Below, piece by piece: positions 1 through 64,000 of a DNA stretch of 64,000 bases. The translations under genes and the position numbers were made by a program. Source of the DNA: Chthoniobacterales bacterium (GTDB lineage: Bacteria > Verrucomicrobiota > Verrucomicrobiia > Chthoniobacterales > JACTMZ01). The notes below the pieces were generated by a model that was not told the origin of the DNA, searched no databases, and saw only the letters and a list, made by a program, of their open reading frames with translations. Each line of letters starts with the position of its first letter. The first letter of the stretch is position 1. Location: positions 263 through 64,262 of the forward strand of contig JAJTYZ010000114.1 of NCBI GenBank assembly GCA_021463515.1, written 5' to 3'.

Positions 1-710
1 CCAGCCAAACAAAGGGGAAGGCCGAGGAGTTTCGCTTCTTCCACCTCCGGCGAATTCCACACCCCGCTAAGATAAAGTGTAGTAGGAAGAGGCGCCCAAT
101 TTTGAGCGACGACCATGCACAAAACGGTCTGCACATCGAGTCGGCATGCACGCGATAAGACAGTATGCGGAAGAGCTTGAAAATAGACGGGGGCACCCTT
201 GGCATCCGTCATCGCCAAAATTACAAATCCGAGGGTGCGCCACAGATAGAGACTCTGCGCTTCCATACGAAGACACCGCGGCAACACCTCATAGCGTGTT
301 TCGGGTGCATCAACCTGAAGCCCTGCCGGGAGCGGCTCTTGGAGAATTAAAACCTGTACGAGTGAACGTTCTGCTTCCTGTCTTAGAATCCGAAAAGTCC
401 AGACTTCACCTCGACGAAGCAATGAATGACGTTCGCATTGCATACGTACAAGATCGGGCACAGACTTTTCATCCGTCGTCTCCAGCCAAAATAATTGGCA
501 AATGACCAACTGTGGCGGGAGGGCAACGAGAGTTACCTCGGCCGGCTTTGCAGTTGCAATGTCTCCCACACTCTCTACCGAGGAATCTGGTGCCAATTGT
601 GCATCACGAATCTCCCATGCTGCCTCACCAGGAATGAGCCAACGCCCCGCGGCTTCTTGTGCGGAATCAGACTTTCCGGAACGCAACTTGGCTGCTTTTG
701 CGTTCACCAT
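1..710 (-). CDS. Edge-truncated ORF directly downstream of gspK; possibly a GspL/PilM-like T2SS assembly protein
   Basis: Not in the supplied ORF track because it runs off the window. My hand translation of the minus strand from the ATG at 710..708 (MVNAKAAKLRSGKSDSAQEAAGRWLIPGEAAWEIRDAQLAPDSS...) stays open for about 236 codons to position 1. The ATG overlaps the gspK stop (ATGGTGA, 704..710). Function is guessed only from its operon position after gspK. Confidence 0.5.
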   Translation of the reverse strand, partial: MVNAKAAKLRSGKSDSAQEAAGRWLIPGEAAWEIRDAQLAPDSSVESVGDIATAKPAEVTLVALPPQLVICQLFWLETTDEKSVPDLVRMQCERHSLLRRGEVWTFRILRQEAERSLVQVLILQEPLPAGLQVDAPETRYEVLPRCLRMEAQSLYLWRTLGFVILAMTDAKGAPVYFQALPHTVLSRACRLDVQTVLCMVVAQNWAPLPTTLYLSGVWNSPEVEEAKLLGLPLCLA

Positions 711-1582
711 TCCCTCCACTCCAAGATAGATGACGTGATGCCGTCGGTTTGGCAGATGACTTCGATCGTATGCGCCACATTCGCAAATGTCCCCGTCGAG
801 CGGATGCGACGGATTTTTCCTCCGAGGCTCAGACGCTCTTGCATTGCTTCAAATTCTTTCTCGGTAAATCCCATCGTGCGGCGCACGGCATCTATATCCA
901 CAAATCCCGATGCTCCGCTTTGCACCGATTTCGCACCCACGTCACCAATTCCACACACCGCACGGATCACATCGGAAGCCGCTGCCGTAAGGTCCAAAGT
1001 TCCATCGCCATAGATAGTAAAATAGTCACGCCAATCGCCTTTGCGATTTGTGACTAATTCAAAATTCAAAACATGAGCCATTTCATCCACAGAACGAAAT
1101 GGACGGCCCGGCGGCGGCTGGCGTCCAGCGGCGCGGTATTGATCCGCTTTCGCACCATTGAGCCGTCGAGCGGTGCCGGGTTGCACATAGTCCAGCAGAC
1201 AATCGAGCACAGTATCCGCCTCCCCATCGCTTAGTCCCCAGATGCGAAATAAGGCATGTAGCGTCTCACGTTCTTCTCGCGCAAGTAGCCTATTCACATT
1301 GAGTTTTCCATTCTCACTAATTGCTCGAACTTCCAAAACTCCGCCCTCGGCGAAGGATTGCTTCTCCGTCTTCCCATTCACCGGAAAATCTACATTCCGA
1401 CCAAGGGTAATTCCGGAAAGTGCCAGCGAGGATGCCACCGCCACACGCTCCATTCCCGAGGCGTTTCCAATATCCACGTTGAGGAGTGTCAATAGCCCAA
1501 TGATCGAAAAGCTCATGATAAAAAGCGCCCACATCACCAACAGCAGCGCAAAACCCTTAGCGTTATTCCGAAATTGTTTCAT
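704..1582 (-). CDS. gspK: Type II secretion minor pseudopilin, GspK-like
   Basis: Track ORF 704..1714 trimmed to the internal ATG (MKQFRNNAKGFALLLVMWALFIMSF...), which makes an ATGA overlap with the upstream stop at 1579. It has a hydrophobic prepilin-like N-terminus, is about 290 aa, and sits last in the G-H-I-J-K order. Confidence 0.7.
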   Translation of the reverse strand: MKQFRNNAKGFALLLVMWALFIMSFSIIGLLTLLNVDIGNASGMERVAVASSLALSGITLGRNVDFPVNGKTEKQSFAEGGVLEVRAISENGKLNVNRLLAREERETLHALFRIWGLSDGEADTVLDCLLDYVQPGTARRLNGAKADQYRAAGRQPPPGRPFRSVDEMAHVLNFELVTNRKGDWRDYFTIYGDGTLDLTAAASDVIRAVCGIGDVGAKSVQSGASGFVDIDAVRRTMGFTEKEFEAMQERLSLGGKIRRIRSTGTFANVAHTIEVICQTDGITSSILEWREW

Positions 1583-2253
1583 GACGTCCCTCCCTTCACC
1601 GGCGGAATCCAAAATGAAGACGTCGCACTCCGCGTATCCTTCGCGTGCTCGTAGAGCATTGTTAGCTCGATAAGCGCGGGGCGCAGCTGAGGATTTTCCC
1701 AGCGCTCCTCCCATTTCTTCGCCTTACCATCGAAAAAACGGACGCTGAGTTCTTGAAAATCTGCAACCAATTCAAGCCATGGAATATCAGCTGCCGCATT
1801 CAGCACACGCTTTGCAGCAAATTCATCTTGTGGGAAATTGGAGGCAGGTTCGAATCGTTTGAGACAAATTCTCCAACGCCCGTCGGATGTGTCTCGACGC
1901 AAGGAAAGCAGCACAATCATGTCCTCGGATTCCGGAGCGGAACGGCATGCAAGAAAGCCCGGAGCATTTCGAAGGAGAAAAAGAAATTCCGGCACCTCCC
2001 CTTTCGTCACCGGCACCGCAACAAGGCGCGTTCGCGAGGGAAGATTACGAAAATTGCTCCGCAAAATATCGGTAATATTCGTCACCTCATCTTCTCGACT
2101 TGCCCGCGTATCAATGAGCAACACCGTTTTTAACGAAGTCTGCACCACCATAAAAATTCCACTGACAAGGATGACCAACACCCCGAGAGCCACCATAACT
2201 TCGATAAGCGTCAGTCCGCTCTGCGTATGACAAGAATGATTACGGTGCCGCAT
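1579..2253 (-). CDS. gspJ: Type II secretion minor pseudopilin, GspJ-like
   Basis: N-terminus QSGLTLIEVMVALGVLVILVSG matches the prepilin cleavage/methylation motif (G-x-T-L-I-E). ATG at 2253. Position in the operon supports the call. Confidence 0.7.
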   Translation of the reverse strand: MRHRNHSCHTQSGLTLIEVMVALGVLVILVSGIFMVVQTSLKTVLLIDTRASREDEVTNITDILRSNFRNLPSRTRLVAVPVTKGEVPEFLFLLRNAPGFLACRSAPESEDMIVLLSLRRDTSDGRWRICLKRFEPASNFPQDEFAAKRVLNAAADIPWLELVADFQELSVRFFDGKAKKWEERWENPQLRPALIELTMLYEHAKDTRSATSSFWIPPVKGGTS

Positions 2254-2614
2254 AACTCCAAAGAGTTCCCATCACGCGATTGCTGTGCAGCGTGTCATGC
2301 GCTGTGACAGTAATTTTGAAAATTCCGGAAAGCACTTTTCCCTCCGAGAGACGTACTTCTTGAGGCCGAATATCGCGGTGATAACTCACGTGAAAAACAT
2401 CCGGTACAATTTCCTCCGAAGATTCCTGAGGAGGTTCGGCTAAAGCTTCATCGAGCAGACTTTGGAGATTGAGCCGCGTGTTGGTAAAGCGCTGTTGCTC
2501 GTAATCCGCATTAAGACCAGCATTCAACGATTTCACCATCCACACCACCGCCACCGAAAAAATCGAGAGAGCCAAGACAACTTCCAAAAGCATAAACGCG
2601 TGATTCGATTTCAT
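2240..2614 (-). CDS. gspI: Type II secretion minor pseudopilin, GspI-like
   Basis: Trimmed to MKSNHAFMLLEVVLALSIFSVAVVW (ATGA overlap with the upstream stop at 2611). Prepilin-type N-terminus, about 124 aa. Confidence 0.65.
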   Translation of the reverse strand: MKSNHAFMLLEVVLALSIFSVAVVWMVKSLNAGLNADYEQQRFTNTRLNLQSLLDEALAEPPQESSEEIVPDVFHVSYHRDIRPQEVRLSEGKVLSGIFKITVTAHDTLHSNRVMGTLWSYAAP

Positions 2615-3126
2615 CGGATGAAAAAGGTTTCTTCCTGATCCCATCCCGTCACCGCACTGTACTTTTGCGCGAAGTAGGAATCGTCCTTGCGAAACATCAC
2701 GCGAATCGGCTCACAAAGCCCCGTGGGAGGGAAATACCACCGATGATTTCGAGGGCGATTCCATACCTCGTTGGGCCATGTCGCTAATTCAAACGAGACA
2801 TCCTCGGACATTTGAAAATCGGAAAGAACGTCGTTTGCCTTTCCGACATTAATGCGTTCAAGGCGGAAACCTTGAGGCTGCAAAATAATTTGGTAAGGCT
2901 TCTGCTCCGCAAGGGCATTGCATCGGGCCGTGATGGCCATGGCCTCTAACTGCCGTACTGGTGCTTTAAGTTTTTCCGCCAGCAATAAACCGGAAACCTC
3001 TGGAACGGCGGCTGCAACCAACAACGTGACGATGGATAGCACAATGACGATTTCCAAAATCGTGAAGGCGAGCATTTGCCCTCGCGCCGCAAATTCGCCA
3101 AAACATTTACAATCCCTCGTTTTCAT
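2611..3126 (-). CDS. gspH: Type II secretion minor pseudopilin, GspH-like
   Basis: MLAFTILEIVIVLSIVTLLVAAAVP prepilin-type hydrophobic segment. Sits immediately after gspG. ATG at 3126. Confidence 0.65.
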   Translation of the reverse strand: MKTRDCKCFGEFAARGQMLAFTILEIVIVLSIVTLLVAAAVPEVSGLLLAEKLKAPVRQLEAMAITARCNALAEQKPYQIILQPQGFRLERINVGKANDVLSDFQMSEDVSFELATWPNEVWNRPRNHRWYFPPTGLCEPIRVMFRKDDSYFAQKYSAVTGWDQEETFFIR

Positions 3127-3132
3127 CCCACA

Positions 3133-3558
3133 CTACCAATTGCCGATATTCTTATCGTCCGTCGTCTGATTCGGCCCCAGCGACCAAAGGTCAAAACTCT
3201 CGGGATTATGCTTTCCTGGGCGGAGGTATTGATACTCACCGCCCCAAGGGTCGAGCAGGGCCTCCGCTTTCAACAACTTGGACCAATTACGAGGTTTTGG
3301 AGGCACTGTGGGAGGATCCACTAAAGCTTTAAGACCTTGTGCTGTCGTGGGAAAATTCAGATTTTGCATCTGGTAAACCTTCAATTGCGTCGAAAGGTTT
3401 TCGATATCGCTGCGCACTCGCGTGCTTTTAGCGACTTCCAGATTTCCCACGAGGTAGTAAATGCCGGCGGACATCAAAACGACGATAATCGAGAGCACGA
3501 GCATGATTTCGACGAGCGTGTACGCCGCCGCCTTATGGAGTTGAGATGATTTTTTCAT
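3133..3558 (-). CDS. gspG: Type II secretion major pseudopilin GspG
   Basis: AAYTLVEIMLVLSIIVVLMSAG... followed by LLDPWGGEYQYLRPG...FDLWSLGPN, which is typical of GspG. 141 aa. Confidence 0.85.
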   Translation of the reverse strand: MKKSSQLHKAAAYTLVEIMLVLSIIVVLMSAGIYYLVGNLEVAKSTRVRSDIENLSTQLKVYQMQNLNFPTTAQGLKALVDPPTVPPKPRNWSKLLKAEALLDPWGGEYQYLRPGKHNPESFDLWSLGPNQTTDDKNIGNW

Positions 3559-3583
3559 GGTATGTATGGATTCAATAAAAGCG

Positions 3584-4834
3584 TCATTTCCCGCGAAGCC
3601 CTGAGACCGCTTGAAAAATTCCGCCCATCATGCAGTAGGCAACGACACCCACAACGCCGGCCATAACGACAATCACCGCAGGCTGAATCATGCTCGTGAG
3701 TGCTCCAATCGCAGCATTGAGTTCTTTGTCGTAACGTGCGCCCGTCTTTTCTAAGGCCTGGGGCAAATTGCCGGTTTGTTCCCCTACCACAATCATGTCT
3801 ATAAAAACCGAAGGGAACGATTTCGTTCGAGCCATCGCACGAGAAAGGGAAGCACCCTCACCGACATCGTTAGTCACGCGACTAATAAGGCCTCGCAAAA
3901 AAACATTCGGCGTCGCGGCATTGGTGAGTTTAAGAGCACCATAAAGGGCAATCCCATTGGACGTGAGTGTGGCGAGGGTTTGAGCAAATTGTGCCAGAAA
4001 TTTTGCACGGAAAATCGGCCCCACGAGCGGAACACGGAGCTGCACGCGATCCCACCAGACCCGTCCAGATTCGGTATTAAGCAACGCTCGAAATGCAAAG
4101 GCGAGTCCGACAATCACCAAGACAATCAGCCACCAATAAGTGCCCAAAAACTTACTCGCCGCAAGAAGCACCGCAGTTGCTAAGGGCATTTTATTTCCCG
4201 AAGTTCCAAGAAGCGTTCCAAGTTGTGGGACGAGATAGCTGACAAATAAAATGATCAACAGGAGGCCGGCAAATCCGATAAATGCGGGATAGACAAGGGC
4301 ACCCACCACTTTGCTTTTGAGGTCGGCAATGAGCTTTTGATAAGCCAGTGTCCGCTGAAGAATTGCATGAAGTGCCCCACCTTGTTCCCCTGCAGCCACA
4401 AGATTGCAGAACAACTCTCCGAAGCTTGCGGAAGCCTTACGTAGAGCCGTGGAAAAATTAACACCTTCCCGAACTTCACGGCGAAGATAGGCGGAGACAT
4501 CTTTAAGAGCCGAACCTTCTTGTCGGTTCTCCATAATCCGCAAGGCCTGTTCCAGTTGTAATCCCGCCTCGAGGAGATCGCTCAGTTCTTCGGTGAAAAA
4601 CATCACCTGCTTGGCACTTAGCCGGTAACCACCTTGAGGAAGTGAGGAATGCTGGAGGTTATCCGTGGACTGATTTTGCGCGTCGTGACGCGCTTGATCA
4701 CGAAGTTTAAGCCAGAGAGGCTGAAGTTGCTCCCGACTGAGTTTATCGCAAGCCTCCGACCGAGAGCGCGCTTCAATTTCTCCTCGCATACGATGCCCCC
4801 CGCGTTGAATGGCTTCGTAGGTATAAGCTGCCAT
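3584..4834 (-). CDS. gspF: Type II secretion inner-membrane platform protein GspF
   Basis: Trimmed to MAAYTYEAIQRGG (its ATG overlaps the gspE stop by 1 nt, TAATG at 4832..4836). Duplicated GspF/PilC-type domains with three TM segments. Confidence 0.85.
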   Translation of the reverse strand: MAAYTYEAIQRGGHRMRGEIEARSRSEACDKLSREQLQPLWLKLRDQARHDAQNQSTDNLQHSSLPQGGYRLSAKQVMFFTEELSDLLEAGLQLEQALRIMENRQEGSALKDVSAYLRREVREGVNFSTALRKASASFGELFCNLVAAGEQGGALHAILQRTLAYQKLIADLKSKVVGALVYPAFIGFAGLLLIILFVSYLVPQLGTLLGTSGNKMPLATAVLLAASKFLGTYWWLIVLVIVGLAFAFRALLNTESGRVWWDRVQLRVPLVGPIFRAKFLAQFAQTLATLTSNGIALYGALKLTNAATPNVFLRGLISRVTNDVGEGASLSRAMARTKSFPSVFIDMIVVGEQTGNLPQALEKTGARYDKELNAAIGALTSMIQPAVIVVMAGVVGVVAYCMMGGIFQAVSGLRGK

Positions 4835-6558
4835 TAGTGTCCGCCCTCCTCTGCGGTAACACGGAGAATTTCCTCCACCGTAGTGACGCCTTCCAGCACC
4901 CGATCCCATCCATTATCACGCAGAACTTGCATTCCTTCTTCGATGGCGACTGCCAACAAATCGGACTGCGAACTCCTCTTCGCAATCAACTCCTGCAGAC
5001 GCGGCGTAATCATGCAAATTTCAAAAATGGCGGCACGTCCCTGATAGCCCGTTTGACGGCAAGCATCGCAGCCCACAGCACGATAAATCACTCGATAGGG
5101 AGGCAAATGAAATCCCCGACGTTCAAGGTCCGCTACGGGATAATTCACTTCCATTTTACATTCTTCGCAGAGGCGTCGGACGAGTCGTTGTGCGATAAAC
5201 GCACGCACAGCCGTGGAAACCAAGAAAGGTTCAATGCCCATATCCACAAGGCGTGTGATGCCGCCAATCGCATCGTTTGTATGCAATGTGCTAAAAACGA
5301 GGTGTCCGGTAAGAGCGGCGCGAATGGCAATTTCACCCGTCTCTAAGTCGCGCATTTCGCCGATCATGACCACATTCGGATCCCCGCGCAAAATGGCCCG
5401 AAGACCACGTGCAAATGTAAGGTCAATCTCCGGGCGAACGGCAATTTGCAAAACTCCCGGAAGCTTATTTTCCACGGGGTCTTCAATGGTAACAATCCGT
5501 CGCGATTCCTTATTGAGTACCGTAAGAAACGTGTAAAGCGATGTAGACTTTCCGCTCCCTGTGGGTCCCGTGATGAGGACAATTCCATTGGGCATCGCCA
5601 ATAATTTATCCACGCGCTCGCGATTTTTTCCATCAATCCCCAGCCGTTCAAAAGTGAACTTTTGCTGTCCCAATAAACGCAGACTTACACTTTCGCCGGT
5701 CACGGTGGGAATGGTGGCGACACGAACGTCAATAGATTGCCCTTCAAACTCGAGAGCAATACGCCCATCCTGCGGTAATCGCCGTTCGGCGATGTCGAGA
5801 TGTGACATAATTTTTACCCGCGCAACGACCGCATCTTGAAGTTTCGCAATCTGTGCAGGTACAGGCACATTGTGCAACATGCCGTCTACGCGGTAGCGAA
5901 TTCTTAAGTCCTCATGAACCGGCTCAATATGAATATCCGTGGCTCGTTCGAGAAGAGCTTCACGCATAATTTGATTCACAAATTTGACGACCGATGCTTC
6001 GGAATCATCCTGCTCATCGAGGGCTTGAACCTCATCTTTGAGGTGATCGAGAATTTCTTCATCTTCGCGCCCTTCCAACAACTCTTCAAAAGTATCTGCT
6101 CCGATACCATAGCCTCTACGCAGTGCCTGTTGAATATCGCGACGTGTGTGCATTGCCAACTCGATGGGCTGTTGAAGCGTTTGAGCGAGGCATTGCTTGG
6201 CTAACAAATCAAACGGATCAAACGTGAGAATTTGGAGGTTTTGATCGCGTTCGCCGACGACGAGTAATTGATGACGAAGGGCGAGGCGAAGCGGCAATCG
6301 TTTTTGCAATTCGCTACCGGCAAGCGTTGGTTGTGATGGCCACCACGGGAATTGGGTGGCTTTCGCCACCTGTTGAAGGAACGTCCGTTCCTCGACATCT
6401 TTTTTCTCCAAGAGAGCCTGGATGGGTGAGCGTTGTTGCGACAGGGCATTATCAACCAGAGCCGCGACGGTAGACTCACCGGCACCGGCAGAAAGGGCAG
6501 CTTCAATCAAAATGGCACGGAGTGAAAGCATGGCTGGCAATGCCAATTTGAGGGGCAT
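4834..6558 (-). CDS. gspE: Type II secretion ATPase GspE
   Basis: Walker A GPTGSGKST, Asp/His boxes (GEMRDLETGEIAIRAALTGHLVFSTLHTND) and the tetracysteine motif CEECK...CDACRQTGYQGR. ATG at 6558; a second in-frame ATG (M10) lies at 6531. Confidence 0.9.
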   Translation of the reverse strand: MPLKLALPAMLSLRAILIEAALSAGAGESTVAALVDNALSQQRSPIQALLEKKDVEERTFLQQVAKATQFPWWPSQPTLAGSELQKRLPLRLALRHQLLVVGERDQNLQILTFDPFDLLAKQCLAQTLQQPIELAMHTRRDIQQALRRGYGIGADTFEELLEGREDEEILDHLKDEVQALDEQDDSEASVVKFVNQIMREALLERATDIHIEPVHEDLRIRYRVDGMLHNVPVPAQIAKLQDAVVARVKIMSHLDIAERRLPQDGRIALEFEGQSIDVRVATIPTVTGESVSLRLLGQQKFTFERLGIDGKNRERVDKLLAMPNGIVLITGPTGSGKSTSLYTFLTVLNKESRRIVTIEDPVENKLPGVLQIAVRPEIDLTFARGLRAILRGDPNVVMIGEMRDLETGEIAIRAALTGHLVFSTLHTNDAIGGITRLVDMGIEPFLVSTAVRAFIAQRLVRRLCEECKMEVNYPVADLERRGFHLPPYRVIYRAVGCDACRQTGYQGRAAIFEICMITPRLQELIAKRSSQSDLLAVAIEEGMQVLRDNGWDRVLEGVTTVEEILRVTAEEGGH

Positions 6559-6587
6559 TCCCTTCCGCGCTCAAAGCTACCGGGATA

Positions 6588-6617
6588 AGCGGTAGCTATC
6601 TACGTGATGAGCGGTCA
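6588..6617 (+). promoter_or_regulatory. Direct-repeat box A (AGCGGTAG-N10-GATGAGCGGTCA); candidate LytTR-type operator upstream of gspE
   Basis: Reads AGCGGTAGCTATCTACGTGATGAGCGGTCA on the + strand. The AGCGG half-sites start at 6588 and 6610, a 22-bp period. It overlaps the response-regulator stop codon (6615..6617). It lies 30 nt from the gspE ATG at 6558 and 57 nt from the ATG at 6531. The proximal half-site is also the right arm of an 8-bp inverted repeat (6575..6582 / 6590..6597). Confidence 0.55.
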
Positions 6618-7301
6618 ACTAAGAGCTTGCTTAAGACTTGGCCAATAACGGCGACTCACAAGAAGTGCTTTCCCGTTACCTAAAATCACTTCGCGGCGGC
6701 TCTCGGAAATCGCTCGAATTTCACGAATGGCAGCCAAGCGAATAATGGTGCTACGATGAATTTGCATAAATTCACAAGGCATCACTTCGAGCCATTCCTT
6801 GAGGGGACGAAGCATGAGCGTCGAAGTTCCATCTCCCAAAACTAATCGCGTATAATTTCCCTCCGATTCGATGGAATCCAGCAATGTCCACTCCACACGA
6901 CGCACGGCACCTCCGAGAAGTAAAAGCAAAGTTTGAGGCGGAACGTGAGCGGCATCCCCGTGGATGCGAGCAAGTGTGTTCGCAAGTCGAGCGGGCTCTA
7001 CGGGCTTAAGGAGATAATCAAGTGCATTAACCTCAAAGGCCCGAATGGCGTATTGATCATACGCGGTGACAAACACAATGGGCGGGAGAGGTTGTGGGGC
7101 TTGGGCTAAAAAATCAAATCCGCTTTCTCCACGCAGTTGGACATCCAAAAAAATAATATCCGGCACGCAACGCTGACACAAACGAACGGCTTCCTTGATA
7201 TTCGAGGCAGCATCTATGGTTCGCACTTCGGGATGCACTGACAACAAATGCCGCATTTCTTGCCGAGCGAGAGATTCGTCATCAATGATCAAACAGCGCA
7301 T
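6615..7301 (-). CDS. LytTR-family response regulator (REC + LytTR DNA-binding domain)
   Basis: MRCLIIDDESLARQEM...DIIFLDVQLRGESGFDFL...VFVTAYDQYAIRAFEVNALDYLLKP gives a canonical receiver domain. The C-terminal part (EGNYTRLVL...MQIHRSTIIRLAAIREI) is LytTR-like. It overlaps the kinase gene by 13 nt. Confidence 0.85.
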   Translation of the reverse strand: MRCLIIDDESLARQEMRHLLSVHPEVRTIDAASNIKEAVRLCQRCVPDIIFLDVQLRGESGFDFLAQAPQPLPPIVFVTAYDQYAIRAFEVNALDYLLKPVEPARLANTLARIHGDAAHVPPQTLLLLLGGAVRRVEWTLLDSIESEGNYTRLVLGDGTSTLMLRPLKEWLEVMPCEFMQIHRSTIIRLAAIREIRAISESRREVILGNGKALLVSRRYWPSLKQALS

Positions 7302-8824
7302 GTTGAATCATTGTAGGGAATCTCAATGAGGGCGCGAACCCAGTTTTGATCGATCTGAAACTTCAATGAGGCCTCTTTCCCGTACATGAGTTGAAGGCGA
7401 TGGCGGATATTGTCCACTCCGAGATGCCGTCGAGAAGGATCTGGCGTACGCCAGATACCGGTATTTGCCACCTCGATTTTCAAATGCTGTTTTTCGACAC
7501 GAACATCAATGTGAAGGTTCATAATCCCGCTATGGACGGCAAGGCTGTGAGTTATGGCATTTTCTATTAAAGGTTGCAGAAGAAAAATCGGTATTCGTTG
7601 TTCCTCCAATCCTTCAGCCACAGCAATGACAACTTTCAAATCCTCGGGAAAACGCTGTTGCTCGATCGCCAAATACTGCCGAGCCAAAGTCATCTCTTCC
7701 CCCACCGTCGAAAAATTATCCGCAGGATCGGACAGAGTTGCCCGCATGTAGCCTGCGAGTTCCGTAACCATTTTACGCGAGGTCTCATTTGAAGCAGGCA
7801 AGGTCGCCCGCAAAGAATTGAGAGCGTTAAAAAGAAAATGCGGATTCATTTGATACCGCAGAGCGTCCAATCGAGCACGCTCTTCTTTCAACGAGATAGC
7901 AAGTGCCCGAGCCTTAGCGTGGACGAAATAGCGTTGTGCTAATTGGCGTTCCGCAACGAGTGCGGCGACGAGGAGCCCCGTTGCTGCTAACACCCAACAA
8001 AAGGCCTGGGTAAACCAAATCGCCGCTGGAACATGTTCGGGCACCATGCGTGACGCATAAAAAACAAGTGCTGCATAAACAGAGCCCATCACCGCGGCTC
8101 CCGCTGCAGCAGCACCCTGCGGACCCAACTTGACAGCGACGAGAATGAAAACCGGAAACACCAAAAATACGAAATTTTTCCCCTGGTCTAAAAAGGCAGC
8201 ACCACACGTTAAAAATGTCATGGTACTCACCCCTGCCACCCAAAGAAGCAACTCTCCATAGACATTGGAAAACACGGAAGGTCTCCGAAGTAGGAGCAGT
8301 AAAAGCGGCGAAAGCAAAATGAGTGCCGTCCCATTGGAAAAACTCCAATTCCAGATTGCCATACCGAACTGACTGAAATCCATTTTTCGCTCTACGAACA
8401 ACCAAAACGGAACAACGATTGTCCCCGGAATCGGTGCTATAAAAGATGCTGCCATCAGGGCCAGCACGGAACGCGTATGATCAAATCCACGAGCTACGCG
8501 ACCTAATTTGCGAACGATCAAGTAGCCGACTAACGCCTCCAAAACATTCCCGGTTGCTCCCACAAATGAAAACACAAGAGGCTCACCAAAGACTAAGGCC
8601 ACGATCGGAGCGGACACCCAAATCCACGGGAAAAAGCGCCAACCCAACCAGAGCAATCCCACAAGATTGATAGCGGAAGCTGGCCAAAAAATGTGCTGCG
8701 CCCAAGCAGGCAAACTATACGGCCATAATTGATCCCCAAACCAAAAGGTAAAACATACCGTCCCCGCAGAAATCAGTCCAAAGCCCAGCCCCTGCACCCA
8801 TGGATGTTTCCAAAAAGAAATCAC
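7289..8824 (-). CDS. Sensor histidine kinase, LytS/YehU-type (MASE1-like membrane domain + His_kinase + HATPase)
   Basis: About 300 aa of polytopic Trp-rich N-terminal membrane domain resembling MASE1. This is followed by LRYQMNPHFLFNALNSL (a hallmark of the PF06580-type H-box) and an ATPase region (LLQPLIENAITHS). The only available start is GTG at 8824. Confidence 0.8.
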   Translation of the reverse strand: MISFWKHPWVQGLGFGLISAGTVCFTFWFGDQLWPYSLPAWAQHIFWPASAINLVGLLWLGWRFFPWIWVSAPIVALVFGEPLVFSFVGATGNVLEALVGYLIVRKLGRVARGFDHTRSVLALMAASFIAPIPGTIVVPFWLFVERKMDFSQFGMAIWNWSFSNGTALILLSPLLLLLLRRPSVFSNVYGELLLWVAGVSTMTFLTCGAAFLDQGKNFVFLVFPVFILVAVKLGPQGAAAAGAAVMGSVYAALVFYASRMVPEHVPAAIWFTQAFCWVLAATGLLVAALVAERQLAQRYFVHAKARALAISLKEERARLDALRYQMNPHFLFNALNSLRATLPASNETSRKMVTELAGYMRATLSDPADNFSTVGEEMTLARQYLAIEQQRFPEDLKVVIAVAEGLEEQRIPIFLLQPLIENAITHSLAVHSGIMNLHIDVRVEKQHLKIEVANTGIWRTPDPSRRHLGVDNIRHRLQLMYGKEASLKFQIDQNWVRALIEIPYNDSTCAV

Positions 8825-8986
8825 GGCTCACTCTTTTGATCTCCTCCACAGCATGGCAAGTTATTTCCTACGCGAAGACGCATAAGAAATGGATGCCGCA
8901 TTTTCCGTTCGTCCAATTTTGCCATGCCGTTCATCCCTGCCTCCTCGGACGCTGCGATGCAACCTGAGAGTAAGTCCCATTTCTCT

Positions 8987-11900
8987 ATGAAAATGAGGCA
9001 TTCATTCTTGTCGTTTTTTGCAGTGTTAACCTTGACCGTTTGCCCGCAACTTTTCGCGGAAGCTTTTCATGTGGATCGTTGCGGGGTGTGGGATGCGCGT
9101 TTTCCGGGCCATCGAGAAGCAGAGGATTTTGCCATCATGCAATTTCCCATGGTGCTGAGCAGTCGGCCCGATATGCGGCGAGTGGATGTATTTTTCGAAT
9201 ATCGCGGAGATTTGCCCATGAAACAATCGCAGGACGGGAAGCCTCCAGCGACGGCATCGCTCAATGGCAAGCCCATCCACGTAGATCTGCGCTTTGGAAA
9301 TTCCGGGGCGACGCAATGGGTGAGAGCAAAGTTAAAGCTTCCGGACAAAGACATGAAATACGCGGAAAAAGGGGCACCCAATGATCTCCGAATCAGCCTC
9401 CATGCCTCGGATGGCACGTCCTTTGAAAAGCAGATCATCATCCCGGGGCTTACCCTTTCCTCGATGGATCAGCGTATCCTCGATGGCAAAGCCGCCGATA
9501 TTAATAGCTTCAACTACGCGATGGCGGTTAAAATTCCGCCTAACAAACTCGAATTTTCCAAGGGCATTCCGAAAATCGGTAAAGTTGGATTTGGCTTTCA
9601 ATTAAACGGCAAGTTGACTTTTTACCCGTTCACGAAGAAAAAAATTAATGACACGTATGGTGGCGTAAATCTCATAGCCGGCGAGAAAAAGTACGCCATT
9701 AAGGTCGGCAGCAAAAGCTCTGCCACATGGAGAAAAGGGGAATGGGATTACGACGAATGGAAAGCCTATATGGCGTTTTCACAAACGATTGAAATTTGGC
9801 AGCTCTCCTTTTTCGGGACATTGCCGCCGGAGACCAAAAAAGTCATTGAAGCGATTCCCTTTGCCGGGCCGGATATCCGCAAAGGATTAGAAGGTTTTAA
9901 GGCTTCGTTGGAAGCCGAGCCAACTCTCACAGGTGCTGCCAGCCTCGGGTTAAAGCCGGAAGATCCTTTTATTAAAAACTGGACGCTCAATGGAGAAATG
10001 GATGTTCGGCTTTCCCTTAATATGGCACTGGAAATTACGGCTTTGGGAAAATTCGGCGCAAGAGCACTTTTGGGCGGGAAAATTGACTTGGGCGTTCAGT
10101 CCCCCGCGACCCCGACTTTTTATACCTGCAAAGGTCAAATCTATGTCGGTGCCGACCTTTACTTTGCCTGCTTCGAATCCAATTTCCGCTATGCGCTGCT
10201 GGAATTTAACCTCAGTGCCGCCCCAAAAAATATCTTGCCGCCTATCAACACTTCGAAATCCAACGAACTCACGGCACCGCTTTTTCAGATTATGAAAATC
10301 CCCGAGGAAGATGAATTTTTTCCGCTTCAAGGTCTCTCACAAAACTCCGTAGAGCACGTGAAGCCATCGCAAGAAATCACCGCATTGGCGAATCACTTCC
10401 GTCAAATATCCGCCCCCGCAATGCCTCAGGCAATGACCTTGCAATTAGGAAATGACCCCCATGACATCCAAATTAAAAGCTCTGCCACATTACCCATTGT
10501 CAATCATCTCTCGCCACTGGCATGGCCAAGCATGGCTGCCTCGCAGGATGCACAACTCGTAATTTTCGGCGTGGACACCCGTGAGTCGAATGTGAAGCCC
10601 CGCAATCCCGTGCAATTCAGCAAACTCCTGTGGACACTCTGCGATGCCAATGGGAATTGGTCCGCGCCGCAACCGATGCCTGCCGGGAATGACGCTGCCC
10701 AAATGATGGCTTCTGCCGCCTACAACAATGCAGATTCCTTTCTTGCTGTGTGGCAACAAATGCGTGACCCAAATTTTCAGGGAGAGGACCCAGGAAGCTG
10801 GATGAACCAAAATGAAATCGTCGCTGCAAAATTTGATCTGAAGGAAAAAACATGGACGCTGCAACCCATTTCCAAGTCCACTGCAGGTACCGGCGATTAT
10901 TCTCCGCAGATCGCCATGGGCGCAACCATGCAGGGCAAAGCCGTTCCCGCCCTCGCTGTCTGGCTCCATGGAAAAATTCCGCCTATCAGCGCGTCAGGCG
11001 AAACTTCCACCGAGCCTGCAAACGTAACTTTCCATTGGTCCCGCTACCACAACAGCATTTGGAGCACGCCGGATTTCTCGACGACCGATGGAAATATGCA
11101 GGCTCTCAAAGCACCCAAGGGACTCCTGGCGTTTGATCTCGCCGCCACGGAGAATGCCAATATTTTGGGTGGCGTACTCGTCTATTCCTTCGTCGCAGCC
11201 GACGGCACGACGAAACTTGCCTGCCGTTATTTCTACGAACAACTTCCTCACGATTCTCAGCAACAGTCCCACCCGCCCATTTGGGGGCCCGAAGTCATCA
11301 TTGCCGATCAAGGAATCAATCTCGATCCGATTGTCGAAATGCGCCAAGTGAACAGCGGCTTTATCGTGTGGAATCAAAATGGCAATCTCGTGAGCACAGA
11401 ATTTCGTCTCAGCACAAGCACGTCGAAATTTGACAAGCTAACGGTGATTCGAAAGGCCCCAACCGGCAGTGAGTTTTACAACATTCATGCCATCCCATTT
11501 AAAGTCGGCGAATGGTCGGGTGGCAAACTTAAGGACCAAGCGATCGCGTGGAATGAACAGACGGATGATGGCCCGAGTATTGTGCTTACGGTTTATGATG
11601 CATACACCAGCACATGGAGTGAGCCCTTCTCCCTCACACCCGGAGATGCCTTGGAATCACTTTATGATCTTAAGAGCGATCGAAATGGCAACCTCATGCC
11701 GCTCTATGTTCATACCGACTTGAGCTATGAGAACGTAAAGACTCAGGATGAAAATGGGAATGCCGTACAAGTCGAGAGCGCACCGGTTCCGGAAGCCGAA
11801 AGCCTACGCATCGGAAAATTCCGCCCTTTGCGAGCTGTTGGTTTTGCATCCAATGGATTATCCACCACCTCGGAGGAGTTTATGGGAGGCACCAAGGTTA

Positions 11901-12517
11901 ACCTAACGGCTTCTGTCTCAAATTATGGCATTCTCGGGGTTAAGCCGCTGACGGTACGTTTTTATCAGGGCAATCCCAAAACCGGCGGAAATGAAATCGG
12001 CAAAAAGGACACTCAGGTTCTCCCGGGAGGTGCCACCGCACAAGTGACAATCGAATGGGATTTACCTGAGGATATTTGGGAAAAAGATAATGCGGCCACC
12101 GAAATTTATGCTGTGTTAGATACCAACCATCCCAGTGCCGCAACGAAGATTATCGGAGACACCGCCAGCCTTTATTTGGAAGGAATCCGTCTCGATGCCA
12201 GCGTCGAAGCAAAAACCCTTTTAGCCGATGGCTCCTTTAGCGTGGAAGTTGGCATCCAAAATTCCGGCTTCCCCAACACGGGTTCCTTTCCCGTGGTCAT
12301 TTATGATTACGCAGGCATTCACGAAATCACACGCGGAATGATGCCACGTGTCGATGCCGGAGGCTTTGAACAAGTCACTCTCGAAATGCCTGCCGGAAGT
12401 GCAGGAACAGCACCCGAAGGAAAAGATTTTTTGGTGAAAATAGACCCTGAAAACACTCTCAAACTTTCCGGTAATCCGAAATTGGAGAAAAAGCTCCATG
12501 TAAAATCTAAGCCATGA
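8987..12517 (+). CDS. Large secreted protein of unknown function (about 1176 aa) with two C-terminal CARDB-like Ig-fold modules
   Basis: Trimmed to MKMRHSFLSFFAVLTLTVCPQLFAEAF, a signal-peptide-like N-terminus. C-terminal segments (VNLTASVSNYGILGVKPLTVRFYQGNP...ATAQVTIEWDLP, about 11.88-12.13 kb; SVEVGIQNSGFPNTGSFPVVIYD...FEQVTLEMP, about 12.22-12.47 kb) resemble CARDB domains. The rest is unrecognised. Confidence 0.75.
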   Translation: MKMRHSFLSFFAVLTLTVCPQLFAEAFHVDRCGVWDARFPGHREAEDFAIMQFPMVLSSRPDMRRVDVFFEYRGDLPMKQSQDGKPPATASLNGKPIHVDLRFGNSGATQWVRAKLKLPDKDMKYAEKGAPNDLRISLHASDGTSFEKQIIIPGLTLSSMDQRILDGKAADINSFNYAMAVKIPPNKLEFSKGIPKIGKVGFGFQLNGKLTFYPFTKKKINDTYGGVNLIAGEKKYAIKVGSKSSATWRKGEWDYDEWKAYMAFSQTIEIWQLSFFGTLPPETKKVIEAIPFAGPDIRKGLEGFKASLEAEPTLTGAASLGLKPEDPFIKNWTLNGEMDVRLSLNMALEITALGKFGARALLGGKIDLGVQSPATPTFYTCKGQIYVGADLYFACFESNFRYALLEFNLSAAPKNILPPINTSKSNELTAPLFQIMKIPEEDEFFPLQGLSQNSVEHVKPSQEITALANHFRQISAPAMPQAMTLQLGNDPHDIQIKSSATLPIVNHLSPLAWPSMAASQDAQLVIFGVDTRESNVKPRNPVQFSKLLWTLCDANGNWSAPQPMPAGNDAAQMMASAAYNNADSFLAVWQQMRDPNFQGEDPGSWMNQNEIVAAKFDLKEKTWTLQPISKSTAGTGDYSPQIAMGATMQGKAVPALAVWLHGKIPPISASGETSTEPANVTFHWSRYHNSIWSTPDFSTTDGNMQALKAPKGLLAFDLAATENANILGGVLVYSFVAADGTTKLACRYFYEQLPHDSQQQSHPPIWGPEVIIADQGINLDPIVEMRQVNSGFIVWNQNGNLVSTEFRLSTSTSKFDKLTVIRKAPTGSEFYNIHAIPFKVGEWSGGKLKDQAIAWNEQTDDGPSIVLTVYDAYTSTWSEPFSLTPGDALESLYDLKSDRNGNLMPLYVHTDLSYENVKTQDENGNAVQVESAPVPEAESLRIGKFRPLRAVGFASNGLSTTSEEFMGGTKVNLTASVSNYGILGVKPLTVRFYQGNPKTGGNEIGKKDTQVLPGGATAQVTIEWDLPEDIWEKDNAATEIYAVLDTNHPSAATKIIGDTASLYLEGIRLDASVEAKTLLADGSFSVEVGIQNSGFPNTGSFPVVIYDYAGIHEITRGMMPRVDAGGFEQVTLEMPAGSAGTAPEGKDFLVKIDPENTLKLSGNPKLEKKLHVKSKP

Positions 12518-12656
12518 AGGTCTCCCCCTTCCGCATCAACGGATGGACTGAGACAATTGTGGAAAGAGCCATCTCCGCCTTCGGTTCCGGTTTGACCGTG
12601 TTTGTATTTCGATCGCAGGCGAACCGGAGCAACACGGTGATAGTGCTGCCTCTCCT

Positions 12657-12705
12657 AACCAAGACAATCTTGGTTGGCAGTAACCGCGCCCAATCGGGCG
12701 CGGTT
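12657..12705. terminator. Twin hairpins between convergent genes; candidate bidirectional terminator
   Basis: AACCAAGA-caa-TCTTGGTT (12657..12675) and AACCGCGCCC-aatc-GGGCGCGGTT (12682..12705). The second is a perfect 10-bp GC-rich stem. Neither has a strong T-tract. Confidence 0.45.
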
Positions 12706-12746
12706 GCCGGAAACATCCGCAACTTTTTACACCACGATATGTCGCG

Positions 12747-15704
12747 TTAGTTCTCTGCTGCGGAGAAGGTGAATTTGTAGGTATCCGCAGGAAGCGGGCC
12801 CGAGCCGTCGGCTTTCATCACTCGATCGGTATTGAGCAGGAGTCGTCCGACATCTTGCCGACCCAGCCGCCAAATACGCAGCTTATCGCCATTCTTAGCA
12901 ACAACGGGAATCGTGCGTCCGTCTTTTACCACAGCCGTGACCGGCGTCCCCAAGAATGTTCCCAGCGCATCGTCGCCTTGCACGCGGTAAAATACCTTGG
13001 CCAAATCCTTGCCCGTGTCCACATAGACCACAGGCAAATTACTCCAGCGGCCTACCGTGGGACTCGGGCTATAAGTCCCCGTACCCGTGACAGGCTTCGT
13101 GCCTGTTTCAAGGTCGTAGAGATCAAAGCCGTCCTTCGATACATTCTTGATGGTGAATTTGCCATTGGCTTCCTTCACGCCGATCACTTGATCAATCAGC
13201 ACCTTCTCATTCTCCGCGAGGTGATGCGGCGCATCAGTCGTCACGTGAATGGGGGTGCCACTTTTAACGAACTTAATGGCACTTGGCAGCGTGTCTGTTT
13301 CATCTCCAGAGAACTTCGCATCGGCTGTTACCGGCCCATAAGGTGCTTGGATGGCCCACACGTTTTTATTCACCAACCCTTTTTCTCCGGCAACGGTGAG
13401 AATCAGGTTGTTGGCCCCACCCGCCCCAATATCGGCGGTGTCATCATCTACGGAGAAGCCATAGCCCGAGAAACCAAGTTCCACATGAACAAACCAGACG
13501 AAAGGATCGAGGTTAAAGACATTGTACGTCTGACCTCCCGTGGGCTCGGCGGGATCGGGATACCAGTGCAAATGCTTGCCTTTTGCATCCACAACATCGG
13601 GATATTTGGTGAAGTCGCTCACCCCGCGTAAAACGGATTTGATGAGATCACGAATCATCGCAATGGCCATCTGACCATCCACCGAATCTTTGGCGGGTTG
13701 ATCAAATATGTAGCCCATATTAGCACCAATAATGTCCTGCATGAATTTGCACTGGCTGTCGTTGTTTTTGTGCCCAATCTGATTCATGGAAGCCATGATG
13801 AGATAAACCGCTTGCGAAAATTCGTAAGGACGACGCCACTCATCTTCCTTCGCAAAATTGAATTTGAGGAGCGGATATCCGGGCTGCCCTGCTTTGGGAG
13901 TCCAAATCAATGGATTGTAAGTCGGTGGCTCAATGGTAAACTTTTGATTCAGCGCAGGATTTCTTGCCACTTGACTTAGAACAGCAGATTTCTTATCGCT
14001 GGCGACTTGGAGAATGACTGCCGCCCCTTGATGTGGCCCCGTTTCTGTCATCGCATCATCCAATCCAGGCCCCTTCACCGCCATCCCTGGTACCAAGCCG
14101 GGTACGGGCTGAGTAAAAGAAATCGTCGCAGAACGAACTTCCATCGAACCTTGAACCGTAATGGGCGCCGTGGGCGCATTGGGATTTTTATCCTTCCAAT
14201 GATCCAAATAATACTGCGCCCATGAATACCAAAGTCGCAGCATCGTATCCGCCGCATAATCATTAACCGGACGCGTAAAAACATACGTCGTCATATCGCT
14301 TGTGTTGGCGAGCGGCTTGCTCAAGGTGACGGTGTAAGCTTTTGGATCCTTAGAAATCACGGTCGTACCCTCTTGGATGGGATTGGGCTTGGGTTTTTCG
14401 GGTGCCGGGTTGGCCGTGACAATCATGCCCGGCTGAATAAAATCCATCTTCGCTTTTCCTTCCTGAGGGTTGAGGCTCAATACTGCATTTCCTTTGGGGC
14501 TTGTTGTCGCCGAGTTGCCCAAAGCCAAAAATTTGGCACCCGTTCCTCCGCTAGAAAGCATGAACTTTACCGTCGTCCAATCCCCCGCTTTCTCATAACT
14601 CCCCGGCGTTGCCTTGAGCGGACTTTGAGCAAAGATATTGGCGCCGGATGGAATTTTTATGGGCTGCTTCGCATCCCCCGAAGGATTAGGGATATTGTAA
14701 AAAGGCCACCCTTTCCCTCCAAAATACTGTCCCAATAACTTGTTGGGTTTCGTTTTATCACCCTCCGCCGTAAACTCACGAATTTTAGCTTGGAGAGATT
14801 CAATGTTGCCAATGGAACCCGTCCAGCCATTGGGTTCAGGCTGCGAACCCGGCGTCCAACGTCCATTTTTATTGGGATCGGGCATCGCTCCAGAAATCGG
14901 CGGGAGCACCCAAGCATCCGTCACCTCCATCGCCAATGGGAGATAAAGATTGTCCACATTCGACACATCATAATTAATCAATGTCACCAACTCGGTATCC
15001 GGAATTTGATCCTTCGTCTTAAGTTTAACCATGTATTCATGATCGCGGATCGTCCACTCCGCGAGTTGGTCTTCGGAATCATCATTGGGTGCCTCCGCCA
15101 AAGTATCCGTCGCCCGATACCACATCACCACACCATCTTTGCTCTGCGCCGGCGCAATGGCGCGGATGGAAGCCGGACGATATCGCAACGGATTGGGATC
15201 GGTCGTCGTTAGGTACGTGCCATCGGTGCCAATACCAATGCGTGCGCCATTCCAAAATACCAAAGGCAATGACACCGTGATGCTTTGCCCCGCCTTCAAT
15301 CCGAAATAACAAGTGTCACCTTCCTTGTACCCAATATAGCCACGGTATTCCTTATCCGTGGGATCGTAGGGATCATAGAGCCCTTCGGTGGAACCTTCCG
15401 CTGTTGTTTTAGAATTCGGATTACGCATGATCGGATACACCGTCTTGTCGGAATTATTTACGATCGTCAGCGTCTTGTTGGGAATCGTATTCCCCTGCGG
15501 GTCCTTTCCGTAAGTAAGGACTTTTCCCGTTAATGTCCCCGGCCCCGGATTGGGATCCCAAGGCTGCGGCTTACTTGGATCCGTCACTCCCGTGGTGCCG
15601 GTAGGCATCGGGATTTTCTCCTCCGCTCTCGCAGGTGAAAAAAACAAGGACGTGCTGGCTGCAAGCACAGCACCCATGAGCAGGCGATGACGTTTTGCTT
15701 TCAT
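12747..15704 (-). CDS. Large secreted protein of unknown function (about 985 aa)
   Basis: The track ORF starts at TTG 15725. I trimmed it to the ATG at 15704, giving MKAKRHRLLMGAVLAASTSLFFSPARA|EE, a good signal peptide. Pro/Thr/Gly-rich beta-type sequence. A C-terminal stretch (IHVTTDAPHHLAENEKVLIDQVIGVKEANGKFTIKNVSKDGFDLYD) resembles small E1-FCCH-like beta-barrel modules seen in phage and surface proteins (low confidence). Confidence 0.75.
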   Translation of the reverse strand: MKAKRHRLLMGAVLAASTSLFFSPARAEEKIPMPTGTTGVTDPSKPQPWDPNPGPGTLTGKVLTYGKDPQGNTIPNKTLTIVNNSDKTVYPIMRNPNSKTTAEGSTEGLYDPYDPTDKEYRGYIGYKEGDTCYFGLKAGQSITVSLPLVFWNGARIGIGTDGTYLTTTDPNPLRYRPASIRAIAPAQSKDGVVMWYRATDTLAEAPNDDSEDQLAEWTIRDHEYMVKLKTKDQIPDTELVTLINYDVSNVDNLYLPLAMEVTDAWVLPPISGAMPDPNKNGRWTPGSQPEPNGWTGSIGNIESLQAKIREFTAEGDKTKPNKLLGQYFGGKGWPFYNIPNPSGDAKQPIKIPSGANIFAQSPLKATPGSYEKAGDWTTVKFMLSSGGTGAKFLALGNSATTSPKGNAVLSLNPQEGKAKMDFIQPGMIVTANPAPEKPKPNPIQEGTTVISKDPKAYTVTLSKPLANTSDMTTYVFTRPVNDYAADTMLRLWYSWAQYYLDHWKDKNPNAPTAPITVQGSMEVRSATISFTQPVPGLVPGMAVKGPGLDDAMTETGPHQGAAVILQVASDKKSAVLSQVARNPALNQKFTIEPPTYNPLIWTPKAGQPGYPLLKFNFAKEDEWRRPYEFSQAVYLIMASMNQIGHKNNDSQCKFMQDIIGANMGYIFDQPAKDSVDGQMAIAMIRDLIKSVLRGVSDFTKYPDVVDAKGKHLHWYPDPAEPTGGQTYNVFNLDPFVWFVHVELGFSGYGFSVDDDTADIGAGGANNLILTVAGEKGLVNKNVWAIQAPYGPVTADAKFSGDETDTLPSAIKFVKSGTPIHVTTDAPHHLAENEKVLIDQVIGVKEANGKFTIKNVSKDGFDLYDLETGTKPVTGTGTYSPSPTVGRWSNLPVVYVDTGKDLAKVFYRVQGDDALGTFLGTPVTAVVKDGRTIPVVAKNGDKLRIWRLGRQDVGRLLLNTDRVMKADGSGPLPADTYKFTFSAAEN

Positions 15705-15765
15705 AAATAATTTCGAGGCCGTCAAAATTCCACGGCTTTTCCAAAAGAAAAATCACTTCGTGATT

Positions 15766-15795
15766 AGCGGCAGTTAAGAGCGGGATGAGCGGTCA
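15766..15795 (+). promoter_or_regulatory. Direct-repeat box B (AGCGGCAG-N10-GATGAGCGGTCA); candidate LytTR-type operator
   Basis: Reads AGCGGCAGTTAAGAGCGGGATGAGCGGTCA. Half-sites at 15766 and 15788 (22-bp period). It lies 62 nt upstream of the ATG (15704) of the 985-aa secreted protein gene, in the same relative orientation as box A to gspE. It is 196 nt from the divergent regulator gene. Confidence 0.55.
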
Positions 15796-15990
15796 TCAGC
15801 ACCTCCCACCCAAAGAAAATCAGTGCTTGCGCTCCGAAGAAATCACTAAAAATGATCCGCAATTTCGCACGCATCTCACATCCGATCTCATCTCCTCCCC
15901 AAAATTGAATCGCATCGGCGCAGCCAAAGAAAACGAACCTTTCCTACCATCCATCCGCAATTTTCGACGCTTCGTCACATTTCCATTGAG

Positions 15991-16866
15991 GTGATGTTTT
16001 TCTTCGGAGACTTCAATGCGATCAGACATTTCATGCGTTTGAATCACCCAAGTTGTAAGCGTTATAGAAGGGAGTCCGCCGAAGGAAAAAAAGATCCGGT
16101 GTCCTCCTCCCCTTCCACGTCGCCCCAAAGCCAGCTTCCTTTCCGCGCTGTGTTGCTTGATGACAATCCAAATGATCGCGATCACGTGCGTGCCATGCTG
16201 CGACGCCATCCTTCGATCCAACTTGCCGGTGAAGCAACCACGTTGAAGCAGGCTCTCGAAATGATAAGTCAGAAACGAATTGATGTTATGTTCCTCGAGA
16301 GCGAAATCAAAGGACGCTTTATCCTCGAAGAATGCCCCCTGATTCCTGCTGCCGTGAAATTAATTTTCCTCACCAACCACCAAATGGCCGCCGTGCGTGC
16401 CTTTGAATTGGAAGCTCTGGACTTTCTTCTCAAACCCCTGTCGTCCTCTCGCCTCAACGAAACCATACGTCGCCTTCTTCGCATTGATTGGCAACGAACA
16501 TCAACGCCACCCCTTTTGAAAACGGACAACAACGCGTCGGCACTTATCCCCTTTGAACGCGGACGTCGCGGTGCCTCACTCAGCGAAATTTCCCTCATTC
16601 AAGCATTCGGCAATTACACTCGCGTCACCTTCGACAAAGGTAAAAGCGAAATCGTTTTGCGCTCACTTGCAAAATGGGAGCAGTTGTTGCCCATGCCTCC
16701 CTTTCTTCGCGTGCATCGCAATGCCGTCGTCCACACAAACAAGGTTCGTGCTCTCGATGACATCAATGGCTGCAGTGTTCTGCGCTTAGACAACAATGAG
16801 GAAACCATCCCCGTAAGTCGCCGCTGTTTGCCGGAAGTTCGCCAAGCTCTTTTTGCCCAGCACTAA
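15991..16866 (+). CDS. Atypical LytTR-family response regulator (phospho-acceptor Asp replaced by Glu)
   Basis: The receiver domain aligns with the neighbouring regulator: RAVLLDDNPNDR...RIDVMFLESEIKG (against DIIFLDVQLRG)...LIFLTNHQMAAVRAFELEALDFLLKP. The C-terminal part is LytTR-like (FGNYTRVTF...LRVHRNAVVHTNKV). The start is uncertain: GTG 15991, ATG 15994 or ATG 16033. Confidence 0.75.
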   Translation: MMFFFGDFNAIRHFMRLNHPSCKRYRRESAEGKKDPVSSSPSTSPQSQLPFRAVLLDDNPNDRDHVRAMLRRHPSIQLAGEATTLKQALEMISQKRIDVMFLESEIKGRFILEECPLIPAAVKLIFLTNHQMAAVRAFELEALDFLLKPLSSSRLNETIRRLLRIDWQRTSTPPLLKTDNNASALIPFERGRRGASLSEISLIQAFGNYTRVTFDKGKSEIVLRSLAKWEQLLPMPPFLRVHRNAVVHTNKVRALDDINGCSVLRLDNNEETIPVSRRCLPEVRQALFAQH

Positions 16867-16868
16867 TT

Positions 16869-16898
16869 TAACCGCTCATCCAATCTGCGACTACCGCT
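16869..16898 (-). promoter_or_regulatory. Direct-repeat box C (AGCGGTAG-N10-GATGAGCGGTTA, on the minus strand); candidate LytTR-type operator upstream of the NHLP precursor
   Basis: The minus strand reads AGCGGTAGTCGCAGATTGGATGAGCGGTTA. It starts 3 nt after the regulator stop (16866). The AGCGGTAG half lies proximal to, and 60 nt upstream of, the precursor ATG at 16958. Confidence 0.55.
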
Positions 16899-16957
16899 TG
16901 TCCCCTTTGCGTCGCCTTCCGCGTCGGAGGCTCTCATGCTCCCGTTGTGTCCGTGTC

Positions 16958-17272
16958 ATGAACACCCACAATCCGCCCAACTTTTCTGAAATGACGCGTC
17001 GAGAAATCGAAGATTATCTTATCGAATTAGCGATGGTGAATCCTCTGTTTCGCGAACAACTTCTTGCCGAACCCACACGCGTTCTACGTGATCTCGGCCT
17101 TCCCGTAGGCGACAATGTGCATATCTGCGTTCTCGAAGAAGAACCGCAGTCCTTTTACCTCGTGCTGCCACGTGTACTGGAAGACCGAGAAAACGCCCAA
17201 GACTCCTGCGCCTCTACGTATCCCGCGAACAACACCACCGATATGTTTCGCTTTTTTCATGGCTACGCATAA
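16958..17272 (+). CDS. NHLP (nitrile-hydratase leader peptide) family RiPP precursor, 104 aa
   Basis: MNTHNPPNFSEMTRREIEDYLIELAMVNPLFREQLLAEPTRVLRDLGLPVGDNVHICVLEEEPQSFYLVLPRV matches the NHLP leader pattern (xxLExxLIxxAxxxxxFRxxLLxxPxxxL...G..LP....V.V.EE....YLVLP). This is followed by a 31-aa tail, LEDRENAQDSCASTYPANNTTDMFRFFHGYA. The track ORF starts at TTG 16853, which would run through box C; I prefer ATG 16958, with ATG 16991 as an alternative. Confidence 0.75.
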   Translation: MNTHNPPNFSEMTRREIEDYLIELAMVNPLFREQLLAEPTRVLRDLGLPVGDNVHICVLEEEPQSFYLVLPRVLEDRENAQDSCASTYPANNTTDMFRFFHGYA

Positions 17273-17290
17273 ATCGAGGGAATCAAAAAC

Positions 17291-18550
17291 TCACCGACGC
17301 ATTTTGAAATCTGCCATGATTTCAGCGGGTGCGTGCCCCATTTGGAGAAGCTCCCCCATGCGGCGCATCGCGGGTGCCGTATGATTGAAAAAACGTTTGT
17401 AAGCACGGCAAAGATAATTCAGCCCCGCTTCTCCATCCGGCGTGCGAATAAAACGATGCTTCGGACACTCACCATGACATAAAGAACGCACCTCACATTC
17501 TCGACAATAACGCGGCAGGGTGTCGGCTTTGTCATTGCCAAATTTTTGCTGGAACTCCGAATTTACCATCGCGCCCAGTGTATGATTCAAAATATTTCCG
17601 AGCTTGAAATTCGGGTACACGTAATGATCGCACGAATACACATCGCCATTGTGCTCCATCGCCAAAGCCGTCCCGCATTTTTCCTCAAAATAGCAAAGTC
17701 CGCCCCCCACCCCCATCGTATTCCCCAGCGTCACATCGAAAATTTGCACAAATGTCCGCCCCACATCGCGCTTAATCCATTCGTCAAAAATCGTGCAAAG
17801 AAACTCCCCATATTGTTTTGGTTCCACACTCCAATCGGTCACGGGCATTCGCGCCGTGCCTTCCTCATCCGCTCGCGGCGGCATCGCCAAATCCAGTCCT
17901 AACTTTTTCGCCTCTGCATCCGGCAAACGCTCGACGAGCGGAATAAATTGAATAAACCCCGATCCCGTGTCCCGCAGAAATCGGTAAACTTCCAACGGCT
18001 TGAAGGAATTGATCCGATTCACCACCGTGAGCGTGTTAAAGGCCACGTGATGTTTTTTAAGAATCCGCAATCCCGTGATCACCTGCTCATACGACCCTCC
18101 CCCTTTTTTATCCACGCGATAGGCATCATGCAAACGAGGCGGCCCATCGAGGCTCAGACCCACGAGAAATTGATGCTCCGCAAAAAACGTCGCCCATTCC
18201 TCATTCAACAATGTGCCATTGGTTTGAAACGCATTGAAAATGGTTTTGCCGTGAGCATATTTTTTCTGCAAAGCCACGACCTTTCGAAAAAAATTAACGC
18301 CCAGCAATGTCGGCTCCCCTCCCTGCCACGCAAAACTCACCTCTGGCACATCCTGCTGCTCTATGTATTGACGGATATACGCCTCAAGCACCTCATCAGT
18401 CATTTTGAAATTCTCATTCGAGGGAAACAGCCGCTCCTTTTCCAAATAAAAGCAATACTTACAATCCAGATTACAAAGCGGCCCAATAGGCTTCGTCATC
18501 ACATGAAACGCGCGCCCCGCCGACGACGTATGAAAAGTGGATGCTGTCAT
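17291..18550 (-). CDS. Radical SAM/SPASM enzyme of the anaerobic sulfatase-maturase (anSME/AslB) family
   Basis: FHVMTKPIGPLCNLDCKYCFYLEKE (CxxxCxxC plus the AslB-type context), GGEPTL, and a C-terminal Cys-rich SPASM region (CYFEEKCG...CDHY...CRECEVRSLCHGECPKHR). Trimmed to the ATG at 18550 (the track start at 18559 is GTG). Confidence 0.85.
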   Translation of the reverse strand: MTASTFHTSSAGRAFHVMTKPIGPLCNLDCKYCFYLEKERLFPSNENFKMTDEVLEAYIRQYIEQQDVPEVSFAWQGGEPTLLGVNFFRKVVALQKKYAHGKTIFNAFQTNGTLLNEEWATFFAEHQFLVGLSLDGPPRLHDAYRVDKKGGGSYEQVITGLRILKKHHVAFNTLTVVNRINSFKPLEVYRFLRDTGSGFIQFIPLVERLPDAEAKKLGLDLAMPPRADEEGTARMPVTDWSVEPKQYGEFLCTIFDEWIKRDVGRTFVQIFDVTLGNTMGVGGGLCYFEEKCGTALAMEHNGDVYSCDHYVYPNFKLGNILNHTLGAMVNSEFQQKFGNDKADTLPRYCRECEVRSLCHGECPKHRFIRTPDGEAGLNYLCRAYKRFFNHTAPAMRRMGELLQMGHAPAEIMADFKMRR

Positions 18551-18777
18551 GTTGCCCACAGCATACTCAATAGCTCTTGGTTGAACGAGGCGGCTTTATT
18601 CTTGGAGGGAAATCGGGATGTAGGCTCCTCCGGAAATTGTCTTTGGGTACCGCACCCATCTCGAGTGCTGTTTCCCGCGCCCTGAATGAGCGCGATATTG
18701 ATGCGCTCCATGGGAAGACACCTGACACGCCCTGAACTTGGCCTTTAAAAGCTCCTGACGAACTATCGGCGTTCGAT

Positions 18778-20073
18778 TCACCACCCACGGTGTTCGACGG
18801 AATCAAAAAAGCGCGAAATCGCATCGTTTCGCAAAGCGTGGGTTGCCCCAATGTCTCGTAAAGGGATCACCGAGAGCGTTTGTTCATTGTCGGTTACTCC
18901 CTGACGCGTATCCATAAATGCTGTGATTTCCTTGCTTCGAGCATCCAAGGCATGCCGCAAATCTTCCGCTTCGGTAAATTTGGCAACAAAATGCCTGCGC
19001 TTTTTCCGACTCAAGGCCTCAAGCATCACATAATATTCCTGCACTAATGCGGCGTAGAGCGGATGCGCTCGAAAGCCGAGGCGTTGCAAATCCACTGCCG
19101 CCTTTTCGAGAAGAAATCTCCCCTCAGCCTCACGTCCCAAATTAAGCACCACCTTGGCAAAATCGAGATCGCTATCCACTGTTTGTAAAGATTCGAGGAC
19201 TGCAGAAAGTTTTTCTGAAGTTTCACGAGCAGAGAGCATTTCCACGCGTTGAGGGGAGGAAAGCCGCGCCACAGCCAGTGCCCACAGGCGTGCCATTCGT
19301 GTAGAGTCAGCAACAAGGTCTGGCCACGTCTGAGCAAATCGTTCCACGGCGTCTTTCTCCGGCTCGGCAAGGGTAAGGTTTTCCAAAATTTTCCTCCGTC
19401 CCTCGGGTTCTTCGATGAGGCTTTGAAAAAGGGCGAGGCTTTGAGCCGCATGAAGTTCACGGGCATAACCGCGCAATGTTTCAGGATTTTGTGCGAGGAA
19501 TTTTTCTAATTTCGGCATTCCTTTTGTTTCAAGCATCGAGGCATAGAGCTGTGCCGCGTCGGAAGAATCATGGCGCGTAAGTGCGGCAGACAAAGCTGCG
19601 GCCAGCCATGTGGGCGGATAAACAAAGCGCTGGCCTACAAATTGCTGCTGACGTAATGCCCATTCAAGAAACATGGCACGCAAAAGAGCCGCATCAACGC
19701 TTGCCTGATCCTTCGCGGCTGCGGGTGAGATATCCACCTGAATTTTTCGTCCTGCTTCGCCCGCATTGAAAACCTGAACAAGCACATCCGGCTGACGCAG
19801 TCGTTGGCCATCGGTGGGCGTCAAAATGAGCAGGATAGGGGCACGCCACAAATCTCGGGACTCCAACTCGCGCAGCATCCCCGTTTTTAACTCCTCGGCC
19901 CGACGTGCTAAATTAGACCTTTCCTGACGGGTTCCACCGAAGACAGTAAATTGTTTAGACACGCTCACGAGGCGATTTTCCGGCTTGAGCATTTCGGGGG
20001 AAACCGCTTGCCCATACATAACGCCGAGAAATATCTCGGCCAACATCGCCCCACAAAGGAAAGTCCGCCTCAC
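18778..20073 (-). CDS. Hypothetical exported protein, mostly helical (431 aa)
   Basis: N-terminus MRRTFLCGAMLAEIFLGVMYGQAVSPE is signal-like. The GTG start makes a GTGA overlap with the upstream stop (20070). No recognisable domain. Confidence 0.6.
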   Translation of the reverse strand: MRRTFLCGAMLAEIFLGVMYGQAVSPEMLKPENRLVSVSKQFTVFGGTRQERSNLARRAEELKTGMLRELESRDLWRAPILLILTPTDGQRLRQPDVLVQVFNAGEAGRKIQVDISPAAAKDQASVDAALLRAMFLEWALRQQQFVGQRFVYPPTWLAAALSAALTRHDSSDAAQLYASMLETKGMPKLEKFLAQNPETLRGYARELHAAQSLALFQSLIEEPEGRRKILENLTLAEPEKDAVERFAQTWPDLVADSTRMARLWALAVARLSSPQRVEMLSARETSEKLSAVLESLQTVDSDLDFAKVVLNLGREAEGRFLLEKAAVDLQRLGFRAHPLYAALVQEYYVMLEALSRKKRRHFVAKFTEAEDLRHALDARSKEITAFMDTRQGVTDNEQTLSVIPLRDIGATHALRNDAISRFFDSVEHRGW

Positions 20074-20837
20074 CGTTTCTTGCCCGGCCAGCGAACAACC
20101 ACCGCGTCGGGAGTTATCTCAATCGCAGAAGCCTTGGAGAAATACGAAAGCGGACGACTGAGTGCTTCGGCCATTCCGCTAAAATGTACCTGCACAGGCC
20201 ATCCCAAATAAGGCGGTATAATGAGGCGTCCGATAGAATACTGAACCGGCTCCAAGGTATAACCGTCCATGCGTCGCACGGGTTTGTATTCCGCCTTCAT
20301 AAACACAGGAAGCGATCCCACCGGAAGCTCCGCTTCCAATCCCACACGCAAAACCCCATCACCAGGTAAAGCATAAGCCCCCCTAGGGCGCAGCGAGTAC
20401 GTGTTTTCGGGTTGCTTAAACTCAATGACCGAAGCAAACCACATAGCAACATCGTCTGCCGTCCATTTGAAAGTCACCGCACCCGGAGAAGTCGAAGCCG
20501 TTTCCATGGTTTCGGTAAAACGCCCCGCACGCTCTGCATCTTTTTCGGCGAGGGAAGGCCAACTTTCGGGAGCTTGAAATGCACGTACCACCATCAAAAT
20601 CAGAGCGACTAAAATGGCGAGTTTCACGAGCGCATACAAACGAGACCCGAGAACCTGAAGCCCTTCCTTCAATCTCCAGGGGCGTTTGGAGCGAGTTACG
20701 GCCGACGGCGGAGTGAAGCCTCCGGGAAGTGCTGTTGATGCTTCTTCCTCTGAGCGCTCCAATTTTTCTCCACAGCTGTGGCAATAAACGCGAGTCGGAT
20801 CGTTATCGAATCCACAATGAGTGCAACGTAAAGTCAT
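20070..20837 (-). CDS. Zinc-ribbon membrane protein, unknown function
   Basis: MTLRCTHCGFDNDPTRVYCHSCGEKL (CxxC...CxxC), then one TM segment (LYALVKLAILVALILMVV) and an extracytoplasmic domain of about 150 aa. Confidence 0.6.
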   Translation of the reverse strand: MTLRCTHCGFDNDPTRVYCHSCGEKLERSEEEASTALPGGFTPPSAVTRSKRPWRLKEGLQVLGSRLYALVKLAILVALILMVVRAFQAPESWPSLAEKDAERAGRFTETMETASTSPGAVTFKWTADDVAMWFASVIEFKQPENTYSLRPRGAYALPGDGVLRVGLEAELPVGSLPVFMKAEYKPVRRMDGYTLEPVQYSIGRLIIPPYLGWPVQVHFSGMAEALSRPLSYFSKASAIEITPDAVVVRWPGKKR

Positions 20838-20843
20838 GATGAT

Positions 20844-21203
20844 TTAAGATTTTGCAGGAGTGCTTGAAGACGTGGAAGAAGATGATGAAGAAGATGAGGA
20901 CGGGCTCGCGGCGGGGGTGGAGGAAGGCACCGATTTTTCTGCGGGTTTCGATTCTTTAGTACTCCCACTCTCACTCTTTGCCGCCTTCTTATAGCCGTCG
21001 CTACGGTAATCGGTGATATAAAATCCGCTACCTTTGAAAAGAAGGCCCGCGCCCGTACCCAGCAGTCGTTTCACAGCACCGTGACCCCAGGGTGTCATTT
21101 GGCATTGCGCCTCAGGGCATGTCTTCAATGCCTCCGCTTTCATGGACTGAAAAAGCTCAAAGTTTTTCCCGCATTTCGAGCAGGTATATTCGTAAGTGGG
21201 CAT
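20844..21203 (-). CDS. FmdB-family zinc-ribbon protein with a poly-Ser tail
   Basis: Trimmed to MPTYEYTCSKCGKNFELFQSMKAEALKTCP...C, the CxxC_CxxC_SSSS / FmdB pattern. The C-terminal tail is ASPSSSSSSSSSTSSSTPAKS. Confidence 0.75.
   Translation of the reverse strand: MPTYEYTCSKCGKNFELFQSMKAEALKTCPEAQCQMTPWGHGAVKRLLGTGAGLLFKGSGFYITDYRSDGYKKAAKSESGSTKESKPAEKSVPSSTPAASPSSSSSSSSSTSSSTPAKS
20862..20900. repeat. Short GAA/GAT-rich low-complexity tract encoding the poly-Ser tail
   Basis: The + strand reads gcttgaagacgtggaagaagatgatgaagaagatgagga, which gives the serine codons on the minus strand. Confidence 0.6.
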
Positions 21204-21253
21204 AAGGCAAAAAGAACTAATCCCAAAAATTAGGCGTTTCGGCAAGTGTCCAT

Positions 21254-21286
21254 AAAACGACGCACGCCCCACAAATGGAGCGTGCG
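21254..21286 (-). terminator. Candidate rho-independent terminator after hppA
   Basis: A 7-bp stem, CGCACGC (21261..21267) / GCGTGCG (21280..21286), with a 12-nt loop. On the minus strand it is followed by CGTTTTATGG. Weak. Confidence 0.35.
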
Positions 21287-21307
21287 CGATATTATCCGAA
21301 AGAAACT

Positions 21308-23500
21308 TTACCGAATCAGCGGCCCTAGCAAGAGGGCAACGACAGAAACCAACTTCAAAAGAATGTTCAAGGACGGTCCTGCCGTGTCCTTAAACGGATC
21401 ACCCACCGTATCGCCCACCACGGCGGCTTTGTGAGGGTCGGAGCCTTTGAAGTACTTTTTCCCATGAATCTCCACGCCTTCCTCAAACATTTTCTTCGCA
21501 TTGTCCCACGCCCCGCCGGAGTTGGCTTGAAAGATGGCAAGTAAAACGCCAGACACGGTGACGCCGGCCAATAACCCACCGAGTGGCTCCGCACCTGCAC
21601 CGGTGAACCATTTGAAAGCAAAGCCCACAATCACTGGCGCCAAAACCGCCAACAATCCAGGCACCACCATTTGTCGAATTGCTGCCTTCGTGGAAATATC
21701 CACGCACACATCATACTCCGCCTTCCCATGCGCTTCGTCGAAAATTTTTCGGTCTTCCTCACTCCATGCCTCATGCTCCATTCCCTCATTACGTCGCATC
21801 ACTTCCAGCGCACGACGCAAAGGAGTGATGTCCGCAAATTGACGTCGCACTTCTTGAATCATCGCCATCGCGGCACGCCCCACGGCATCGAGTGCCATGG
21901 ACGAAAATAAAAACGGCAGCATGGCGCCGACAAACAACATGGCCATGACAGAGGCATGAGAAATATTAATGCTCTTGAGTCCGGTGACTGCCATGAACGC
22001 ACTAAATAAAGCCAGGGCCGTCAAGGCTGCCGACGCAATAGCAAAGCCCTTCCCAATGGCCGCCGTCGTGTTGCCCACGGCGTCAAGTTTGTCCGTGCGA
22101 CCGCGAACTTCTTTCGGGAGCTGAGCCATCTCCGCAATGCCCCCGGCATTATCCGAGATTGGCCCATAAGCATCTACCGCAAGTTGAATACCCGTATTGC
22201 TCAACATTCCCACGGCCGCAATGGCAATGCCATAAAGTCCGGCAAGCTGATACGCCGCAATGATAGCCGCGCCAAGAATCAAAATCGGAATAGCCGTCGA
22301 GCGCATTCCGACACCAAGGCCGGCGATGATGTTGGTTGCGGTACCTGTGAGGGATTGACGCGCAATGGTAAGTACCGGCGGTTTTCCGGTGCCGGTGTAG
22401 TATTCCGTCACTAACCCAATCCCCACCCCCGCCAACAACCCCGCAATTGTCGCAAAGAAAACACCCGATGCCGTACGCGTTACACCATCCTCCACCCACT
22501 GCGCCGGCAATAATCCCGTGATGAGAAACCAACTGGCTACGAGGAGAAGTGCGGCAGCAACAAATTGCCCCATATTCAATGCCGCCTGCGGATTGCCCCC
22601 TTCGCGAACACGCACAAAGAAACAGCCGATAATTGAAACCACAATCCCTGCAGCCGCAATGAGCATGGGCAGTATGGCTGCGGTTAATCCGCCAAATGGC
22701 AGTTTTTGAAATTCCGGCAAAGCCACCATGGTTGCCGCAATCACCATCGTTCCGACAATGGCACCCACATAGGACTCAAAAAGGTCCGCTCCCATCCCCG
22801 CCACGTCGCCGACATTGTCACCCACGTTGTCGGCAATCGTCGCGGGGTTAAGCGGGTGGTCTTCGGGAATCCCCGCCTCGACTTTCCCCACAAGGTCTGC
22901 ACCCACATCCGCTGCCTTCGTATAAATCCCCCCACCCACACGCGCAAACAACGCAATGGATGACGCCCCAAAGGAAAATCCTGTCAGCACCGTCAACACC
23001 TTCGATACCTCCGACATCGTGCCTACGCCAAAAAGATGACCATACCATATAAAAAGCGAGCTCAATCCCAGCAGCCCCAAGCCCACCACCCCCATGCCCA
23101 TCACCGACCCCCCATTAAATGCTACACGCAATGCCTCATTCAACCCCGTCCGTGCCGCATGGGTCGTACGCACATTTGCCTTCGTGGCAACACGCATCCC
23201 AATGTAGCCCGAAAGTGCAGAGCACACGGCACCCGCCGCAAAAGACAAGGCAACGAGAGGACTCGATTCCGGCTCTGCAAATCCCTGCCACGCGAGCAGC
23301 GCGGCGACGATTACGACAAAAAGGGCCAGCACACGGTATTCCGCACGCAAAAATGCCATGGCACCCTTCACAATGAATCCGCCAATCCTTTGCATCTCTT
23401 CGGTGCCCGCAGGCTGACGACTAATCCAGCGAGCGCGGGCAAAGGTGAATCCGAGGGCGAGAAGCCCGGCGAGTGGTAACAGGTAAGCGAATTTATTCAT
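21308..23500 (-). CDS. hppA: Membrane-bound ion-translocating pyrophosphatase
   Basis: 730 aa and polytopic. Conserved H+/Na+-PPase motifs are present: [65 protein letters not shown]. Confidence 0.95.
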
Positions 23501-23600
23501 GATGGTGTATGAGCTAAGAAAGTCGGAAGTTTATCACCCGTTGATTCTGTCACCAAGTGTAAACACATCATATTAATGAGGCATCTTATATTTGGCTGAA

Positions 23601-24233
23601 TCAAAGTAGTTTTCGTAAGGATAGCTGACGGTAATAGGCATGCTTATCCAATTGCTGCATTTGCCCAATGGTGAGAGTTTGCAAATTAAGGCGATTTATC
23701 AAATGCCGTAGAAGCACCAAGCAAGCCACCGCATCGAAGAGGGCATCATGCCAATCCAAAGTCGGACATAGCTCCCGCACTTCTGCTTCCAAACCGAGTG
23801 TTGTCACGACAAAGCCCAATGAATGATCCTGCAAATTCGGAAGCACCGCACGGCTCAAAGCGAGAGTGTCCAACCACGGCGAAAATCCATGCATCGGAAA
23901 CACCCGCAAAAACCGTTTTTCCGTCCCCGCGCCATGAGCAACAATCACGGCACCGTTAAGCCGCACCTTAAACTCGGGCCATAATACCAACATCGTGGGG
24001 GCATTTTTAAGAGCATCATCGCCGATGTGATGTACGGCACTTGCCGACGGTGTGATGGAAACGACAGTGCGAATGTAGCTTCGGAAAAAATTTTTACGAA
24101 ATCCTTCGACGACGCTCCATGACGCCATTCCCACTTGCACGGGTTCGTCGGACTGACCTTCTGTGGCTCCGGAGCTTTCGAAATCCAATGCTGACCACGT
24201 CGCATCGCGTACGAACGTGTCGAGTGTTGTCAT
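23601..24233 (-). CDS. DEDDh 3'-5' exonuclease (DnaQ/epsilon-like domain protein)
   Basis: Trimmed to MTTLDTFVRDATWSALDFESSG (ExoI D-x-E; ATGA overlap with the DAHP synthase stop at 24230). Also AHGAGTEKRFL (ExoII-like) and HDALFDAVA (ExoIII H-x4-D). Confidence 0.7.
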   Translation of the reverse strand: MTTLDTFVRDATWSALDFESSGATEGQSDEPVQVGMASWSVVEGFRKNFFRSYIRTVVSITPSASAVHHIGDDALKNAPTMLVLWPEFKVRLNGAVIVAHGAGTEKRFLRVFPMHGFSPWLDTLALSRAVLPNLQDHSLGFVVTTLGLEAEVRELCPTLDWHDALFDAVACLVLLRHLINRLNLQTLTIGQMQQLDKHAYYRQLSLRKLL

Positions 24234-25339
24234 GAATCCGCCGGTTTCAAACCACGCGCTTTCCGCTCTCCCGCCGCCGCCGAGCGCAAAAGTTTTTCCG
24301 TCATTTTCCATCCAATGCACCCATCCGTCACCGACACGCCATAACGCAGTAGATTGCGATCGGCGAGTACCGGCTGATTCCCTTCCTCAAGGTAACTCTC
24401 CAACATGCCGCCAATCACGGATGAACGCCCGCGATGCCGCTGCGCTAAAATGTTCTTCCACACCACGCCCTGTCGCCTCGGGTCTTTGGCAGAATTGGCA
24501 TGGCTGCAATCCACCATAAAACGCGGTTCCAACCCGGCCTCACGCAAACGCCGTTCCGTTTCTGCTGTGTGCCGCGAGCTGTAATTTGCGCCCTCGCGTC
24601 CGCCTCGCAGCACAATATGCAAATCCGGATTCCCCACCGTGCGTACCATGCTCGTATGCCCCTCTTCATCAATCCCGAGAAAACTATGCGAATTTTTCGC
24701 CGAGACCAACGCATCCAAGGCGGTCTGAATACTGCCATCGGTACTATTTTTGAAACCCACCGGCATGGACAAGCCACTCGCTAATTCACGGTGCGTTTGT
24801 GATTCTGTCGTACGTGCGCCAATGGCCACCCAGCTGACAACATCGGCAATGTATTGCGGAATGATCGGATCGAGAAACTCCGTGGCGGAAGGCAATCCTA
24901 AGGCTGCAATATCGAGGAGCAATTTTCGGGCCTGACGCAATCCCGTATGCAGGTCAAAAGTCTGGTCCATCCGCGGATCATTAATCAGCCCTTTCCACCC
25001 AACTGTTGTGCGAGGTTTTTCAAAATAAACCCGCATAAAAATGCAAAGAACATCATTCAATTCATGACGCAACACCGCAAGTCGCCGTGCATAATCAAGA
25101 GCACCTTCAGGATCGTGAATGGAACACGGGCCTACGACCACGAGGAAGCGTTCGTCGGCACCATGAACAATGGCCTGCGCTTCAGAACGCCCAAAGGCGA
25201 CCGTTTCCCGCACGGCTTCGGGAACAGGCAGCGCGTCTTTCACCGTCACCGGCGAAACTAAACGTGTGTAGCGGCGAACGCGCACGTTTTCCATGGGGAT
25301 AGAGCGACGCGGCTTAGTGGAACGACTTTTTGACGGCAT
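24230..25339 (-). CDS. aroG: 3-deoxy-7-phosphoheptulonate (DAHP) synthase, class I
   Basis: GPCSIHDPEGALDYARRL...IFMRVYFEKPRTTVGWKGLINDP...DCSHANS, the class I alpha signature. The track start at 25351 is TTG; I trimmed to the ATG at 25339. Which isoenzyme (aroF/G/H) it is cannot be resolved. Confidence 0.9.
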   Translation of the reverse strand: MPSKSRSTKPRRSIPMENVRVRRYTRLVSPVTVKDALPVPEAVRETVAFGRSEAQAIVHGADERFLVVVGPCSIHDPEGALDYARRLAVLRHELNDVLCIFMRVYFEKPRTTVGWKGLINDPRMDQTFDLHTGLRQARKLLLDIAALGLPSATEFLDPIIPQYIADVVSWVAIGARTTESQTHRELASGLSMPVGFKNSTDGSIQTALDALVSAKNSHSFLGIDEEGHTSMVRTVGNPDLHIVLRGGREGANYSSRHTAETERRLREAGLEPRFMVDCSHANSAKDPRRQGVVWKNILAQRHRGRSSVIGGMLESYLEEGNQPVLADRNLLRYGVSVTDGCIGWKMTEKLLRSAAAGERKARGLKPADS

Positions 25340-25449
25340 GGTTTTAATCAAAATGAAAAGGTCTCATTAAGCCCGAAAATGACACGTCGTGCAATTCACG
25401 ACTGCGCAAAGGCTTTGCGAGCGAGCGTCGGCGAGGATAGTTTTATGAA

Positions 25450-28400
25450 ATGTCCGTTTCGGAAAATCCATCGTCGTCGTCCGGTTTCTCACGTCGACTC
25501 GAAGGTATCTTGCGAAATTTTTACCGAGCACGTCACGCGGGGGAGTCGTTGTTTCGGCGCGTTCTGCGGCGTCCGCGCACTGTGGCAGAAGCTCCGAATT
25601 TGCTGCCCTTACTCATTAAAGTTCTCGCCGGTTTTGCCCGTGTGGATGGAGAATTGCTCGAGGATGAAATTGACTCCAGCCTCGGCTTTTTACGCTACGA
25701 TTACCCCGAAGCGGTTTATTCGGAGCTGCGCACGCTTTTTCGTCAGGCCTTGCAGGAAAAGCCGGACCTTTCCGCGATGGCTCGCGAACTGCGCGGGCGA
25801 CTGAGTGAAGACCGCAAAATCCTTCTCGGCATCCAGCTCTACGATTTGGTGCATCGTGCCGGCATGAACAAGGACAACATGGCTGCCTATTACTCGTTCA
25901 TGGAACAGCTGGGTACGGCGTCGCAAGCCATTGATATCGTCTATCAACTCAACAGCGATGCCTTACCTCCGGAGAGTGAATTTTACGAAGCAAATGCCAG
26001 CCCGCTGGAGGCCATTATCTTTGGCTCAGGCAAGAATGTGGATGTGCCTATGCGAGAATTATCCGGCGACAATCGCCTCGCCACTTATCGTCATGGTGAG
26101 CTGATCCTCGTCAAAAATCTCTGCGATCATCCTGTCTCCGTGCAAGGCCGCGCCCTGCGTCCGGGAGAGTTTTCTCGCGTTTACCCCGGGCAGCGCATCG
26201 TCGTGGATGAGCATGTACTCACCTACCAAGACCTCGTTTACTATTTCAACGCCAAGAAAAATGTCTCTGTCGCCCACATTTTCGTCACAGTTACGGACAA
26301 AAACGAAATCCTGTTGGAAAAAAGTCAAACACGGGATAGTTCTCTCGAAGTTCGTTTTGGACTCAAAATTCTCGTCGTCGCCCTCAAAGATGTCCCCGCA
26401 ACTCTCAATGGTCACCGCCTCATCAAGGGAGAAAAAATTGAAGCAGTACTCGAAGATAAAATCATTTTCGATAATGACACCGAACTTTCTTTAAGTGACC
26501 TCCGTCGTCAGGCGCGTTCCTATGGTGGACGCTTTCACCTCAAGCAATCCAAGACGACCTATCTCGTATCTAATAATCCCGCGCTGCTCGATGAGGATGA
26601 CATTCTCCTCGCTCCGGGTGCAGGGAGTGAAATTTTGCTGAGTATTTTCTGCGATTTTGAGCGGCTTGTCGGGCGCTTAGAAGTTCTCAAAGCCGACCAC
26701 CCCGTACTCATTGGCGAAACTCCCATACGGAATGAATCCCCACTGCACGACGGAGACCTCATCCAAATTGACAGCACCCAAGCCCTGCGGTGCAATTTTT
26801 CCGAACGTTTGCTGGAAGAAGAGCGCAATGTCATTCATCACCTCGACGTTCGTGATCTCATTTGCCGATTTAACAATGGCAGCTTCGGTGTGGATGGTGT
26901 GAGTTTTTCCGCCACACGCGGAGAAATGATTTGCGTGATGGGTGCGAGCGGCTCAGGAAAAAGCAGCTTACTTCGTGCTATTGCCGGACAATTCCCCCCC
27001 GTGCGTGGCGAGGTTTTGTTCAATGGCAGTCCGCTCTATGGCAATTTCGAGGCCCTCAAACAATATGTCACTTACATTCCACAATTTGACGCCTTTGACG
27101 AACATCTCACCATTCGTGAGAACCTCAATTTCGCGGCAGCCATTCGCTCCCCTTACCTCTCCCGCCGCGAGCGTGGGCGACGGATTGATGGGAAACTCGC
27201 AGAACTTGGGCTTAACGAACGCCGCGACAGCGTCGTGGGTGCGACCCATCGCAAAACGTTGAGCGGTGGCGAACGGAAACGCCTCAATATCGGGCTAGAT
27301 ATGATTAGCTCTGCGGACATTTACCTTTTCGACGAGCCAACCTCCGGACTGTCCTCGAAGGATTCGGAGCACGTCATGGAAATCATCCGCGCCATGGCCC
27401 ACAACAAAATCGTCGTCGTTACCATCCATCAACCAAGTTCCAAAATTTTCCAAATGTTCAACAAAGCCATCCTGCTGGATCGAGGCGGGCGGATGGTGTT
27501 TTTCGGAACACCCACGGAAATGCTTTCTTACTTTGCCGAAGCGGAGCATCAGCAGCATTTCGGAACGCCCTTGGGAGGCTGTCCGTCCTGCGGAACCACA
27601 CGCCCGGAGTTTGTTTTTGATGTTTTGGAAACACCGCTGCGTGATTTGAGCGGCGATGTGATTTACGAAGAAAACGACCGTGGTCAACTTGTTCCTGTGC
27701 GTCGTTATTCGCCGGATTATTGGCGCGATAAATACGAAGTGTGGCGGCTTATGCGCGATGTTCGACAACCCGCCGCCGAGGCATCCCCGCCGGATACGGA
27801 GGCAGCATTGTCGGAATCTCGCTGGTCGTGGCGCGGATTTTTACACCGCGAACTTCTTCAATTTCGCACACTCCTCGCACGTTCTTTTATCAGCAAACTT
27901 CGAAATCGCGGCAATCTACTCACCACGCTCGTAGAAGCACCGCTCCTCGCCGCTCTCATTGGTGCCGTGCTGCGTTATTCCGAATCGGGGCATTACGATT
28001 TCGCCTCTTCTTTTCACATACCTACGTACCTCTTTCTCGCGCTCGTTGTCGCCATGTTTCTCGGACTTACCAATAGCGTGGATGACATCATTCGTGATCG
28101 CCCGGTGCTACAGCGCGAGCGCAATCTTAATGTTCGTCTAGGCTATTATATTTTGGCAAAAGTTCTCACCCTTTCCTTATTTGCCGTCATCCAAAGCGTA
28201 CTCTTCATCGTTATCGGCAATTACATTCTCGAAGTGCGAGGGATGTTTTGGATTTACCTCGTGGCAATGGGACTTACGGCCATCAGCGGGATTGCGATTG
28301 GACTCCTCATTTCCAGTCTCGTTCACGAGGGAAAAACAGCAGTCAATATCATCCCCATTGTACTCATCCCGCAGATCATTCTCGGCGGTGCTTTAATCAA

Positions 28401-29052
28401 ATATGAGGAGATGAATAAGAACCTCGATTTCGTTTATTCCGTAAGTCGCTGGTTTTCGCAAAATCCCGATGCAGGCGTTCCGCGCAGTGATCTGCAAGTG
28501 CCACTCATTTGCGAATTCATGCCCATGCGCTGGTCTTACGAAGCACTCGTTTTTGCTCAGGCAAAATTGAATCCGCTCACCGGTCGCCAAGAGGCCATTC
28601 AACGGCAAATCAATCAGCTGGCCCGCATCACGCACCTCACGGAATCAGAGCAACAGCGTCTCGATGATCTCAAGGAACTTCTTGCGGCACTCTCGGGTTT
28701 ACATGGTTACGACACACGGCAAATTTCCACGCGTTTGCGCGAAATTGACCGCGTCATCTATGGCGAATCTCCACCACCTGAACTTCTCGAACCTTCCGAA
28801 GGCGACATCAGCGCAGAACGATTGTTTGTTAATCAGAAAACCACGGACCTGGTGAATAAGGCAGAAATGGAGCAAAGCGATTATCGCGAAAGCCAATTTC
28901 TCAATGTGTTTTTTGGGCCAGAAAAACGCTATTTCGGTATCCAGTCGAGCATCCTAACTTTCAACACATGGGTGCTCATTGTCTCGTCGCTCCTCACCTT
29001 CCAAGTCCTCTACTTCGTCTTGCGTCATCAATTAAAACGTCAACTTGCATGA
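25450..29052 (+). CDS. Multidomain ABC transporter (TerB-like N-domain + three degenerate FHA-like beta-sandwich modules + ABCG-type ATPase + ABC-2 permease)
   Basis: Walker A GASGSGKSSLL, signature LSGGERKRLNIG, Walker B IYLFDEPTSGLS, H-loop TIHQP. C-terminal TM bundle with a coiled-coil insert (about 28.5-28.9 kb). The N-terminus LLIKVLAGFARVDGELLEDEIDSSLGFL resembles TerB/DjlA-N-type domains. The FHA-like call is weak (L..GD.I.I patterns only). Confidence 0.8.
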   Translation: MSVSENPSSSSGFSRRLEGILRNFYRARHAGESLFRRVLRRPRTVAEAPNLLPLLIKVLAGFARVDGELLEDEIDSSLGFLRYDYPEAVYSELRTLFRQALQEKPDLSAMARELRGRLSEDRKILLGIQLYDLVHRAGMNKDNMAAYYSFMEQLGTASQAIDIVYQLNSDALPPESEFYEANASPLEAIIFGSGKNVDVPMRELSGDNRLATYRHGELILVKNLCDHPVSVQGRALRPGEFSRVYPGQRIVVDEHVLTYQDLVYYFNAKKNVSVAHIFVTVTDKNEILLEKSQTRDSSLEVRFGLKILVVALKDVPATLNGHRLIKGEKIEAVLEDKIIFDNDTELSLSDLRRQARSYGGRFHLKQSKTTYLVSNNPALLDEDDILLAPGAGSEILLSIFCDFERLVGRLEVLKADHPVLIGETPIRNESPLHDGDLIQIDSTQALRCNFSERLLEEERNVIHHLDVRDLICRFNNGSFGVDGVSFSATRGEMICVMGASGSGKSSLLRAIAGQFPPVRGEVLFNGSPLYGNFEALKQYVTYIPQFDAFDEHLTIRENLNFAAAIRSPYLSRRERGRRIDGKLAELGLNERRDSVVGATHRKTLSGGERKRLNIGLDMISSADIYLFDEPTSGLSSKDSEHVMEIIRAMAHNKIVVVTIHQPSSKIFQMFNKAILLDRGGRMVFFGTPTEMLSYFAEAEHQQHFGTPLGGCPSCGTTRPEFVFDVLETPLRDLSGDVIYEENDRGQLVPVRRYSPDYWRDKYEVWRLMRDVRQPAAEASPPDTEAALSESRWSWRGFLHRELLQFRTLLARSFISKLRNRGNLLTTLVEAPLLAALIGAVLRYSESGHYDFASSFHIPTYLFLALVVAMFLGLTNSVDDIIRDRPVLQRERNLNVRLGYYILAKVLTLSLFAVIQSVLFIVIGNYILEVRGMFWIYLVAMGLTAISGIAIGLLISSLVHEGKTAVNIIPIVLIPQIILGGALIKYEEMNKNLDFVYSVSRWFSQNPDAGVPRSDLQVPLICEFMPMRWSYEALVFAQAKLNPLTGRQEAIQRQINQLARITHLTESEQQRLDDLKELLAALSGLHGYDTRQISTRLREIDRVIYGESPPPELLEPSEGDISAERLFVNQKTTDLVNKAEMEQSDYRESQFLNVFFGPEKRYFGIQSSILTFNTWVLIVSSLLTFQVLYFVLRHQLKRQLA

Positions 29053-29852
29053 TTCCACTCGAAGATAATTTCACCGATGTCTTACGCAAGGCGATGCACG
29101 GTCTCGGTCTCTCACCTCGCACGGCAGCGAAGGACGCAGGCATTTCCGAAAATGAGGTGCAAGAGCTATTGAATGGAAAGTTTGAAGAAGGCAAAGCGCG
29201 AGCCATGGCGACCGTTCTCAAGCTCCAAGGTGACGCTCTTGTACGTCTCGCTCGCAATCAATACGAGCCCCTCGTTGCTCTACCGGCATGGCTGGCAATG
29301 GTGACGACGCCTTTGGGAGACATGCTTGTGAATGCCTACATCGTGTGGGATCCGCAAACGCGACGAGGAGCAATTTTTGACACGGGAACTCGGGCTTCCG
29401 CAATTCTGAACGTTGTCCAACGCGAACAACTTGACGTTGCCGCAATTTTTCTTACCCACAGTCACCCTGACCATATTGCCGCACTGGATGAACTCAAACG
29501 TACTTTGGATGTCGAAGCCTGGTCGTCAGAAACGGAGCCTGTGCGCGGCACCAAAACATTTCGCCCAGGTGACTTGTTCAGTGCCGGACGTCATTTTATT
29601 CGCACGCGTTTGACTCCCGGGCACAGTCCGGGCGGGGCAACTTTTCTTATCGAGGGCTTAGAAGTGAAATTGGCTATCGTCGGCGATGCGCTCTTCGCCG
29701 GTTCCATCGGCGGCGTACATGACAACTATCCGGAAGCCTTGGAGACGATCCGTCGAGAAATTCTCGGGCTTCCCGAGGACACGATCCTATGTCCCGGGCA
29801 TGGACCCCTCACTTCCGTCGCTTTAGAAAAGGCCAACAATCCATTTTTTTAA
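29049..29852 (+). CDS. Metallo-beta-lactamase-fold hydrolase (glyoxalase II-like) with an N-terminal HTH-like extension
   Basis: Trimmed to MIPLEDNFTD (ATGA overlap with the ABC gene stop, 29049..29052). Motifs THSHPDHIAAL (HxHxDH), GHSPGG and PGHG. The N-terminal 70 aa (LSPRTAAKDAGISENEVQELLNG) looks like an XRE-type HTH. Confidence 0.8.
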   Translation: MIPLEDNFTDVLRKAMHGLGLSPRTAAKDAGISENEVQELLNGKFEEGKARAMATVLKLQGDALVRLARNQYEPLVALPAWLAMVTTPLGDMLVNAYIVWDPQTRRGAIFDTGTRASAILNVVQREQLDVAAIFLTHSHPDHIAALDELKRTLDVEAWSSETEPVRGTKTFRPGDLFSAGRHFIRTRLTPGHSPGGATFLIEGLEVKLAIVGDALFAGSIGGVHDNYPEALETIRREILGLPEDTILCPGHGPLTSVALEKANNPFF

Positions 29853-32719
29853 TGTGCGGGTGGTGGTGGTGCTATCCCGAGCAGCTTCGCAAAATCCGGT
29901 GTGCCACGTATCATCAGGTACATCGGGTCGTTCGCAATGGCCGTTCGAGCTTGCATTCCGCCAAGCTGAATGGCCTTTTGGGCCGCCTCAAAAAAGGCGT
30001 TGGTCTGACGGTTTGCAAACTCGAAGCGTGCCAGAGCCACCATCGGACCCGGATCGTTAGGAAGAAGTGCCACCAGTTTGCGTGCCGCCTCAAGCCCAGT
30101 CTCCCATTGTGCGTTGGCCGAAGAAAAATCTACGGCGAACTTTAAGAAATCCACATCATTACCAAAGTTCTTCATGGCCTCCGCCAATAATGCCTTAGCC
30201 TCGGCTGGCTGCCCCGCCTCGCCATAGAGACGCAAAAGATTGGAGAGAAGCCCCCCATCAAGAGGATTCCCTTTCTGTTCGTTCTGCAGTGTCGCAATTT
30301 CACGATCTACCTCTCGCAAGCGCGTAACACGTTGACGCCCCTTGGTCAACATACGGTTATTGGGGTCGCCGGCAATGGCCTGATCCCACAAAACCTCAAT
30401 GTCCTCCCAACGCTTCTGCGCCCGCAAAATTTCACTAAGTGCCATCAAGGACTCTAAATTATTGGGATGTAATTGGAGTGCCTGACGATAAGCACGCTCG
30501 GCCTCGGGCCACATTTTCCGCCAGCGGTAAATATTGCCAATGGAATTGCGCAATTTTGAAAATGATCGCTTTGCATCGAAATCCTCTTGGAAATTTTTGT
30601 CCCCCAGCAATCGCGTCATATAAGCATCCCAATAACGAAAATCTTCAGCAACAGCCTCAGGCGGGAGTTTCGCAAGTGGCTCTTTGTTGACGCGGTAAAT
30701 CAACCCGTGCGGAACGGCATAGGGATAAGTCCACTCCATTGGAAAACTCTCCTCGATGAAAAACTCCCGCTGATCCTTATTGTGCTCAAAAATCCATTGC
30801 GCAATCGCCGCATGGTAGAGGACACCGATATTGGGATCCTGCGGATTGCTTCCGGGCGGAAGCTTCATCGAAGCATCACGGATAATTTCCATCATCTCCT
30901 GATCATTCGGCATGACCGTCGTTCCCACAGGATATTGCTTGTCACGCCCCAACCATTTTTCAAACCATCCCTTCGCCTCCGGACGCCCCGGCGCATAATG
31001 ATCGTGGATGTACTTTTGATAAAAAGAATCTGCCAACGCATTTTGCGTTACAATGACAAGATCACGGCGGTCAAAGTCAGGGTCACGGCGAAATTTTGGC
31101 TCCACGAAACTTTCTCCGAGAATCATGTATGTCGGCACAAAACGCCCGGGATCTGTTCCACCAAAAACAAAAGCATCTTTGGGCAAATCTTTGAGCATGT
31201 CATGGCCGTACTCCCAGCCAAACCAATGACCACGCTGACTGCAAAGCGGCTCATTTTGAATCGCCGTCCATAAAGGTAACAGCGGCAACAACCACGCCAT
31301 ATACCGCAAAGTCGGCTTCGCTTCGGTCACACGCACTAGCACATAACCGGTACCCACGGCAGCAAGTAATGCAAACATCAGGTAGGCGTAACCATGGTAG
31401 GGAAATTGCAGCGACCACGCATCAATCGTGATATCCGTCCTCTCCATCACCGGCTGCAAAAACGCCGCCAGTAAAAAGCCAATAAAAAGCAGATAAAGAA
31501 AGGTTCGCTGACGTAAGGGCAGCCGAAAAATTGCCAAGACAGCGGCAAAGAAAGCAATGACCGCCCAAGGAGTGAAATTATGAATCAACTTGCCCCAGTA
31601 AAACGTGGAAAAAGCACGCCCCATCTCGAGAGTTGAAATACGCTCCGGATCCGGCGGAGGCGTAGGCTTTTCCGGTGCGGTTCCCATGCCTTTTCCTAAA
31701 AAGCGAACAATCAAATCCGAGAGGCTTCCGGAATATTGCGTGCGATTGATCGAATAGAAAAATCCTGCCGCCGTTCGCGTGTACCCCCAATTCATCGGGG
31801 GATTCGTCGCAGACGCAATGGACATGTAGGCATATGGCAAAAGCCCAAGGATCACAGCCAGTGGCACGAGGAAAATCAAACGTACATCCGTGCGTTGCCA
31901 TTTTAATACGAGCAAAACGATCACGCCCGTCATGGCAAAATAGAAAAACCGCATGGCAGTGTGCCAGGTGGTGGCGTCATTGGAAAGCCATGCAAAACCG
32001 AGGTAAACAATCGAAGCACTAAGTGCCGAAGCCACGAACACATCCCAAAACACTTCGCGTCTTATCAGCAAGGGCACCAACAGCGGCAGCGGTGCCAGAG
32101 CCAGCGTGAGGTGATGATTGCTCATGCACAGCGCAAACGTAAAAAAGGTCATTAAAATCGGCACATCCCGCTCAGGACGGCGCACCCACCAGTACAGCGA
32201 CGCAAAAAACAAGCCCACCAACAGGCCGTGAAGTGTGTAAACTTCGGCTATCACTGCCTGCGTCCAAAATGAAAAACTAAACGCAAACAACAGGCCGAAA
32301 CTTGCGGCAATGACGCCGGCCGCTACCGACGATGCCTCGCGGCCCTTTTTACTCCAGTTAGGCATCATCCAGCGCAACATGCTGGAAGCTAGTAATGTCG
32401 TCACACCCACAGCTAAGGCACCGCAAAATCCACTGAATAAATTGACCTCCCACGCAGCGTTGCCGAGGGGAAGTATCAACTGGAAAAGCCACGCCAAGAG
32501 CGTCCACAAAGGGTAACCCGTCGGGTGCGGGACACCGAAATGTTGTGCGGCTGTAATAAATTCGCCGGAATCCAACAGACCGACATTTGGCTGGGCGGTA
32601 TAAAAATAAACGACACCGCTCACGAATGCTGCAATGACTGCCGCCCATTTATCTCCTGGTGAATAAATAACCTCGCGATTTGAAATATTTTCCCCCGTTA
32701 CGTCTTTTGATCGAGCCAT
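29849..32719 (-). CDS. DUF2723 (GT-C-like, TMEM260-type) polytopic membrane protein with C-terminal TPR repeats
   Basis: Trimmed to the ATG at 32719 (MARSKD...). LLDSGEFITAAQHFGVPHPTGYPLW is the DUF2723 hallmark. About 12 TM segments, then TPR-like repeats (AERAYRQALQLHPNN...). Confidence 0.75.
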   Translation of the reverse strand: MARSKDVTGENISNREVIYSPGDKWAAVIAAFVSGVVYFYTAQPNVGLLDSGEFITAAQHFGVPHPTGYPLWTLLAWLFQLILPLGNAAWEVNLFSGFCGALAVGVTTLLASSMLRWMMPNWSKKGREASSVAAGVIAASFGLLFAFSFSFWTQAVIAEVYTLHGLLVGLFFASLYWWVRRPERDVPILMTFFTFALCMSNHHLTLALAPLPLLVPLLIRREVFWDVFVASALSASIVYLGFAWLSNDATTWHTAMRFFYFAMTGVIVLLVLKWQRTDVRLIFLVPLAVILGLLPYAYMSIASATNPPMNWGYTRTAAGFFYSINRTQYSGSLSDLIVRFLGKGMGTAPEKPTPPPDPERISTLEMGRAFSTFYWGKLIHNFTPWAVIAFFAAVLAIFRLPLRQRTFLYLLFIGFLLAAFLQPVMERTDITIDAWSLQFPYHGYAYLMFALLAAVGTGYVLVRVTEAKPTLRYMAWLLPLLPLWTAIQNEPLCSQRGHWFGWEYGHDMLKDLPKDAFVFGGTDPGRFVPTYMILGESFVEPKFRRDPDFDRRDLVIVTQNALADSFYQKYIHDHYAPGRPEAKGWFEKWLGRDKQYPVGTTVMPNDQEMMEIIRDASMKLPPGSNPQDPNIGVLYHAAIAQWIFEHNKDQREFFIEESFPMEWTYPYAVPHGLIYRVNKEPLAKLPPEAVAEDFRYWDAYMTRLLGDKNFQEDFDAKRSFSKLRNSIGNIYRWRKMWPEAERAYRQALQLHPNNLESLMALSEILRAQKRWEDIEVLWDQAIAGDPNNRMLTKGRQRVTRLREVDREIATLQNEQKGNPLDGGLLSNLLRLYGEAGQPAEAKALLAEAMKNFGNDVDFLKFAVDFSSANAQWETGLEAARKLVALLPNDPGPMVALARFEFANRQTNAFFEAAQKAIQLGGMQARTAIANDPMYLMIRGTPDFAKLLGIAPPPPAH

Positions 32720-32773
32720 ACGAATAAACCCTACAGCAAACACCGTCCCCCTGCCCTCCGCAAGCTCCACGTT

Positions 32774-33730
32774 TCAGGCAAACACACCTTTTTGCATCGT
32801 GCTAGGCAAAGGAATAATACTTACCTGTTCAGCCCATACATGCCGTGGTTGAGGGGCGGCGGCAATAGCGCAGAGGGCAAAGGCTGTTGCTATGCGTGCG
32901 GTGTCCTCCAAAGAGCCACCCTGCATCCATGAAAAGAGGGCACCCGCCAACATGGCATCACCTGCCCCAAAGGTCGCCCGCACCTGCAGGGGCGGCGGCG
33001 TCGCCAAAATAGAACCTTGGCGATTTGAAAAGCAGGCTCCTTTTTCTCCCATGGAAACAATGACAAGTTCTATTCCCGAAGCCACCAAGTCCTCGGCAAC
33101 ACATACGGCATCCGCCGTATTTGCCAACTTTCGTCTCACGAAATTTTCTAACTCAGAGAGGTTGGGTTTAATGACATGAGGCCGTGCTAAAATCGCCTGT
33201 TTAAGTGCCTCGCCGCTGGCATCCACCGCAACACGAATACCTCGTTCCTTATATTCTTCGACGAAGTCAGCATAAACATCCGTAGGTAAACCGGGCGGCA
33301 CGCTGCCCGCCAGCACCAAGCATTCGGTATCTATCCCGCGCAACAATTGCTGCAACGCCATCAAGTCACGGAGCAAGCGCGGCGTACCGGGAAAATTAAT
33401 GTCGGTCGTTTGTTGTTGCACAGGGTCCGCAATTTTGAGGACCGTGCGTGTCATTCCCTCAACCCGCAAAAATTTTTCCTCAATTCCTTCGCTTACCAAA
33501 AACTTTTCAAAAATGGCGGCGTTTTCTTTTCCAAGAAAACCGGTCGTCAGCACCCGGCAACCAGCGCGCGCTAAAGCCACCGCCGCATTGATGCCCTTGC
33601 CTCCCGGACGCGATTGCTCGCTCTCGACTTGATGCACATGCCCTGCGTGAAAATCCGGCATCACCAACATACGATCAATCGCGGGATTCAGCGTTACCGT
33701 GACGAAGGGAAAGGAACGTGGAACCATCAT
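32774..33730 (-). CDS. PfkB-family sugar kinase (1-phosphofructokinase / tagatose-6-P kinase type)
   Basis: TVTLNPAIDR...GGKGINAA...FGAGDAMLAG motifs. Trimmed to the ATG at 33730 (the track start is GTG). Confidence 0.8.
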   Translation of the reverse strand: MMVPRSFPFVTVTLNPAIDRMLVMPDFHAGHVHQVESEQSRPGGKGINAAVALARAGCRVLTTGFLGKENAAIFEKFLVSEGIEEKFLRVEGMTRTVLKIADPVQQQTTDINFPGTPRLLRDLMALQQLLRGIDTECLVLAGSVPPGLPTDVYADFVEEYKERGIRVAVDASGEALKQAILARPHVIKPNLSELENFVRRKLANTADAVCVAEDLVASGIELVIVSMGEKGACFSNRQGSILATPPPLQVRATFGAGDAMLAGALFSWMQGGSLEDTARIATAFALCAIAAAPQPRHVWAEQVSIIPLPSTMQKGVFA

Positions 33731-33732
33731 CT

Positions 33733-34746
33733 TTATTTTTCGGGAACGAACGCGATGCACATTGGGTTGCTGACGCGCAAGATGGCAGATGCTTTGCCAG
33801 GGTGTCCCAGTTTGTCTAGGGGATAAAAACGCACTTCATTCGTGGTTCGCCATGCTACGGCAAGCCATTGCCCCGTGGGATCGCAAATAACATGTTGCGG
33901 GTCTTTTCCCCCATCTTGCAACCATTCAGGGGAATGTAATGCTTGGTCGCGCACGGAAAAGATGACAACGGAATTATGCCCACGATTTGTCGCATAACAT
34001 CGTACGCCCGAGGGATGAAATGCAATTTCTGCGGCGTGTGTTACGCCCTCAAACCCTTCGGGCAACATCGAATAGCTTTTGCGAAGCTTGAGAGCACCCG
34101 TTTCTTTGTCATGCACAAACAGCGACAGCGTGTTGTCGAGTTCGTTGACAGCAATGGCAAGGGTACCATCCGGCGAGAAGGCAAGATGCCGCGGACCGGC
34201 ACTCGAAGCCGTTTCTGCACGGAGAGGCTTATTTTCATGCATCTTAAAATCGGCAATATCCAAGGCCCACAGGCGATCCGTTCCCAAATCCGCCACGCGC
34301 AAAAGATCACGATCCGGAGTGAACGTTACGCCATGGGGATGCGGCTCGGATTGCCTTTGTTTATCGGGGCCGGCACCTTGCGGTTGAAAAAGAGAAGCGG
34401 CCTTATCGAGACCGCCATCTTCGCGCAGAGGAAAAAGGGCAACGCCGCCATTGTAATTGCTCACGACGAGAAAACGCCCTTGAGGTTCCACGGCGAGATG
34501 ACAAGGAACGGCACCTTGCGATGAAACTTGGTTAAGAGGCGTTAATCCTCCATCAGCCTCTATACAAAATGCCAGCACTTGCGCGGTATTTTCATCCACC
34601 GAATACAGCACCCGTTTGCTGGGATGGTAAGCGAGGAAAAAGCTTTGCCCCCCTGCCACCACACGTGAAGCCGAGAGCCTCCCCGTGGTTGTCTCAAAAT
34701 GCGCGAGATGAATGCCGCTGTCAGCACTCGCTGTATAAATGAGCAT
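33733..34746 (-). CDS. pgl: Seven-bladed beta-propeller lactonase (6-phosphogluconolactonase, YbhE/Pgl type)
   Basis: MLIYTASADSGIHLAHFETTTGRLS...YHPSKRVLYSVDE...PHGVTFTPD...GPRHLAFSPDG. Start chosen at the ATG at 34746 by similarity to YbhE-type N-termini; upstream in-frame ATGs exist at 34845 and 34908. Confidence 0.7.
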   Translation of the reverse strand: MLIYTASADSGIHLAHFETTTGRLSASRVVAGGQSFFLAYHPSKRVLYSVDENTAQVLAFCIEADGGLTPLNQVSSQGAVPCHLAVEPQGRFLVVSNYNGGVALFPLREDGGLDKAASLFQPQGAGPDKQRQSEPHPHGVTFTPDRDLLRVADLGTDRLWALDIADFKMHENKPLRAETASSAGPRHLAFSPDGTLAIAVNELDNTLSLFVHDKETGALKLRKSYSMLPEGFEGVTHAAEIAFHPSGVRCYATNRGHNSVVIFSVRDQALHSPEWLQDGGKDPQHVICDPTGQWLAVAWRTTNEVRFYPLDKLGHPGKASAILRVSNPMCIAFVPEK

Positions 34747-34910
34747 AAGATGCGGATCATCGTAACTCAGGCAAGATGTGTCAGCATTTGTTTTCAAAAT
34801 AGCGGTGGAAATTTGGAAAGCGGCAGCAGAGTGCCGCTGCGACATCTTTGGTTGAGCGCAAACTTGGTGCCAACCTTGACAAATTTTTTTACGACGCTTC
34901 CTTTGCATGG

Positions 34911-36845
34911 ATGAAGGCACTCAGCGCGGTTGTGTTTCTTGGGTTGCTGACCCGTCTTTCGGCGATGGACTATTATGTTTCGCCCACGGGAAATGACGCT
35001 AGGGCCGGAACTGCTGCGGAACCGTGGGCAACCTTCAGCCATGCGCTTGGGAAAATTCAAGCGGGCGACACACTCCATCTTCTGACTGGCATTTATAGTC
35101 AGCGTCTCCAGGCCAATGGACTTGCCGGCACAGAGGCCAACCCCATCGTGATTCGCGGAGAGTCCGGAGCCATCATTGACGGAAGTTCCTTATCCGTTCC
35201 CGCCGGAGGACGGGCGGGATTGGTGGTACTCAACAACTGCTCACACCTCAAATTGGAGAATCTCGAAATTCGTAACTGGGCAACCGCAAACGCCACCCGC
35301 ATCCCCGTAGGCATTCAAGTGGAAGGCAGCGGCACTGGCGTTGCGTTGCAAAACTGTCACGTACACCACATCCACCAAAACAGCACCTCTCAAGCGGCCA
35401 ATGGATTTGGCATCGCCGTTTACGGAACACAACCGAACCCCATTGATGCTTTCGTAATTGCAAATTGCGAAATACATGACCTGCGTACGGGCCAAAGTGA
35501 ATCCGTAGTTCTCAATGGCAATGTAACTAATTTCCTCATCCAAGAAAATCATGTCCATCACGGCAATAATATCGGTATTGACCTCATTGGCTACGAAGGT
35601 ACCGCCCCTGTCGCTGTGGATCGTGCGCGACAAGGTATTGTCACGGGCAATCGCGTGCACGATATAGATTCTTCCTTTAATCCCGGCTATGACGGCAATT
35701 TTCAAAATGGTGGCGGCGATGCTTCGGCAGCGGGAATCTATGTGGATGGCGGAGCGGATATTGTCATCGAACGCAATGAAGTTACGCGGTGCAATTTCGG
35801 CATCGAGCTTGCAAGCGAACATGCCGGTTACGCCACGGAGCGGATTGTGGTGAGAAATAATTTACTCCACCGCAATCAGGGCGCCGGACTTATTCTCGGC
35901 GGGTATGATGCCCAACGTGGCATGACCAGGAACTGCGTGATTCGCCACAATACGCTTGTGCTTAATGATACCAACGAAACATGGGGCGGTCAGATTGCCC
36001 TCCAATTTTTCCTCGAAAACAATGAGTTCAAAAACAACATCCTTTGTGCCGCCCCCACGACACGGCAAGCAGTGGTGCATTATGTGACGGGAGGAACTGC
36101 GGAGCAGCGGGCTTTTAGTCATAGCAATATCTTCGATGACAATATGTATTTCATCGAAGGATCCACGGAAGCGCAATTGGAGTTTGTGCTCAACAAAACC
36201 GGCAGTGGGAATAAGACTTACACAGGCTTAACGGCATGGCGAGGTGCCGTTGGTAGCGACATCCATTCGCTCTTTGCATCCCCGGGCTTTGCTGGCGGTG
36301 CCCCCAGTGATTGCCATTCGCCAACGGACTTTGAAATAACTGCCGATTCTGCCGCTCGTGATCGAGGAGATTCCTCGGCAAACTTTGTGCCTGCCGCCGG
36401 CGAACGGGATTTCGCCGGGCAAACACGCGTTGTTGGCCCCCGTGTGGACATTGGTGGCGACGAATATCTGGCCCCGCGCCAGGCGTGGCGGGATATTTAT
36501 TTTGCACTTCCGCACGGTGACACACCCGCAGGCGATGAAGAGGACCCGGATCATGATGGCGTCATCAATTTTTTAGAATACGCCCAAGGGCTCCATCCGC
36601 TCCTTGCAGAAACTCAAGGGTTACCAAACATCACTCTTAGCGAAAGCACCTTGAGTTTTCGTTACCAAGAGGCAGTGCCTGAACTCGCCTACCAAGTGGA
36701 AACCTCACCCAACCTGCAAAGTTGGTTTCCCGTCGTTGCATCTCCCATTCACGAAAGTGTGCTTGGGCGACTTTATGAGTTTCCACGGCCCGAGGAAGGG
36801 GCTCTTTTCATTCGCCTACGGATTCATGAATCCGCCATGCCGTAA
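34911..36845 (+). CDS. Secreted right-handed parallel beta-helix protein (pectate-lyase fold)
   Basis: Trimmed to MKALSAVVFLGLLTRLSA|MDYYVSPTGNDARAGTAAEPWATF (signal peptide plus the typical beta-helix N-cap). Repeated NNxIHH/GIxL turns. The C-terminal acidic DEEDPDHDGVINFLEYA is Ca-binding-like. Confidence 0.8.
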   Translation: MKALSAVVFLGLLTRLSAMDYYVSPTGNDARAGTAAEPWATFSHALGKIQAGDTLHLLTGIYSQRLQANGLAGTEANPIVIRGESGAIIDGSSLSVPAGGRAGLVVLNNCSHLKLENLEIRNWATANATRIPVGIQVEGSGTGVALQNCHVHHIHQNSTSQAANGFGIAVYGTQPNPIDAFVIANCEIHDLRTGQSESVVLNGNVTNFLIQENHVHHGNNIGIDLIGYEGTAPVAVDRARQGIVTGNRVHDIDSSFNPGYDGNFQNGGGDASAAGIYVDGGADIVIERNEVTRCNFGIELASEHAGYATERIVVRNNLLHRNQGAGLILGGYDAQRGMTRNCVIRHNTLVLNDTNETWGGQIALQFFLENNEFKNNILCAAPTTRQAVVHYVTGGTAEQRAFSHSNIFDDNMYFIEGSTEAQLEFVLNKTGSGNKTYTGLTAWRGAVGSDIHSLFASPGFAGGAPSDCHSPTDFEITADSAARDRGDSSANFVPAAGERDFAGQTRVVGPRVDIGGDEYLAPRQAWRDIYFALPHGDTPAGDEEDPDHDGVINFLEYAQGLHPLLAETQGLPNITLSESTLSFRYQEAVPELAYQVETSPNLQSWFPVVASPIHESVLGRLYEFPRPEEGALFIRLRIHESAMP

Positions 36846-36883
36846 CGGCCCTCAACCCGCATAAACAGTGGCTTTACACAGGG

Positions 36884-37969
36884 TTAAGCAGGTGGCATTT
36901 CCGCGTATTTTACTTCAAGCACCTCTTGCTCGCGAAGATATTGCTCAGCGGCTCCCCAATCAAACTCCTCACGTCCTACCTTCGCGCTGCTGCGATAACC
37001 CTCGGATCGGCGCAGCTCGAAGCTTTTTTCAAAATTAAACATCCCGCGCTTCCAACCCGTTTCCAGCTCCTGATCGAGCTTTTTAAAATCGCCGCGTCGA
37101 ATGATATTTACCACGCCATCATATTGCAGGAGGACTTCGTGAACGGGGAAACGCTTAGATTGACTTTCATCAAGGAGCAGGCGTTGACACATGATGAGTT
37201 TTACAGAATCGGCAAGACTGGCTTGCGAACTTTCAAGGCGCTCACTTGGAATGAGCTTGAGGAAGCGTTGAACCGTTTGCGCCGCAGAAGATGTGTGCAA
37301 GGTCGCCACAACGACATGGCCGGTTTCCGAAGCTTGCAGAGCAATTTCGGCGGTTTCACCATCACGAATTTCACCTACGATGATAACATCTGGTGCCTGA
37401 CGCAGTGCCGATCGCAAGGCCATTCCAAAGTCTGTCTCGTCGGTGCCCATTTCACGTTGGGAAATGAGCGAGGGAAGGTTTTCGGGATAGACAAATTCAA
37501 TCGGGTCCTCAAACGAAATCACATGTTCGCGGCGGCGGCGGGCGCGGTGTAACACCATCGAAGCAATCGTCGTGGATTTACCACTGCCCGTTGGACCGCA
37601 GATGAGAAAAAGCCCATTTTTTGCCTCAAGAAAAGTTTGAAGCGCAGGCACGGGAACACGCACAGCTTCCGGTTCCGGAATTTGATCGGGCAACAAGCGC
37701 ATAACCCAACGCAACTTTCCCTTAGTCACCAACTGACTCACGCGATAGCGGCGTCCGTGAAGATCCATCGCACTATCAAGACATCCGGGTTCAACATGCT
37801 CGGGAACCTGAATTTCAAAAACCGTGTCCTCGTAAATCAATTGCCCATTGCGTTTGTAACTCATGGGTTCATTTGCCGTGAGGTAAAAATCGCTGATGCG
37901 GCTATCCTGGCTTAATTCTTTGAAACGTAAGCCAACCGGAGAATCAGGCGAGAGGGTTAGGTAATTCAT
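36884..37969 (-). CDS. PilT-family retraction-type secretion ATPase
   Basis: LICGPTGSGKSTT (Walker A), FEDPIEFVY, IIVGEIRDGETAEIALQASETGHVVVATLHTSSA. It has a C-terminal extension of about 40 aa compared with canonical PilT. Confidence 0.8.
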   Translation of the reverse strand: MNYLTLSPDSPVGLRFKELSQDSRISDFYLTANEPMSYKRNGQLIYEDTVFEIQVPEHVEPGCLDSAMDLHGRRYRVSQLVTKGKLRWVMRLLPDQIPEPEAVRVPVPALQTFLEAKNGLFLICGPTGSGKSTTIASMVLHRARRRREHVISFEDPIEFVYPENLPSLISQREMGTDETDFGMALRSALRQAPDVIIVGEIRDGETAEIALQASETGHVVVATLHTSSAAQTVQRFLKLIPSERLESSQASLADSVKLIMCQRLLLDESQSKRFPVHEVLLQYDGVVNIIRRGDFKKLDQELETGWKRGMFNFEKSFELRRSEGYRSSAKVGREEFDWGAAEQYLREQEVLEVKYAEMPPA

Positions 37970-38034
37970 GCTTGGATTCGGATACTATCGGTATCGTACT
38001 TGCTTGCGCGAGAAAGTTTGAGCATCACTCGTAG

Positions 38035-38298
38035 ATGAGAAATCGCCATGCCTGGACCGAACGTGATGTAAACGGCGTCAAACGAGAAATCGTCGCCACC
38101 AAGGAACGCGGACGTTGGAGTCTGCGGTTTAAGGTAGCCGGGGAAGAATACTGGACATCCATTGACCCCATCGAACGCGATCTCCTGACAACACTTCGCG
38201 ACATTCTCTACCGCAAATACCAACGACGCCGCGCCTCCTACGAGGATGTACAAATGGCCGATCGGATGTTGGGGGAATTGGGGGCGCGCTCTGAATGA
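38035..38298 (+). CDS. Small hypothetical basic protein (87 aa)
   Basis: ATG-initiated ORF in an otherwise empty 490-bp gap. No recognisable motif; coding status unverified. Confidence 0.3.
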   Translation: MRNRHAWTERDVNGVKREIVATKERGRWSLRFKVAGEEYWTSIDPIERDLLTTLRDILYRKYQRRRASYEDVQMADRMLGELGARSE

Positions 38299-38458
38299 AT
38301 TTTATTGGGAAACGAGTTGGAAAACTCGTTCTACGCTTTTGTCTCCGCGTCCTATTTCTTAGGGCATCCCATGCATTCACGCCACGTTGGAGAACTCGGG
38401 CAACAATCAGATTTTTCATTGAAATGGGACTCTTGCCCTCCGTAGTCTCCCCGCACTT

Positions 38459-39190
38459 ATGGGACGCCAATGGTTGCTGGCAAAACGCGAGGTCGCCTCG
38501 CTTAAAAAATCACAAGCGACGACAAAGTTTGTTCGAGAAATTACCATCGCTGCGCGACAAGGTGGTGCAGACGCCTCGACAAATTCACGTCTTGCTGCCG
38601 CTTTAGAAAAAGCACGCAAGGAAAGCGTGCCGAAAGATGCGATTGAACGCGCTATTGCCAAGGGAGCGGGTCATGGCGGCGATAAAATTTCTCTCGAACA
38701 CATCACCTTCGAGGGTTACACTCCGCACAAAGTGCCGGTGATTGTGGAAGTTTTTACGGATAACAACAACCGAACTGCTCCAGAAATTCGTGTACTTTTC
38801 AAAAAGGGGCAACTCGGTGCCTCGGGAAGCAATAAGTTTCTTTTCGATCATGTTGGCCTCGTTGAAGCCTACCGAACCAACGATGGAGCAGACATTGAAG
38901 AAGCCGCCATTGAAGCCGGTGCCAATGAAGTGGAACCTCTCACCCACGCGCAAAATGATGACATTCCTGAGGGCACTTATGGGGCGCGGTTTATCACAGA
39001 GTGCTCGCATACGCACGAAGTCGCACGTTGGCTTGCAGACCATGGATGGACGGTTGTGACGAGCGAGTTAGGTTATACGCCAAAGAACTTTCCCCGCTTA
39101 ACTCAAGAGCAACGTGCCGAAGGGGGAGCCTTTCTCCAGGCTCTCGATGATCACGATGATGTCCACCGAATTTGGGCTGCCGTACAATAA
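38459..39190 (+). CDS. yebC: YebC/PmpR-family transcriptional regulator
   Basis: TKFVREITIAARQGGADASTNSRLAAALEKARKESVPKDAIERAI, with length and overall pattern typical of YebC. Confidence 0.9.
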   Translation: MGRQWLLAKREVASLKKSQATTKFVREITIAARQGGADASTNSRLAAALEKARKESVPKDAIERAIAKGAGHGGDKISLEHITFEGYTPHKVPVIVEVFTDNNNRTAPEIRVLFKKGQLGASGSNKFLFDHVGLVEAYRTNDGADIEEAAIEAGANEVEPLTHAQNDDIPEGTYGARFITECSHTHEVARWLADHGWTVVTSELGYTPKNFPRLTQEQRAEGGAFLQALDDHDDVHRIWAAVQ

Positions 39191-39259
39191 CGAAAACTTG
39201 CGGCATCTCCGTTTTTTCCTGCTTTGCAAGCGACAGGCAGACTAATCTGACTTTCTATT

Positions 39260-41488
39260 ATGGCGAGCGACTTACAAACCTTATACTCCGCCCTCGTAGC
39301 CAAGGGGCTTTCGCCTGCATTAGACACGCCAGAGAATAGGCAACATCTGCATTCGGCTCTCGCTCTCGCCAATGGGATTCCCGAAGAGCAAGCTCTTGAA
39401 TGGTTGACGCGGCAATTTGATTTATTGCCCATCCGTACCTCGCGCCCTTCCATTTCTTCCCAAGTTGAAACGATCTTCCGTCAATTCGCCGGAGAAGACC
39501 GCGCTGCCGAATCGGAGCCATGGATTCCCATGGGGCTGGTAGGCCCTTTATTGATCTGCGGGCATTACAACCCCGTCGCCACCGACACATGGGGCATTCC
39601 TCGGGCGTACATGATTCCAGCCCTGCTCGACCAAAGACAATACCTCGAATACCTCCAAACACTCGACGAACGTGTGGCCGTTCGTCCCCTAAGTTCCAAG
39701 GCACGGCATGCTGAAATTCCGCGTTTAGATATCGGCAGCACACCCGATACAGCTCTCAAATGGTTGCTTGCGGATTACCCTTTTTCTGATGACGAACGTG
39801 GGCGTTTAACTGGCATTTTAGAAACGATGTCCGGCATTGGGGCGACCCATATCATCGGTGCCAAATCCCTCCCCGCAGGCTTAGGCGCGGCGTTACGTTA
39901 CCTCTGCACCGGCGAAAAAGTTTTCGACGCTTCGCTCGCACCACGGCAATCGGCCTTCCCCGAAATCCTTCTCGAAAAACACAGCGTTTTCCCGCTCTTC
40001 GTCGGCGTTCACACCGTCTATTTACTCAGTAGTCAAAAAGAAATTTTTGCCTTCGAAGATGAATGGCTTTCTTCCCACGAGGATGATCGCGAATTTCGCC
40101 CAGTTCTGGCTGAAAAGGAATTTGTCGTTCGCACCATCAATCGCGATCGCAGCACCGCCGCCGCCACAGGGAGAACGGCACCCATGGGCGATCTTACGGA
40201 ATCGAGCGGCGAAAATATCGTGGATATTGATCCGCAGGAAGCCAGTCGCATCAATCCCACAAGCATCAATACCACCGCCGAGCAGGCACTGCACTGGGTT
40301 CTCAACCGCTCCATTACCGGACGCGCCAGCGATCTGCATATCGAAAAGTATTACAACATGGCCCGCTTTCGTGCGCGAATTGACGGTGAACTTGTCACCC
40401 TTTTTTCCGCTCCGGAAGAAATGCTTCCTCGCTACGTCAGCCTCATCAAAAACTACTCCAACATGGGCCAGGAGCGTCAAGCGGCGCAGGACGGGCGCTT
40501 TTCCTTACGCCTCGGAAAACGCCGCGTGGATTGTCGTGTCTCTGCCATTCCCTGCCGTAAGGATCAGCAAAAAATCACCATTCGTTATCTCGAAAAGGAG
40601 GGCGGTGTTCGCAAATTGAGTGAGCTTCAACTGGCGAAGCGCGACCTCAAGTTACTCCAAACGGCCATGTCCCGCGATCAGGGACTCATTCTCATTACCG
40701 GCCCCACCGGCAGCGGCAAAACCACTACGCTCTATGCCTTGCTCAATAGTGTGAATAGCGAGAATTTAAACATTCAGACCATCGAAGACCCCATCGAATA
40801 CGAAATTGAAGGGCTTAATCAAACGCAGACCGATCCGGTGCATGGCATTGATTTTGCCCAAGGTCTGCGTCGCCTTATGCGTGCCGATCCCGACATCATT
40901 CTCATCGGGGAATGTCGCGATGAAGAAACGGCCACCGCGGCGGTGAACGCGGCACTGACCGGCCACTTAGTTCTCACCACATTGCACGCCAATGACTGTC
41001 TGCGTGCCGTCAGTCGCTTTATTTCCATGGGCGTTCCACCCTATTTACTGGCGGATTCCCTCGCTCTCACCCAAGCACAGCGACTTGTTCGTCGCCTATG
41101 CGGTCATTGCAAACGCATGACCCCTCTCACCTCGGCGCACCGAAAACTTTTTTCTCTCAACATGGTTCCCCTTCTACCGGAAGCCACCCACATTTACGAA
41201 TCGGGCGGCTGCCCCGATTGTCGTGAAACAGGTTATACCGGACGCATTGCATTGATGGAACTTTGCCCCATAGGCAACGAACTTTCCGATCTCATTTCCA
41301 CTAATGCCCCACAAGGCGAAATGCGCAAAATTGCGACGGCGCAGGGATTGCGGACGCTCTATCAAGTAGGGTTGCAGCAAGTGATCGAAGGCAATACCTC
41401 AATGGAGGAAATTAAATGCCTCGCTTACACCGCAATCGCCACCGAAGAGACCGTCGAAGTATCCCAAGAAAGCGAATTTGAAATTTAA
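39260..41488 (+). CDS. GspE/PilB-family assembly ATPase with a long N-terminal region (742 aa)
   Basis: ITGPTGSGKTTTLYA, IQTIEDPIEY, ILIGECRDEETATAAVNAALTGHLVLTTLHAND, and a tetracysteine motif CGHCK...CPDCRETGYTGR. No pilC, pilM-Q or pilin genes lie adjacent. Confidence 0.85.
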   Translation: MASDLQTLYSALVAKGLSPALDTPENRQHLHSALALANGIPEEQALEWLTRQFDLLPIRTSRPSISSQVETIFRQFAGEDRAAESEPWIPMGLVGPLLICGHYNPVATDTWGIPRAYMIPALLDQRQYLEYLQTLDERVAVRPLSSKARHAEIPRLDIGSTPDTALKWLLADYPFSDDERGRLTGILETMSGIGATHIIGAKSLPAGLGAALRYLCTGEKVFDASLAPRQSAFPEILLEKHSVFPLFVGVHTVYLLSSQKEIFAFEDEWLSSHEDDREFRPVLAEKEFVVRTINRDRSTAAATGRTAPMGDLTESSGENIVDIDPQEASRINPTSINTTAEQALHWVLNRSITGRASDLHIEKYYNMARFRARIDGELVTLFSAPEEMLPRYVSLIKNYSNMGQERQAAQDGRFSLRLGKRRVDCRVSAIPCRKDQQKITIRYLEKEGGVRKLSELQLAKRDLKLLQTAMSRDQGLILITGPTGSGKTTTLYALLNSVNSENLNIQTIEDPIEYEIEGLNQTQTDPVHGIDFAQGLRRLMRADPDIILIGECRDEETATAAVNAALTGHLVLTTLHANDCLRAVSRFISMGVPPYLLADSLALTQAQRLVRRLCGHCKRMTPLTSAHRKLFSLNMVPLLPEATHIYESGGCPDCRETGYTGRIALMELCPIGNELSDLISTNAPQGEMRKIATAQGLRTLYQVGLQQVIEGNTSMEEIKCLAYTAIATEETVEVSQESEFEI

Positions 41489-41506
41489 GGCACCCCTATT
41501 CGCCCT

Positions 41507-42727
41507 TTAGGAGCGACGCGCTCCGTCACAAACTTCTCGGTAAAGATTCGCGGTCGTCTGTGCCACCGCCTCCCAGCTAAACACGTGCTCCACACGTCGC
41601 CGAGCGGCCACGGCCATGGCTACACGCCGAGGTTCATCGCGCATCAGATCATTGATGGCGACGGCAAAATCACGCGAAAACTTTTCCGCATCACGCAGCT
41701 CAAACGGAGCTTCTGTCATTTGCTCCACCGGAACCAATAAACCCGTTTCTCCATGCACAACCACCTCGGGAATCCCCCCCACGCGACTGGCGACCACCGG
41801 CGTTTCGCACGCCATCGCTTCGAGGTTGATAATCCCAAAAGGCTCATAAATGGACGGACACACAAAAAGTGCCGCTTGGGAATATAGCGGAATGATTTCC
41901 GCTTTAGGCACCATCTGCTCAATCCAAATCACCCCGGGCCGCTGCGCTTGAGCTGCGGCGACTGCCTCTTGCATTTGCAAGGCAATTTCCGGTGTATCGG
42001 GGGCACCGGCACACAACACAACTTGGAATCCACGATCAAGAAACCGCAGCGCACGCACCAAATGCACAATCCCTTTTTGCCGCGTAATACGCCCCACGAA
42101 GAGAATGTAAGGTCGCGAAGGATCTATGCCATGTTTTCGCAAAACTGCATCGTCATTTTTTTGACGATATTCCTCGAGGTCAATGCCGTTGTGAATCACA
42201 TGCAGGCGCGAAGGCGCGACATTAAAATGATCCAACACATCTTCTCGCGTTGATTCCGACACGGCAATAATTGCATCGGCCATTTCCATTGCCGTTCGTT
42301 CTACCCAAACGGAAAAATCATAGCCGCCTCCCAATTGCTCCCGTTTCCAAGGACGCAAGGGCTCCAAGGAATGGACGGTTAATACGAGCGGAAGCGAATA
42401 ATTTAGCTTCATCAAAATGCCGGCCAAATGCGTGTACCACGTATGAACATGCACCAAATCAACACCGCCCCCCCCTGCCGCTGCAAAAGCCACATCCCGC
42501 TGCAGCGACGTAAAAACTGAATGGAGTGCTTTGGGGCACCCAAACTTTGTGTCATCGAAGCCAAATCCCTGCACCGTAAGGTTCTCTGCCGCCAACTTCT
42601 GATCCCCAAAGCACCGCACTTCTACCTCCATCAAACGTGCCAACTCTCGCGTCAAATAATCCACATGCACCCCTGCCCCTCCATAAATGTGTGGCGGATA
42701 TTCGTTGGTCAGCATCAATGCCTTCAT
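41507..42727 (-). CDS. glgA: Glycogen synthase, GT4 (Corynebacterium-type GlgA)
   Basis: [32 protein letters not shown]...VEVRCFG, plus a C-terminal [12 protein letters not shown] (E-x7-E). Trimmed to the ATG at 42727 (the track start is GTG). Confidence 0.75.
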
Positions 42728-42841
42728 CCACGTCACCTTATCCGTCACCCGTGTCCTTGAGAAGGTGATTGATGATTATTCCACGCCCCATTTTACACAC
42801 TCGCTTGAAATGTACTTCCAAGTCTCTATGCTCGTTTGTAG

Positions 42842-43075
42842 ATGGAACCGCACTCTGGAGAGGAACTCAAAAAATTAAGGGAGTCCAAGGGAATATCCCT
42901 GCATGATGTTGCTCAAAGTACACGCATGAGTATTTCTATTTTGGAAGCTCTCGAGAATGATCAATCCAGCGACGTTCTCCCTCTCGTTTACCAAAGTATG
43001 GCCAGGAATACTTACGCTCGCTTTTTAGCGGAGGCTTCGGAAAAAAAGTCTGCGTCTAGCGAGGCGTCGAAATAA
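42842..43075 (+). CDS. Short XRE/RodZ-like helix-turn-helix protein (77 aa)
   Basis: GEELKKLRESKGISLHDVAQSTRMSISILEALEND resembles the RodZ N-terminal HTH, but the protein has no TM or C-terminal domain. Confidence 0.55.
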   Translation: MEPHSGEELKKLRESKGISLHDVAQSTRMSISILEALENDQSSDVLPLVYQSMARNTYARFLAEASEKKSASSEASK

Positions 43076-43377
43076 CGTTCCGCCCTCATTTGCACTATCC
43101 CCGAAATGGGCTATGTTGCCTTTGCAACATTTTACGCCATGAATACAAACCCCATCATGGATAAGCTCTATCCCGCAACGTCTCCAAAGTGTCAGGAATT
43201 GCCCGAGATTTTGGATAATTATTGGACCAGCACGTATAGTCGCGATTTCCACACATCCGTACGATGCTGGGCATCCGAGGTTTCCGCTCTGGGCCTTTCC
43301 ACGGCACTCCCATCGGCACAAAAGACAAGCGAGTTTAGCGTGCTTATCATGCGCTCCGTCAAAGCCAACCTACCCAA

Positions 43378-45342
43378 CTAGGTTCTCATCGTGCCTCGCG
43401 CACTGGGCAAAGGCTGCAATGGCGACGCAAGCTCCGTCCAGTCGGACAATCGCACAAGTCCGGGAATGATAAGCGATTTAATATCGCGATCGTTGTAGTA
43501 CTTGGTTTCAAGCAATTGGCACCAAGGCATCATGGGATCAATCCACGTGAGGTGCTTCAGCCGCTCCTCCAATGCGGACGCAAGCGCACCGTAGATTCCA
43601 TAAGGTCCATGCAAGTAACAACGAACATCCTCGCCGTTTAATCCACCCCATTTTTCCAATGTGTCGAGACTTCGGAGAACATCGTAAGTCCGTAATGCGG
43701 CAAGGCTGTCTCCCAAAGTCACGAGATCATCACACACACGAAACATCGTGGCATAATGCGCCTTCAAGTCCTCGGTACAATTAAACGGATGCGGCTCCAA
43801 GGGCCCCATACCGGTCACATTGAACACGAACACCGCACGCCCAGACGCGACTTCCTGCCGAATCCACGCCTCATGACGCAGGAGAGATTTGGTGCCGTCC
43901 TCCCACAAGGCCACAGTCACCGGCCATGGCTTGGCCACCACGGCGGGAGGGCAAAAAAGTATTCCGGAATTGAGGATGCCGGCCTGACTCCACCAAAAAC
44001 CCGAAAAAGCAACGATCTCTCCCAGCACAAACTCCTGCGTAATGCGCAAGTTCAAATCCACAGGTCGCCGCGCCTTAAATACAGCGTCATGCAAAAAAGT
44101 GCGGCCTTTTTTCAAATCCTTACGAGTCGTGGCGAAAGCTTCGCTATTTTCCTCAAAGATGGTTTTGCTTTTCGGATCATCTTTCAAAACCAAGCCGCTC
44201 TTTGTTGACCAAAGTTTATTTTCCGCTAGAGGCGTTCGATCCACAGCGGAGGCGACTGTGTGATGCGCCAAGTGCTTTGCAAAAAAATCTGCCGCAGCCT
44301 CGCCCAAATGATTCGTATATCCATGCCGCGCCCCACGATCCTCGACAGCTTGCAAAGCGGAGGCATCCCCAGACATTTCCCAAAATCGCCACACTTCATC
44401 CAACGTGATTCGTTTACCTTCGATAGGAAAAAAGTCGTACTCCGGACTCAACACACATAGCGGTTTCGGCGCAAAGGAAAGCAATAAATCGGCATGGTCA
44501 TACCCAGCTTCGCTGAATCCACGCCATATTTGCTCAGCATCCTGCGCATAGCCGCTCTCAAAAATCACAAGGCGCGATGAAACAAAGGATGAGGGTGCCG
44601 CCGCCGCCAATCGCGGTTCCAGCAGCATCATCAAGCACGTTTGCGTTCCTCCCCCTGAATTTCCCGTGAGCCCGATACGCGACGCATCCACGAGGGGATG
44701 CGCCGAAAGAAAATCTATCGCGCGCATCGCATCATGCAGCATGTAGCGCGAAAGATTGTGCCCCTGCAAAAGGCATTGAAACCCACCGTACTCATGATCA
44801 CCCGTGGAGGAAATGATCACCGGATTCCCTGTCGCAGGATCATAATAATTTAAGCGCTCCCCCTGCCCCGTCGGGTCCAGTGCTAGGACAATGAATCCAC
44901 GTGAAGCCAAAATGCGACACACCGTCTGATATCGCGGCTCCGCCTTTCCCAATGTCGTATGGCCGCACAAAAACAAAATAGCCGGCGTGTTGGGAACCGT
45001 GCCATCGGGCAAATACAAATTCGCCGTCGCTTTCACACCCGGTCGTGTTTCCAACATCAAATTCTGAATCGTCAATCCCACCTCCTCTATTTCACCACAA
45101 AGCTTCACCGCAGGTACTCCCTCCACCCTAGGAAGGCCGCCGAGATGATCCAAAAAATAACGTCGAAGCTCTAGAACATACGCGGACACATTTTGCGCAT
45201 CTCGCAGCGCGTCTCGTTGCGCCTTCCGTGCAGATTGAGCATCCTGAATACGCTTTTTAAGATGCTCCCAAAGTTGAACCTTGGCGTTGTAGTAAGTGAG
45301 ACGTTGGTCAATAGACGAAAAATTCATAACAACACTCCGCAT
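43378..45342 (-). CDS. Alpha/beta hydrolase (acetyl-esterase / peptidase S9-like fold)
   Basis: Nucleophile elbow GLTGNSGGG, with the upstream LFLCGHT...ALDPTGQGER pattern. 654 aa, with an extra C-terminal domain. Confidence 0.6.
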   Translation of the reverse strand: MRSVVMNFSSIDQRLTYYNAKVQLWEHLKKRIQDAQSARKAQRDALRDAQNVSAYVLELRRYFLDHLGGLPRVEGVPAVKLCGEIEEVGLTIQNLMLETRPGVKATANLYLPDGTVPNTPAILFLCGHTTLGKAEPRYQTVCRILASRGFIVLALDPTGQGERLNYYDPATGNPVIISSTGDHEYGGFQCLLQGHNLSRYMLHDAMRAIDFLSAHPLVDASRIGLTGNSGGGTQTCLMMLLEPRLAAAAPSSFVSSRLVIFESGYAQDAEQIWRGFSEAGYDHADLLLSFAPKPLCVLSPEYDFFPIEGKRITLDEVWRFWEMSGDASALQAVEDRGARHGYTNHLGEAAADFFAKHLAHHTVASAVDRTPLAENKLWSTKSGLVLKDDPKSKTIFEENSEAFATTRKDLKKGRTFLHDAVFKARRPVDLNLRITQEFVLGEIVAFSGFWWSQAGILNSGILFCPPAVVAKPWPVTVALWEDGTKSLLRHEAWIRQEVASGRAVFVFNVTGMGPLEPHPFNCTEDLKAHYATMFRVCDDLVTLGDSLAALRTYDVLRSLDTLEKWGGLNGEDVRCYLHGPYGIYGALASALEERLKHLTWIDPMMPWCQLLETKYYNDRDIKSLIIPGLVRLSDWTELASPLQPLPSARGTMRT

Positions 45343-45437
45343 TTCCGCATTTCAAAATCATTCATCCTCTTGCTCCATTTTACCAGTAAATGCGCGACAA
45401 CCAAATGGAATCTTAAACCTTCCATTTGACATCACGG

Positions 45438-45465
45438 TAGTGACGAATTACATTTTTCGTCACTA
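45438..45465. promoter_or_regulatory. Perfect 10-bp inverted repeat; candidate TetR operator
   Basis: TAGTGACGAA-ttacattt-TTCGTCACTA. It ends 3 nt before the TetR ATG (45469). Confidence 0.6.
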
Positions 45466-45468
45466 TTC

Positions 45469-46071
45469 ATGATTAAAGGCCGTTGCAGTAAGGAAGAAAC
45501 ACGGGAACGCATACTGACAAAGGCGCAGGAGCTGTTCCGGCTCTATGGTTTTAGTAAGACAACGGTAGCTGACATTGCGGCAGATTTGAAAATGTCGTCG
45601 GCGAATGTTTACAAGTTTTTCCCTGCAAAAAGTGCCATCGTCGAGGCCTGTGCCGCTCGCGGGCTGGAGGCCATACGCCAAGAAGTGACGGCGATTATGA
45701 ACTCCGGTGGCAAAGCATCACTTCGCATCGAGAGAGTGGTGCTAGCCATTTATCACTACAACCGCCGCATGCTTCGCAATGAGCGTCAGATTTTCAAACT
45801 CGTGGCCACGGCCATAGATGAAGCATGGGCGTGCATTGATGACTTTCGTGAATTTTTACAATCCACCATGACGCGTCTGGTGCAGGATGGAATTAAAACA
45901 CGGGAATTTGCGCCGGGTAAGCCATCACAGATTGCGACATTGCTCCTCGATTCCCTAAGTGCCCCGCTTCGATCTCATTTGCATCCAGACTATGCTCCCG
46001 GCAAAAACCATGAAAAGCGAATACACGCCCAAATTCAATTTTTGATCAAAGCTCTGCAATTTTCTTCATGA
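45469..46071 (+). CDS. TetR/AcrR-family transcriptional repressor
   Basis: N-terminal HTH: TRERILTKAQELFRLYGFSKTTVADIAADLKMSSANVYKFF. Confidence 0.9.
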   Translation: MIKGRCSKEETRERILTKAQELFRLYGFSKTTVADIAADLKMSSANVYKFFPAKSAIVEACAARGLEAIRQEVTAIMNSGGKASLRIERVVLAIYHYNRRMLRNERQIFKLVATAIDEAWACIDDFREFLQSTMTRLVQDGIKTREFAPGKPSQIATLLLDSLSAPLRSHLHPDYAPGKNHEKRIHAQIQFLIKALQFSS

Positions 46072-47213
46072 ATACCACACGACTCCATTCCATCCTTTTT
46101 CTTGGTGCCGCTTTCGCCCTCGGCGGATGTGGCAAGCCTGAGACCCCCGCCGAACCGCCTAAAATGCCGCCACAGGAAGTTGGCGTGGTAAGTATCGCGC
46201 CCAAGACCATTGAAATTTTTACCGAACTCCCTGGGCGCACCACAGCCTTACGCGTCGCGGAAGTTCGTCCGCAAGTCAGTGGCGTCATTCTCAAACGCCT
46301 TTTTATCGAGGGCAATGATGTCAAAGAGGGCGAACAACTTTATCAAATTGACCCGGCAACTTATCAGGCAGCAGCTGACAGTGCCGCTGCCGCCTTATCG
46401 AAAGCCGAAGCTGCCGCAGACCTTGCAAAATTGGCCGTAGAACGGCGTAAAAAGCTTGCGGCTAATGATGTCATCAGCAAGGAAGCCTATGACGATGTGA
46501 TCGCGACCTTAAAGCAAGCCGATGCGGGAGTTGCGGTGGCAAAGGCTTCCTTAGAAACGGCAAAAATTGATCTCGAATATACGAAGGTGATGTCGCCAAT
46601 TTCGGGGCGCATTGGGCGTTCTTATGTCACCGAAGGTGCATTGGTCACCGCACGCCAGGCTAATCCTTTGGCAACCGTGCAGCAGCTTGATCCGATCTAT
46701 GTGGATGTGACGCAGTCGAGCACGGAGCTCCTGCGTTTGCAGCGCGAAGTTGCGAATGGACATATCAAGACCGCAGATAATGGCCACGCAACAGCGAGGT
46801 TGAGTTTTGAAGATGGCACACCTTATCCGCTTGATGGGAAAATCCAATTTTCGGAAGTAAGTGTGGATGCGGATACCGGCTCGGTAACACTTCGGGCGGT
46901 CTTCCCAAATCCCAAGGCTCAATTACTCCCAGGCATGTTTGTGCGGGCCAAAGTGAGCGAGGGCGTTCGTGAAAACGCGATTCTTGTGCCACAGCGCGGT
47001 GTCACTCGCAGTCCAAAAGGTGAACCGACCGCACTTATTGTGGGTGCCAACAACAAAGTTGAGCAACGCGTTCTCCAAGTAGATCGCACGGTGGGCGACC
47101 AATGGCTCGTCACGAAAGGTATCGAACCCGGCGATCGTGTGATCGTGGAAGGTCTGCAAAAAATCGCGCCCGGACGCGAAGTGAATCCCGTGGAAATGAC
47201 TTCGGAGAAATAA
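46068..47213 (+). CDS. RND efflux periplasmic adaptor (AcrA/MexA-type lipoprotein)
   Basis: Lipobox LGGCG. Also EVRPQVSGVI...EGQLLYQIDP, coiled-coil, YTKVMSPISGRIG. ATGA overlap with the TetR stop. Confidence 0.9.
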   Translation: MNTTRLHSILFLGAAFALGGCGKPETPAEPPKMPPQEVGVVSIAPKTIEIFTELPGRTTALRVAEVRPQVSGVILKRLFIEGNDVKEGEQLYQIDPATYQAAADSAAAALSKAEAAADLAKLAVERRKKLAANDVISKEAYDDVIATLKQADAGVAVAKASLETAKIDLEYTKVMSPISGRIGRSYVTEGALVTARQANPLATVQQLDPIYVDVTQSSTELLRLQREVANGHIKTADNGHATARLSFEDGTPYPLDGKIQFSEVSVDADTGSVTLRAVFPNPKAQLLPGMFVRAKVSEGVRENAILVPQRGVTRSPKGEPTALIVGANNKVEQRVLQVDRTVGDQWLVTKGIEPGDRVIVEGLQKIAPGREVNPVEMTSEK

Positions 47214-47216
47214 TTC

Positions 47217-50200
47217 ATGGTCAATTTTTTCATCAATCGTCCCATCTTTGCATGGGTCGTCGCCATCGTTATCATGCTTGCGGGATTACTCGCTCTACGC
47301 ACCCTGCCCGTCGCCCAATATCCGGCCATCGCACCACCGGCTGTATCCATCACCGCCAATTACCCGGGTGCGTCTGCCGAAACCATCCAAAGTTCCGTCG
47401 TTCAAGTCATCGAGCAACAAATGAACGGCGTGGACAACCTGATTTATTTTACATCGGAGAGCACCAAGGACGGTGCGATGAGAATTACGCTGACATTTCG
47501 TCAGGGCACCGATCCCGACGTGGCACAGGTACAAGTGCAAAACAAACTTTCCTTAGCCATTCCGCTCCTGCCTTTGGAAGTGCAACAACAAGGTATTCGT
47601 GTGGCGAAGTCGGTAAAAAACTTTCTCATGGTCGTCGCCTTTGTTTCGACCGACGAAAGCATGAGTGCCTATGACATCAGCGATTTCGTGGTGTCGCAGG
47701 TGCAAGACCCCATTAGCCGCACGCCCGGCGTGGGGGATTTTCAAGTCTTCGGATCGCAATATGCCATGCGCATCTGGCTCGATCCGGCAAAGCTCAATAA
47801 TTACAAACTCACACCGGTAGATGTTCGAACTGCCATTCAAAATCAAAACATTCAACTTGCCTCGGGAGAACTTGGCGGACTCCCGGCGATGGAAGGACAA
47901 GAACTCAATGCCACCATCATCGGCCCGACGCGATTTTCCACGCCGGAAGAATTCGGTGCCATTTTGCTGAAGGTCAAACCCGACGGTGGGCAAGTGCGTC
48001 TGCGCGATGTCGCCGACGTGCGACTCGGCGTAGAAAACTACGCGACATTTGGCCGTTACAATGGAAAGCCCGCTTCGGGCATGGCCATCCGCCTAGCCAC
48101 CGGAGCCAATGCGCTCGAAACTGCGGACAACGTACATGCAGCCATTGAGCGCCTACGGCCCCTCCTCCCTCCCGGACTTGAGGTTGTCTATCCCTTCGAC
48201 ACTACGCCCTTTGTTAAACTTTCCATCGCCGAAGTGATCAAAACGCTCTTCGAAGCGGTCCTTCTCGTTTTCTGCGTGATGTATCTTTTCCTGCAAAACA
48301 TCCGCGCAACCCTTATCCCCACCATCGCCATTCCCGTGGTGTTGCTTGGAACATTTGCGGTTCTTGCCGCAGCCGGATTCTCGATCAACACCCTCACGAT
48401 GTTTGCCATGGTACTCGCCATCGGATTACTCGTGGATGATGCCATTGTTGTCGTGGAAAATGTCGAACGCGTCATGAGCGAAGAAGGCCTCCCCGCCAAA
48501 GAAGCGACCATGAAATCCATGGAGCAAATCACCGGAGCACTCATCGGTATTGGAATGGTACTCTCCGCCGTGTTTATCCCCATGGCCTTTTTTGGCGGCT
48601 CCACGGGCGTGATTTACCGTCAGTTTTCCATCACCATTGTTTCCGCCATGGCACTCTCTGTCGTCGTGGCCCTCATCTTCACGCCCTCGCTTTGTGCGAC
48701 TATGCTGAAGCAAGTCAAAGCAGGGCATCATCTCGAAAAGCGTGGATTCTTCGGATGGTTTAATCGCAACTTTTCCGCAGGAACTCACAAATACGAGCGC
48801 ACTGTAGATCACATTCTACGACGGGCAAAACGATACTTTTTCATCTACATCCTGCTCATGGGTGGTCTGTGGTATTTGTTTTCGCATTTGCCCACATCAT
48901 TTCTACCGGAGGAAGATCAGGGCATTCTCTTCGTGCAGGTGACGACACCACCGGGAACCACCGCGCATAACACCGAAGACGTGATGGCAAAAGTGCGTGA
49001 CTATTTTCTTACGCAGGAAAAGGACAATGTGACTTCTGTCTTTTCCGTGGTAGGATTCAGCTATGGCGGACGCGGTCAGAACGCGGCGATGGCCTTTATC
49101 AAACTTAAACCTTGGGATGAACGCCCGGGTACTGAGAACCGCGTGCAGGCAATCGCCCAACGCGCCATGGGTGCCTTAATGCAATACCGCGAAGCGATGG
49201 CATTTGCCTTTGCGCCGCCCGCCGTAAGTGAACTTGGCAATGCCAGCGGATTCGACTTCCAACTCGTAGATAAAGCAGGTCTGGGTCACAACGCGCTAAT
49301 GCAGGCGAGGAATCAACTTCTCGGCATGGCGGCAAAAGACTCACGACTCGCCGGTGTTCGCCCCAACGGCCTTGATGACGAACCGCAGTACCACGTAAAC
49401 ATTGATCGCGAAAAAGCTTGGGCTCTTGGGCTCAATATCGCGGACGTCAACAGCACCCTCTCCGCCGCTTGGGCGTCCGCCTACGTGAACGACTTCATTG
49501 ATCGTGGCCGCGTCAAACGCGTCTTCATCCAAGGCCAAGCCGACTCGCGGATGCAGCCCGAGGATTTCAACCAATGGTTCGTGCGGAATAATGTCGGACA
49601 AATGGTGCCCTTTGCGGCCTTTTCCAGCGGAGAATGGGGTCATGGATCGCCACGCCTTGAACGTTTTAATGGGCACCCTTCCATGCAAATCTTAGGGCAA
49701 CCTGTTCAGGGAGAAAGCAGCGGCACGGCCATGAAAGCCATGGAAGAACTTGCCGCCAAAATGCCGACAGGCATTGGTTACGAATGGAGCGGGCTTTCCT
49801 ACGAAGAGTTAGCCGCAGGCAAGCAAGCGGGATTCCTCTACTTTGTATCCTTGCTCGTCGTCTTCCTGTGCCTCGCCGCGCTCTACGAAAGTTGGTCCAT
49901 CCCTGCTGCCGTGATGCTCTCCGTCCCTCTCGGCATCCTCGGTGCTGTCGGTGCCACTCTCGCACGTGGTCTTTCCAACGACGTATTTTTGCAAGTCGGA
50001 CTCCTCACCATCATTGGACTCTCGGCAAAAAACGCGATTCTCATCATTGAGTTTGCAAAAATGAATTACGATGACGGCATGAACCTTATTGACGCCGCAC
50101 TCCATGCGTCGCGTCAACGTTTGCGCCCCATTCTCATGACATCCATGGCCTTCATGCTCGGCGTGCTTCCTCTTGCCATCAGCACCGGGGCAGGTTCCGG

Positions 50201-50366
50201 CGGGCAAAACGCCATTGGCACAAGCGTGATCGGTGGCACCTTCACCTCGACATTTATCGGCGTTCTTTTCATCCCACTTTTCTTCGTTGTCATCCTGCGT
50301 ATTTTCCGCACAAAACCGGCACCGGAATTAAAATCAAAGCCTCGCGAACAGTCGGTTTCGGCTTAG
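47217..50366 (+). CDS. RND multidrug efflux permease (AcrB/MexB family)
   Basis: [23 protein letters not shown]..., 1049 aa, with typical motifs ([25 protein letters not shown]). Confidence 0.95.
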
Positions 50367-50375
50367 AATGATCCC

Positions 50376-51104
50376 ATGGCATCATCCGCAACCATCTCCC
50401 TTGTCACCGGTGCCAATAAAGGCATTGGTTTCGAGATTTGCCGTCAGCTTGGTAGGCTTGGCCACACCGTTCTTCTCGGCTCTCGCGATAAAATACGTGG
50501 CGAACACGCCGCCCAGCAACTTTGCAACGAAGGCCTCGATGTTCGCACTGTGCGAGTGGGCGCTACAGAACCCGACACATTTACGAAACTTTACGACTTC
50601 ATTGCGCAGGATTACGGCCACCTTGATATCCTCATCAATAATGCCGGCATTGGGCTGGATTGGGAGCTCACGGCGGATAGTGTTCCTTTGCAAATGATCC
50701 GTGACACATTTGAAACCAACTTCTTCAGCGTCATTGCTCTCACCCAAATCCTTCTGCCCCTCCTACGTAAAAGCATAGCCGGACGCATTGTGAATCAGTC
50801 CAGCATCCTCGGCTCCCTCACCCTCCACGCTACGCCGGGCTCCAAACTCGAGGGCGTCAAGCCTCTCGCCTACAACGCCAGCAAAGCCGCCCTTAACGCC
50901 TTTACCATTCACCTCGCTGCTGCGCTCAAAGATACCCCCATTAAAGTCAACTCCGCCCACCCGGGTTCTGTTCTCACCGACATGAATCCCGAAGGTCATC
51001 TCACGGTGGAAGAAGGTGCGAAAACGGCGGTTCAACTCGCGACTCTCCCGCCCGATGGCCCTACCGGTGGCTTCTTTCATCTTGGAAAATCTCTACCTTG
51101 GTAA
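50376..51104 (+). CDS. SDR-family oxidoreductase
   Basis: VTGANKGIGFEI (TGxxxGxG), NNAG, and the YNASKAALN catalytic YxxxK. Confidence 0.85.
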   Translation: MASSATISLVTGANKGIGFEICRQLGRLGHTVLLGSRDKIRGEHAAQQLCNEGLDVRTVRVGATEPDTFTKLYDFIAQDYGHLDILINNAGIGLDWELTADSVPLQMIRDTFETNFFSVIALTQILLPLLRKSIAGRIVNQSSILGSLTLHATPGSKLEGVKPLAYNASKAALNAFTIHLAAALKDTPIKVNSAHPGSVLTDMNPEGHLTVEEGAKTAVQLATLPPDGPTGGFFHLGKSLPW

Positions 51105-51347
51105 ATGAACCATACACAGGCTGCTGCGGACTGGGAGAAGCTCCGCACCTGGACAATGCCCTTTGGAAAATTCTCCGGTCGCAAGCTCTACAATCTCCCT
51201 GCCGAATATCTCTGTTGGTTTGAGCAAAAAGGCTGGCCTTCCGGCGACCTTGGGCGACTTCTCCAAATTGTCCTCGAAGCCAAGCGTCAGGGGGCCGATG
51301 ACGCCTTTAATTCCTTGCGGGGAAGTGGAGATAAGATTCGAAAATAA
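51105..51347 (+). CDS. DUF3820-family small protein
   Basis: MPFGKFSGRKLYNLPAEYLCWFEQKGWPSGDLGRLL matches the DUF3820 pattern. It starts 1 nt after the SDR stop. Confidence 0.7.
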   Translation: MNHTQAAADWEKLRTWTMPFGKFSGRKLYNLPAEYLCWFEQKGWPSGDLGRLLQIVLEAKRQGADDAFNSLRGSGDKIRK

Positions 51348-51362
51348 AAGGGGAATCTGCTG

Positions 51363-52844
51363 TCAGGCTTTCTCTTCGGAAGAGTGCTCCCCATGAAAAT
51401 TCGCAAACTTATCTTCGACAGGAGATTTATAGTTGTCTCCGCCTAGCCGTTTCCATTCCTTATAAAGAAGAAAAGTCGCCCAAAGCATAAAGAATGCAAA
51501 AAAGGACGACCATACGGGAATAAAACGATAATAGAAATCGCCCTTATCTATAAATAGCCTCTTCATCCCATCTAAGAAAAATCCCCCTAGGGCACTCGCA
51601 AATATCGCGACGATCGCCCCCACCATGGCATTGGCAGCGCAAAGTTGTCCGAATTTTTCATGCGGAAATATCCTCATAAGTAAGGGGAGTGTGGCCATGG
51701 AGTTTGCAGCAGAAAAGGGTAGATAAAAAATGGCCATCCCAAGGTAAATCCAGTAGGTCGTACTTGGAGTGAAATCTTTAAATAAGAAAATACATTTCAT
51801 GAGCGACGACGCCACAAAGGCGAACTGCGCGACAAACATGACGCGCAACGGGTTAAACTTATCCACCAACATTCCCATCGGAAACATAAGAAACACGCTC
51901 ATCAATCCAATAGACCCGCTAATCTGTCCCACTTCTCCAAGGGTTAACCCGATGGATAACACCATAAAAATCATAAAGACACCGAGTGCCCCAGACAGTC
52001 CTTGAAATGTTGTATAAAGGAATAAAAGGCGAAAGATACGTGCAGAAAAGCTTTCCTTAAAAAACTTCTTAACCGGTGCCAATGAAAGGCGTCGCTTTTT
52101 ATCCATCATCGGCTCCGGCGGTGGATATTCACCCTCTTTCACATTCAGAGACATGAGAGTAAATGCTGTTAAATAAAGAACCGCCGCACCTAAAAAAATG
52201 ACGGATGTATGGGAGGTCGCATATTTGAAAACAAAGAAATTAAAAAGTACACCGGCCAAGGAACCGACAACTTTGAAAAAACCTATAAACCGTCCCATGA
52301 ATTGCATGGGAACGACATCATTAAATAAATAATAAAAAACGGTGCTAACAAAGAGTTCAAACAGCCTAAATAGCGTGACGAAAACACAGATAAGGCCTAT
52401 AACAATCATGGACGCCGTCAAATCGGTATGCCAGTGACTGATGAACTTATACAGCCATTGCCCTATTTGATCTGCAAAGCCAAGGAGCGTCAGAAAGATA
52501 CTAATAAAAGGAGCCGAAAAAAGCAGAAAAGGAATACGCCGCCCCATCTTACTACGAAACCGATCACTGGCAGTACTGATGATCGGATTAAGGATAAAGT
52601 TCAGGGCGGAGGGGATCGTTGACATGACGAGTGCAATCACAAAGTTGGGAGCTTCGTGAGCTTTAAGAACCAGTGGCACAATCGCTGGCCACACGGCTTC
52701 CATGAGGGTAAAGCAGAAATCCCCTAAGAGCAGCCATGAGAAAAGAACGAAAACACCCCCTTTAGTATAAACTAAGGTTCCACAGCGATAAATGCCCGGT
52801 TCAGAGGAGGTGGTGCTTGGCGCAGGTGAGGCGGATTGTTGCAT
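51363..52844 (-). CDS. MFS-type transporter (12 TM segments)
   Basis: Polytopic, 493 aa, with an MFS-like DRFRSKMGRR loop after TM2. Noticeably lower GC than its neighbours. Confidence 0.7.
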   Translation of the reverse strand: MQQSASPAPSTTSSEPGIYRCGTLVYTKGGVFVLFSWLLLGDFCFTLMEAVWPAIVPLVLKAHEAPNFVIALVMSTIPSALNFILNPIISTASDRFRSKMGRRIPFLLFSAPFISIFLTLLGFADQIGQWLYKFISHWHTDLTASMIVIGLICVFVTLFRLFELFVSTVFYYLFNDVVPMQFMGRFIGFFKVVGSLAGVLFNFFVFKYATSHTSVIFLGAAVLYLTAFTLMSLNVKEGEYPPPEPMMDKKRRLSLAPVKKFFKESFSARIFRLLFLYTTFQGLSGALGVFMIFMVLSIGLTLGEVGQISGSIGLMSVFLMFPMGMLVDKFNPLRVMFVAQFAFVASSLMKCIFLFKDFTPSTTYWIYLGMAIFYLPFSAANSMATLPLLMRIFPHEKFGQLCAANAMVGAIVAIFASALGGFFLDGMKRLFIDKGDFYYRFIPVWSSFFAFFMLWATFLLYKEWKRLGGDNYKSPVEDKFANFHGEHSSEEKA

Positions 52845-52887
52845 TAAGTAACCATTCGGACCCGAATTACATCAACCCGGAATCTCC

Positions 52888-52908
52888 AAAGGCGAAAGCG
52901 TCGCCTTT
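52888..52908. terminator. Hairpin downstream of the thioesterase gene
   Basis: AAAGGCGA-aagcg-TCGCCTTT, an 8-bp stem. Poor T-tract on the minus strand. Confidence 0.3.
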
Positions 52909-52961
52909 TACAACAAGCATGGCAAGCTCTATCAAAAGATCATCCATGCCGTGAACTGGCA

Positions 52962-53360
52962 TCACGCAAAAGCATTTCGAATGGCACTCGTCAATCGCAC
53001 AGGCCTTCCCGTCGCTTTTTCGATGAGCACATGTACAGAACGCACGCGTGCGGCTATCCGCTGCGCCTCATTTCGAAATTCCACAAGGAAAGTCACGGAG
53101 GTTTCCCCCAAGCGCTCCACTTGGGCTTTGGCACTAAGCTTTTCTCCGGCGGCCATTGGTTCGAGAAAATTAGCCTCGGCCTGACGCACGGGAGCTGCAT
53201 GTGTCAAAGAAGCAAACCATGCCTCCCATCCCAGCGATGACGAACGAATCATTTCTTCAATCACGCCATGAGCCAGCGCGATCGCACGCGGGTAAAACAC
53301 CACCCCCGCAGGATCAGCATCTTCAAAGCGAATCAGCACGTTTTGCTCAAATGTGCGCAT
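52962..53360 (-). CDS. Hotdog-fold acyl-CoA thioesterase (YbgC / 4HBT family)
   Basis: IRFEDADPAGVVFYPRAIALAH, the N-terminal catalytic Asp context of 4HBT-type thioesterases. 132 aa. Confidence 0.75.
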   Translation of the reverse strand: MRTFEQNVLIRFEDADPAGVVFYPRAIALAHGVIEEMIRSSSLGWEAWFASLTHAAPVRQAEANFLEPMAAGEKLSAKAQVERLGETSVTFLVEFRNEAQRIAARVRSVHVLIEKATGRPVRLTSAIRNAFA

Positions 53361-53497
53361 GAACCTGCATTAAACCTCAACGCCATTTTTTTAGAACCTA
53401 AAAGAAACACCTCTCTCCCCCTGCACACCAAGACCGACCTCTCGCCATAACGAGGCTTGCACCATCACGCTTTGGCTTGGATATTTTCTCCGCACCG

Positions 53498-54658
53498 ATG
53501 AAACGCTCAAGGAATGACGAACCTCTCGCCAATAAAATTGCGGTGCGCCCCATTTCCAAAAATGCCCGCGAATTGACGCCAATCATCAAGACCTCAACAC
53601 CCCCTCCCGAGGCTTTGTCTCTGCCATCCACGGACGATATTCCACCCGTCAAACGCGAGGAGCGTTCCCGCATCTCCGCATCGCCCAAGAACGCCGACCT
53701 CTCGAACGTCAAACTCACTGCATCTTCAAAAAATCGGAAACGTCGCCGCCATAAGGCACCGCCTAAGAATCCGTTTGTTCTCATTTCACTTCTCTTCACC
53801 CTTTTCATCATCATGTTTTACGCCGGCTTTTTTTGGGAGTCTCTCAAATCAGCCATGCGGGCCTCTGCGGAAGCATTCATACCTATAAAACATGCTCAAC
53901 AAGACAAAGCCCTAAGCCTCATAGATGATCTGATGCAGGCAAAGCATGAAGACCGTTTCGACGAGGCGAAGGCTTCTGCGCGGGCCGCACGTCAGGCCGA
54001 TCCGCATATTCCGGGTGTTGAAATTGTGCTTGCGGAACTTGCTCTTGTGACTCAAAAACCCGCAGAAGTCGAAGCCGCCGCAGCCGAAGCACTCCGCCGC
54101 GGACAAAACCAAGCAGAAGCCAAACTACTTCTCGCGTTGGAAAAATGGATGACACGAGGCACAGGAACACGGTCCGCAGAATCCATGCTCGCGGCAAGGC
54201 AGCTCGCCAAAGAAGCCTCGGCGGAGGATATCTCCAATATGACCATCATGTATTTTCGCGGCGATATGGAGCGTTACTCCGGAGACAAATCCGAGGCTCA
54301 TAAATTTCTTTTAGGCTCCCTCTACCGCCAACGTCCGTGGCTGAGCAACACCATTCTCTCCGCCAAAATGCAGCTCGCGGCAGAAGATGCGAACGCCCAA
54401 TCCCAAGGTAAAAACAAAGCACCGAGCCCCATCGTCTCCACTCCCTCAAATGATGCCCTCCTAGCTTTACGAAAAGCCCTACAATCAGCCACGGATACTC
54501 ACCCACCCCTCGCCGCCCTTCGACGTGTGACGACAGATTGGCAGATGAAATTACTGCTCGACGATCGTGCCTTTGACATAGACGTACTTCCTCCCGCAGT
54601 TCGACAAGCAAAGACCGCTCCACTGCGTCCACTTCCCGGCATGAATGCCACAAACTAA
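53498..54658 (+). CDS. Single-pass membrane protein, paralog A (unknown function)
   Basis: The track start at 53477 is TTG; I trimmed to the ATG at 53498. Disordered basic N-terminus, one TM segment (FVLISLLFTLFIIMFYAGFFW) and a helical (TPR-like) C-domain. Paralogous to the next gene. Confidence 0.65.
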   Translation: MKRSRNDEPLANKIAVRPISKNARELTPIIKTSTPPPEALSLPSTDDIPPVKREERSRISASPKNADLSNVKLTASSKNRKRRRHKAPPKNPFVLISLLFTLFIIMFYAGFFWESLKSAMRASAEAFIPIKHAQQDKALSLIDDLMQAKHEDRFDEAKASARAARQADPHIPGVEIVLAELALVTQKPAEVEAAAAEALRRGQNQAEAKLLLALEKWMTRGTGTRSAESMLAARQLAKEASAEDISNMTIMYFRGDMERYSGDKSEAHKFLLGSLYRQRPWLSNTILSAKMQLAAEDANAQSQGKNKAPSPIVSTPSNDALLALRKALQSATDTHPPLAALRRVTTDWQMKLLLDDRAFDIDVLPPAVRQAKTAPLRPLPGMNATN

Positions 54659-54676
54659 GGCTCCTTCTTGTTAACC

Positions 54677-55849
54677 ATGCATTCATCACGACGCACGAAC
54701 AAACCACCTCAAAAAGTTCCGGTGCGTCCCATGGCAAAATCTCTCCGCAAAGTCGCCTCTGTAAATCCGCACGAACTTCCAGCGTGCCCTCAAGCCTCGG
54801 AAAAAACCCCAAACTCCGCTCATCCCTCCTCCACTCAAAACCGTCAGAAAGTTCTCACCTCCGCTTCGTTGAAACCTGCTGTTTTATCCCAGAAAAACCT
54901 CCTGACTCCCGAAGATGCCGAGCGTCAATTTGATGAAAAAAAACGCCTCACCGAGCAACACAGGCGCAACTTATGGATTACGGCATTTGCACTCCCCGCC
55001 CTCTTCGCGACAGCTTTCTACGCCGGGTTTTCATGGAAAACTTCAAAAAGGAATGACTCGCCGAACGCCTCGTCCGCCAGCACCGAAAATCAGACACAAG
55101 CCCTTCAACACATGGATGACGCCGTTCACGCGAAATACCACGACCGTTTCGATGAAGCTAAAACAGCGGCACAAGCAGCGCGTAATGCGGCCCCCGATAT
55201 CAGCGGTGTTGACGTCGTCTTTGCAGAAATCGCTTTAACAACCAATCACATTGACGCCATGAGGCAAGCGGCAAGGGCCTCCATGAAGCGCGGGCAAAAC
55301 CGTGGAGACGCGCTGATGTTTCTGGGATTAGAAAAGTGGATTCGACGCCGTTCTGTACGCAACCAATATAATGCCATTGTAGAAGCTAAAGCACTTATGA
55401 CACGGGCCTCGGAAGAAGATATGTCGAATATGATCATCATGTTTTTTCGCGGCGACATCGAAAGCAGTACGGGCGACAACGCGAAGGCTCAAAAATTTCT
55501 GCTCGGCTCGCTCTATCGTCAGCAACCTTGGGTCAGCGCCGCCATCATTTCCGCCAAAATGCAACTCGCAGAAAAAGAGGCACGCGAAGCCTCTCGCACC
55601 GGTGCCATTGACGCAGAAATTCCCGTTACCGACCTCGGACGTGCCTTTGTTGCGCTCCATCAAGCCCTGATTTCTCGTTCCAATTTGCAATCCCCACTCG
55701 CCGCCCTACGTCGCAGGGCCTCCGCATTGCAAATAAAAATGCTCCTCAACGATCAAGCCTTCGACCGCACCGCCCTCCCAAAATCCCTTCAAAAAGCCAA
55801 GACCGCCCCCCTCTTCAAGCTGCCGTGTACGGAAAATAAAAAGGGTTAG
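54677..55849 (+). CDS. Single-pass membrane protein, paralog B (unknown function)
   Basis: The track start at 54668 is TTG; I trimmed to the ATG at 54677. Same architecture as paralog A (LWITAFALPALFATAFYAGFSW TM). Shared blocks: HDRFDEAK, LEKW, SNM.IM.FRGD, KFLLGSLYRQ.PW, SAKMQLA, PLAALRR. Confidence 0.65.
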   Translation: MHSSRRTNKPPQKVPVRPMAKSLRKVASVNPHELPACPQASEKTPNSAHPSSTQNRQKVLTSASLKPAVLSQKNLLTPEDAERQFDEKKRLTEQHRRNLWITAFALPALFATAFYAGFSWKTSKRNDSPNASSASTENQTQALQHMDDAVHAKYHDRFDEAKTAAQAARNAAPDISGVDVVFAEIALTTNHIDAMRQAARASMKRGQNRGDALMFLGLEKWIRRRSVRNQYNAIVEAKALMTRASEEDMSNMIIMFFRGDIESSTGDNAKAQKFLLGSLYRQQPWVSAAIISAKMQLAEKEAREASRTGAIDAEIPVTDLGRAFVALHQALISRSNLQSPLAALRRRASALQIKMLLNDQAFDRTALPKSLQKAKTAPLFKLPCTENKKG

Positions 55850-57060
55850 CCCTCCCTTAAAATCTTTCGCGTTTGCCACCGCCTCACCCATGCCCGCGCC
55901 CACTCGGGAGATGTTCCGAATTTTCCAAGCCACAGGCGACGGAAGGAATGCTTAAAATACTCCCGATGCGCCGGGGCGAAAAAATAATGATGCATGCGGG
56001 CAAAAGCTTTCCCGGGCGTTTCACGGTATTCGTCAAGGCCGGCTTGTATTTGTGCAAAAACTGTCTTTTCGCCATCGCCATATTCATCGGCAAAAGCATC
56101 CCACAAATCCTGAACAGCCTGCGGTTGGGAGAGATAGCGCGAAAGGGTTTCAAGCTCCGCCCTAAAATCATCCCCTTCCTTGCCCGTTAAAGCAAAGACC
56201 CCCTCGTCCTGCATTTGATGCGGCGTGAGCGAGGCGGCGACTAATTTTTTCCCCTCAAAATCTAAATGCACCAAATATCCCGTGCTGAGGTAATACGAGC
56301 CGACATTATCATCATTTCTAAAAACGAAATTTCCCTGGCCATAAGCAATGGGAACTCCTTTGTAGATTTCTCCTCCCTGCGGAACGTGCGCATGGTGAGC
56401 GACCACGGCCGCTGCTCCTGCTGCCGCAAAGCGGCGTAGCCCCTCAACAACATAAGGCGGCGGCATCGGCGCATGTTCACGGCCCCCATGAAAAATCACC
56501 AGCACAGCATCTACCTGAGATTTCAGAGCGCGAATGTCGGCTTCTTGACGCTCGACATCATAGACGTAAGCTCCCGGACTGTTATTTATGGATGCACACG
56601 CTTCACCTTCGCCACAATTGATAATCCCAAGGCGGAGTGCCTCCGATTCGATAATTAACGGACGTGCCGCATCTTCTCCCGTCATCGCCGCGCCCACCGT
56701 GCGAATACCAGCGCGTTGAAGCACAGACAGCGTATGTTCGAGGCTTTCATACCCGTAGTCCATGGAATGATTATTCGCCAATGCTGCCACGTGAAATGGA
56801 ACCTGCGTCAACGCCGCAATCCCCGCCGCTTCATCCCCCCGTAAACACGGCCCACATTTATCTAAAGCTGTCCCTTTATCGCCAAGAACGCATTCCACAT
56901 TCACGATATTAAGATCACTCTCGCGTAAAATTGGTAGTAAATCACCATAGACCGCCAAGGGGTCTCGTTTGATGATGTCTTCATAGTGCCAAATCGGTGC
57001 CCAATCCGACGCAACCGTCACGCGATACCCCACCTTCTTTTTTTGCTCAAAAAGATTCAT
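55846..57060 (-). CDS. CapA-family metallophosphoesterase-like protein (PGA_cap domain)
   Basis: LALANNHSMDYGYESLEHTL, VIFHGGREH and AHHAHVPQG patterns. Its 3' end overlaps paralog B by 4 nt (convergent). Confidence 0.75.
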   Translation of the reverse strand: MNLFEQKKKVGYRVTVASDWAPIWHYEDIIKRDPLAVYGDLLPILRESDLNIVNVECVLGDKGTALDKCGPCLRGDEAAGIAALTQVPFHVAALANNHSMDYGYESLEHTLSVLQRAGIRTVGAAMTGEDAARPLIIESEALRLGIINCGEGEACASINNSPGAYVYDVERQEADIRALKSQVDAVLVIFHGGREHAPMPPPYVVEGLRRFAAAGAAAVVAHHAHVPQGGEIYKGVPIAYGQGNFVFRNDDNVGSYYLSTGYLVHLDFEGKKLVAASLTPHQMQDEGVFALTGKEGDDFRAELETLSRYLSQPQAVQDLWDAFADEYGDGEKTVFAQIQAGLDEYRETPGKAFARMHHYFFAPAHREYFKHSFRRLWLGKFGTSPEWARAWVRRWQTRKILREG

Positions 57061-57331
57061 TGGAAAAAATTCAGCTTCTTAGTTGTCATTCCCATTTGCG
57101 CTCGGCAGAAAAAAGCCCCATAATCATCAGAAACGTTAAAGGCTATGAATAGAGAAGTATCTCATCACGGCGTACGGTTGATGTCCACGAAATAGTTTGG
57201 CCCGTCGCTTTGGGGTTCTTACAGGACGTACTTGTTGTATGTCATTATTGAGCACCATAAATAATATCCGATAAGCTCCCGCAAAATGGGGTATATGGCC
57301 TCATTGAAGCCGCTGCCCAAAAATTTTTGCA

Positions 57332-57368
57332 TTGACATAATACGCGGTAATTTTTATGATGTCACGTG
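57332..57368 (+). promoter_or_regulatory. Sigma70-like promoter (TTGACA-17 nt-TATGAT) followed by a GTCACGTG box
   Basis: TTGACA at 57332..57337 and TATGAT at 57355..57360. The 13-mer ATGATGTCACGTG (57356..57368) recurs upstream of lacI. Confidence 0.55.
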
Positions 57369-57390
57369 TTTTTAAGACGAAAAGCCCTCC

Positions 57391-58821
57391 ATTTATAAAA
57401 AAAAACCAATATTTTACATCCTTCTTCTTATTGGATTTATTCTATCAGTTTCTTTGAGAGCCTCGGATTTTTCATTAACGCTCGAGGGAAAGGTCTCTTG
57501 GGAAAACGTGCCGTGGAATCCTTCGTGAACGCTAGGTGCTGAGGATACGATTTCCGATATTTCATCCGATGGTGACATCCAACGCTTTTTATATCTCAAT
57601 GGAAATTAGAAGGTGAAAGATTTGACGCGGGTGGGGCGCAACGGTGATGGGAGAGTCATTATTTATAATGATGATGAAACCACAGGGGACCAAGATCAGA
57701 CGCTGACGATTACCGATACCCTTATAGTAAAAAAGGCTCTGTACTTCCGCAGTTTTAATACTGATGGGCGCCTTACTGTTAATGTCGCTAATCTTATCAT
57801 TGATCACAGTGCGGAGATCGGAATCAGCGAGGCTCCCGACAGCGGTAAAGTAACCCTCCACGTTACCGAAAACACAACCTTCAAGGGGGGAAATACACGA
57901 TTTTACCTTTTTGCCAACGCCACCCAAGACACCCAAGTGAATCTCGGCCATATCATTTTTGAAAAGTCCTTAAGCGGAGGAAGCCCGGGAATTGATATTC
58001 AGGCCCAGACATTGCGCGTCAAAAGCCTCGAGACTCCCGCAGAAGGTAGCGTGGGTACAATTCGTGTGGGAATTGAAGGGGGAGCTGGAACGTTGTTGAT
58101 TGATGGCGGAGAAGATCAGGGCACAACGAGCTTCAGCTCCGTGATCATTAATCAAGGCAGCAGATCTTTAACGGTGGAAAAGTCAGGCAACACTATCCAA
58201 ATTTTGAATCCGCAAAGGGGCAATCGCTACACGGGTGGTACCGTTATTCGCGGCGGCGTTCTTGCCGTAAATAATGAAGAAATGGGGAGTAGCGGCTTGG
58301 GTTCGGGAGCGGTAACCGTTAAAGCTCAGGGTACACTTGCCGGTAACGGAGCGATCGTTCTTGGCGCAGGGAATTCTACAACGGTCGAGGCAGGCGGGAT
58401 AATTGCCCCAAGTGCTTATGGCACTGCTGGATTTAGCGTGCTACGGTTCAATAATTATGCGAACAAAGACAAAGAGGAGAGCCTCCTCTTAAAAATGGAA
58501 GACGGTTCAGGGTTCACCTTCAACGTAGATCAAGAAGGCCATAGCGACCAAATTCTATTTGGCTATTTTCAAAAGGGGAGCGTCATTTTTAATGGCTCTA
58601 TCGCCGTCAATGTCAAAGGAGACCTTGCGGAGGGAGTGATTTATAATTTGTTTACATTTAAAGCCAGAGGAGGCACTGAAACGGGTCTGTTGGAAAGCAG
58701 CGGCTTGTTTGAAGGGCTTGTCGCTGGCAAAGGGTTTGAAAAATTTATCCCGACCTTTCATTATGATGAGCCGGAAGTCGGCGGAATCGGCATCATTTCA
58801 ATGACCGTTAACGCCCGTTAA
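57391..58821 (+). pseudogene. Decayed paralog of the PEP-CTERM autotransporter-associated beta-strand-repeat protein
   Basis: In the same frame as track ORF 57613..58821 (GTG start), my upstream translation reads ...KKKPIFYILLLIGFILSVSLRASDFSLTLEGKVSWENVPWNPS*TLGAEDTISDISSDGDIQRFLYLNGN*KVKDL. This aligns with the N-terminus of the 60073 gene across two in-frame stops (TGA 57526, TAG 57607). There is no ATG/GTG/TTG start for the signal peptide, and no PEP-CTERM tail (it ends ...ISMTVNAR). Confidence 0.7.
57397..57405 (+). repeat. A9 homopolymer at the 5' end of the decayed gene
   Basis: ataaaaaaaaacc. One extra A would join the upstream ATGATG frame (57356) to the signal-peptide frame, but that ATG lies inside the -10 box. 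Confidence 0.8.
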
Positions 58822-58839
58822 TAAATTTTAAATTTTTTC

Positions 58840-58875
58840 TTGACCTTGTTGCAAATTCGCGGATGATGTCACGTG
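58840..58875 (+). promoter_or_regulatory. Promoter-like element (TTGACC-16 nt-GATGAT) plus a GTCACGTGA box upstream of lacI
   Basis: TTGACC at 58840..58845 and GATGAT at 58862..58867. The 13-mer ATGATGTCACGTG is at 58863..58875, and the 8-bp palindrome TCACGTGA at 58869..58876. The ATG at 58886 is only about 10 nt further on. Confidence 0.5.
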
Positions 58876-58885
58876 ATTTCAAATT

Positions 58886-60076
58886 ATGCCTCGTCTCACC
58901 CAGCTTGACATTGCCTCGCACGTCGGAGTTTCGCGTTCGACGGTAGCAGCGGTGCTATCGCGGTCGCCGCAGGCACGGATATCGCCTCAAGTACGGCAGC
59001 GGATACTAAGTACAGCGGCGGCGTTGAATTATCGGCCCAACAATCAAGCGCAACTTTTACGTGGGGCAAAGAGCGGCTGCATCGGGGTATTGAGTTTTAA
59101 TGGAATGTTTGCGTTGTCGCAGCGGAAGGTAAAAGCGGCTGCGGACGCCATACTCGCGCAGGGTTACCAATTGGTGGTGCAGGAAGTGCTTTGGTATGGT
59201 TCGCAGGATGAGCAAGCCATTAAGCGGGCGGTGGAGGGCTTTCTGGATGCGCGGGTGGAAGGGATTCTTTTGGTGTACCCAAGTACCGCCTTTACGCAGG
59301 AATGGCTGAATAAAATTTTGGAAGCCGAAGTTGCCGTTGTGGGGATTGCCGGAGATCATCTGCACGGAATTGCCAATTTCGTTTCTGACCGAACTTGGGG
59401 TTACGAACAAATCACACGACATTTACTGGAGGAAGGTTTTAGGCGCCTTGCTTTACTCTCTAATGACTCATCCTATGAGAAGATTGGTTTTTTCAAAGCA
59501 TTAGAGAATTTCCCTGAAGCTCGTGAACAAGCACGCATACTGCATCCGGTAACTCCGGCGAACTGTTTAAAAGAACTCTCAATAGAAGACCAGTATTACA
59601 TGCCTGGTGTGTGGGGGATGAGGCAAATTCTGGAGAGTGAAAAAGAACTTCCGGAGGCATTGGTTTGCGCTAATGACCATTGGGCACTCGGGGCACTGCA
59701 GGTCTGTCATCAGGCGGATATTCGGGTTCCCGAGGACATGGCTATTACGGGGTTTGACAATGACCCGGCGGGAAAATACGGCGCAATTCCCTTAACCACG
59801 ATGAACCACCCGGTACGAAGAATTTCCCAACAAGCCGTAGCTCGGCTTGTGGAGATAATTCAAAACAATCAGGTTTCTCTCGAAGATAAAGTGTCCATTC
59901 GCGGTGAACTCATTGTTCGCAAATCTAGCGGACTTACACAGGCCCCCACATGTACGCGAACTACATGGAGCCCCCCACATCCTCCCTCGCCGAACTTTCA
60001 CTCTCAAACACCAGCTTCATCCTTAAATAACCAGCTCAAGCACACAGACTTGCAGCACAAATCGTTAAATATATGA
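58886..60076 (+). CDS. LacI-family transcriptional regulator with a C-terminal extension
   Basis: N-terminal HTH LTQLDIASHVGVSRSTVAAVLSRSP...ISPQVRQRILSTAAALNYRPN, then a periplasmic-binding-fold core. There is an extra Pro/Ser/Thr-rich tail of about 50 aa. Confidence 0.9.
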   Translation: MPRLTQLDIASHVGVSRSTVAAVLSRSPQARISPQVRQRILSTAAALNYRPNNQAQLLRGAKSGCIGVLSFNGMFALSQRKVKAAADAILAQGYQLVVQEVLWYGSQDEQAIKRAVEGFLDARVEGILLVYPSTAFTQEWLNKILEAEVAVVGIAGDHLHGIANFVSDRTWGYEQITRHLLEEGFRRLALLSNDSSYEKIGFFKALENFPEAREQARILHPVTPANCLKELSIEDQYYMPGVWGMRQILESEKELPEALVCANDHWALGALQVCHQADIRVPEDMAITGFDNDPAGKYGAIPLTTMNHPVRRISQQAVARLVEIIQNNQVSLEDKVSIRGELIVRKSSGLTQAPTCTRTTWSPPHPPSPNFHSQTPASSLNNQLKHTDLQHKSLNI

Positions 60077-61596
60077 AACATACAAACCTCATTGCATCCA
60101 TCATTGGCGTATTAGCCTTTGCCCACCCCGCACCCCTTCGTGCCACGGATTATTCCACGGTAATCGGAGGCGGTGTTGTCACATGGACAAATGCATCATG
60201 GACTCCCTCGGGTATCCCGGGTGTAGGTGATAATATCACCGATATCTCATCAGACTCTGCCACCCAGAGGGGCTTTTACCTTAATGGAGACCATGAAGTA
60301 AAAAACCTTACGCGGGCGGGCAACAGCGGCATGGGTACATTGCAAATTTTCAATTATTCTAGCGCTACGAACACCACACAAACATTGACAATTACCGACA
60401 CATTGACGGTACAGCGTAACTTAGGGTTTCGAAGTCAGAATAATACACAAGGGCGATTAGTCATTGATGCAAAGGATATTATTATTGATTCCACGAATGT
60501 CGGAACGACACTTACTATTAGCGAGAGCACTAATTACCCAAGAGTGACCTTAGATGTCTCTGGTAGCACAACCTTCAAAAATGGCAATTCGAGATTTGTG
60601 ATGGAGAGATATGCAACGAGTGAAACAATCGTTAATCTAGGGAATGTCTTCTTCGAAAATACCCTGAGCGGAGGGAGCCCAGGCTTAGAAATCAATGCAG
60701 GCACTCTTAAAGCCACAAGCCTTTCTTCTTCGACCAATGGTAGTGTCGGCGTTATAAGGACAGCATCGGGTTATACCAATGTAGCCAAGCTGCTTATTGA
60801 TGGAGGTAGTGGCACAAATACAACAGCGTTTAAGGCTATTATTTCAGATTATGGGGATGGCAGGCTCACGGTGGAAAAGACGGGGAACACTATTCAAATA
60901 CTGAATTCTACAAATGGAAGTTCTTACCGGGGTGGTACTATTATTAGTGGCGGTGTCCTTGCAGCCCATAGCACCAATGTAGGGTCGAGCTCTCTAGGCT
61001 ACGGAGCCGTTACTGTTAAAACAAATGGCACATTAGCGGGCTCTGGCGCGATTATATTAAAGGATGGTAACTATACAACGGTTGAGGCGGGAGGAGCGAT
61101 TGCTCCAAGTGCCCATGGTGAGGGAGGGTTTAGTTCTCTAAGAATGAATAATTATATGAATTATACCAATGTAAGTCATCAACTTCTAGATATGGAAGGC
61201 GGTTCTTCCTTTACCTTTAAGTTGGATGGTTCAGGCAATAATGACAAAATACTGTTTGGTTTTTATGCAGCAGGTGATGTCGTTTTTGGCGGAGATATCG
61301 CTGTCAATATCACTGGTACTCTTTCTACAAATGTTGTATATCAACTCTTTCACTTCAGTAGTGGTGGCATTGAATCACCATCACCCATAAATAGCGGTAT
61401 TACGAACGGCCTTATAGGTGGCACAGGGTTTGGGGGCTATATTCCGACCTTTCATTATGATGAAGCTGGCTACGGAGGAACGGGCGTAATATCTATGACA
61501 GTCATTCCTGAGCCTACAACAACATTGCTTCTAATGGCTTCGCTGCTTGGGACTCTGGCCGCTTGGCAACAAAATCTGCGAAAGAAACGCCAATAA
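60073..61596 (+). CDS. Autotransporter-associated beta-strand-repeat protein with a PEP-CTERM sorting signal
   Basis: Signal peptide MKHTNLIASIIGVLAFAHPAPLRA. Repeats of the type LTVEKTGNTIQILNSTNGSSYRGGTIISGGVLAA...GAVTVKTNGTLAGSG. C-terminus VIPEPTTTLLLMASLLGTLAAWQQNLRKKRQ (PEP + TM + basic). ATGA overlap with the lacI stop. Confidence 0.85.
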   Translation: MKHTNLIASIIGVLAFAHPAPLRATDYSTVIGGGVVTWTNASWTPSGIPGVGDNITDISSDSATQRGFYLNGDHEVKNLTRAGNSGMGTLQIFNYSSATNTTQTLTITDTLTVQRNLGFRSQNNTQGRLVIDAKDIIIDSTNVGTTLTISESTNYPRVTLDVSGSTTFKNGNSRFVMERYATSETIVNLGNVFFENTLSGGSPGLEINAGTLKATSLSSSTNGSVGVIRTASGYTNVAKLLIDGGSGTNTTAFKAIISDYGDGRLTVEKTGNTIQILNSTNGSSYRGGTIISGGVLAAHSTNVGSSSLGYGAVTVKTNGTLAGSGAIILKDGNYTTVEAGGAIAPSAHGEGGFSSLRMNNYMNYTNVSHQLLDMEGGSSFTFKLDGSGNNDKILFGFYAAGDVVFGGDIAVNITGTLSTNVVYQLFHFSSGGIESPSPINSGITNGLIGGTGFGGYIPTFHYDEAGYGGTGVISMTVIPEPTTTLLLMASLLGTLAAWQQNLRKKRQ

Positions 61597-61637
61597 TTTG
61601 AATTATAATTTCTGCGGCTACTAGCGGGAGGCTTCTC

Positions 61638-62501
61638 ATGCGACCTGCAAGTACTTGTGTAGCATTCTCATTAATAGAGATGTTGGTCACCATAGGTTTG
61701 GTCATGATTTTGGCCACTCTGGGAGTTGTCGCCATGGGAAAGTTTCTGGAACGGGCAAGCGGCATTCACTGTGTCTCAAATCTCAAACAGATTGGCATGG
61801 CTACTGTAGCTTATGCGAGTGAACATGGAGGGGAACTGCCATTTTATTATTATCAGCCAACGGAGGGGAATTCTGGGAGCGGTGCTATTGCTGGCACATG
61901 GTTTTACCTTCTGGCTCCCTATCTTTCTGTTCCTCGCACAGAAGTCAATACACTTCCCGCTAATACTGATCGCACACTCTTAGGAACAGCCGACGTTCCA
62001 ATCGAAAAAGCCAACGTCTTTACCTGCCCGGGGCATCGCACGAGTGAAAGTACTTTGTATTGGAAGCCAAAGCCGATGTCCTTCCCAACGCGAATACCCG
62101 TTAGCTATTCACCGTCATTGACCCTTGGAACTACTGCACTCTATTATTCGCAATCTCATCGCCGAGGAGCGGGCATATTACACCCTACGGGATACACGAT
62201 GTATCCCATAAAACTCCATGAGATCGCGACACCGACAAAAAAAATCTGGATTTGCGACTCATCAACAGCTGCTTACCTCAATACTTCGGAGTCCCGTTGG
62301 TTACCAGGAGGAAACCCAAATCCTGAATATCATTACCCTTACTATAGTTTCACTCGACACGATCAGGCAGGTAATGCACTTTTTTTTGATGGGCATGTCG
62401 AGCGGATGCCGTTGACAACCTTTACAGAATATCCCTTGGGGCTTACCAAAGCTCTCGTTCGTTACTTTCATCCCTTCCGCGAAGCTCAACTTGATGAGTA
62501 A
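61638..62501 (+). CDS. Prepilin-type N-terminal cleavage/methylation domain protein with an H-X9-DG motif
   Basis: CVAFSLIEMLVTIGLVMILATLG is a prepilin-like N-terminus. The C-terminal RHDQAGNALFFDGHVE fits H-X9-DG exactly. A GGGAGG Shine-Dalgarno sequence lies 7 nt upstream of the ATG. Confidence 0.85.
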   Translation: MRPASTCVAFSLIEMLVTIGLVMILATLGVVAMGKFLERASGIHCVSNLKQIGMATVAYASEHGGELPFYYYQPTEGNSGSGAIAGTWFYLLAPYLSVPRTEVNTLPANTDRTLLGTADVPIEKANVFTCPGHRTSESTLYWKPKPMSFPTRIPVSYSPSLTLGTTALYYSQSHRRGAGILHPTGYTMYPIKLHEIATPTKKIWICDSSTAAYLNTSESRWLPGGNPNPEYHYPYYSFTRHDQAGNALFFDGHVERMPLTTFTEYPLGLTKALVRYFHPFREAQLDE

Positions 62502-62573
62502 TAACTTTACATCCTATGTAAAAACATACGGATTCCACGAGATATCCATAGAACAACACCTAAATATATTCAT

Positions 62574-64000
62574 ATGAAAAAATATTTTCTTCTTCCGTTT
62601 TTCCTCATACTTGCTGCGTGCAAGCCTTCGGCCCCTACGACTTCTCAATCTCCTACAGCAACACCGACGCCACTACAGCCCTTACCTCCTGCGCGTCAAG
62701 CTCCATCTCCCCCGCAAGATTTACCCACTGTCTATGTGGCCACTACAGGTAACGATTCGCAAAATGGCCAGCAGGAGGCACCCTTAGCTACAGTGAAGAA
62801 GGCTGTAGAAACGCTTGGGACACAAGGTGGTGTCATTATTCTGCGTGAAGGAGTGTATCATGAAACTTTTCAACTTCCCTATAAACAGGATGATGACGCC
62901 CCCCTATGGATTATGGCTGCACCAGAAGAAAAAGTGATCTTTGAAGGGGGCCTCCCTATTACGGAATGGAAGAAAGATTCGGCCTATCCAGGGATGTTTT
63001 TAGTACATGCCCCCCAACGAGAGACGATGTTTGGTGCGGCGGAATATGTAGAAGTTTGGGAAAATAATTATCGCATTCGCTATCGTAAGGTGGCAGACCC
63101 TGCGGGTGTTATGGCATGGCCCGGAAGTGTATGTACGATGGATGGGGATCAGTTGTTAATCCATGTACGTGATGGACGCACACCTCTTGAGGCCGAATTA
63201 TGGCATAATAAAGTCGCTCAGGGCGTGAGCATCTCAAAGTCTAATGTCAAACTTGTGGGAATTACCTTCCAAAATTATCTAGGGGGAGGGCAAGCAAGAG
63301 CCCTAACGCTTAGCCGAGGGAAAAATATTAACATTCACCACTGCCACTTTATTAATAATACTATTGGCATTAGCAACTCGGGCCGTGAAACACATGTCGA
63401 GGATTGCTTGTTTAACGAAGTAGGACTAGGGATTCAACATAGTGGAGGACCAACGAATGTAGGAATAGACCTCGTGGCACGCCGATGTATTTTCCAAAGT
63501 GCCGCAGGGGCCTTTGCGTTTTCGGATTTGGGTGAACATGTACGCAATGGTATTAGGATTTATTATCCCGGGGATGGTGCGACAATTGAACAATGCGTGA
63601 CAGCAGGATTTTGGGCGGGCATTTATATTAAGACTGTTTCCGGTAAAGAAGGCTCGCGTCCTTACTATATTCGAAATAATACCCTTATTGACACCTTGCG
63701 AAGTGGAGCAGATCATAAGCATCCAAGAACATTTGTTCAGCGCAATATTATAGGTCCCTATGTTGAAGCTTCCGGTGCGGGGCCTAATGGCAGCTACCTA
63801 CGTCAATGGGGAGCAACGCTCAAAGAAAATTACTATTTTGGCCATTCCGGCAAAGCTATAGAAGGTGAAATTAATGGACCAGAGCCATTTGTAGATTTAG
63901 TCGGTGGAGATTTGCGTCTTTCTCCCAAGTTAACTTTCCCCGTACCCGCCAATCAATTAGGTGCCACAGAAATCCTGAAAGTTCACTGGAATAAACGACT
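62574..64000 (+). CDS. Lipoprotein with parallel beta-helix repeats (3' end beyond the window)
   Basis: Not in the ORF track because it is truncated. My hand translation from the ATG at 62574 gives MKKYFLLPFFLILAACKPSAPTTSQSPTATPTPLQP... (lipobox LAAC), then VYVATTGNDSQNGQQEAPLATVKKAVE...GGVIILREGVYHE (beta-helix N-cap). It stays open for 475 codons to the window end. Confidence 0.8.
   Translation, partial: MKKYFLLPFFLILAACKPSAPTTSQSPTATPTPLQPLPPARQAPSPPQDLPTVYVATTGNDSQNGQQEAPLATVKKAVETLGTQGGVIILREGVYHETFQLPYKQDDDAPLWIMAAPEEKVIFEGGLPITEWKKDSAYPGMFLVHAPQRETMFGAAEYVEVWENNYRIRYRKVADPAGVMAWPGSVCTMDGDQLLIHVRDGRTPLEAELWHNKVAQGVSISKSNVKLVGITFQNYLGGGQARALTLSRGKNINIHHCHFINNTIGISNSGRETHVEDCLFNEVGLGIQHSGGPTNVGIDLVARRCIFQSAAGAFAFSDLGEHVRNGIRIYYPGDGATIEQCVTAGFWAGIYIKTVSGKEGSRPYYIRNNTLIDTLRSGADHKHPRTFVQRNIIGPYVEASGAGPNGSYLRQWGATLKENYYFGHSGKAIEGEINGPEPFVDLVGGDLRLSPKLTFPVPANQLGATEILKVHWNKR

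Follow-up and report, generated by a model that had tools for sequence, protein, structure and literature searches.

A paired direct-repeat box as a candidate LytTR operator upstream of type II secretion, exported-protein and leader-peptide genes in soil Verrucomicrobia

Described LytTR systems and the present locus

LytTR-family response regulators are associated with a characteristic promoter arrangement, in which two 9-bp direct repeats are separated by a 12-13 bp spacer and followed after ~10 bp by a −35-like TTG (PMC2714321, PMC6193735, PMC4847170). We analysed a 64-kb stretch of DNA (hereafter, the window) that carries four boxes of this general design and two LytTR regulator genes. The source organism is known from metagenomes only.

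The AlgZ/FimS-AlgR system of Pseudomonas aeruginosa resembles this locus in joining a LytTR regulator to a PF06580-type kinase partner, and in controlling a type IV pilus minor-pilin operon, which encodes machinery related to type II secretion. Footprinted AlgR sites include CCGTTCGTC, CCGTTCATC, CCGTTTGTC and CCGTTGGTC (PMC4064291, PMC4787818), and all four sequences are found among the half-sites described here. Sites of AlgR often stand alone, at a distance upstream or even within genes, and pairing as direct repeats is not obligatory (PMC4064291), whereas the boxes here always consist of two sites 21-22 bp apart, at a fixed position beside the −35. Unlike in the AlgR system, the sensor here has a MASE1 input, and the likeness is one of sites and kinase type.

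For E. coli BtsR, Kraxenberger et al. in 2012 reportedly gave the motif as ACC[G/A]CT[C/T]A with a 13-bp spacer. BtsS/BtsR (YehU/YehT) has a LytS-type kinase, and BtsR is the best NCBIfam match of both regulators in the window, with scores of 158.7 and 91.2 bits that fall below the equivalog cut-off of 246. The half-site here resembles the BtsR site: the yjiY site fragment holds ACCGCTTA and ACCACTCA, 21 bp apart, and ACCGCTTA and ACCGCTCA from our boxes match it (PMC4847170). Unlike BtsS, which has a 5TM-LytS/GAF input, the sensor here has MASE1, and the target of BtsR is one pyruvate transporter gene, rather than secretion genes and a peptide.

In PlnABCD, ComCDE and BlpRH, LytTR regulators likewise bind a pair of 9-bp direct repeats that immediately precedes the −35; the 9-bp repeats and 12-13 bp spacers are shared by PlnC/PlnD and AgrA (PMC2714321, PMC4227749, PMC4847170), and PlnC and PlnD are two paralogous regulators of the same promoters (PMC2714321). 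A further likeness, seen in loci orthologous to ours, is a gene for a Gly-Gly leader peptide behind the box, with a C39-peptidase ABC exporter nearby; the window copy of the peptide has no Gly-Gly and the window has no exporter. These Gram-positive systems also differ from ours in that the kinase here belongs to a type other than AgrC/ComD, an ~85-aa NHLP domain takes the place of a short double-glycine leader, the phospho-acceptor Asp is missing from one regulator, and the output, in a diderm bacterium, is a type II secretion system. The LytTR Regulatory Systems HdrRM and BrsRM are phosphorylation-independent, and autoactivate via direct repeats with 11-13 bp spacers ~10 bp upstream of the −35 (PMC6193735). 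In those systems the regulator has no receiver domain and is accompanied by a membrane inhibitor gene, whereas LytTR2, described below, retains a receiver-like domain and has no such gene evident beside it.

Sequence and geometry of the boxes

Read toward the adjacent gene, the motif consists of tandem 9-bp half-sites with a 22-bp period, CCGYTNRTC-N13-CCGYTNRTC. It occurs four times in the window (boxes A-D), against a mean of 0.002 and a maximum of 1 in 1000 dinucleotide-preserving shuffles. All four paired boxes are intergenic, each facing the adjacent gene; single half-sites are at chance level in the window (13 observed, 8.9 ± 3.1 expected), and the five unpaired ones lie inside long ORFs (four) or at an ORF boundary (one). 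The features are as follows.

1..6531, − strand: type II secretion (T2SS) operon, from the Pfam annotation of the identical contig L001, with gspE (4834-6531), gspF (3584-4834), gspG (3133-3558), minor pseudopilins and gspK (704-1582), all − strand
6584..6617, − strand: box A, candidate LytTR operator, TGACCGCTCATC-N10-CTACCGCTTATC, 22-bp period
6615..7301, − strand: LytTR1, response regulator, 228 aa (Pfam Response_reg 1.3e-20, LytTR 4.2e-16)
7289..8824, − strand: sensor histidine kinase, 511 aa, MASE1 membrane domain and LytS/AlgZ-type His_kinase (PF06580)
8905..8935, + strand: box D, candidate operator, CCGTTCGTC-N13-CCGTTCATC, facing the 1197-aa gene
8987..12517, + strand: exported protein, 1176 aa (1197 aa from the first ATG), signal peptide MKMRHSFLSFFAVLTLTVCPQLFA|EA
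12747..15704, − strand: exported protein, 985 aa, signal peptide MKAKRHRLLMGAVLAASTSLFFSPARA|EE
15762..15795, − strand: box B, candidate operator, repeat TGACCGCTCATC/CTGCCGCTAATC
15947..15976, + strand: degenerate fifth box, CCATCCATC-N12-CGCTTCGTC, 21-bp period, followed by 9 nt and then TTG
16099..16866, + strand: LytTR2, orphan receiver-LytTR regulator (Pfam)
16869..16902, + strand: box C, candidate operator, repeat TAACCGCTCATC/CTACCGCTTGTC
16958..17272, + strand: NHLP-type leader peptide gene, 104 aa (TIGR03793)

The initial annotation had described three copies of a 30-bp box (6588-6617 and 15766-15795 on the + strand, 16869-16898 on the − strand). The sequences it quoted are exact and the locations hold; the extent and the number do not. 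Boxes A-C, read toward the gene, are 12-bp direct repeats, and because the repeat unit is 12 bp their true extents are those listed above; box D had been missed. An exact search of the window agrees that the 10-mer GATGAGCGGT occurs three times, confined to boxes A, B and C, and that AGCGG cores lie 22 bp apart (AGCGG-N17-AGCGG, exactly three occurrences), while a recount gives 18 rather than 19 invariant positions of 30. The distances of 57, 62 and 60 nt to ATG codons from the box ends as then drawn are right. The placement against the LytTR stop codons also holds: the TGA of LytTR1 forms the first three bases of box A, and box C lies just past the stop codon of LytTR2. Box D is a perfect match to the relaxed core, with CCGTT in place of CCGCT, and both of its half-sites are footprinted AlgR sites (PMC4064291, PMC4787818).

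From their full extents, boxes A-D lie 51-57 nt from a start codon. Box A precedes the gspE start by 52 nt, this start being set at 6531 by ortholog comparison (MLSLRAIL versus MPPLRDIL); box B is 57 nt upstream of the 985-aa protein ATG (15704), box C 55 nt upstream of the NHLP ATG (16958), and box D 51 nt upstream of ATG 8987, the likely real start of an ORF whose first ATG (8924) falls within the box. All 25 boxes compared share a T at +10, usually as a −35-like TTG or TGG; at box A, TTG occupies 6574-6572, exactly 10 nt past the proximal half-site. This T was absent from the search pattern and is therefore an independent signal, in agreement with the published bias of LytTR repeats to a position 10 bp ahead of the −35 (PMC6193735). 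In the window, boxes A-D are not followed by a good sigma-70 −10 element, and TAnnnT is visible downstream of the box only in some orthologs. A repeat search of the window recovered boxes A and B as a 37-nt pair and A and C as inverted pairs, with no similarity flanking the boxes.

The sequence at 15947..15976, upstream of the LytTR2 gene, is probably a weak fifth box; it is not significant alone, because it has four mismatches. Boxes with a 21-bp period occupy the equivalent place in L014 (10695-10724), L108 (9877-9906), L114 (9819-9848) and L118, such that LytTR2 promoters carry 21-bp boxes, and the LytTR2 gene itself probably belongs to the predicted regulon.

Conservation of the boxes and the genes behind them

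Comparison loci (L numbers) were selected by protein homology alone, without use of the motif. All 11 loci that have both LytTR2 and the NHLP gene, the window included, carry a box in the interval from the LytTR2 stop to the NHLP start (the others being L014, L107, L109-L113, L116, L117 and L118). Four of five distinct genomes have a box before gspE (orthologous boxes in L011, L108/L115 and L114), and a box precedes the 985-aa ortholog wherever it is present (L011, L106, L107, L108/L115 and L114). The 1197-aa protein has one other ortholog, 33% identical and located in L114, and there too a box precedes the start, at a distance of 50 nt. The period is 22 bp at all NHLP, gspE, 985-aa and 1197-aa promoters. 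Across relatives with regulators 45-75% identical, half-sites hold and spacers drift: in free MAFFT alignments the invariant elements are the half-sites, one T..G, the ATG and nothing else. Thus, the conservation in orthologous promoters that the initial annotation had proposed to check is present, and its predicted regulon membership of the T2SS, the 985-aa protein and the NHLP peptide stands, but the set is larger, since on sequence grounds it also takes in the 1197-aa protein. As judged from these promoters, soil Verrucomicrobia share a small set of genes marked by the box, which encode a T2SS, a pair of large exported proteins and a short peptide with a leader.

The T2SS operon runs beyond the window edge to the secretin. 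Homologs of the 985-aa protein form >350 clusters (54-76% identity), all unnamed; its structure model has a mean pLDDT of 70.7 and yields local fold matches only, with no recognisable fold found, and that it is a secretion cargo is a guess. A domain search with the 1176-aa (1197-aa) protein yields only a weak CARDB match. The NHLP gene scores 48.7 bits against TIGR03793, under the cut-off of 50.9, and ends in a conserved core, ...DMFRFFHGYA; in 7 of 8 full-length orthologs a Gly-Gly site precedes a core of 12-15 aa that ends in RFF[KR]GY[AST] or a close variant. The peptide had been called modified, which is unsupported, the adjoining radical-SAM gene being an anaerobic sulfatase maturase.

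Which regulator might read the boxes

We propose, with a probability of roughly 0.8, that each box is the operator for a LytTR-family response regulator dimer and drives secretion and peptide genes. The earlier LytTR-regulon reading is thus supported in silico, by the AlgR-identical half-sites, the published LytTR architecture and the linkage to LytTR genes, since in nearly every locus a box starts no more than ~25 nt from a LytTR stop codon; binding, activation rather than repression, and the identity of the binding protein are what we infer. A LytTR dimer would occupy direct-repeat CCGYTNRTC half-sites 22 bp apart, the proximal one ending 9 nt before the −35-like T(T/G)G, and would recruit RNA polymerase to otherwise weak promoters of four units: the T2SS operon, the 985-aa protein, the 1197-aa protein and the NHLP peptide gene. 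Leaders would be short, because start codons lie 51-57 nt past the box. Although the operator type is already known, the less ordinary points of the proposed regulon are a Glu-for-Asp regulator, Gly-Gly peptide orthologs with a short core beside C39-peptidase exporters, and a secretion system as output.

LytTR1 has a canonical receiver (phospho-acceptor Asp present, FLD motif in the alignment), and its gene is overlapped by the kinase gene in the same orientation; the pair recurs in L011, L014, L016, L018-L020, L118 and L119. The LytTR2 ORF is open from 15991, with a likely GTG start at 16099. In this tight family (53-73% identity), Glu replaces the phospho-acceptor Asp, with FLES for FLD in 12 of 15 members and one further Glu variant, FLET; LytTR2 is therefore probably phosphorylation-independent. 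The two regulators are 28% identical. The conserved DNA-binding domain motifs GNYTR, HR and SRR are common to both, so they could have the same specificity.

Tentatively, and at slightly under even odds, we assign LytTR2 to the 22-bp boxes, with the MASE1 kinase and LytTR1 feeding in via the weaker 21-bp box before LytTR2; alternatively, both regulators may share the boxes. The assignment is weakened by L011, a 15-kb contig that carries no LytTR2 but encodes the kinase and LytTR1, with 22-bp boxes ahead of both gspE and the 985-aa ortholog. This contig, the shared DNA-binding motifs, the start of box A at the LytTR1 stop codon and the precedent of PlnC and PlnD on the same repeats (PMC2714321) are all consistent with a classical two-component circuit, in which the MASE1 kinase would phosphorylate LytTR1 to activate all four boxes, with LytTR2 as a competitor or modulator. 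We consider such a circuit unlikely: L106, L107, L108 and L114 have the full 22-bp box set and LytTR2 with no kinase-LytTR1 pair within 10 kb, and where LytTR1 occurs without LytTR2 nearby, the period is 21 bp in 4 of 4 boxes (L018 has two, L019 and L119 one each).

The poor match of the −10 regions to sigma-70 could suggest that an unrelated factor (another transcription factor or an alternative sigma factor) reads the box, LytTR adjacency being coincidental. This is very improbable, given half-sites that are known LytTR sites, direct repeats with a spacer of about one helical turn, as is typical of LytTR regulators, and the company of LytTR genes in >15 loci; sigma-54/ECF element spacing, judged by eye, does not fit the box. 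In the window, stop codons abut boxes A and C, as might be expected if the box worked in RNA, either within a 5' leader or as a signal for termination or processing that belongs to the upstream LytTR gene. We find such a role at the RNA level hardly credible: the boxes have no Rfam match, they form no hairpin because the repeats are direct rather than inverted, no gene precedes boxes B and D, and the box is followed by the conserved −35-like element. Lastly, chance similarity or a mobile-repeat remnant, favoured by nothing beyond the few copies in one window, is effectively refuted by the shuffles, by the intergenic placement without flanking similarity (which also answers, for the window, the dispersed-repeat concern raised in the initial annotation, as do single half-sites at chance level), and by conservation in distant relatives whose spacers have diverged.

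A paired direct repeat upstream of four genes

The initial annotation described a 30-bp box that occurs three times in the window (boxes A, B and C) and took it as the mark of a candidate regulon controlled by LytTR regulators. On re-reading the window, boxes A, B and C are all present, in position and sequence as described. The 10-mer GATGAGCGGT has three exact copies, each within a box, AGCGG-N17-AGCGG (the 22-bp core spacing) also has three, and the distances given from boxes to start and stop codons are right. The number of positions invariant among the three boxes is 18 of 30, one fewer than the 19 claimed, and the 30-bp extent was too short: read toward the downstream gene, boxes A-C are a 12-bp direct repeat with a 22-bp period, and the element therefore reaches 4 bp further toward the gene.

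Predicted boxes in the window, with the distance from box to ATG
6584-6617, minus strand: box A, ahead of gspE; distal repeat TGACCGCTCATC, proximal repeat CTACCGCTTATC; 52 nt, counted from the gspE start at 6531, which orthologs back
15762-15795, minus strand: box B, ahead of the gene for a 985-aa protein; distal repeat TGACCGCTCATC, proximal repeat CTGCCGCTAATC; 57 nt
16869-16902, plus strand: box C, ahead of the NHLP gene; distal repeat TAACCGCTCATC, proximal repeat CTACCGCTTGTC; 55 nt
8905-8935, plus strand: box D, between the kinase gene and the gene for a 1197-aa protein, facing the latter; CCGTTCGTC-N13-CCGTTCATC; 51 nt

All boxes contain the 9-bp core CCGYTNRTC (12 bp with flanks) as direct repeats, and a pattern scan for CCGYTNRTC-N13-CCGYTNRTC gives four perfect matches in the window, box D being the fourth. 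The paired pattern appears on average 0.002 times in 1000 dinucleotide-preserving shuffles, whereas single half-sites are at chance level (13 observed versus 8.9 ± 3.1 in shuffles). The five unpaired half-sites lie in long ORFs (17933, 30767, 39678 and 51916) or at an ORF boundary (54816). The pattern holds up: it is far from random and more extensive than first reported. A repeat search of the window independently recovered the likeness of box A to boxes B and C, and found no longer flanking repeat around either pair. A sixth candidate (51895-51924; 21-bp period, one mismatch) is taken as a chance match because it lies inside an MFS transporter gene, and the boxes have no match in Rfam.

The distance for box D depends on the start of the 1197-aa ORF, the first ATG of which lies inside the box. 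Because the signal peptide starts only at Met22, the ATG at 8987, 51 nt after the box, is probably the true start.

Likeness to LytTR operators and promoter geometry

LytTR sites are defined by two direct repeats of 9-11 nt (PMC4847170, PMC2714321) with a fixed spacer of 11-13 nt, about one helical turn, and all of the boxes have this form. In Pseudomonas aeruginosa, AlgR has been footprinted on CCGTTCGTC, CCGTTTGTC, CCGTTCATC and CCGTTGGTC (PMC4064291, PMC4787818), and each of these four strings recurs as a half-site in the window or in orthologous boxes. In the BtsR site fragment of Escherichia coli, ACCGCTTA and ACCACTCA occur at a distance of 21 bp from each other (PMC4847170), and BtsR is the best NCBIfam match, below threshold, of both LytTR regulators encoded in the window. 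For PlnC/PlnD and AgrA the rule is a pair of 9-bp direct repeats, separated by a 12-bp spacer and placed immediately ahead of the −35 element (PMC2714321, PMC4227749), and for LytTR systems generally the reported spacers are 11-13 bp and the sites tend to lie 10 bp from the −35 (PMC4847170, PMC6193735). Given this match to the AlgR, BtsR, Pln and AgrA sites, the box is as predicted for a dimeric AlgR/BtsR-like LytTR regulator, and within the LytTR operator class the predicted cis element is unexceptional. Every in silico test available backs the LytTR-regulon reading of the initial annotation.

In 25 of 25 aligned boxes a T stands 10 nt past the proximal half-site, mostly within TTG or TGG; this position is outside the search pattern, and the adjacent alignment columns are nearly information-free. 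Many NHLP promoters have TAnnnT 16-17 nt beyond the TTG or TGG. Judged from these alignments, the geometry is that of an activator site one turn upstream of a putative −35 element. A consensus promoter scan of the window found no promoter downstream of the boxes. A sigma-54 reading of the TGG after NHLP boxes was dismissed, since no GC element was seen by eye at the right spacing.

Conservation of the box and the regulators that may read it

Genes and their products near the boxes
7289-8824, minus strand: histidine kinase with MASE1 and PF06580 domains (Pfam)
6615-7301, minus strand: LytTR1, receiver-LytTR regulator (Pfam)
15991/16099-16866, plus strand: LytTR2, second receiver-LytTR regulator (Pfam), 28% identical to LytTR1
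16958-17272, plus strand: NHLP-type peptide (TIGR03793, just under the cut-off)
6531 and below, minus strand: gspE, F, G, pseudopilins, K and onward to the secretin (Pfam)

Comparison loci from other genomes (L-numbers) were gathered by protein identity or homology and never by motif; orthologs were placed by tblastn and the loci were then scanned for the box. The check for conservation proposed in the initial annotation has thus been run, and the box is kept in the relatives' orthologous promoters, gspE of L106 excepted.

Loci with a box, by position
Between the LytTR2 stop and the NHLP start: 11 of 11 loci with both genes (window, L014, L107, L109-L113, L116-L118)
Before gspE: window, L011, L108/L115 and L114; not L106
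Before the 985-aa ortholog: all (window, L011, L106, L107, L108/L115, L114)
Before the 1197-aa ortholog: window and L114
Before NHLP operons associated with LanM: L014 and L016

In all 11 loci the NHLP box is 49-55 nt ahead of the start, a conservation that concerns the cis element and not induction. When the NHLP and gspE promoters were aligned freely with MAFFT, only the two half-sites, the downstream T..G and the start codon came out invariant; spacers and flanks diverge. Linkage of LytTR genes to boxes holds in all related loci. The predicted regulon would comprise a Glu-substituted orphan regulator, a Gly-Gly NHLP peptide, a secretion system, two unnamed exported proteins and, optionally, a MASE1 kinase module. 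A full-text search returned no paper that connects NHLP to LytTR, or that connects Verrucomicrobia to LytTR and type II secretion, and as far as the literature searched shows, the conserved regulon around the box is undescribed. The organism is uncultured, and related proteins are labelled Verrucomicrobia, Chthoniobacterales or Terrimicrobiaceae. The motif, spacing rule and promoter distance together offer a testable regulatory code for a phylum with almost no known transcription factor sites.

A scan with ACCGCTCATC-N12-RCCGYTNRTC of a genome collection that does not contain the source genome returned 85 loci, with matches spread over unrelated taxa or within tandem arrays in Bacteroidaceae. 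Matches in Solimonas (L049), a gammaproteobacterial MAG (L052), Polyangiales (L026) and Holophagaceae (L053) resemble genuine paired LytTR boxes, one example being ACCGCTCATC-N12-ACCGCTCGTC, and the half-site may be widespread among diderm LytTR regulators. The Bacteroidaceae arrays (L043, L054, L101 and further MAG loci) are long, consist of CCGCTCATCCGCTCACC(T/G)CTCA-like units repeated every 22 bp, recur at several places in each genome among gut Bacteroidaceae and Phocaeicola MAGs, and have no relation to the box.

Both regulators have the LytTR domain PF04397 (E-values 4e-16 for LytTR1 and 1e-15 for LytTR2). The receiver domain of LytTR1 is canonical, and the LytTR1 gene overlaps that of the kinase. 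LytTR2 is part of a close-knit family (53-73% identity) with Glu in place of the phospho-acceptor Asp, as FLES in 12 of 15 members and as FLET in another. It accompanies the regulon in every locus except L011, where a partial upstream gene was tested and is not LytTR2. Four loci with LytTR2 (L106, L107, L108 and L114) lack a kinase-LytTR1 pair within 10 kb.

Spacer length is 13 nt for 25 boxes and 12 nt for the class with a 21-bp period, and takes no other value in the loci examined.

Repeat period by position of the box
21 bp: downstream of LytTR1 with no LytTR2 nearby, before autotransporter or other genes (L018, two boxes; L019; L119)
21 bp: weaker boxes upstream of LytTR2 (L014, L108, L114, L118 and window 15947-15976)
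22 bp: promoters of the NHLP, gspE, 985-aa and 1197-aa genes (all loci)

Because the 21-bp period tracks LytTR1-only boxes and LytTR2 promoters, and the 22-bp period the regulon boxes, we suggest a cascade in which the kinase would act through LytTR1 on the LytTR2 promoter, by way of boxes with 12-bp spacers, and LytTR2 would then act on the regulon promoters through boxes with 13-bp spacers. The support is correlative, and we put the probability of the cascade at roughly 0.45. A strong alternative, if a tentative one, is that the two regulators share sites, as PlnC and PlnD do, or that LytTR1 binds the regulon boxes directly; LytTR1 and LytTR2 have conserved GNYTR, HR and SRR motifs in common, and L011 is an exception both to the association of LytTR2 with the regulon and to the cascade pattern. 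We rate shared or LytTR1-direct binding somewhat below the cascade. Two regulator families with the same half-site and apparently different spacers (12 and 13 bp) would be a system in which to study how LytTR dimers read spacer length.

Where a genome has the MASE1 kinase-LytTR1 pair on its own, 21-bp boxes (L018 10712-10741 and 16473-16502; L019 10714-10743) lie ahead of giant autotransporter genes with PATR repeats. Exported surface proteins are, on the predicted boxes, a recurring output of this regulator family. The long region upstream of LytTR2 in the window also has a 21-nt sequence, ATCCGCAATTT(T)CG.ACGC.TC, doubled at 15855-15875 and 15953-15973 (plus strand), 98 nt apart, the second copy overlapping the weak 21-bp box.

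The peptide, the secretion system and the exported proteins

The NHLP of the window scores 48.7 bits against TIGR03793 (cut-off 50.9) and 24.9 against Pfam NHase_alpha (cut-off 27.2). The leader is well conserved among orthologs and ends in a Gly-Gly motif (ISGG, IAGG, VAGG or VSGG) in seven of eight full-length orthologs; Gly-Gly is absent from the window copy (...STYPANNTTDMFRFFHGYA) and from L111. The core after ...[AS]GG is 12-15 residues long, usually ends in RFF(K/R)GY(A/S/T) and has no obvious modification sites; the predicted L110-type peptide is TGSSNDMFRFFRGYA. The initial annotation called the product a modified peptide, which its surroundings do not bear out: the nearby radical-SAM/SPASM gene (17291-18559, minus strand, convergent with the NHLP gene) encodes an anaerobic sulfatase maturase (TIGR03942, 515 bits against a cut-off of 349), and the window has no lanthipeptide synthetase or other LanM-type enzyme. 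In L014 (2133-2163) and L016 (1893-1923) the box precedes a class II lanthipeptide (LanM) cluster with five or six NHLP-type precursors of its own, adjoining the kinase-LytTR1-LytTR2-NHLP module; the regulon there therefore includes true RiPP genes.

The NHLP gene could instead encode a secreted signalling peptide, not an antibiotic, in a quorum-sensing circuit of Com/Blp/Pln design in diderm Verrucomicrobia. A C39-peptidase exporter would cut after Gly-Gly and free an unmodified peptide of 12-15 residues ending ...FRFF(K/R)GY(A/S); the peptide would be detected either by way of the MASE1 kinase and LytTR1 or by the Glu-substituted LytTR2 itself; and the regulator would turn on the peptide's own gene, the type II secretion system and the two large exported proteins. 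Gram-positive pheromone and bacteriocin loci have the same layout, with a Gly-Gly peptide behind the regulator's box and a C39 exporter adjoining, and in L106, L107, L110, L112 and L117 LytTR2 is directly preceded by a C39-peptidase ABC exporter together with another ABC protein. Against a signalling role, the window NHLP lacks Gly-Gly and the 64-kb window has no C39-peptidase exporter. The kinase is of another type (MASE1 with PF06580, unlike the AgrC/ComD (HPK10) type of Com/Blp/Pln systems) and is absent from many loci with LytTR2 and NHLP, and the core is unusually conserved for a pheromone. We consider a signalling role unlikely. If the peptide does prove a signal, leader-peptide/C39-exporter/LytTR signalling would reach beyond Firmicutes, and the secretion machine would be an output of peptide quorum sensing.

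Between box C and the NHLP start (16926-16989, plus strand) is a strong GGAGG, 5 nt before an out-of-frame ATG (16936) that opens a 17-codon ORF, MLPLCPCHEHPQSAQLF; only the window copy has this, and it may be chance.

By Pfam (T2SSE, T2SSF, T2SSG, N_methyl, T2SSK, T2SSM and Secretin), the type II secretion operon encodes the GspE ATPase, GspF platform, GspG pseudopilin, minor pseudopilins and GspD secretin across the window and the identical contig L001, on which the secretin, beyond the window edge, is seen. The 985-aa and 1197-aa proteins have signal peptides and no assigned family. The conserved regulon links the secretion system to these two abundant unnamed proteins, which is a first functional lead for both, as candidate substrates or partners of the machine. 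The 985-aa protein is very widespread and well conserved: its homologs form more than 350 clusters (54-76% identity), none of which has a name, and neither Pfam nor NCBIfam offers a function. A Foldseek search of its AlphaFold2 model (pLDDT 70.7) against the PDB was uninformative, giving only local matches of about 110 residues to an E1-enzyme beta-barrel, and we therefore keep secretion cargo as a working hypothesis. Such conservation is unusual for a secreted substrate, and the protein could be a lineage-specific part of the secretion apparatus. Its gene (12747-15704, minus strand) is often the immediate upstream neighbour of gspE, with the same orientation (L106, L108 and L114). Two further T2SSE-family ATPases in the window, of 361 aa (36884-37969, minus strand) and 742 aa (39260-41488, plus strand), have no box nearby and probably belong to pilus-type systems.

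Follow-up and report, generated by a model that had tools for sequence, protein, structure and literature searches.

LytTR operators consist of paired direct 9-bp repeats with a 12–13-bp spacer, situated just upstream of a promoter. In Pseudomonas aeruginosa, the LytTR regulator AlgR activates the operon fimU-pilVWXY1Y2E, which encodes minor pilins of the T2SS-related type IV pilus machinery. Classical T2SS exoenzymes include the Dickeya pectinases and Cellvibrio glycanases, and we know of no sequence signature that marks T2SS substrates. The GH64 fold of certain β-1,3-glucanases combines a β-barrel domain with an α/β domain to form a cleft, as in 3GD0. Our literature searches returned nothing relevant on Verrucomicrobia T2SS secretomes, on LytTR regulation associated with NHLP peptides, or on LytTR direct repeats in Verrucomicrobia. 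Here, we describe a locus of an uncultured soil verrucomicrobium, analysed within a 64,000-nt stretch of DNA (the window), in which genes for two large proteins, A and B, share an AlgR-like operator with a T2SS operon and a peptide-precursor gene, and may thus belong to one secretion regulon.

Locus organization and a common LytTR operator

The genes for A (8987–12517, + strand; 1176 aa) and B (12747–15704, − strand; 985 aa) are convergent and separated by 229 bp. Within this gap lies a hairpin (12673–12714), an inverted repeat whose 19-nt arms are 79% complementary; it is a candidate terminator for both genes. The flanks are as the sequence-only reading of this DNA had described them: a T2SS operon and a kinase–LytTR pair on one side, and a second LytTR gene on the other. 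The T2SS operon (704–6558, − strand) encodes gspK, three pseudopilin-like ORFs, gspG, gspF, and gspE (Pfam matches T2SSK_1st, N_methyl, T2SSG at 2.7e-24, T2SSF at 7.7e-50, and T2SSE at 2e-129), and runs past the left end of the window. Its gspE likely starts at ATG 6531, judging from alignment of the N-terminus MLSLRAILIEA to MPLLRDILVQA of the GspE encoded at related locus L022.

Between this operon and A lie a REC–LytTR response regulator, RR1 (6615–7301, − strand; Response_reg 1.3e-20, LytTR 4.2e-16), with an aligned canonical phospho-acceptor context (FLDVQ), and a sensor kinase (7289–8824, − strand) with a MASE1 membrane domain (8.6e-17) and a LytS/AlgZ-type His_kinase domain (PF06580, 1.7e-21). 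Beyond B, a second LytTR response regulator identified with Pfam, RR2 (15991–16866, + strand), carries Glu at the expected receiver phospho-acceptor Asp (FLESE), and is 62% identical to the NHLP-adjoining regulator of locus L020 versus 28% to RR1. RR2 is followed by the gene for a 104-aa NHLP-type (nitrile-hydratase leader) peptide precursor (16958–17272, + strand; NHase_alpha 2.7e-5), which ends in a C-terminal core, ...DMFRFFHGYA, aligned with three orthologues, and by a radical SAM/SPASM enzyme (17291–18559, − strand; Radical_SAM 7e-18, SPASM 4.3e-10) that, from its position, is the probable maturase of the peptide.

The element previously called "Box B" is a direct repeat of the 9-bp half-site CCGYTNRTC with a 22-bp period, thus matching the LytTR pattern of paired direct 9-bp repeats with a 13-bp spacer; by sequence, it is an AlgR-type LytTR operator. 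Half-sites CCGTTCGTC and CCGTTTGTC are published AlgR sites, and CCGTTCGTC, found in the operator of A, matches the AlgR consensus exactly (PMC4064291). Exactly four copies occur in the 64 kb, each ending 51–57 nt before a start codon: (i) before gspE (6584–6614, − strand; CCGCTCATC-N13-CCGCTTATC, 29.7 bits), beginning directly after the stop codon of the RR1 gene, (ii) before A (8905–8935, + strand; CCGTTCGTC-N13-CCGTTCATC, 31.4 bits), ending 51 nt before the ATG, (iii) before B (15762–15792, − strand; CCGCTCATC-N13-CCGCTAATC, 29.7 bits), ending 57 nt before the ATG, and (iv) before the NHLP gene (16872–16902, + strand; CCGCTCATC-N13-CCGCTTGTC, 33.6 bits). The sequence-only reading had correctly recognized a box common to gspE and B, with the distance to B (62 nt) being approximate; it had erred in finding no box before the 1176-aa gene, whose copy outscores those of gspE and B, and consequently in linking A to the T2SS by position only, as the link of A is the box and not its position.

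Could the shared box and gene positions be coincidental, with A and B simply unrelated neighbours of the T2SS? The neighbours of A and B homologues are highly variable, and a sigma-70 promoter scan called none adjoining the boxes, both of which would suit such an explanation. The distribution of the operator nonetheless effectively refutes it. With the strict pattern (≤3 mismatches), 0.67 sites were expected in the window versus the 4 found, all within 6.5–17 kb; a 31-nt scoring matrix built from 14 sites (the spacer being 13 bp in 14/14 and the start-codon distance fixed) detected no further window site at ≥12 bits. Mononucleotide shuffles reached a maximum of 20 bits with this matrix, versus at least 29.7 bits at the four window sites. 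Across 1.31 Mb of related loci, all sites of ≥20 bits lie directly upstream, on the coding strand, of members of a few gene families, namely homologues of B (six genomes: L001, L010, L020, L021, L022, and L026), A (two), and the NHLP gene (three), as well as gspE and the RR2 gene of L022. For A, the operator is located 51–52 nt upstream of the homologues in L009 (78% identity) and L008 (33%), and is not present at the homologue in L007; in L022, it is found 50 nt before gspE. The operator–NHLP gene arrangement is alike in the window, L001, L020, and L027. With a degenerate pattern, 12 sites (10 non-redundant) were found in ~2.8 Mb of loci (both strands) versus ~0.01 expected by our own estimate, each located a short distance upstream of, and pointing at, a member of these few families.

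Export signals and domain architecture of A and B

As read from sequence, A and B both begin with Sec-type signal peptides displaying n-, h-, and c-regions and A-x-A-like cleavage sites: MKMRH-SFLSFFAVLTLTV-CPQLFA↓EA (about aa 1–24) for A and MKAKRHR-LLMGAVLAASTSLFF-SPARA↓EE (aa 1–27) for B. Neither protein contains a 19-residue Kyte-Doolittle window above 1.6 after residue 40, and neither C-terminus (...HVKSKP in A, ...FSAAEN in B) bears a PEP-CTERM motif. B has no lipobox Cys, and Cys19 of A, which lies in the context LTVC, is not retained by homologues, leaving no conserved lipobox Cys. These features, which bear out the sequence-only reading on both ORFs, define A and B as predicted soluble, acidic, Sec-exported proteins with mature masses of about 125 and 104 kDa; a Sec (or Tat) signal peptide in the absence of any membrane or lipid anchor is also what would be expected of a T2SS substrate. 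NCBIfam yielded no match for either protein.

A belongs to a rare family with a β-propeller and Ig-like modules. Its structure model is of low confidence (pLDDT 58), and its domain assignments are therefore tentative: the signal peptide would be followed by a β-sandwich, a long-strand β region (175–408), a disordered linker (412–512), a β-propeller (about 515–900), and two CARDB-like Ig modules (about 950–1170; 11834–12514, + strand). CARDB denotes a cell adhesion related domain in bacteria. That A ends in such modules, as had been proposed earlier, is upheld by its family: the A-family profile matches PDB 2KUT at 9e-13 over residues 965–1062, and Pfam CARDB (PF07705) matches 8/9 members (best E 5.9e-21), with A itself being sub-threshold (20.5 bits versus a cutoff of 22.7). 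Foldseek searches of PDB and viral libraries with the low-confidence model yielded only generic propeller and Ig matches (integrin alpha, paramyxovirus G, and ulvan lyase propellers; TM-score ≤ ~0.23). A sialidase/BNR-type propeller would have six blades with Asp-box repeats or a catalytic Arg triad; Pfam Neuraminidase-like (PF18413) matches 7/9 family members weakly (best E 2e-3), and no catalytic residues were identified. We gave the weak Tc-toxin and neuraminidase-like hints no evidential weight. A binding or adhesive role as an exoprotein is more likely for A, as modelled.

B comprises its signal peptide (1–27), a conserved core of ~750 aa (about 50–810), and C-terminal small β-barrels (about 800–980), and was modelled with a pLDDT of 76.6 and a pTM of 0.72. 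One barrel (residues 819–870; 13095–13250, − strand) resembles the E1 FCCH domain: Pfam E1_FCCH matches 37/40 B-family members (best E 2.5e-7), and the B model matches Uba1/Uba6 in Foldseek at an E value of about 3e-4. We judged this match to reflect a generic β-barrel and rejected a link to ubiquitin activation. Among the 50 PDB matches that Foldseek listed for the B model, only this small barrel was picked up, and no GH64 protein appeared. The B family is large, with 2303 representatives at 50% clustering in Verrucomicrobiota and Planctomycetota, and is unannotated; abundant soil bacteria, Candidatus Udaeobacter among them, carry members of it. Its profile matched nothing among PDB sequences at E ≤ 10.

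Remote similarity of B to the GH64/thaumatin superfamily

Weak-to-moderate signals suggest that the core of B is a very remote member of the GH64/thaumatin superfamily. The bridge is P0199, a B-family member (E 1.5e-96 against the B profile) that matches Pfam GH64 (PF16483) over residues 8–108 with 40.9 bits (cutoff 27; E 2.1e-10); the same residues align to B 77–164 at 1.8e-30. A second distant member, P0279, scores 44 bits, and a third, P0296, remains sub-threshold (23 bits, E 5.6e-5). P0199 and P0279 pass the Pfam threshold over model positions 4–98 only, and they alone do so: B fails the GH64 (CAZy)/PF16483 threshold, with Pfam GH64 giving no match even at E ≤ 10 to B, about 40 close relatives, or the family consensus. 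Likewise, no GH64 match was obtained (i) with Pfam on a construct lacking the central insert, (ii) with hmmsearch of broader B-family profiles against four GH64 sequences, or (iii) among the GH64 chains of PDB with the B-family profile. Weak collinear phmmer matches connect LPHase and P0199, and the P0199-subfamily profile yielded only two near-threshold PDB matches, both to thaumatin-like proteins (E 0.25–0.45) and both falling at the YDVSxVD motif, an acidic-cleft motif. Alignment of the B family to a single thaumatin or a single LPHase with hhalign was discarded, as it returned short motifs only, none significant.

In GH64, the catalytic pair is made up of a Glu acting as the acid and, 16 residues further on, an Asp acting as the base (PMC8394091). 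When 75 diverse B cores were aligned to four solved GH64 sequences with hhalign, B 78–261 (14922–15473, − strand) corresponded to LPHase 5–143, within the N-terminal half of GH64 β-1,3-glucanases (P = 0.015, at a probability of 2–3%). In this alignment, E216 falls on the catalytic Glu and D251 on the Asp; the 19 residues inserted between them bring the Glu–Asp spacing to 35 in B, versus 16 in GH64. Across the B family, E216 is conserved in 160/160 sequences, D246 in 158/160, and D251 in 145/160, being replaced by Asn in 14/160. Further downstream, the YGFSVDDD motif (residues 748–755; 13440–13463, − strand), akin to YGFAFDDV/YAFPYDDV of GH64, gives hhalign its strongest local match to LPHase, albeit not a significant one; Y748, F750, D753, and D754 are invariant in 75/75 family sequences. 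The transitive, collinear similarity running from B through P0199 to GH64/thaumatin provides moderate but not conclusive support for a superfamily relationship at the sequence level. The earlier statement that no catalytic motif was recognized in either protein would need revision for B, in view of E216, D246, and D251 along with the GH64/thaumatin signals.

T2SS linkage, proposed regulon, and known systems

T2SS genes and an RR2 orthologue lie ≤10 kb from B in five genomes (the window, L001, L020, L022, and L026), in differing gene orders; the RR2 orthologues of the latter four are 58–66% identical. In L026, gspE follows B at a distance of 148 nt, and the intervening DNA contains no box. A T2SS is lacking from the surroundings of most B homologues (about 50 further loci) and of every other A homologue analysed (L007–L009). 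The tie of A to the T2SS is thus the operator only, and that of B is the operator plus gene linkage in five genomes. A conserved A–B gene pair was considered and rejected, as homologues of the two never co-occur outside the window. An operator common to gspE, A, and B is supportive, though not defining, of T2SS substrates. Since this conserved regulator site is shared with the T2SS operon, and given the glucanase likeness of B, we regard A and B as good candidates for T2SS cargo on the grounds of synteny and co-regulation. The cargo proposal of the sequence-only reading hence gains from the shared operator, now including A, and from the B–T2SS proximity in five genomes, and is weakened by the many homologues found elsewhere.

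It is rather unlikely, though worth weighing, that A and B share the regulation of the T2SS without being its cargo, and that after Sec export they remain in the periplasm or on the cell surface, for example as adhesins or as envelope-remodelling enzymes required once the T2SS is on. The CARDB modules and integrin-like propeller-plus-Ig arrangement of A would suit such a role, as would the encoding of most homologues far from a T2SS, and no sequence feature of A or B demands outer-membrane passage; however, both proteins lack a lipobox, membrane anchor, PEP-CTERM tail, or recognizable outer-membrane domain, and the linkage of B to the T2SS in five genomes with shuffled gene order would be difficult to account for if the two were not directly tied in function. 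A role for B in an antagonism module, either as a bacteriolysin-type lytic protein or as a helper of the NHLP peptide under Blp/Pln-like regulation, with T2SS linkage being secondary, appears more improbable still. In L001, L020, and L027, B is found in a cassette that also encodes an NHLP peptide and a LytTR regulator, together with two ABC proteins (one of them a C39-peptidase exporter) and an HlyD-like protein, a layout classic for peptide bacteriocin loci; yet solitary B genes, with no such cassette around them, are widespread, B resembles no known bacteriocin or peptidoglycan hydrolase, and it is accompanied in the window by neither a C39 exporter nor an NHLP peptide with a Gly-Gly site.

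We thus lean, by a modest degree of belief, towards a reading of the whole locus as a regulon with T2SS release of its exoproteins and a glycan-active B. The ORFs, their signal peptides, the operator with its conservation, the synteny, and the sequence-based family membership are demonstrated in this work; the binding regulator, T2SS dependence, enzymatic activity, and substrate are what we infer in the following scheme. A, B, the gspE–K operon, and the NHLP gene would form a four-promoter regulon under the AlgR-type operator. Binding of a LytTR regulator would jointly switch on the T2SS, both exoproteins, and the peptide precursor; RR2, whose orthologue accompanies the box in other genomes, is the best candidate, and RR1, which is paired with a MASE1/LytS kinase of its own, may also bind. 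Following Sec export and periplasmic folding, B, and probably also A, would be released via the T2SS. B would most likely be a polysaccharide hydrolase or glycan-binding protein, its ~750-aa core being an insertion-expanded remote relative of the GH64 β-1,3-glucanase/thaumatin superfamily with small β-barrels appended C-terminally, and with E216 and D251 (or D246) as the putative acid/base pair; A, via its β-propeller and Ig-like modules, would more likely be a binding or adhesive exoprotein. A bolder version, which we consider possible if doubtful, holds that a Gram-positive-style peptide circuit (an NHLP peptide and a Glu-bearing AlgR-type LytTR regulator) drives a T2SS and its dedicated cargo, and that B founds a new glycoside-hydrolase family. 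Such a circuit would operate in a subgroup of soil Chthoniobacterales, with a radical-SAM- or C39-processed peptide, and with B as the main cargo, a double-sized offshoot of the GH64/thaumatin fold.

The regulon favoured above would provide a concrete case of T2SS control (an operator, a candidate regulator, and four promoters) in a phylum in which both secretion and its regulation are almost unstudied, and would name candidate cargo traceable in a secretome. It would also offer the large unannotated B family a first functional hypothesis, complete with putative catalytic residues. Should the NHLP peptide be a signal, Firmicutes-type peptide/LytTR signalling would extend to the Planctomycetota and Verrucomicrobiota (PVC group).

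Compared to GH64 enzymes such as LPHase, B shares an N-terminal strand motif (TITNNS), a strand 'PLVFW-GR' (versus 'IPKFSGRIYF' in LPHase), the Glu in 'AEWT' (versus 'SEYT'), the Asp in 'YDVSNVD' (versus 'STQVD' in GH64 and 'YDVSLVD' in thaumatin-like proteins), the C-terminal 'YGFSVDDD' (versus 'YGFAFDDV'), and secretion, as predicted for B from its signal peptide; some family members also exceed the Pfam GH64 threshold. It differs in its core size (~750 versus ~370 aa, with ~280 extra residues between conserved blocks), its extra C-terminal β-barrels, its failure of the Pfam GH64 model, and its Glu–Asp spacing of 35 rather than 16. As in AlgZ(FimS)/AlgR of P. aeruginosa, a LytS-type kinase is paired with a LytTR regulator and the 9-bp recognition sequence is identical (CCGTTCGTC or CCGTTTGTC; PMC4064291); unlike in that system, the sites here form strict tandem pairs spaced by 22 bp, always 51–57 nt from the start codon, and serve a T2SS operon, the genes for two exoproteins, and a peptide gene, the second regulator has Glu at the phospho-acceptor Asp position, and the host is a verrucomicrobium. 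With the Firmicutes peptide-pheromone LytTR circuits (Agr, ComCDE, BlpABCSRH, and Pln), the locus shares paired direct repeats just upstream of promoters, an operator on the peptide precursor gene as well, which suggests auto-induction, and, in L001, L020, and L027, a C39-peptidase ABC exporter with a Gly-Gly leader. Here, however, the precursor is of NHLP type, ~100 aa long, and neighbours a radical SAM/SPASM gene in the window, the host is Gram-negative, and what is predicted to be switched on is a T2SS plus large exoproteins, not competence genes or bacteriocins. Finally, A and B resemble classical T2SS exoenzymes as soluble, folded, multidomain hydrolase-like proteins with Sec signal peptides, encoded near or co-regulated with gsp genes, but as candidate cargo are unusually large and belong to unannotated families.

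Distribution of the paired-half-site operator

The upstream element previously termed "Box B" consists of two direct 9-bp half-sites (CCGYTNRTC) spaced 22 bp apart, and published binding sites of AlgR, a Pseudomonas LytTR regulator, are identical to the half-sites CCGTTCGTC and CCGTTTGTC (PMC4064291). In the window, this box precedes (i) gspE (6584-6614, minus strand) and (ii) the gene for the 985-aa exported protein B (15762-15792, minus strand), both with the strict pattern, (iii) a gene for a nitrile-hydratase-leader-type peptide (NHLP; 16872-16902, plus strand), with one mismatch, and (iv) the gene for the 1176-aa exported protein A (8905-8935, plus strand), with three mismatches and 51 nt before the ATG. 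The sequence-only reading, while largely correct in what it observed, had thus wrongly denied a box to A. Scanning the 64-kb window with a 31-nt matrix derived from 14 sites returned these four (29.7-33.6 bits) and no other of at least 12 bits, with a shuffled-sequence maximum of 20 bits; as the window sites were among the 14, the evidence lies in this score gap and not in the score itself. Box end and start codon are separated by 51-57 nt at all four sites, for gspE only if translation starts at ATG 6531. The longest gspE ORF (minus strand) begins at ATG 6558, merely 25 nt from its box; ATG 6531 (MLSLRAILIEA) aligns with the GspE N-terminus of the related locus L022 and brings the distance back to the usual 52 nt.

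In 1.31 Mb of sequence from 71 related loci, CCGYTNRTC-N13-CCGYTNRTC occurs 12 times (10 non-redundant), compared to the ~0.01 expected by our own estimate. Every matrix site of at least 20 bits in these loci is on the coding strand, just 5' of a few gene families: B homologues (L001/L011, L010, L020, L021, L022, and L026), A homologues (L009, 78% identity; L008, 33% identity), NHLP genes (L001, L020, and L027), and, in L022, both gspE and a gene for a regulator of the RR2 type (RR2 being the second LytTR response regulator of the window). The A homologue in L007 (72% identity) is without a box. Two operators in L022 are arranged back to back and diverge (1162-1192, minus strand; 1246-1276, plus strand), one towards B and the other towards a short ORF followed by the RR2-type regulator gene; the latter operator suggests autoregulation of this regulator.

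The window NHLP-type precursor (104 aa; 16958-17272, plus strand), preceded by the fourth box, is convergent with a radical SAM/SPASM gene (17291-18559, minus strand). It and its three orthologues share a conserved leader and an invariant C-terminal core motif, F-x-F-F-x-G-Y. In the three orthologues (L001, 9358-9669; L020, 18794-19105; L027, 8772-9083), an (I/M)AGG cleavage site is followed by a 15-residue core, and a C39-peptidase ABC exporter adjoins; the window copy is without the Gly-Gly and adjoins the radical SAM/SPASM enzyme instead. The box before the peptide gene suggests that the peptide may be auto-induced, as do the C39-peptidase exporter and Gly-Gly leader of three genomes. Three ORFs downstream of the radical SAM gene (18778-21272, minus strand) encode 431 aa (no Pfam match), 255 aa, and 142 aa (both with N-terminal zinc-ribbon matches), all three possibly part of the peptide module. 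Also in the window, 25450-29052 (plus strand) encodes a 1200-aa fusion of unusual architecture, with a weak TerB-like N-terminus, an ABC ATPase, and an ABC-2 membrane domain.

Linkage of B to the T2SS and RR2

The neighbours named from sequence were borne out, namely the T2SS operon gspK-gspE (704-6558, minus strand), a MASE1/LytS-type kinase with the LytTR regulator RR1 (6615-8824, minus strand), and RR2 (15991-16866, plus strand). Elsewhere, A and B homologues are mostly solitary amid unrelated genes, and the A-B pair was never seen as neighbours in the related loci. By tblastn, B lies no more than 10 kb from T2SS genes and from an RR2 orthologue (58-66% identity) in five genomes, namely those of the window, L001/L011, L020, L022, and L026; L027 contains the cassette's right half. 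Gene order varies, with L020 encoding gspF through gspK, three ORFs without Pfam match, the secretin, box-preceded B, an HlyD-like gene, a C39-ABC exporter, an ABC protein, RR2, and box-preceded NHLP. In L022, RR2 and B diverge from their two boxes, with a further box before gspE and gspF. In L026, a box precedes B (9864-13037), followed after 148 nt by gspE, gspF, gspG, gspK, and the secretin gene; no operator lies between B and gspE there, and the two may be co-transcribed, with B perhaps heading the T2SS transcript. The persistence of the linkage despite such rearrangement favours a functional connection of B with this T2SS.

Judged by sequence identity to the L020 regulator (62% for RR2; 28-30% for RR1), the regulator travelling with the box is RR2, not RR1. 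In pairwise alignments (15991-16866, plus strand; L020, 17832-18704), the RR1 residue that we take to be the phospho-acceptor of the receiver, Asp (FLDVQ), corresponds to Glu in RR2-type regulators (FLESE, VLESR); this suggests that RR2-type regulators may be phosphorylation-independent or phosphomimetic. L021 and L027 originate from the same MAG, JBGTAR01 (Terrimicrobiaceae JTS-AC78), which encodes two B paralogues, one solitary with its own box and the other at a contig edge adjoining the HlyD / C39-ABC / RR2 / NHLP cassette.

Proteins A and B

The long ORFs A (8987-12517, plus strand; 1176 aa) and B (12747-15704, minus strand; 985 aa) converge on a 229-bp gap containing a hairpin (12673-12714). 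Three upstream ATG codons (8924-8987, plus strand) provide alternative starts for A, and the public gene call for an identical protein is a 1186-aa form (P0121); the operator end at 8935 favours ATG 8987 or 8993. Both N-termini display a basic n-region, a 13-15-residue hydrophobic h-region, and a small-residue cleavage site (predicted as LFA|EA for A and ARA|EE for B), with no further hydrophobic stretch (past residue 40, every 19-residue Kyte-Doolittle window stays at or below 1.6), no conserved lipobox Cys, and no PEP-CTERM tail. The mature proteins, of ~125 kDa (A) and ~104 kDa (B), are acidic.

Just nine relatives of A were found among 5.8 billion sequences. Its low-confidence model (pLDDT 58) suggests, from N to C, a beta-sandwich, very long beta-strands at 175-408, a linker without order, a beta-propeller (~515-900) matching generic propellers only, and two CARDB-like Ig modules, the last being well supported. 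The Pfam "Neuraminidase-like" signal is weak and no catalytic motif was found in A; the simplest guess is that it serves in binding or adhesion.

Close relatives of B number more than 358 (53-76% identity), all labelled hypothetical, in Chthoniobacterales, among them Candidatus Udaeobacter and Terrimicrobiaceae. When 1.84 billion cluster representatives were searched with a profile, 2303 relatives were recovered at E <= 1e-3 (248 at E <= 1e-30), which share a core at B residues ~50-810 and extend to Limisphaerales and Planctomycetota (Isosphaeraceae, Gemmataceae). Many members carry extra modules (PKD, FG-GAP, DUF4214, DUF642, Calx-beta); the distant relatives P0146-P0354, mostly from Planctomycetota, append these as well as SdrD_B, Tectonin, and a weak CBM35 to the same core. 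Modules of these kinds are common on extracellular carbohydrate-active or surface proteins.

B contains motifs reminiscent of the GH64/thaumatin superfamily. Pfam GH64 matched neither B, its close relatives, nor the family consensus, hmmsearch with B-family profiles found no GH64 chain, and no GH64 was among the Foldseek matches shown for the usable AlphaFold model of B (pLDDT 76.6, pTM 0.72), of which the sole part recognised in the PDB was a small barrel near the C-terminus, similar to the FCCH domain of E1. By GH64's own family test, B is outside GH64. The related protein P0199 aligns over residues 8-108 to B 77-164 (1.8e-30), and the same residues exceed the Pfam GH64 threshold (40.9 bits vs 27; E 2.1e-10); P0279 and P0296 score 44 and 23 bits, respectively. 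Among 177,635 PDB sequences, the top two for the P0199-subfamily profile were thaumatin-like proteins, matched at the YDVSxVD motif with E of just 0.25-0.45. Alignment of 75 diverse cores with four solved GH64 sequences in hhalign placed B 78-261 on residues 5-143 of the beta-1,3-glucanase LPHase (sequence checked against PDB 3GD0), albeit at P = 0.015-0.02 and a probability of 2-3%. In this alignment, E216 coincides with the catalytic Glu, and D251 with the Asp that follows it by 16 residues in GH64 (catalytic pair: PMC8394091). Family conservation is 160/160 for E216, 158/160 for D246, and 145/160 for D251, with Y748, F750, D753, and D754 invariant in 75/75 sequences. B probably belongs to the GH64/thaumatin superfamily as a distant member enlarged by insertions; with less certainty, it is plausibly an active glycan hydrolase.

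A candidate secretion regulon

A LytTR regulator, presumably bound to the paired half-sites, would switch on four promoters, which drive the T2SS operon, the genes for A and B, and that for the NHLP precursor. LytTR activators typically act from paired half-sites immediately 5' of a promoter, as in the Agr, Com, and Blp systems. A and B would be exported, fold in the periplasm, and exit via the T2SS, as the sequence-only reading had hypothesized; conserved synteny and the shared operator lend this proposal partial support. The secretion regulon and the large unannotated protein family are both directly testable.

Follow-up and report, generated by a model that had tools for sequence, protein, structure and literature searches.

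A LytTR response regulator with glutamate at the phospho-acceptor position in Chthoniobacterales: a candidate phosphorylation-independent regulator next to an NHLP-leader peptide gene

Pseudo-receivers, which match the receiver domain but lack at least one catalytic residue (PMC12632262, PMC4395418), make up several percent of receiver domains, and the switching of the bacterial ones is largely unknown (PMC12632262). Where receivers naturally lack the aspartate, glutamate most often takes its place (26%; PMC4395418; PMC12632262). An Asp-to-Glu change, D54E, is phosphomimetic in the LytTR regulator AlgR (PMC5790918, PMC4064291). Glu substitutions are not always activating: D-to-E alone is insufficient in CheY, PhoB and Spo0A, and the activity of ChxR is independent of its Glu (PMC4395418). 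The regulator described here is encoded in a 64,000-nucleotide stretch of a Chthoniobacterales genome (the window). Like Chlamydia ChxR, the plant pseudo-response regulators and fungal Rim15, it has a receiver fold with Glu for the phospho-Asp, an orphan gene and a DNA-binding output. It differs in having a LytTR output and not one of the OmpR/PhoB or NarL type, and in switches between Glu and Asp among close relatives; the second acidic residue is kept in only 29% of aspartate-less receivers overall (PMC4395418), whereas here all other active-site residues are kept. The words LytTR, LytR and AgrA are absent from a 2025 minireview of 20 characterised bacterial atypical regulators (PMC12632262). 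The Glu-type LytTR regulator is a new variant within the known pseudo-receiver class.

Three other described systems share parts of this arrangement. AlgR of Pseudomonas aeruginosa, which works with the LytS-type kinase AlgZ/FimS, is likewise of the LytTR family; its 9-bp core site (CCGTTCGTC or CCGTTTGTC) is that of the boxes described here, its partner kinase is of class PF06580, and it controls pilin-like secretion or pilus genes. The phosphomimetic Glu that was engineered into AlgR is natural here. AlgR has the Asp and a cognate kinase whereas the Glu-type regulator lacks the Asp, AlgR sites are often single or irregularly spaced whereas here they form strict 21/22-bp pairs, and the identity of the Glu-type regulator to AlgR-like proteins is about 30%. 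In the peptide-pheromone circuits of Firmicutes (ComCDE, BlpRH, PlnABCD, Agr), too, a LytTR regulator goes together with a C39 ABC exporter and a gene for a Gly-Gly-leader peptide, and paired direct repeats before the peptide gene suggest autoinduction. The pln locus has two LytTR regulators for one regulon, PlnC and PlnD, which have opposite functions. The present loci differ from the Firmicutes circuits in the NHLP-type leader, the diderm Verrucomicrobium host, an exporter with an HlyD component, joined in some loci by an outer-membrane factor, and a kinase that is, where present, of the MASE1/LytS type rather than HPK10; the peptide-adjacent regulator has no phospho-Asp, and the signalling role of the peptide is putative. 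NHLP bacteriocin export (TIGR03793 leader, TIGR03794 HlyD, TIGR03796/TIGR03797 ABC) supplies the models that the neighbours in related loci match best, with 195 bits against a cutoff of 156 for TIGR03794 and 62-65 bits against 50.9 for the peptides. In contrast to that system, the two ABC subunits in related loci fall below the equivalog cutoffs, most loci have no adjacent maturase, and the window has a peptide gene without GG and no exporter. Our literature search found no paper mentioning NHLP together with LytTR.

The open reading frame at 15991..16866(+) encodes a receiver domain (PF00072, residues 55-159, E 1e-10, 42.2 bits vs cutoff 30.2) and a LytTR domain (PF04397, residues 197-287, E 9.8e-16, 58.2 bits vs cutoff 22.6), and it scores below the BtsR/LytR equivalog cutoffs (NF008677/NF010684; 91.2 bits vs 246 and 67.3 bits vs 375). 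An AlphaFold model (AF2) of a 255-residue form has the five strands and five helices of a receiver in order (pLDDT 86). With Foldseek, the receiver superimposes on the LytR receiver 6m8o with a TM score of 0.84, and full-length ComE (4cbv) is the best structural match. The protein is laid out as a short S/P-rich tail, receiver, linker and LytTR domain. An N-terminal extension of about 45 residues had been attributed to it, which is probably an untranslated artefact of ORF calling, because orthologs start 13-24 residues ahead of the conserved PFRAVLLDD, the segment 15947-15993 aligns with promoter DNA of orthologous loci so that GTG 15991 lies inside conserved promoter DNA, and divergence from a 99% identical relative is concentrated in the first 36 codons (three substitutions and an indel, against one substitution in the other 255). 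Ortholog lengths are 245-262 residues and their N-termini line up with a start at GTG 16099, which has GAAGGA 12 nt upstream and is the likely start codon (Table 1). A PDB sequence search with the LytTR domain matched 3d6w alone, and an AgrA fragment, a possible anchor for DNA-contact residues, aligned poorly with the domain.

Table 1. Positions in the window of the Glu-type regulator, its candidate boxes and associated genes
Feature	Position	Strand	Basis or remark
Likely coding sequence of the Glu-type LytTR regulator	16099..16866	+	255 aa, GTG start
Upstream in-frame ORF extension, probably untranslated	15991..16098	+	5' leader and promoter
Acidic-pair codons (Asp-Asp after strand b1)	16159..16164	+	kept
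Glu acceptor codon GAG	16297..16299	+	Glu103 in the long ORF, Glu67 in the 255-aa form
Conserved Thr codon (end of b4)	16372..16374	+	kept
Conserved Lys codon (after b5, LLKP)	16432..16434	+	invariant in the clade
LytTR DNA-binding domain	16579..16851	+	PF04397; Foldseek TM 0.76-0.81 to 3d6w
Degenerate 21-bp-spaced box pair, a relic of the promoter of the regulator itself	15947..15990	+	PWM scores
Box pair before the peptide gene, CCGCTCATCC-N12-CCGCTTGTCC	16872..16903	+	same pair in 10 orthologous loci
Box pair before the gene of the 992-aa secreted protein (12747..15725, minus strand)	15761..15792	-	
Box pair before the gene of the 1197-aa secreted protein	8905..8936	+	PWM scores
Box pair before the type II secretion operon (T2SSE 4834..6558, minus strand)	6583..6614	-	
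NHLP-leader peptide gene	16958..17272	+	104 aa; conserved C-terminal MFRFFHGYA; no Gly-Gly cleavage site
Canonical Asp-type LytTR response regulator	6615..7301	-	paralog, 28% identical
MASE1/LytS-type (PF06580) histidine kinase	7289..8824	-	overlaps the canonical regulator, co-oriented

An earlier note on this DNA had placed Glu at the phospho-acceptor position from a comparison of the two LytTR regulators in the window, and both the sequence alignments and the AlphaFold model bear this out. BLASTP sets DVMFLESEIKG of the Glu-type gene opposite DIIFLDVQLRG of its canonical paralog, and in phmmer alignments against solved receivers the query 'fle' lies opposite 'flD' of the S. aureus LytR receiver 6m8o, MrkE 2qv0, CheY and XynC, so that the acceptor column holds Glu and no Asp against either the paralog or the solved structures. 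The model puts the Glu directly after strand b3, with the acidic pair after b1, Thr at the end of b4 and Lys after b5. The rest of the active site is intact: LLDD, FLT and LLKP are present, as had been claimed, and so is the aromatic switch residue (F(-3)LLKP). PF00072 asks for a phosphorylatable Asp at the C-terminal end of b3, which this receiver lacks, together with an acidic pair, Thr/Ser and Lys, which it has. Being a receiver match that lacks one catalytic residue, the Asp, the protein is a pseudo-receiver by definition.

The same residue is found across the clade. Among 53 orthologs from Chthoniobacterales the acceptor is Glu in 48, among them the 99% identical protein of an independent assembly, and Asp in five. 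For comparison, Asp is present in 145 of the 148 nearest other LytTR regulator representatives and in all 46 orthologs of the canonical kinase-coupled paralog. Mean pairwise identity within the clade is 62% for the receiver, 71% for the LytTR domain and 17% for the N-terminal tail; Thr is conserved in 49/50 sequences, Lys in 50/50 and Phe/Tyr in 50/50, and the acidic pair is nearly always present. This level of conservation argues that the receiver is not decaying. On these alignments we regard the Glu as a genuine, fixed trait of the clade, held by purifying selection in an otherwise intact active site. Glu and Asp alternate among close relatives. The five Asp orthologs have the full active site and could accept phosphate, from acetyl phosphate, say, or from a kinase encoded far away, which counts against a reading of the family as phosphorylation-independent. 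A sister clade with the same peptide and exporter context has the Asp and has lost the acidic pair, which we read as a second route to a non-phosphorylatable receiver.

Candidate DNA sites for such a regulator are well defined. LytTR proteins typically bind two imperfect direct repeats of 8-13 bp about 12 bp apart (PMC4064291), and the window contains four pairs of AlgR-like boxes CCGYTYRTCC, 10-bp direct repeats with a 12-bp spacer and a 22-bp period, whose core is the AlgR site and whose geometry fits this norm. Shuffled sequences yield 0.03 pairs where four are observed, and 737 kb of unrelated LytTR loci contain five. All four are intergenic, point toward the downstream gene and lie 50-56 nt upstream of likely start codons; for the 1197-aa secreted protein this start is probably ATG 8987 or 8993. 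Pairs recur before the same gene families in related loci: one pair always precedes the peptide gene, equivalents of the pair at the 992-aa gene occur before its orthologs in six loci, and the arrangement at the type II secretion operon is repeated in three. The relic promoter of the regulator itself, aligned with the upstream regions of six related loci, retains one good half-site (CGCTTCGTCA, 15968-15977) followed by a conserved ATTTCCATTGAGG block.

We consider a phosphorylation-independent LytTR pseudo-receiver regulator acting at the candidate paired boxes to be the best explanation, with a probability of roughly 0.6. Direct observation covers the residue and its place in the fold, its conservation across the clade, the gene neighbourhoods, and the location and statistics of the boxes; from these we infer a lack of phosphorylation, constitutive activity, which of the two proteins binds which box, and the sign of regulation. 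The receiver is a natural pseudo-receiver with the rest of its active site present; having Glu in place of Asp, it would therefore take up no phosphoryl group from a histidine kinase. The protein is most likely permanently active-like and competent for DNA binding, so that output would be set by the amount of protein and not by phosphorylation. It would bind the paired CCGYTYRTCC repeats before the adjacent NHLP-leader peptide gene, the type II secretion operon and the genes of the two large secreted proteins. The MASE1 kinase and the Asp-type LytTR regulator would belong to the same circuit, possibly as a cascade: boxes with 21-bp spacing, among them those before the Glu-type gene in relatives, would be the sites of the canonical regulator in its phosphorylated form, and the Glu-type regulator would then act at 22-bp-spaced boxes. 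The tentative division into 21-bp and 22-bp classes comes from about 25 sites.

Nature has provided a clean experiment in this clade: only the Asp-to-Glu change sets the active site apart from a fully conserved one, close relatives have Asp again, a sister clade has disabled the site otherwise, and a canonical kinase-coupled paralog sits in the same circuit, with candidate DNA sites and target genes clearly defined. To our knowledge, Verrucomicrobia are a phylum with almost no characterised cell-cell signalling, and the findings point to a possible peptide-signal-controlled secretion regulon there. Should the regulator be a simple constitutive activator, it would extend a known class only modestly, though with good documentation.

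The gene neighbourhood bears on how the two regulators relate. As previously noted, no kinase gene is adjacent to the Glu-type gene, whose neighbours encode the 992-aa secreted protein, the NHLP-leader peptide and a sulfatase maturase; an adjacent kinase is also absent in most of 15 related loci, and none lies within 10 kb in nine related loci. The proposal that the protein is a phosphorylation-independent paralog of the canonical regulator holds in part: the Glu pattern is that expected of a phosphomimetic-like receiver and most loci are kinase-less, and activity independent of phosphorylation is what the residue and this context together suggest. Synteny speaks for the proposed link with the canonical kinase-coupled regulator. 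The MASE1 kinase and canonical regulator lie directly beside the Glu-type gene in loci L011, L013 and L015, in L011 and L015 as an uninterrupted series of kinase, canonical regulator, Glu-type regulator and peptide gene; in four further cases the ortholog pair lies on one contig, and the two genes are 7 kb apart in the window. The Glu-type protein might accordingly be a modulator and not the main activator, sharing boxes with the phosphorylated canonical regulator or pairing with it in mixed dimers, and so set a basal level or damp the kinase-dependent response, much as PlnC and PlnD of the Lactobacillus plantarum bacteriocin locus work on the same repeats. GNYTR, HR(N/S) and (S/G)R motifs occur in the LytTR domains of both paralogs, a single family of paired boxes lies near either gene, and PlnC and PlnD provide a precedent for two LytTR regulators of one regulon (PMC4064291). 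Against this, in the majority of loci that have the Glu-type gene, exporter and boxed promoters, a canonical pair is missing from the surrounding 10 kb, and paralog identity of about 30% argues against simple mixed dimers; we hold the modulator role to be possible but rather unlikely. The canonical regulator could also be the sole binder of the boxes, because in three loci boxes adjoin the canonical kinase/regulator pair with no Glu-type gene within 10 kb. A scan of metagenome contigs with an alignment of four canonical regulators gave 80 loci, among which there was one ortholog, on a short contig, and none with a Glu-type gene, peptide gene or large proteins, which made the set useless for co-occurrence statistics.

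What the earlier note missed is the gene's most conserved partner, which is not the kinase: the downstream NHLP-leader peptide gene with its exporter. Regulator followed by peptide gene is the most constant feature of gene order (11/15 distinct loci). Ten peptide orthologs have both a TIGR03793 score above the cutoff and the GG motif, and the core after GG is short, 12-15 residues, ending in a conserved (M)F(R/Q)FF(K/R)GY across two families. An example of a core sequence is VSSQAGMFRFFKGYA. Genes for NHLP-type HlyD, C39-ABC and ABC exporter components adjoin in eight loci, and most loci have no modification enzyme or kinase. The order of genes, the box pair that always precedes the peptide gene, the conserved core and the adjacent exporter would all suit a pseudo-receiver that serves as a ligand-binding domain, sensing the mature neighbour-encoded peptide after export, Gly-Gly cleavage and re-uptake; regulator and peptide gene would together amount to a quorum-sensing pair without a kinase, RRNPP-like but built on LytTR. 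This proposal strikes us as quite unlikely, since we found no sign of peptide uptake genes, the membrane MASE1 kinase with its own regulator is a conventional sensor candidate in several loci, and the window copy lacks GG and has no exporter within 64 kb, yet the regulator and boxes are intact; regulator/peptide pairs were too few for a covariation test. A broader scheme, speculative and in our view improbable, is kinase-free peptide quorum sensing in Chthoniobacterales, with an NHLP-leader peptide, C39 ABC export and Gly-Gly cleavage, readout by a Glu-locked LytTR regulator through either direct peptide binding or expression level alone, and the type II secretion system with large cargo proteins as output.

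The residue after the Glu is Ser/Thr in 44/45 Glu-type orthologs and A, V, L, P or T in Asp-type ones, and Glu methylation or phosphorylation are theoretical options for aspartate-less receivers (PMC4395418). The protein could on this basis be neither constitutive nor ligand-controlled and instead be governed by covalent modification, of the Glu (methylation, acyl-phosphate) or of another residue (Ser/Thr phosphorylation). We think this highly improbable: bacterial signalling has no known case of a phosphorylated Glu (PMC4395418), and a methyltransferase or Ser/Thr kinase gene is never a conserved neighbour. The Glu might also reflect misalignment, faulty sequencing or pseudogene decay, and all that speaks for this is the uncertainty about where the ORF begins and the decay seen in the peptide gene and promoter of the window. 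This reading is already refuted by the same Glu in the 99% relative from a separate assembly and in 47 further orthologs, by three alignment methods and a structural model that give one column, by an ORF that is full-length and colinear with orthologs up to the last residues, and by the strong conservation of the receiver.

The local circuit, as distinct from the regulator, may be partly decayed, as suggested by the degenerate boxes of the regulator's own promoter and by the peptide, which matches TIGR03793 (E 1e-12, 47.7 bits) under the cutoff of 50.9; no GG occurs in any of the three frames of the peptide gene that a frameshift might restore. A sigma-70 consensus scan of 15700-17400 gave nothing useful. 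An 18-nt motif, ATCCGCAATTTYSRMCGC, was rejected as a regulon-wide box, as its two good copies, at 15855 and 15953, arose by duplication within this region. A maturase of the NHLP peptide was likewise rejected as the role of the radical SAM/SPASM gene (17291..18559), which is not conserved beside the regulator elsewhere and scores above two anaerobic sulfatase maturase equivalog cutoffs.

By several separate lines of evidence, the acceptor residue of the receiver encoded by 15991..16866 is Glu, and the observation in an earlier note that Glu replaces the phospho-acceptor Asp is therefore correct. The predicted protein of this open reading frame matches PF00072 (E 1e-10, residues 55-159) and PF04397 (E 9.8e-16, residues 197-287), and scores far under both the BtsR and LytR equivalog cutoffs. 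In a BLASTP alignment of the two LytTR regulators in the window, which share 28% identity over their entire length, DVMFLESEIKG of this Glu-type regulator pairs with DIIFLDVQLRG of the canonical, Asp-type one. A phmmer comparison with solved structures sets the Glu against the acceptor Asp of Staphylococcus aureus LytR REC (6m8o), MrkE (2qv0), a CheY and XynC. The AlphaFold2 model (51 input sequences, mean pLDDT 86) has it straight after strand b3, and retains the residues that had been described as kept, namely the acidic Asp-Asp pair following b1, the Thr that ends b4 and the Lys that follows b5; its top PDB matches are full-length ComE (4cbv), LytR REC (TM 0.84) and the LytTR domain 3d6w. 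A single third-position transversion would turn the GAG codon into one for Asp.

Features of the regulator region and example peptide orthologs in related loci
Feature	Coordinates	Strand	Remarks
Box pair	6583-6614	-	target T2SS operon
Canonical LytTR regulator	6615..7301	-	overlaps MASE1 kinase gene
MASE1/PF06580 histidine kinase	7289..8824	-	
Box pair	8905-8936	+	target 1197-aa gene
992-aa secreted protein		-	flanks Glu-type regulator
Box pair	15761-15792	-	target 992-aa gene
Glu-type regulator ORF	15991..16866	+	receiver and LytTR DNA-binding domains
Acceptor Glu codon GAG	16297-16299	+	Glu-type regulator
Box pair	16872-16903	+	target peptide gene
NHLP-leader peptide gene	16958..17272	+	104 aa; flanks Glu-type regulator
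Anaerobic sulfatase maturase	17291-18559	-	radical SAM/SPASM; convergent with peptide gene
Peptide ortholog, locus L010	10869-11189		
Peptide ortholog, locus L011	10864-11184		

A search covering 5.8 billion proteins yielded about 52 orthologs with 53-99% identity, hosted by Chthoniobacterales (Chthoniobacteraceae and Terrimicrobiaceae) according to named sources and a GTDB scan. Together with the window protein, 48 of 53 sequences carry Glu in the acceptor column and five carry Asp, with no other residue. Among 148 representatives of the nearest other LytTR regulators, 145 have Asp, one Glu and two another residue, while all 46 orthologs of the canonical regulator and all 71 of its more distant matches have Asp. 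Judged from these alignments, acceptor Glu is a fixed trait of the clade, which collapses entirely into one cluster at 50% identity. Pairwise identity averages 62% for REC, 71% for LytTR and 17% for the N-terminal tail; the Thr (49/50), Lys (50/50) and aromatic switch residue (50/50) are retained, as almost always is the acidic pair, a pattern that indicates a receiver under constraint. The five Asp forms sit in two places among the Glu forms in a neighbor-joining tree, and the count of Asp/Glu switches is uncertain because this topology is unsupported. At the position after the acceptor (window codon 16300-16302), 44 of 45 Glu-type orthologs have Ser or Thr and the five Asp-type ones have Ala, Val, Leu, Pro or Thr, a possible coupled change. 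In a sister clade (proteins P0054-60; L006 10001-10771) the acceptor Asp is kept, the Asp-Asp metal-binding pair is lost and PF00072 no longer matches, which looks like a second, independent route to disabled phosphorylation. Its genes have the same peptide-plus-exporter surroundings.

No kinase gene adjoins the Glu-type regulator in the window, as had been noted earlier; the flanks are the 992-aa secreted protein, the NHLP-leader peptide gene and the sulfatase maturase. Across 15 distinct related loci, nine have no kinase within 10 kb, and the steadiest partner is the peptide gene directly downstream (11 of 15). An export trio of HlyD, C39-ABC and ABC proteins, whose best models are those for NHLP bacteriocin export, adjoins in eight; other recurrent elements are a type II secretion (T2SS) operon and genes for orthologs of both large secreted proteins (992 and 1197 aa). 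The radical SAM/SPASM gene passes the cutoffs of two equivalog models for anaerobic sulfatase maturases and is not conserved beside the regulator in the related loci; a link with the peptide is therefore improbable. In ten peptide orthologs the NHLP leader is followed by (A/S/V)GG and a core of 12-15 aa whose C-terminal motif is (M)F(R/Q)FF(K/R)GY with one further residue, and the example orthologs that were tested pass the TIGR03793 cutoff. The core in these relatives is pheromone-like in size, and no maturase is adjacent. The window copy retains the leader and an MFRFFHGYA end; no GG site occurs in any frame of this gene, and no exporter was found across the 64-kb window.

The regulator-peptide intergenic regions share two CCGYTYRTCC 10-mers 22 bp apart, candidate LytTR boxes with a core identical to the AlgR site CCGTTCGTC/CCGTTTGTC and a layout that fits the usual LytTR arrangement, a pair of imperfect repeats ~12 bp apart (PMC4064291). 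A weight matrix derived from 21 such boxes, with the three window pairs that lie elsewhere than in front of the peptide gene left out, was used to scan for pairs spaced 21-23 bp. The window has four pairs, versus 0.03 in shuffles, and these include seven of its ten strong single boxes. Read directly from the sequence, each pair ends 50-56 nt ahead of a plausible ATG (T2SSE M10, ~6531; 1197-aa ORF M22/M24, ~8987/8993; 992-aa ORF M8, 15704; and the peptide ATG). The four pairs define a putative regulon of the T2SS operon, the peptide gene and the two large secreted proteins, in which Pfam recognizes no domain. The true starts of the 1197-aa, 992-aa and T2SSE genes probably lie downstream of those listed (8924, 15725 and 6558, respectively); the ATG at 8924 is overlapped by a box, and signal-peptide-like sequence starts at the internal Met of both large proteins. 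Box pairs precede the same gene families in related loci; unrelated LytTR loci had five pairs in the 737 kb scanned.

Two tentative box classes can be distinguished. The first has 22-bp spacing and boxes with a terminal TCC, and it lies in front of genes for peptides, large proteins, the T2SS and lanthipeptides. Pairs spaced 21 bp with boxes ending in TCA precede the Glu-type gene in L007, L009, L010 and L011, more weakly in L014 and L015, and also autotransporter genes beside the canonical pair (L101, L103); in the window, the 21-bp pair belonging to the Glu-type gene is degenerate. MASE1 kinase, Asp-type regulator, Glu-type regulator and peptide gene follow in this order in L011 and L015, and the first three are likewise adjacent in L013. 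Four further Glu-type/canonical pairs share contigs of 3873, 4572, 33265 and 37756 nt, matched by equal size, and in L101-L103, loci around the canonical pair, no Glu-type gene lies within 10 kb. Synteny and the two box classes suggest a cascade or joint control with the MASE1 kinase and the Asp-type paralog. In L011 a set of lanthipeptide genes (1307-7076), with a box pair ahead of them at 1307-1338, lies directly upstream of the regulator string; it comprises a tandem array of six precursor genes with NHLP leaders and a gene for a LanM synthetase (TIGR03897, 351 bits). In two Chthoniobacterales MAGs (L101 10714-17845; L103 10712-20708), giant PATR-repeat autotransporter genes (1869-2351 aa) follow the canonical pair, each with 21-bp-spaced box pairs upstream.

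No known bacterial pathway lets Glu take a phosphoryl group from a kinase (PMC4395418). Because the rest of the pocket is intact, the simplest reading would be that this LytTR regulator is phosphomimetic-like and works independently of a kinase, its activity tracking its own abundance, in parallel to the engineered phosphomimetic AlgR D54E (PMC5790918, PMC4064291). Rival readings would make it a PlnD-like modulator, a direct peptide receptor or a protein controlled by another covalent modification. The receiver is not new in kind, since aspartate-less receivers with Glu, their commonest replacement, are a known class (PMC4395418, PMC12632262), and Glu for Asp alone would not surprise a two-component specialist. 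What is new is the LytTR output domain on a Glu receiver, together with, as far as the alignments indicate, an otherwise fully preserved active site, a Glu/Asp toggle between close relatives and a place within a putative NHLP-peptide, exporter and T2SS regulon of Verrucomicrobia. A 2025 minireview of characterized atypical regulators nowhere mentions LytTR, LytR or AgrA (PMC12632262), and no paper combining NHLP and LytTR was found in the literature searched. The finding is firmly grounded and clear in its limits, and the system is attractive for experiment.

The N-terminal extension of about 45 aa described in the earlier note, with an uncertain start, is disfavored by four observations and is very probably untranslated. 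Orthologs carry a variable tail rich in Ser, Pro and Ala and start 13-24 residues ahead of the conserved PFRAVLLDD; a start at GTG 16099, with GAAGGA 12 nt upstream, gives 255 aa, a length that fits the orthologs, and ATG 16033 may be an alternative. The stretch 15947-15993, within which the putative starts GTG 15991 and ATG 15994 fall, aligns with a promoter block (box, 11 nt, box, then AATTYCNTTGRRG) conserved in L007, L009, L010, L011, L014 and L015, where it lies ~90-110 nt ahead of the start codon. Versus a 99%-identical relative, the first 36 codons show three substitutions and an indel, and the other 255 codons one substitution. Upstream of the regulator, the two copies of a 21-nt direct repeat (15855-15875 and 15953-15973) lie 98 nt apart and share 81% identity; part of the promoter, with a degenerate box in it, seems to have been duplicated locally.
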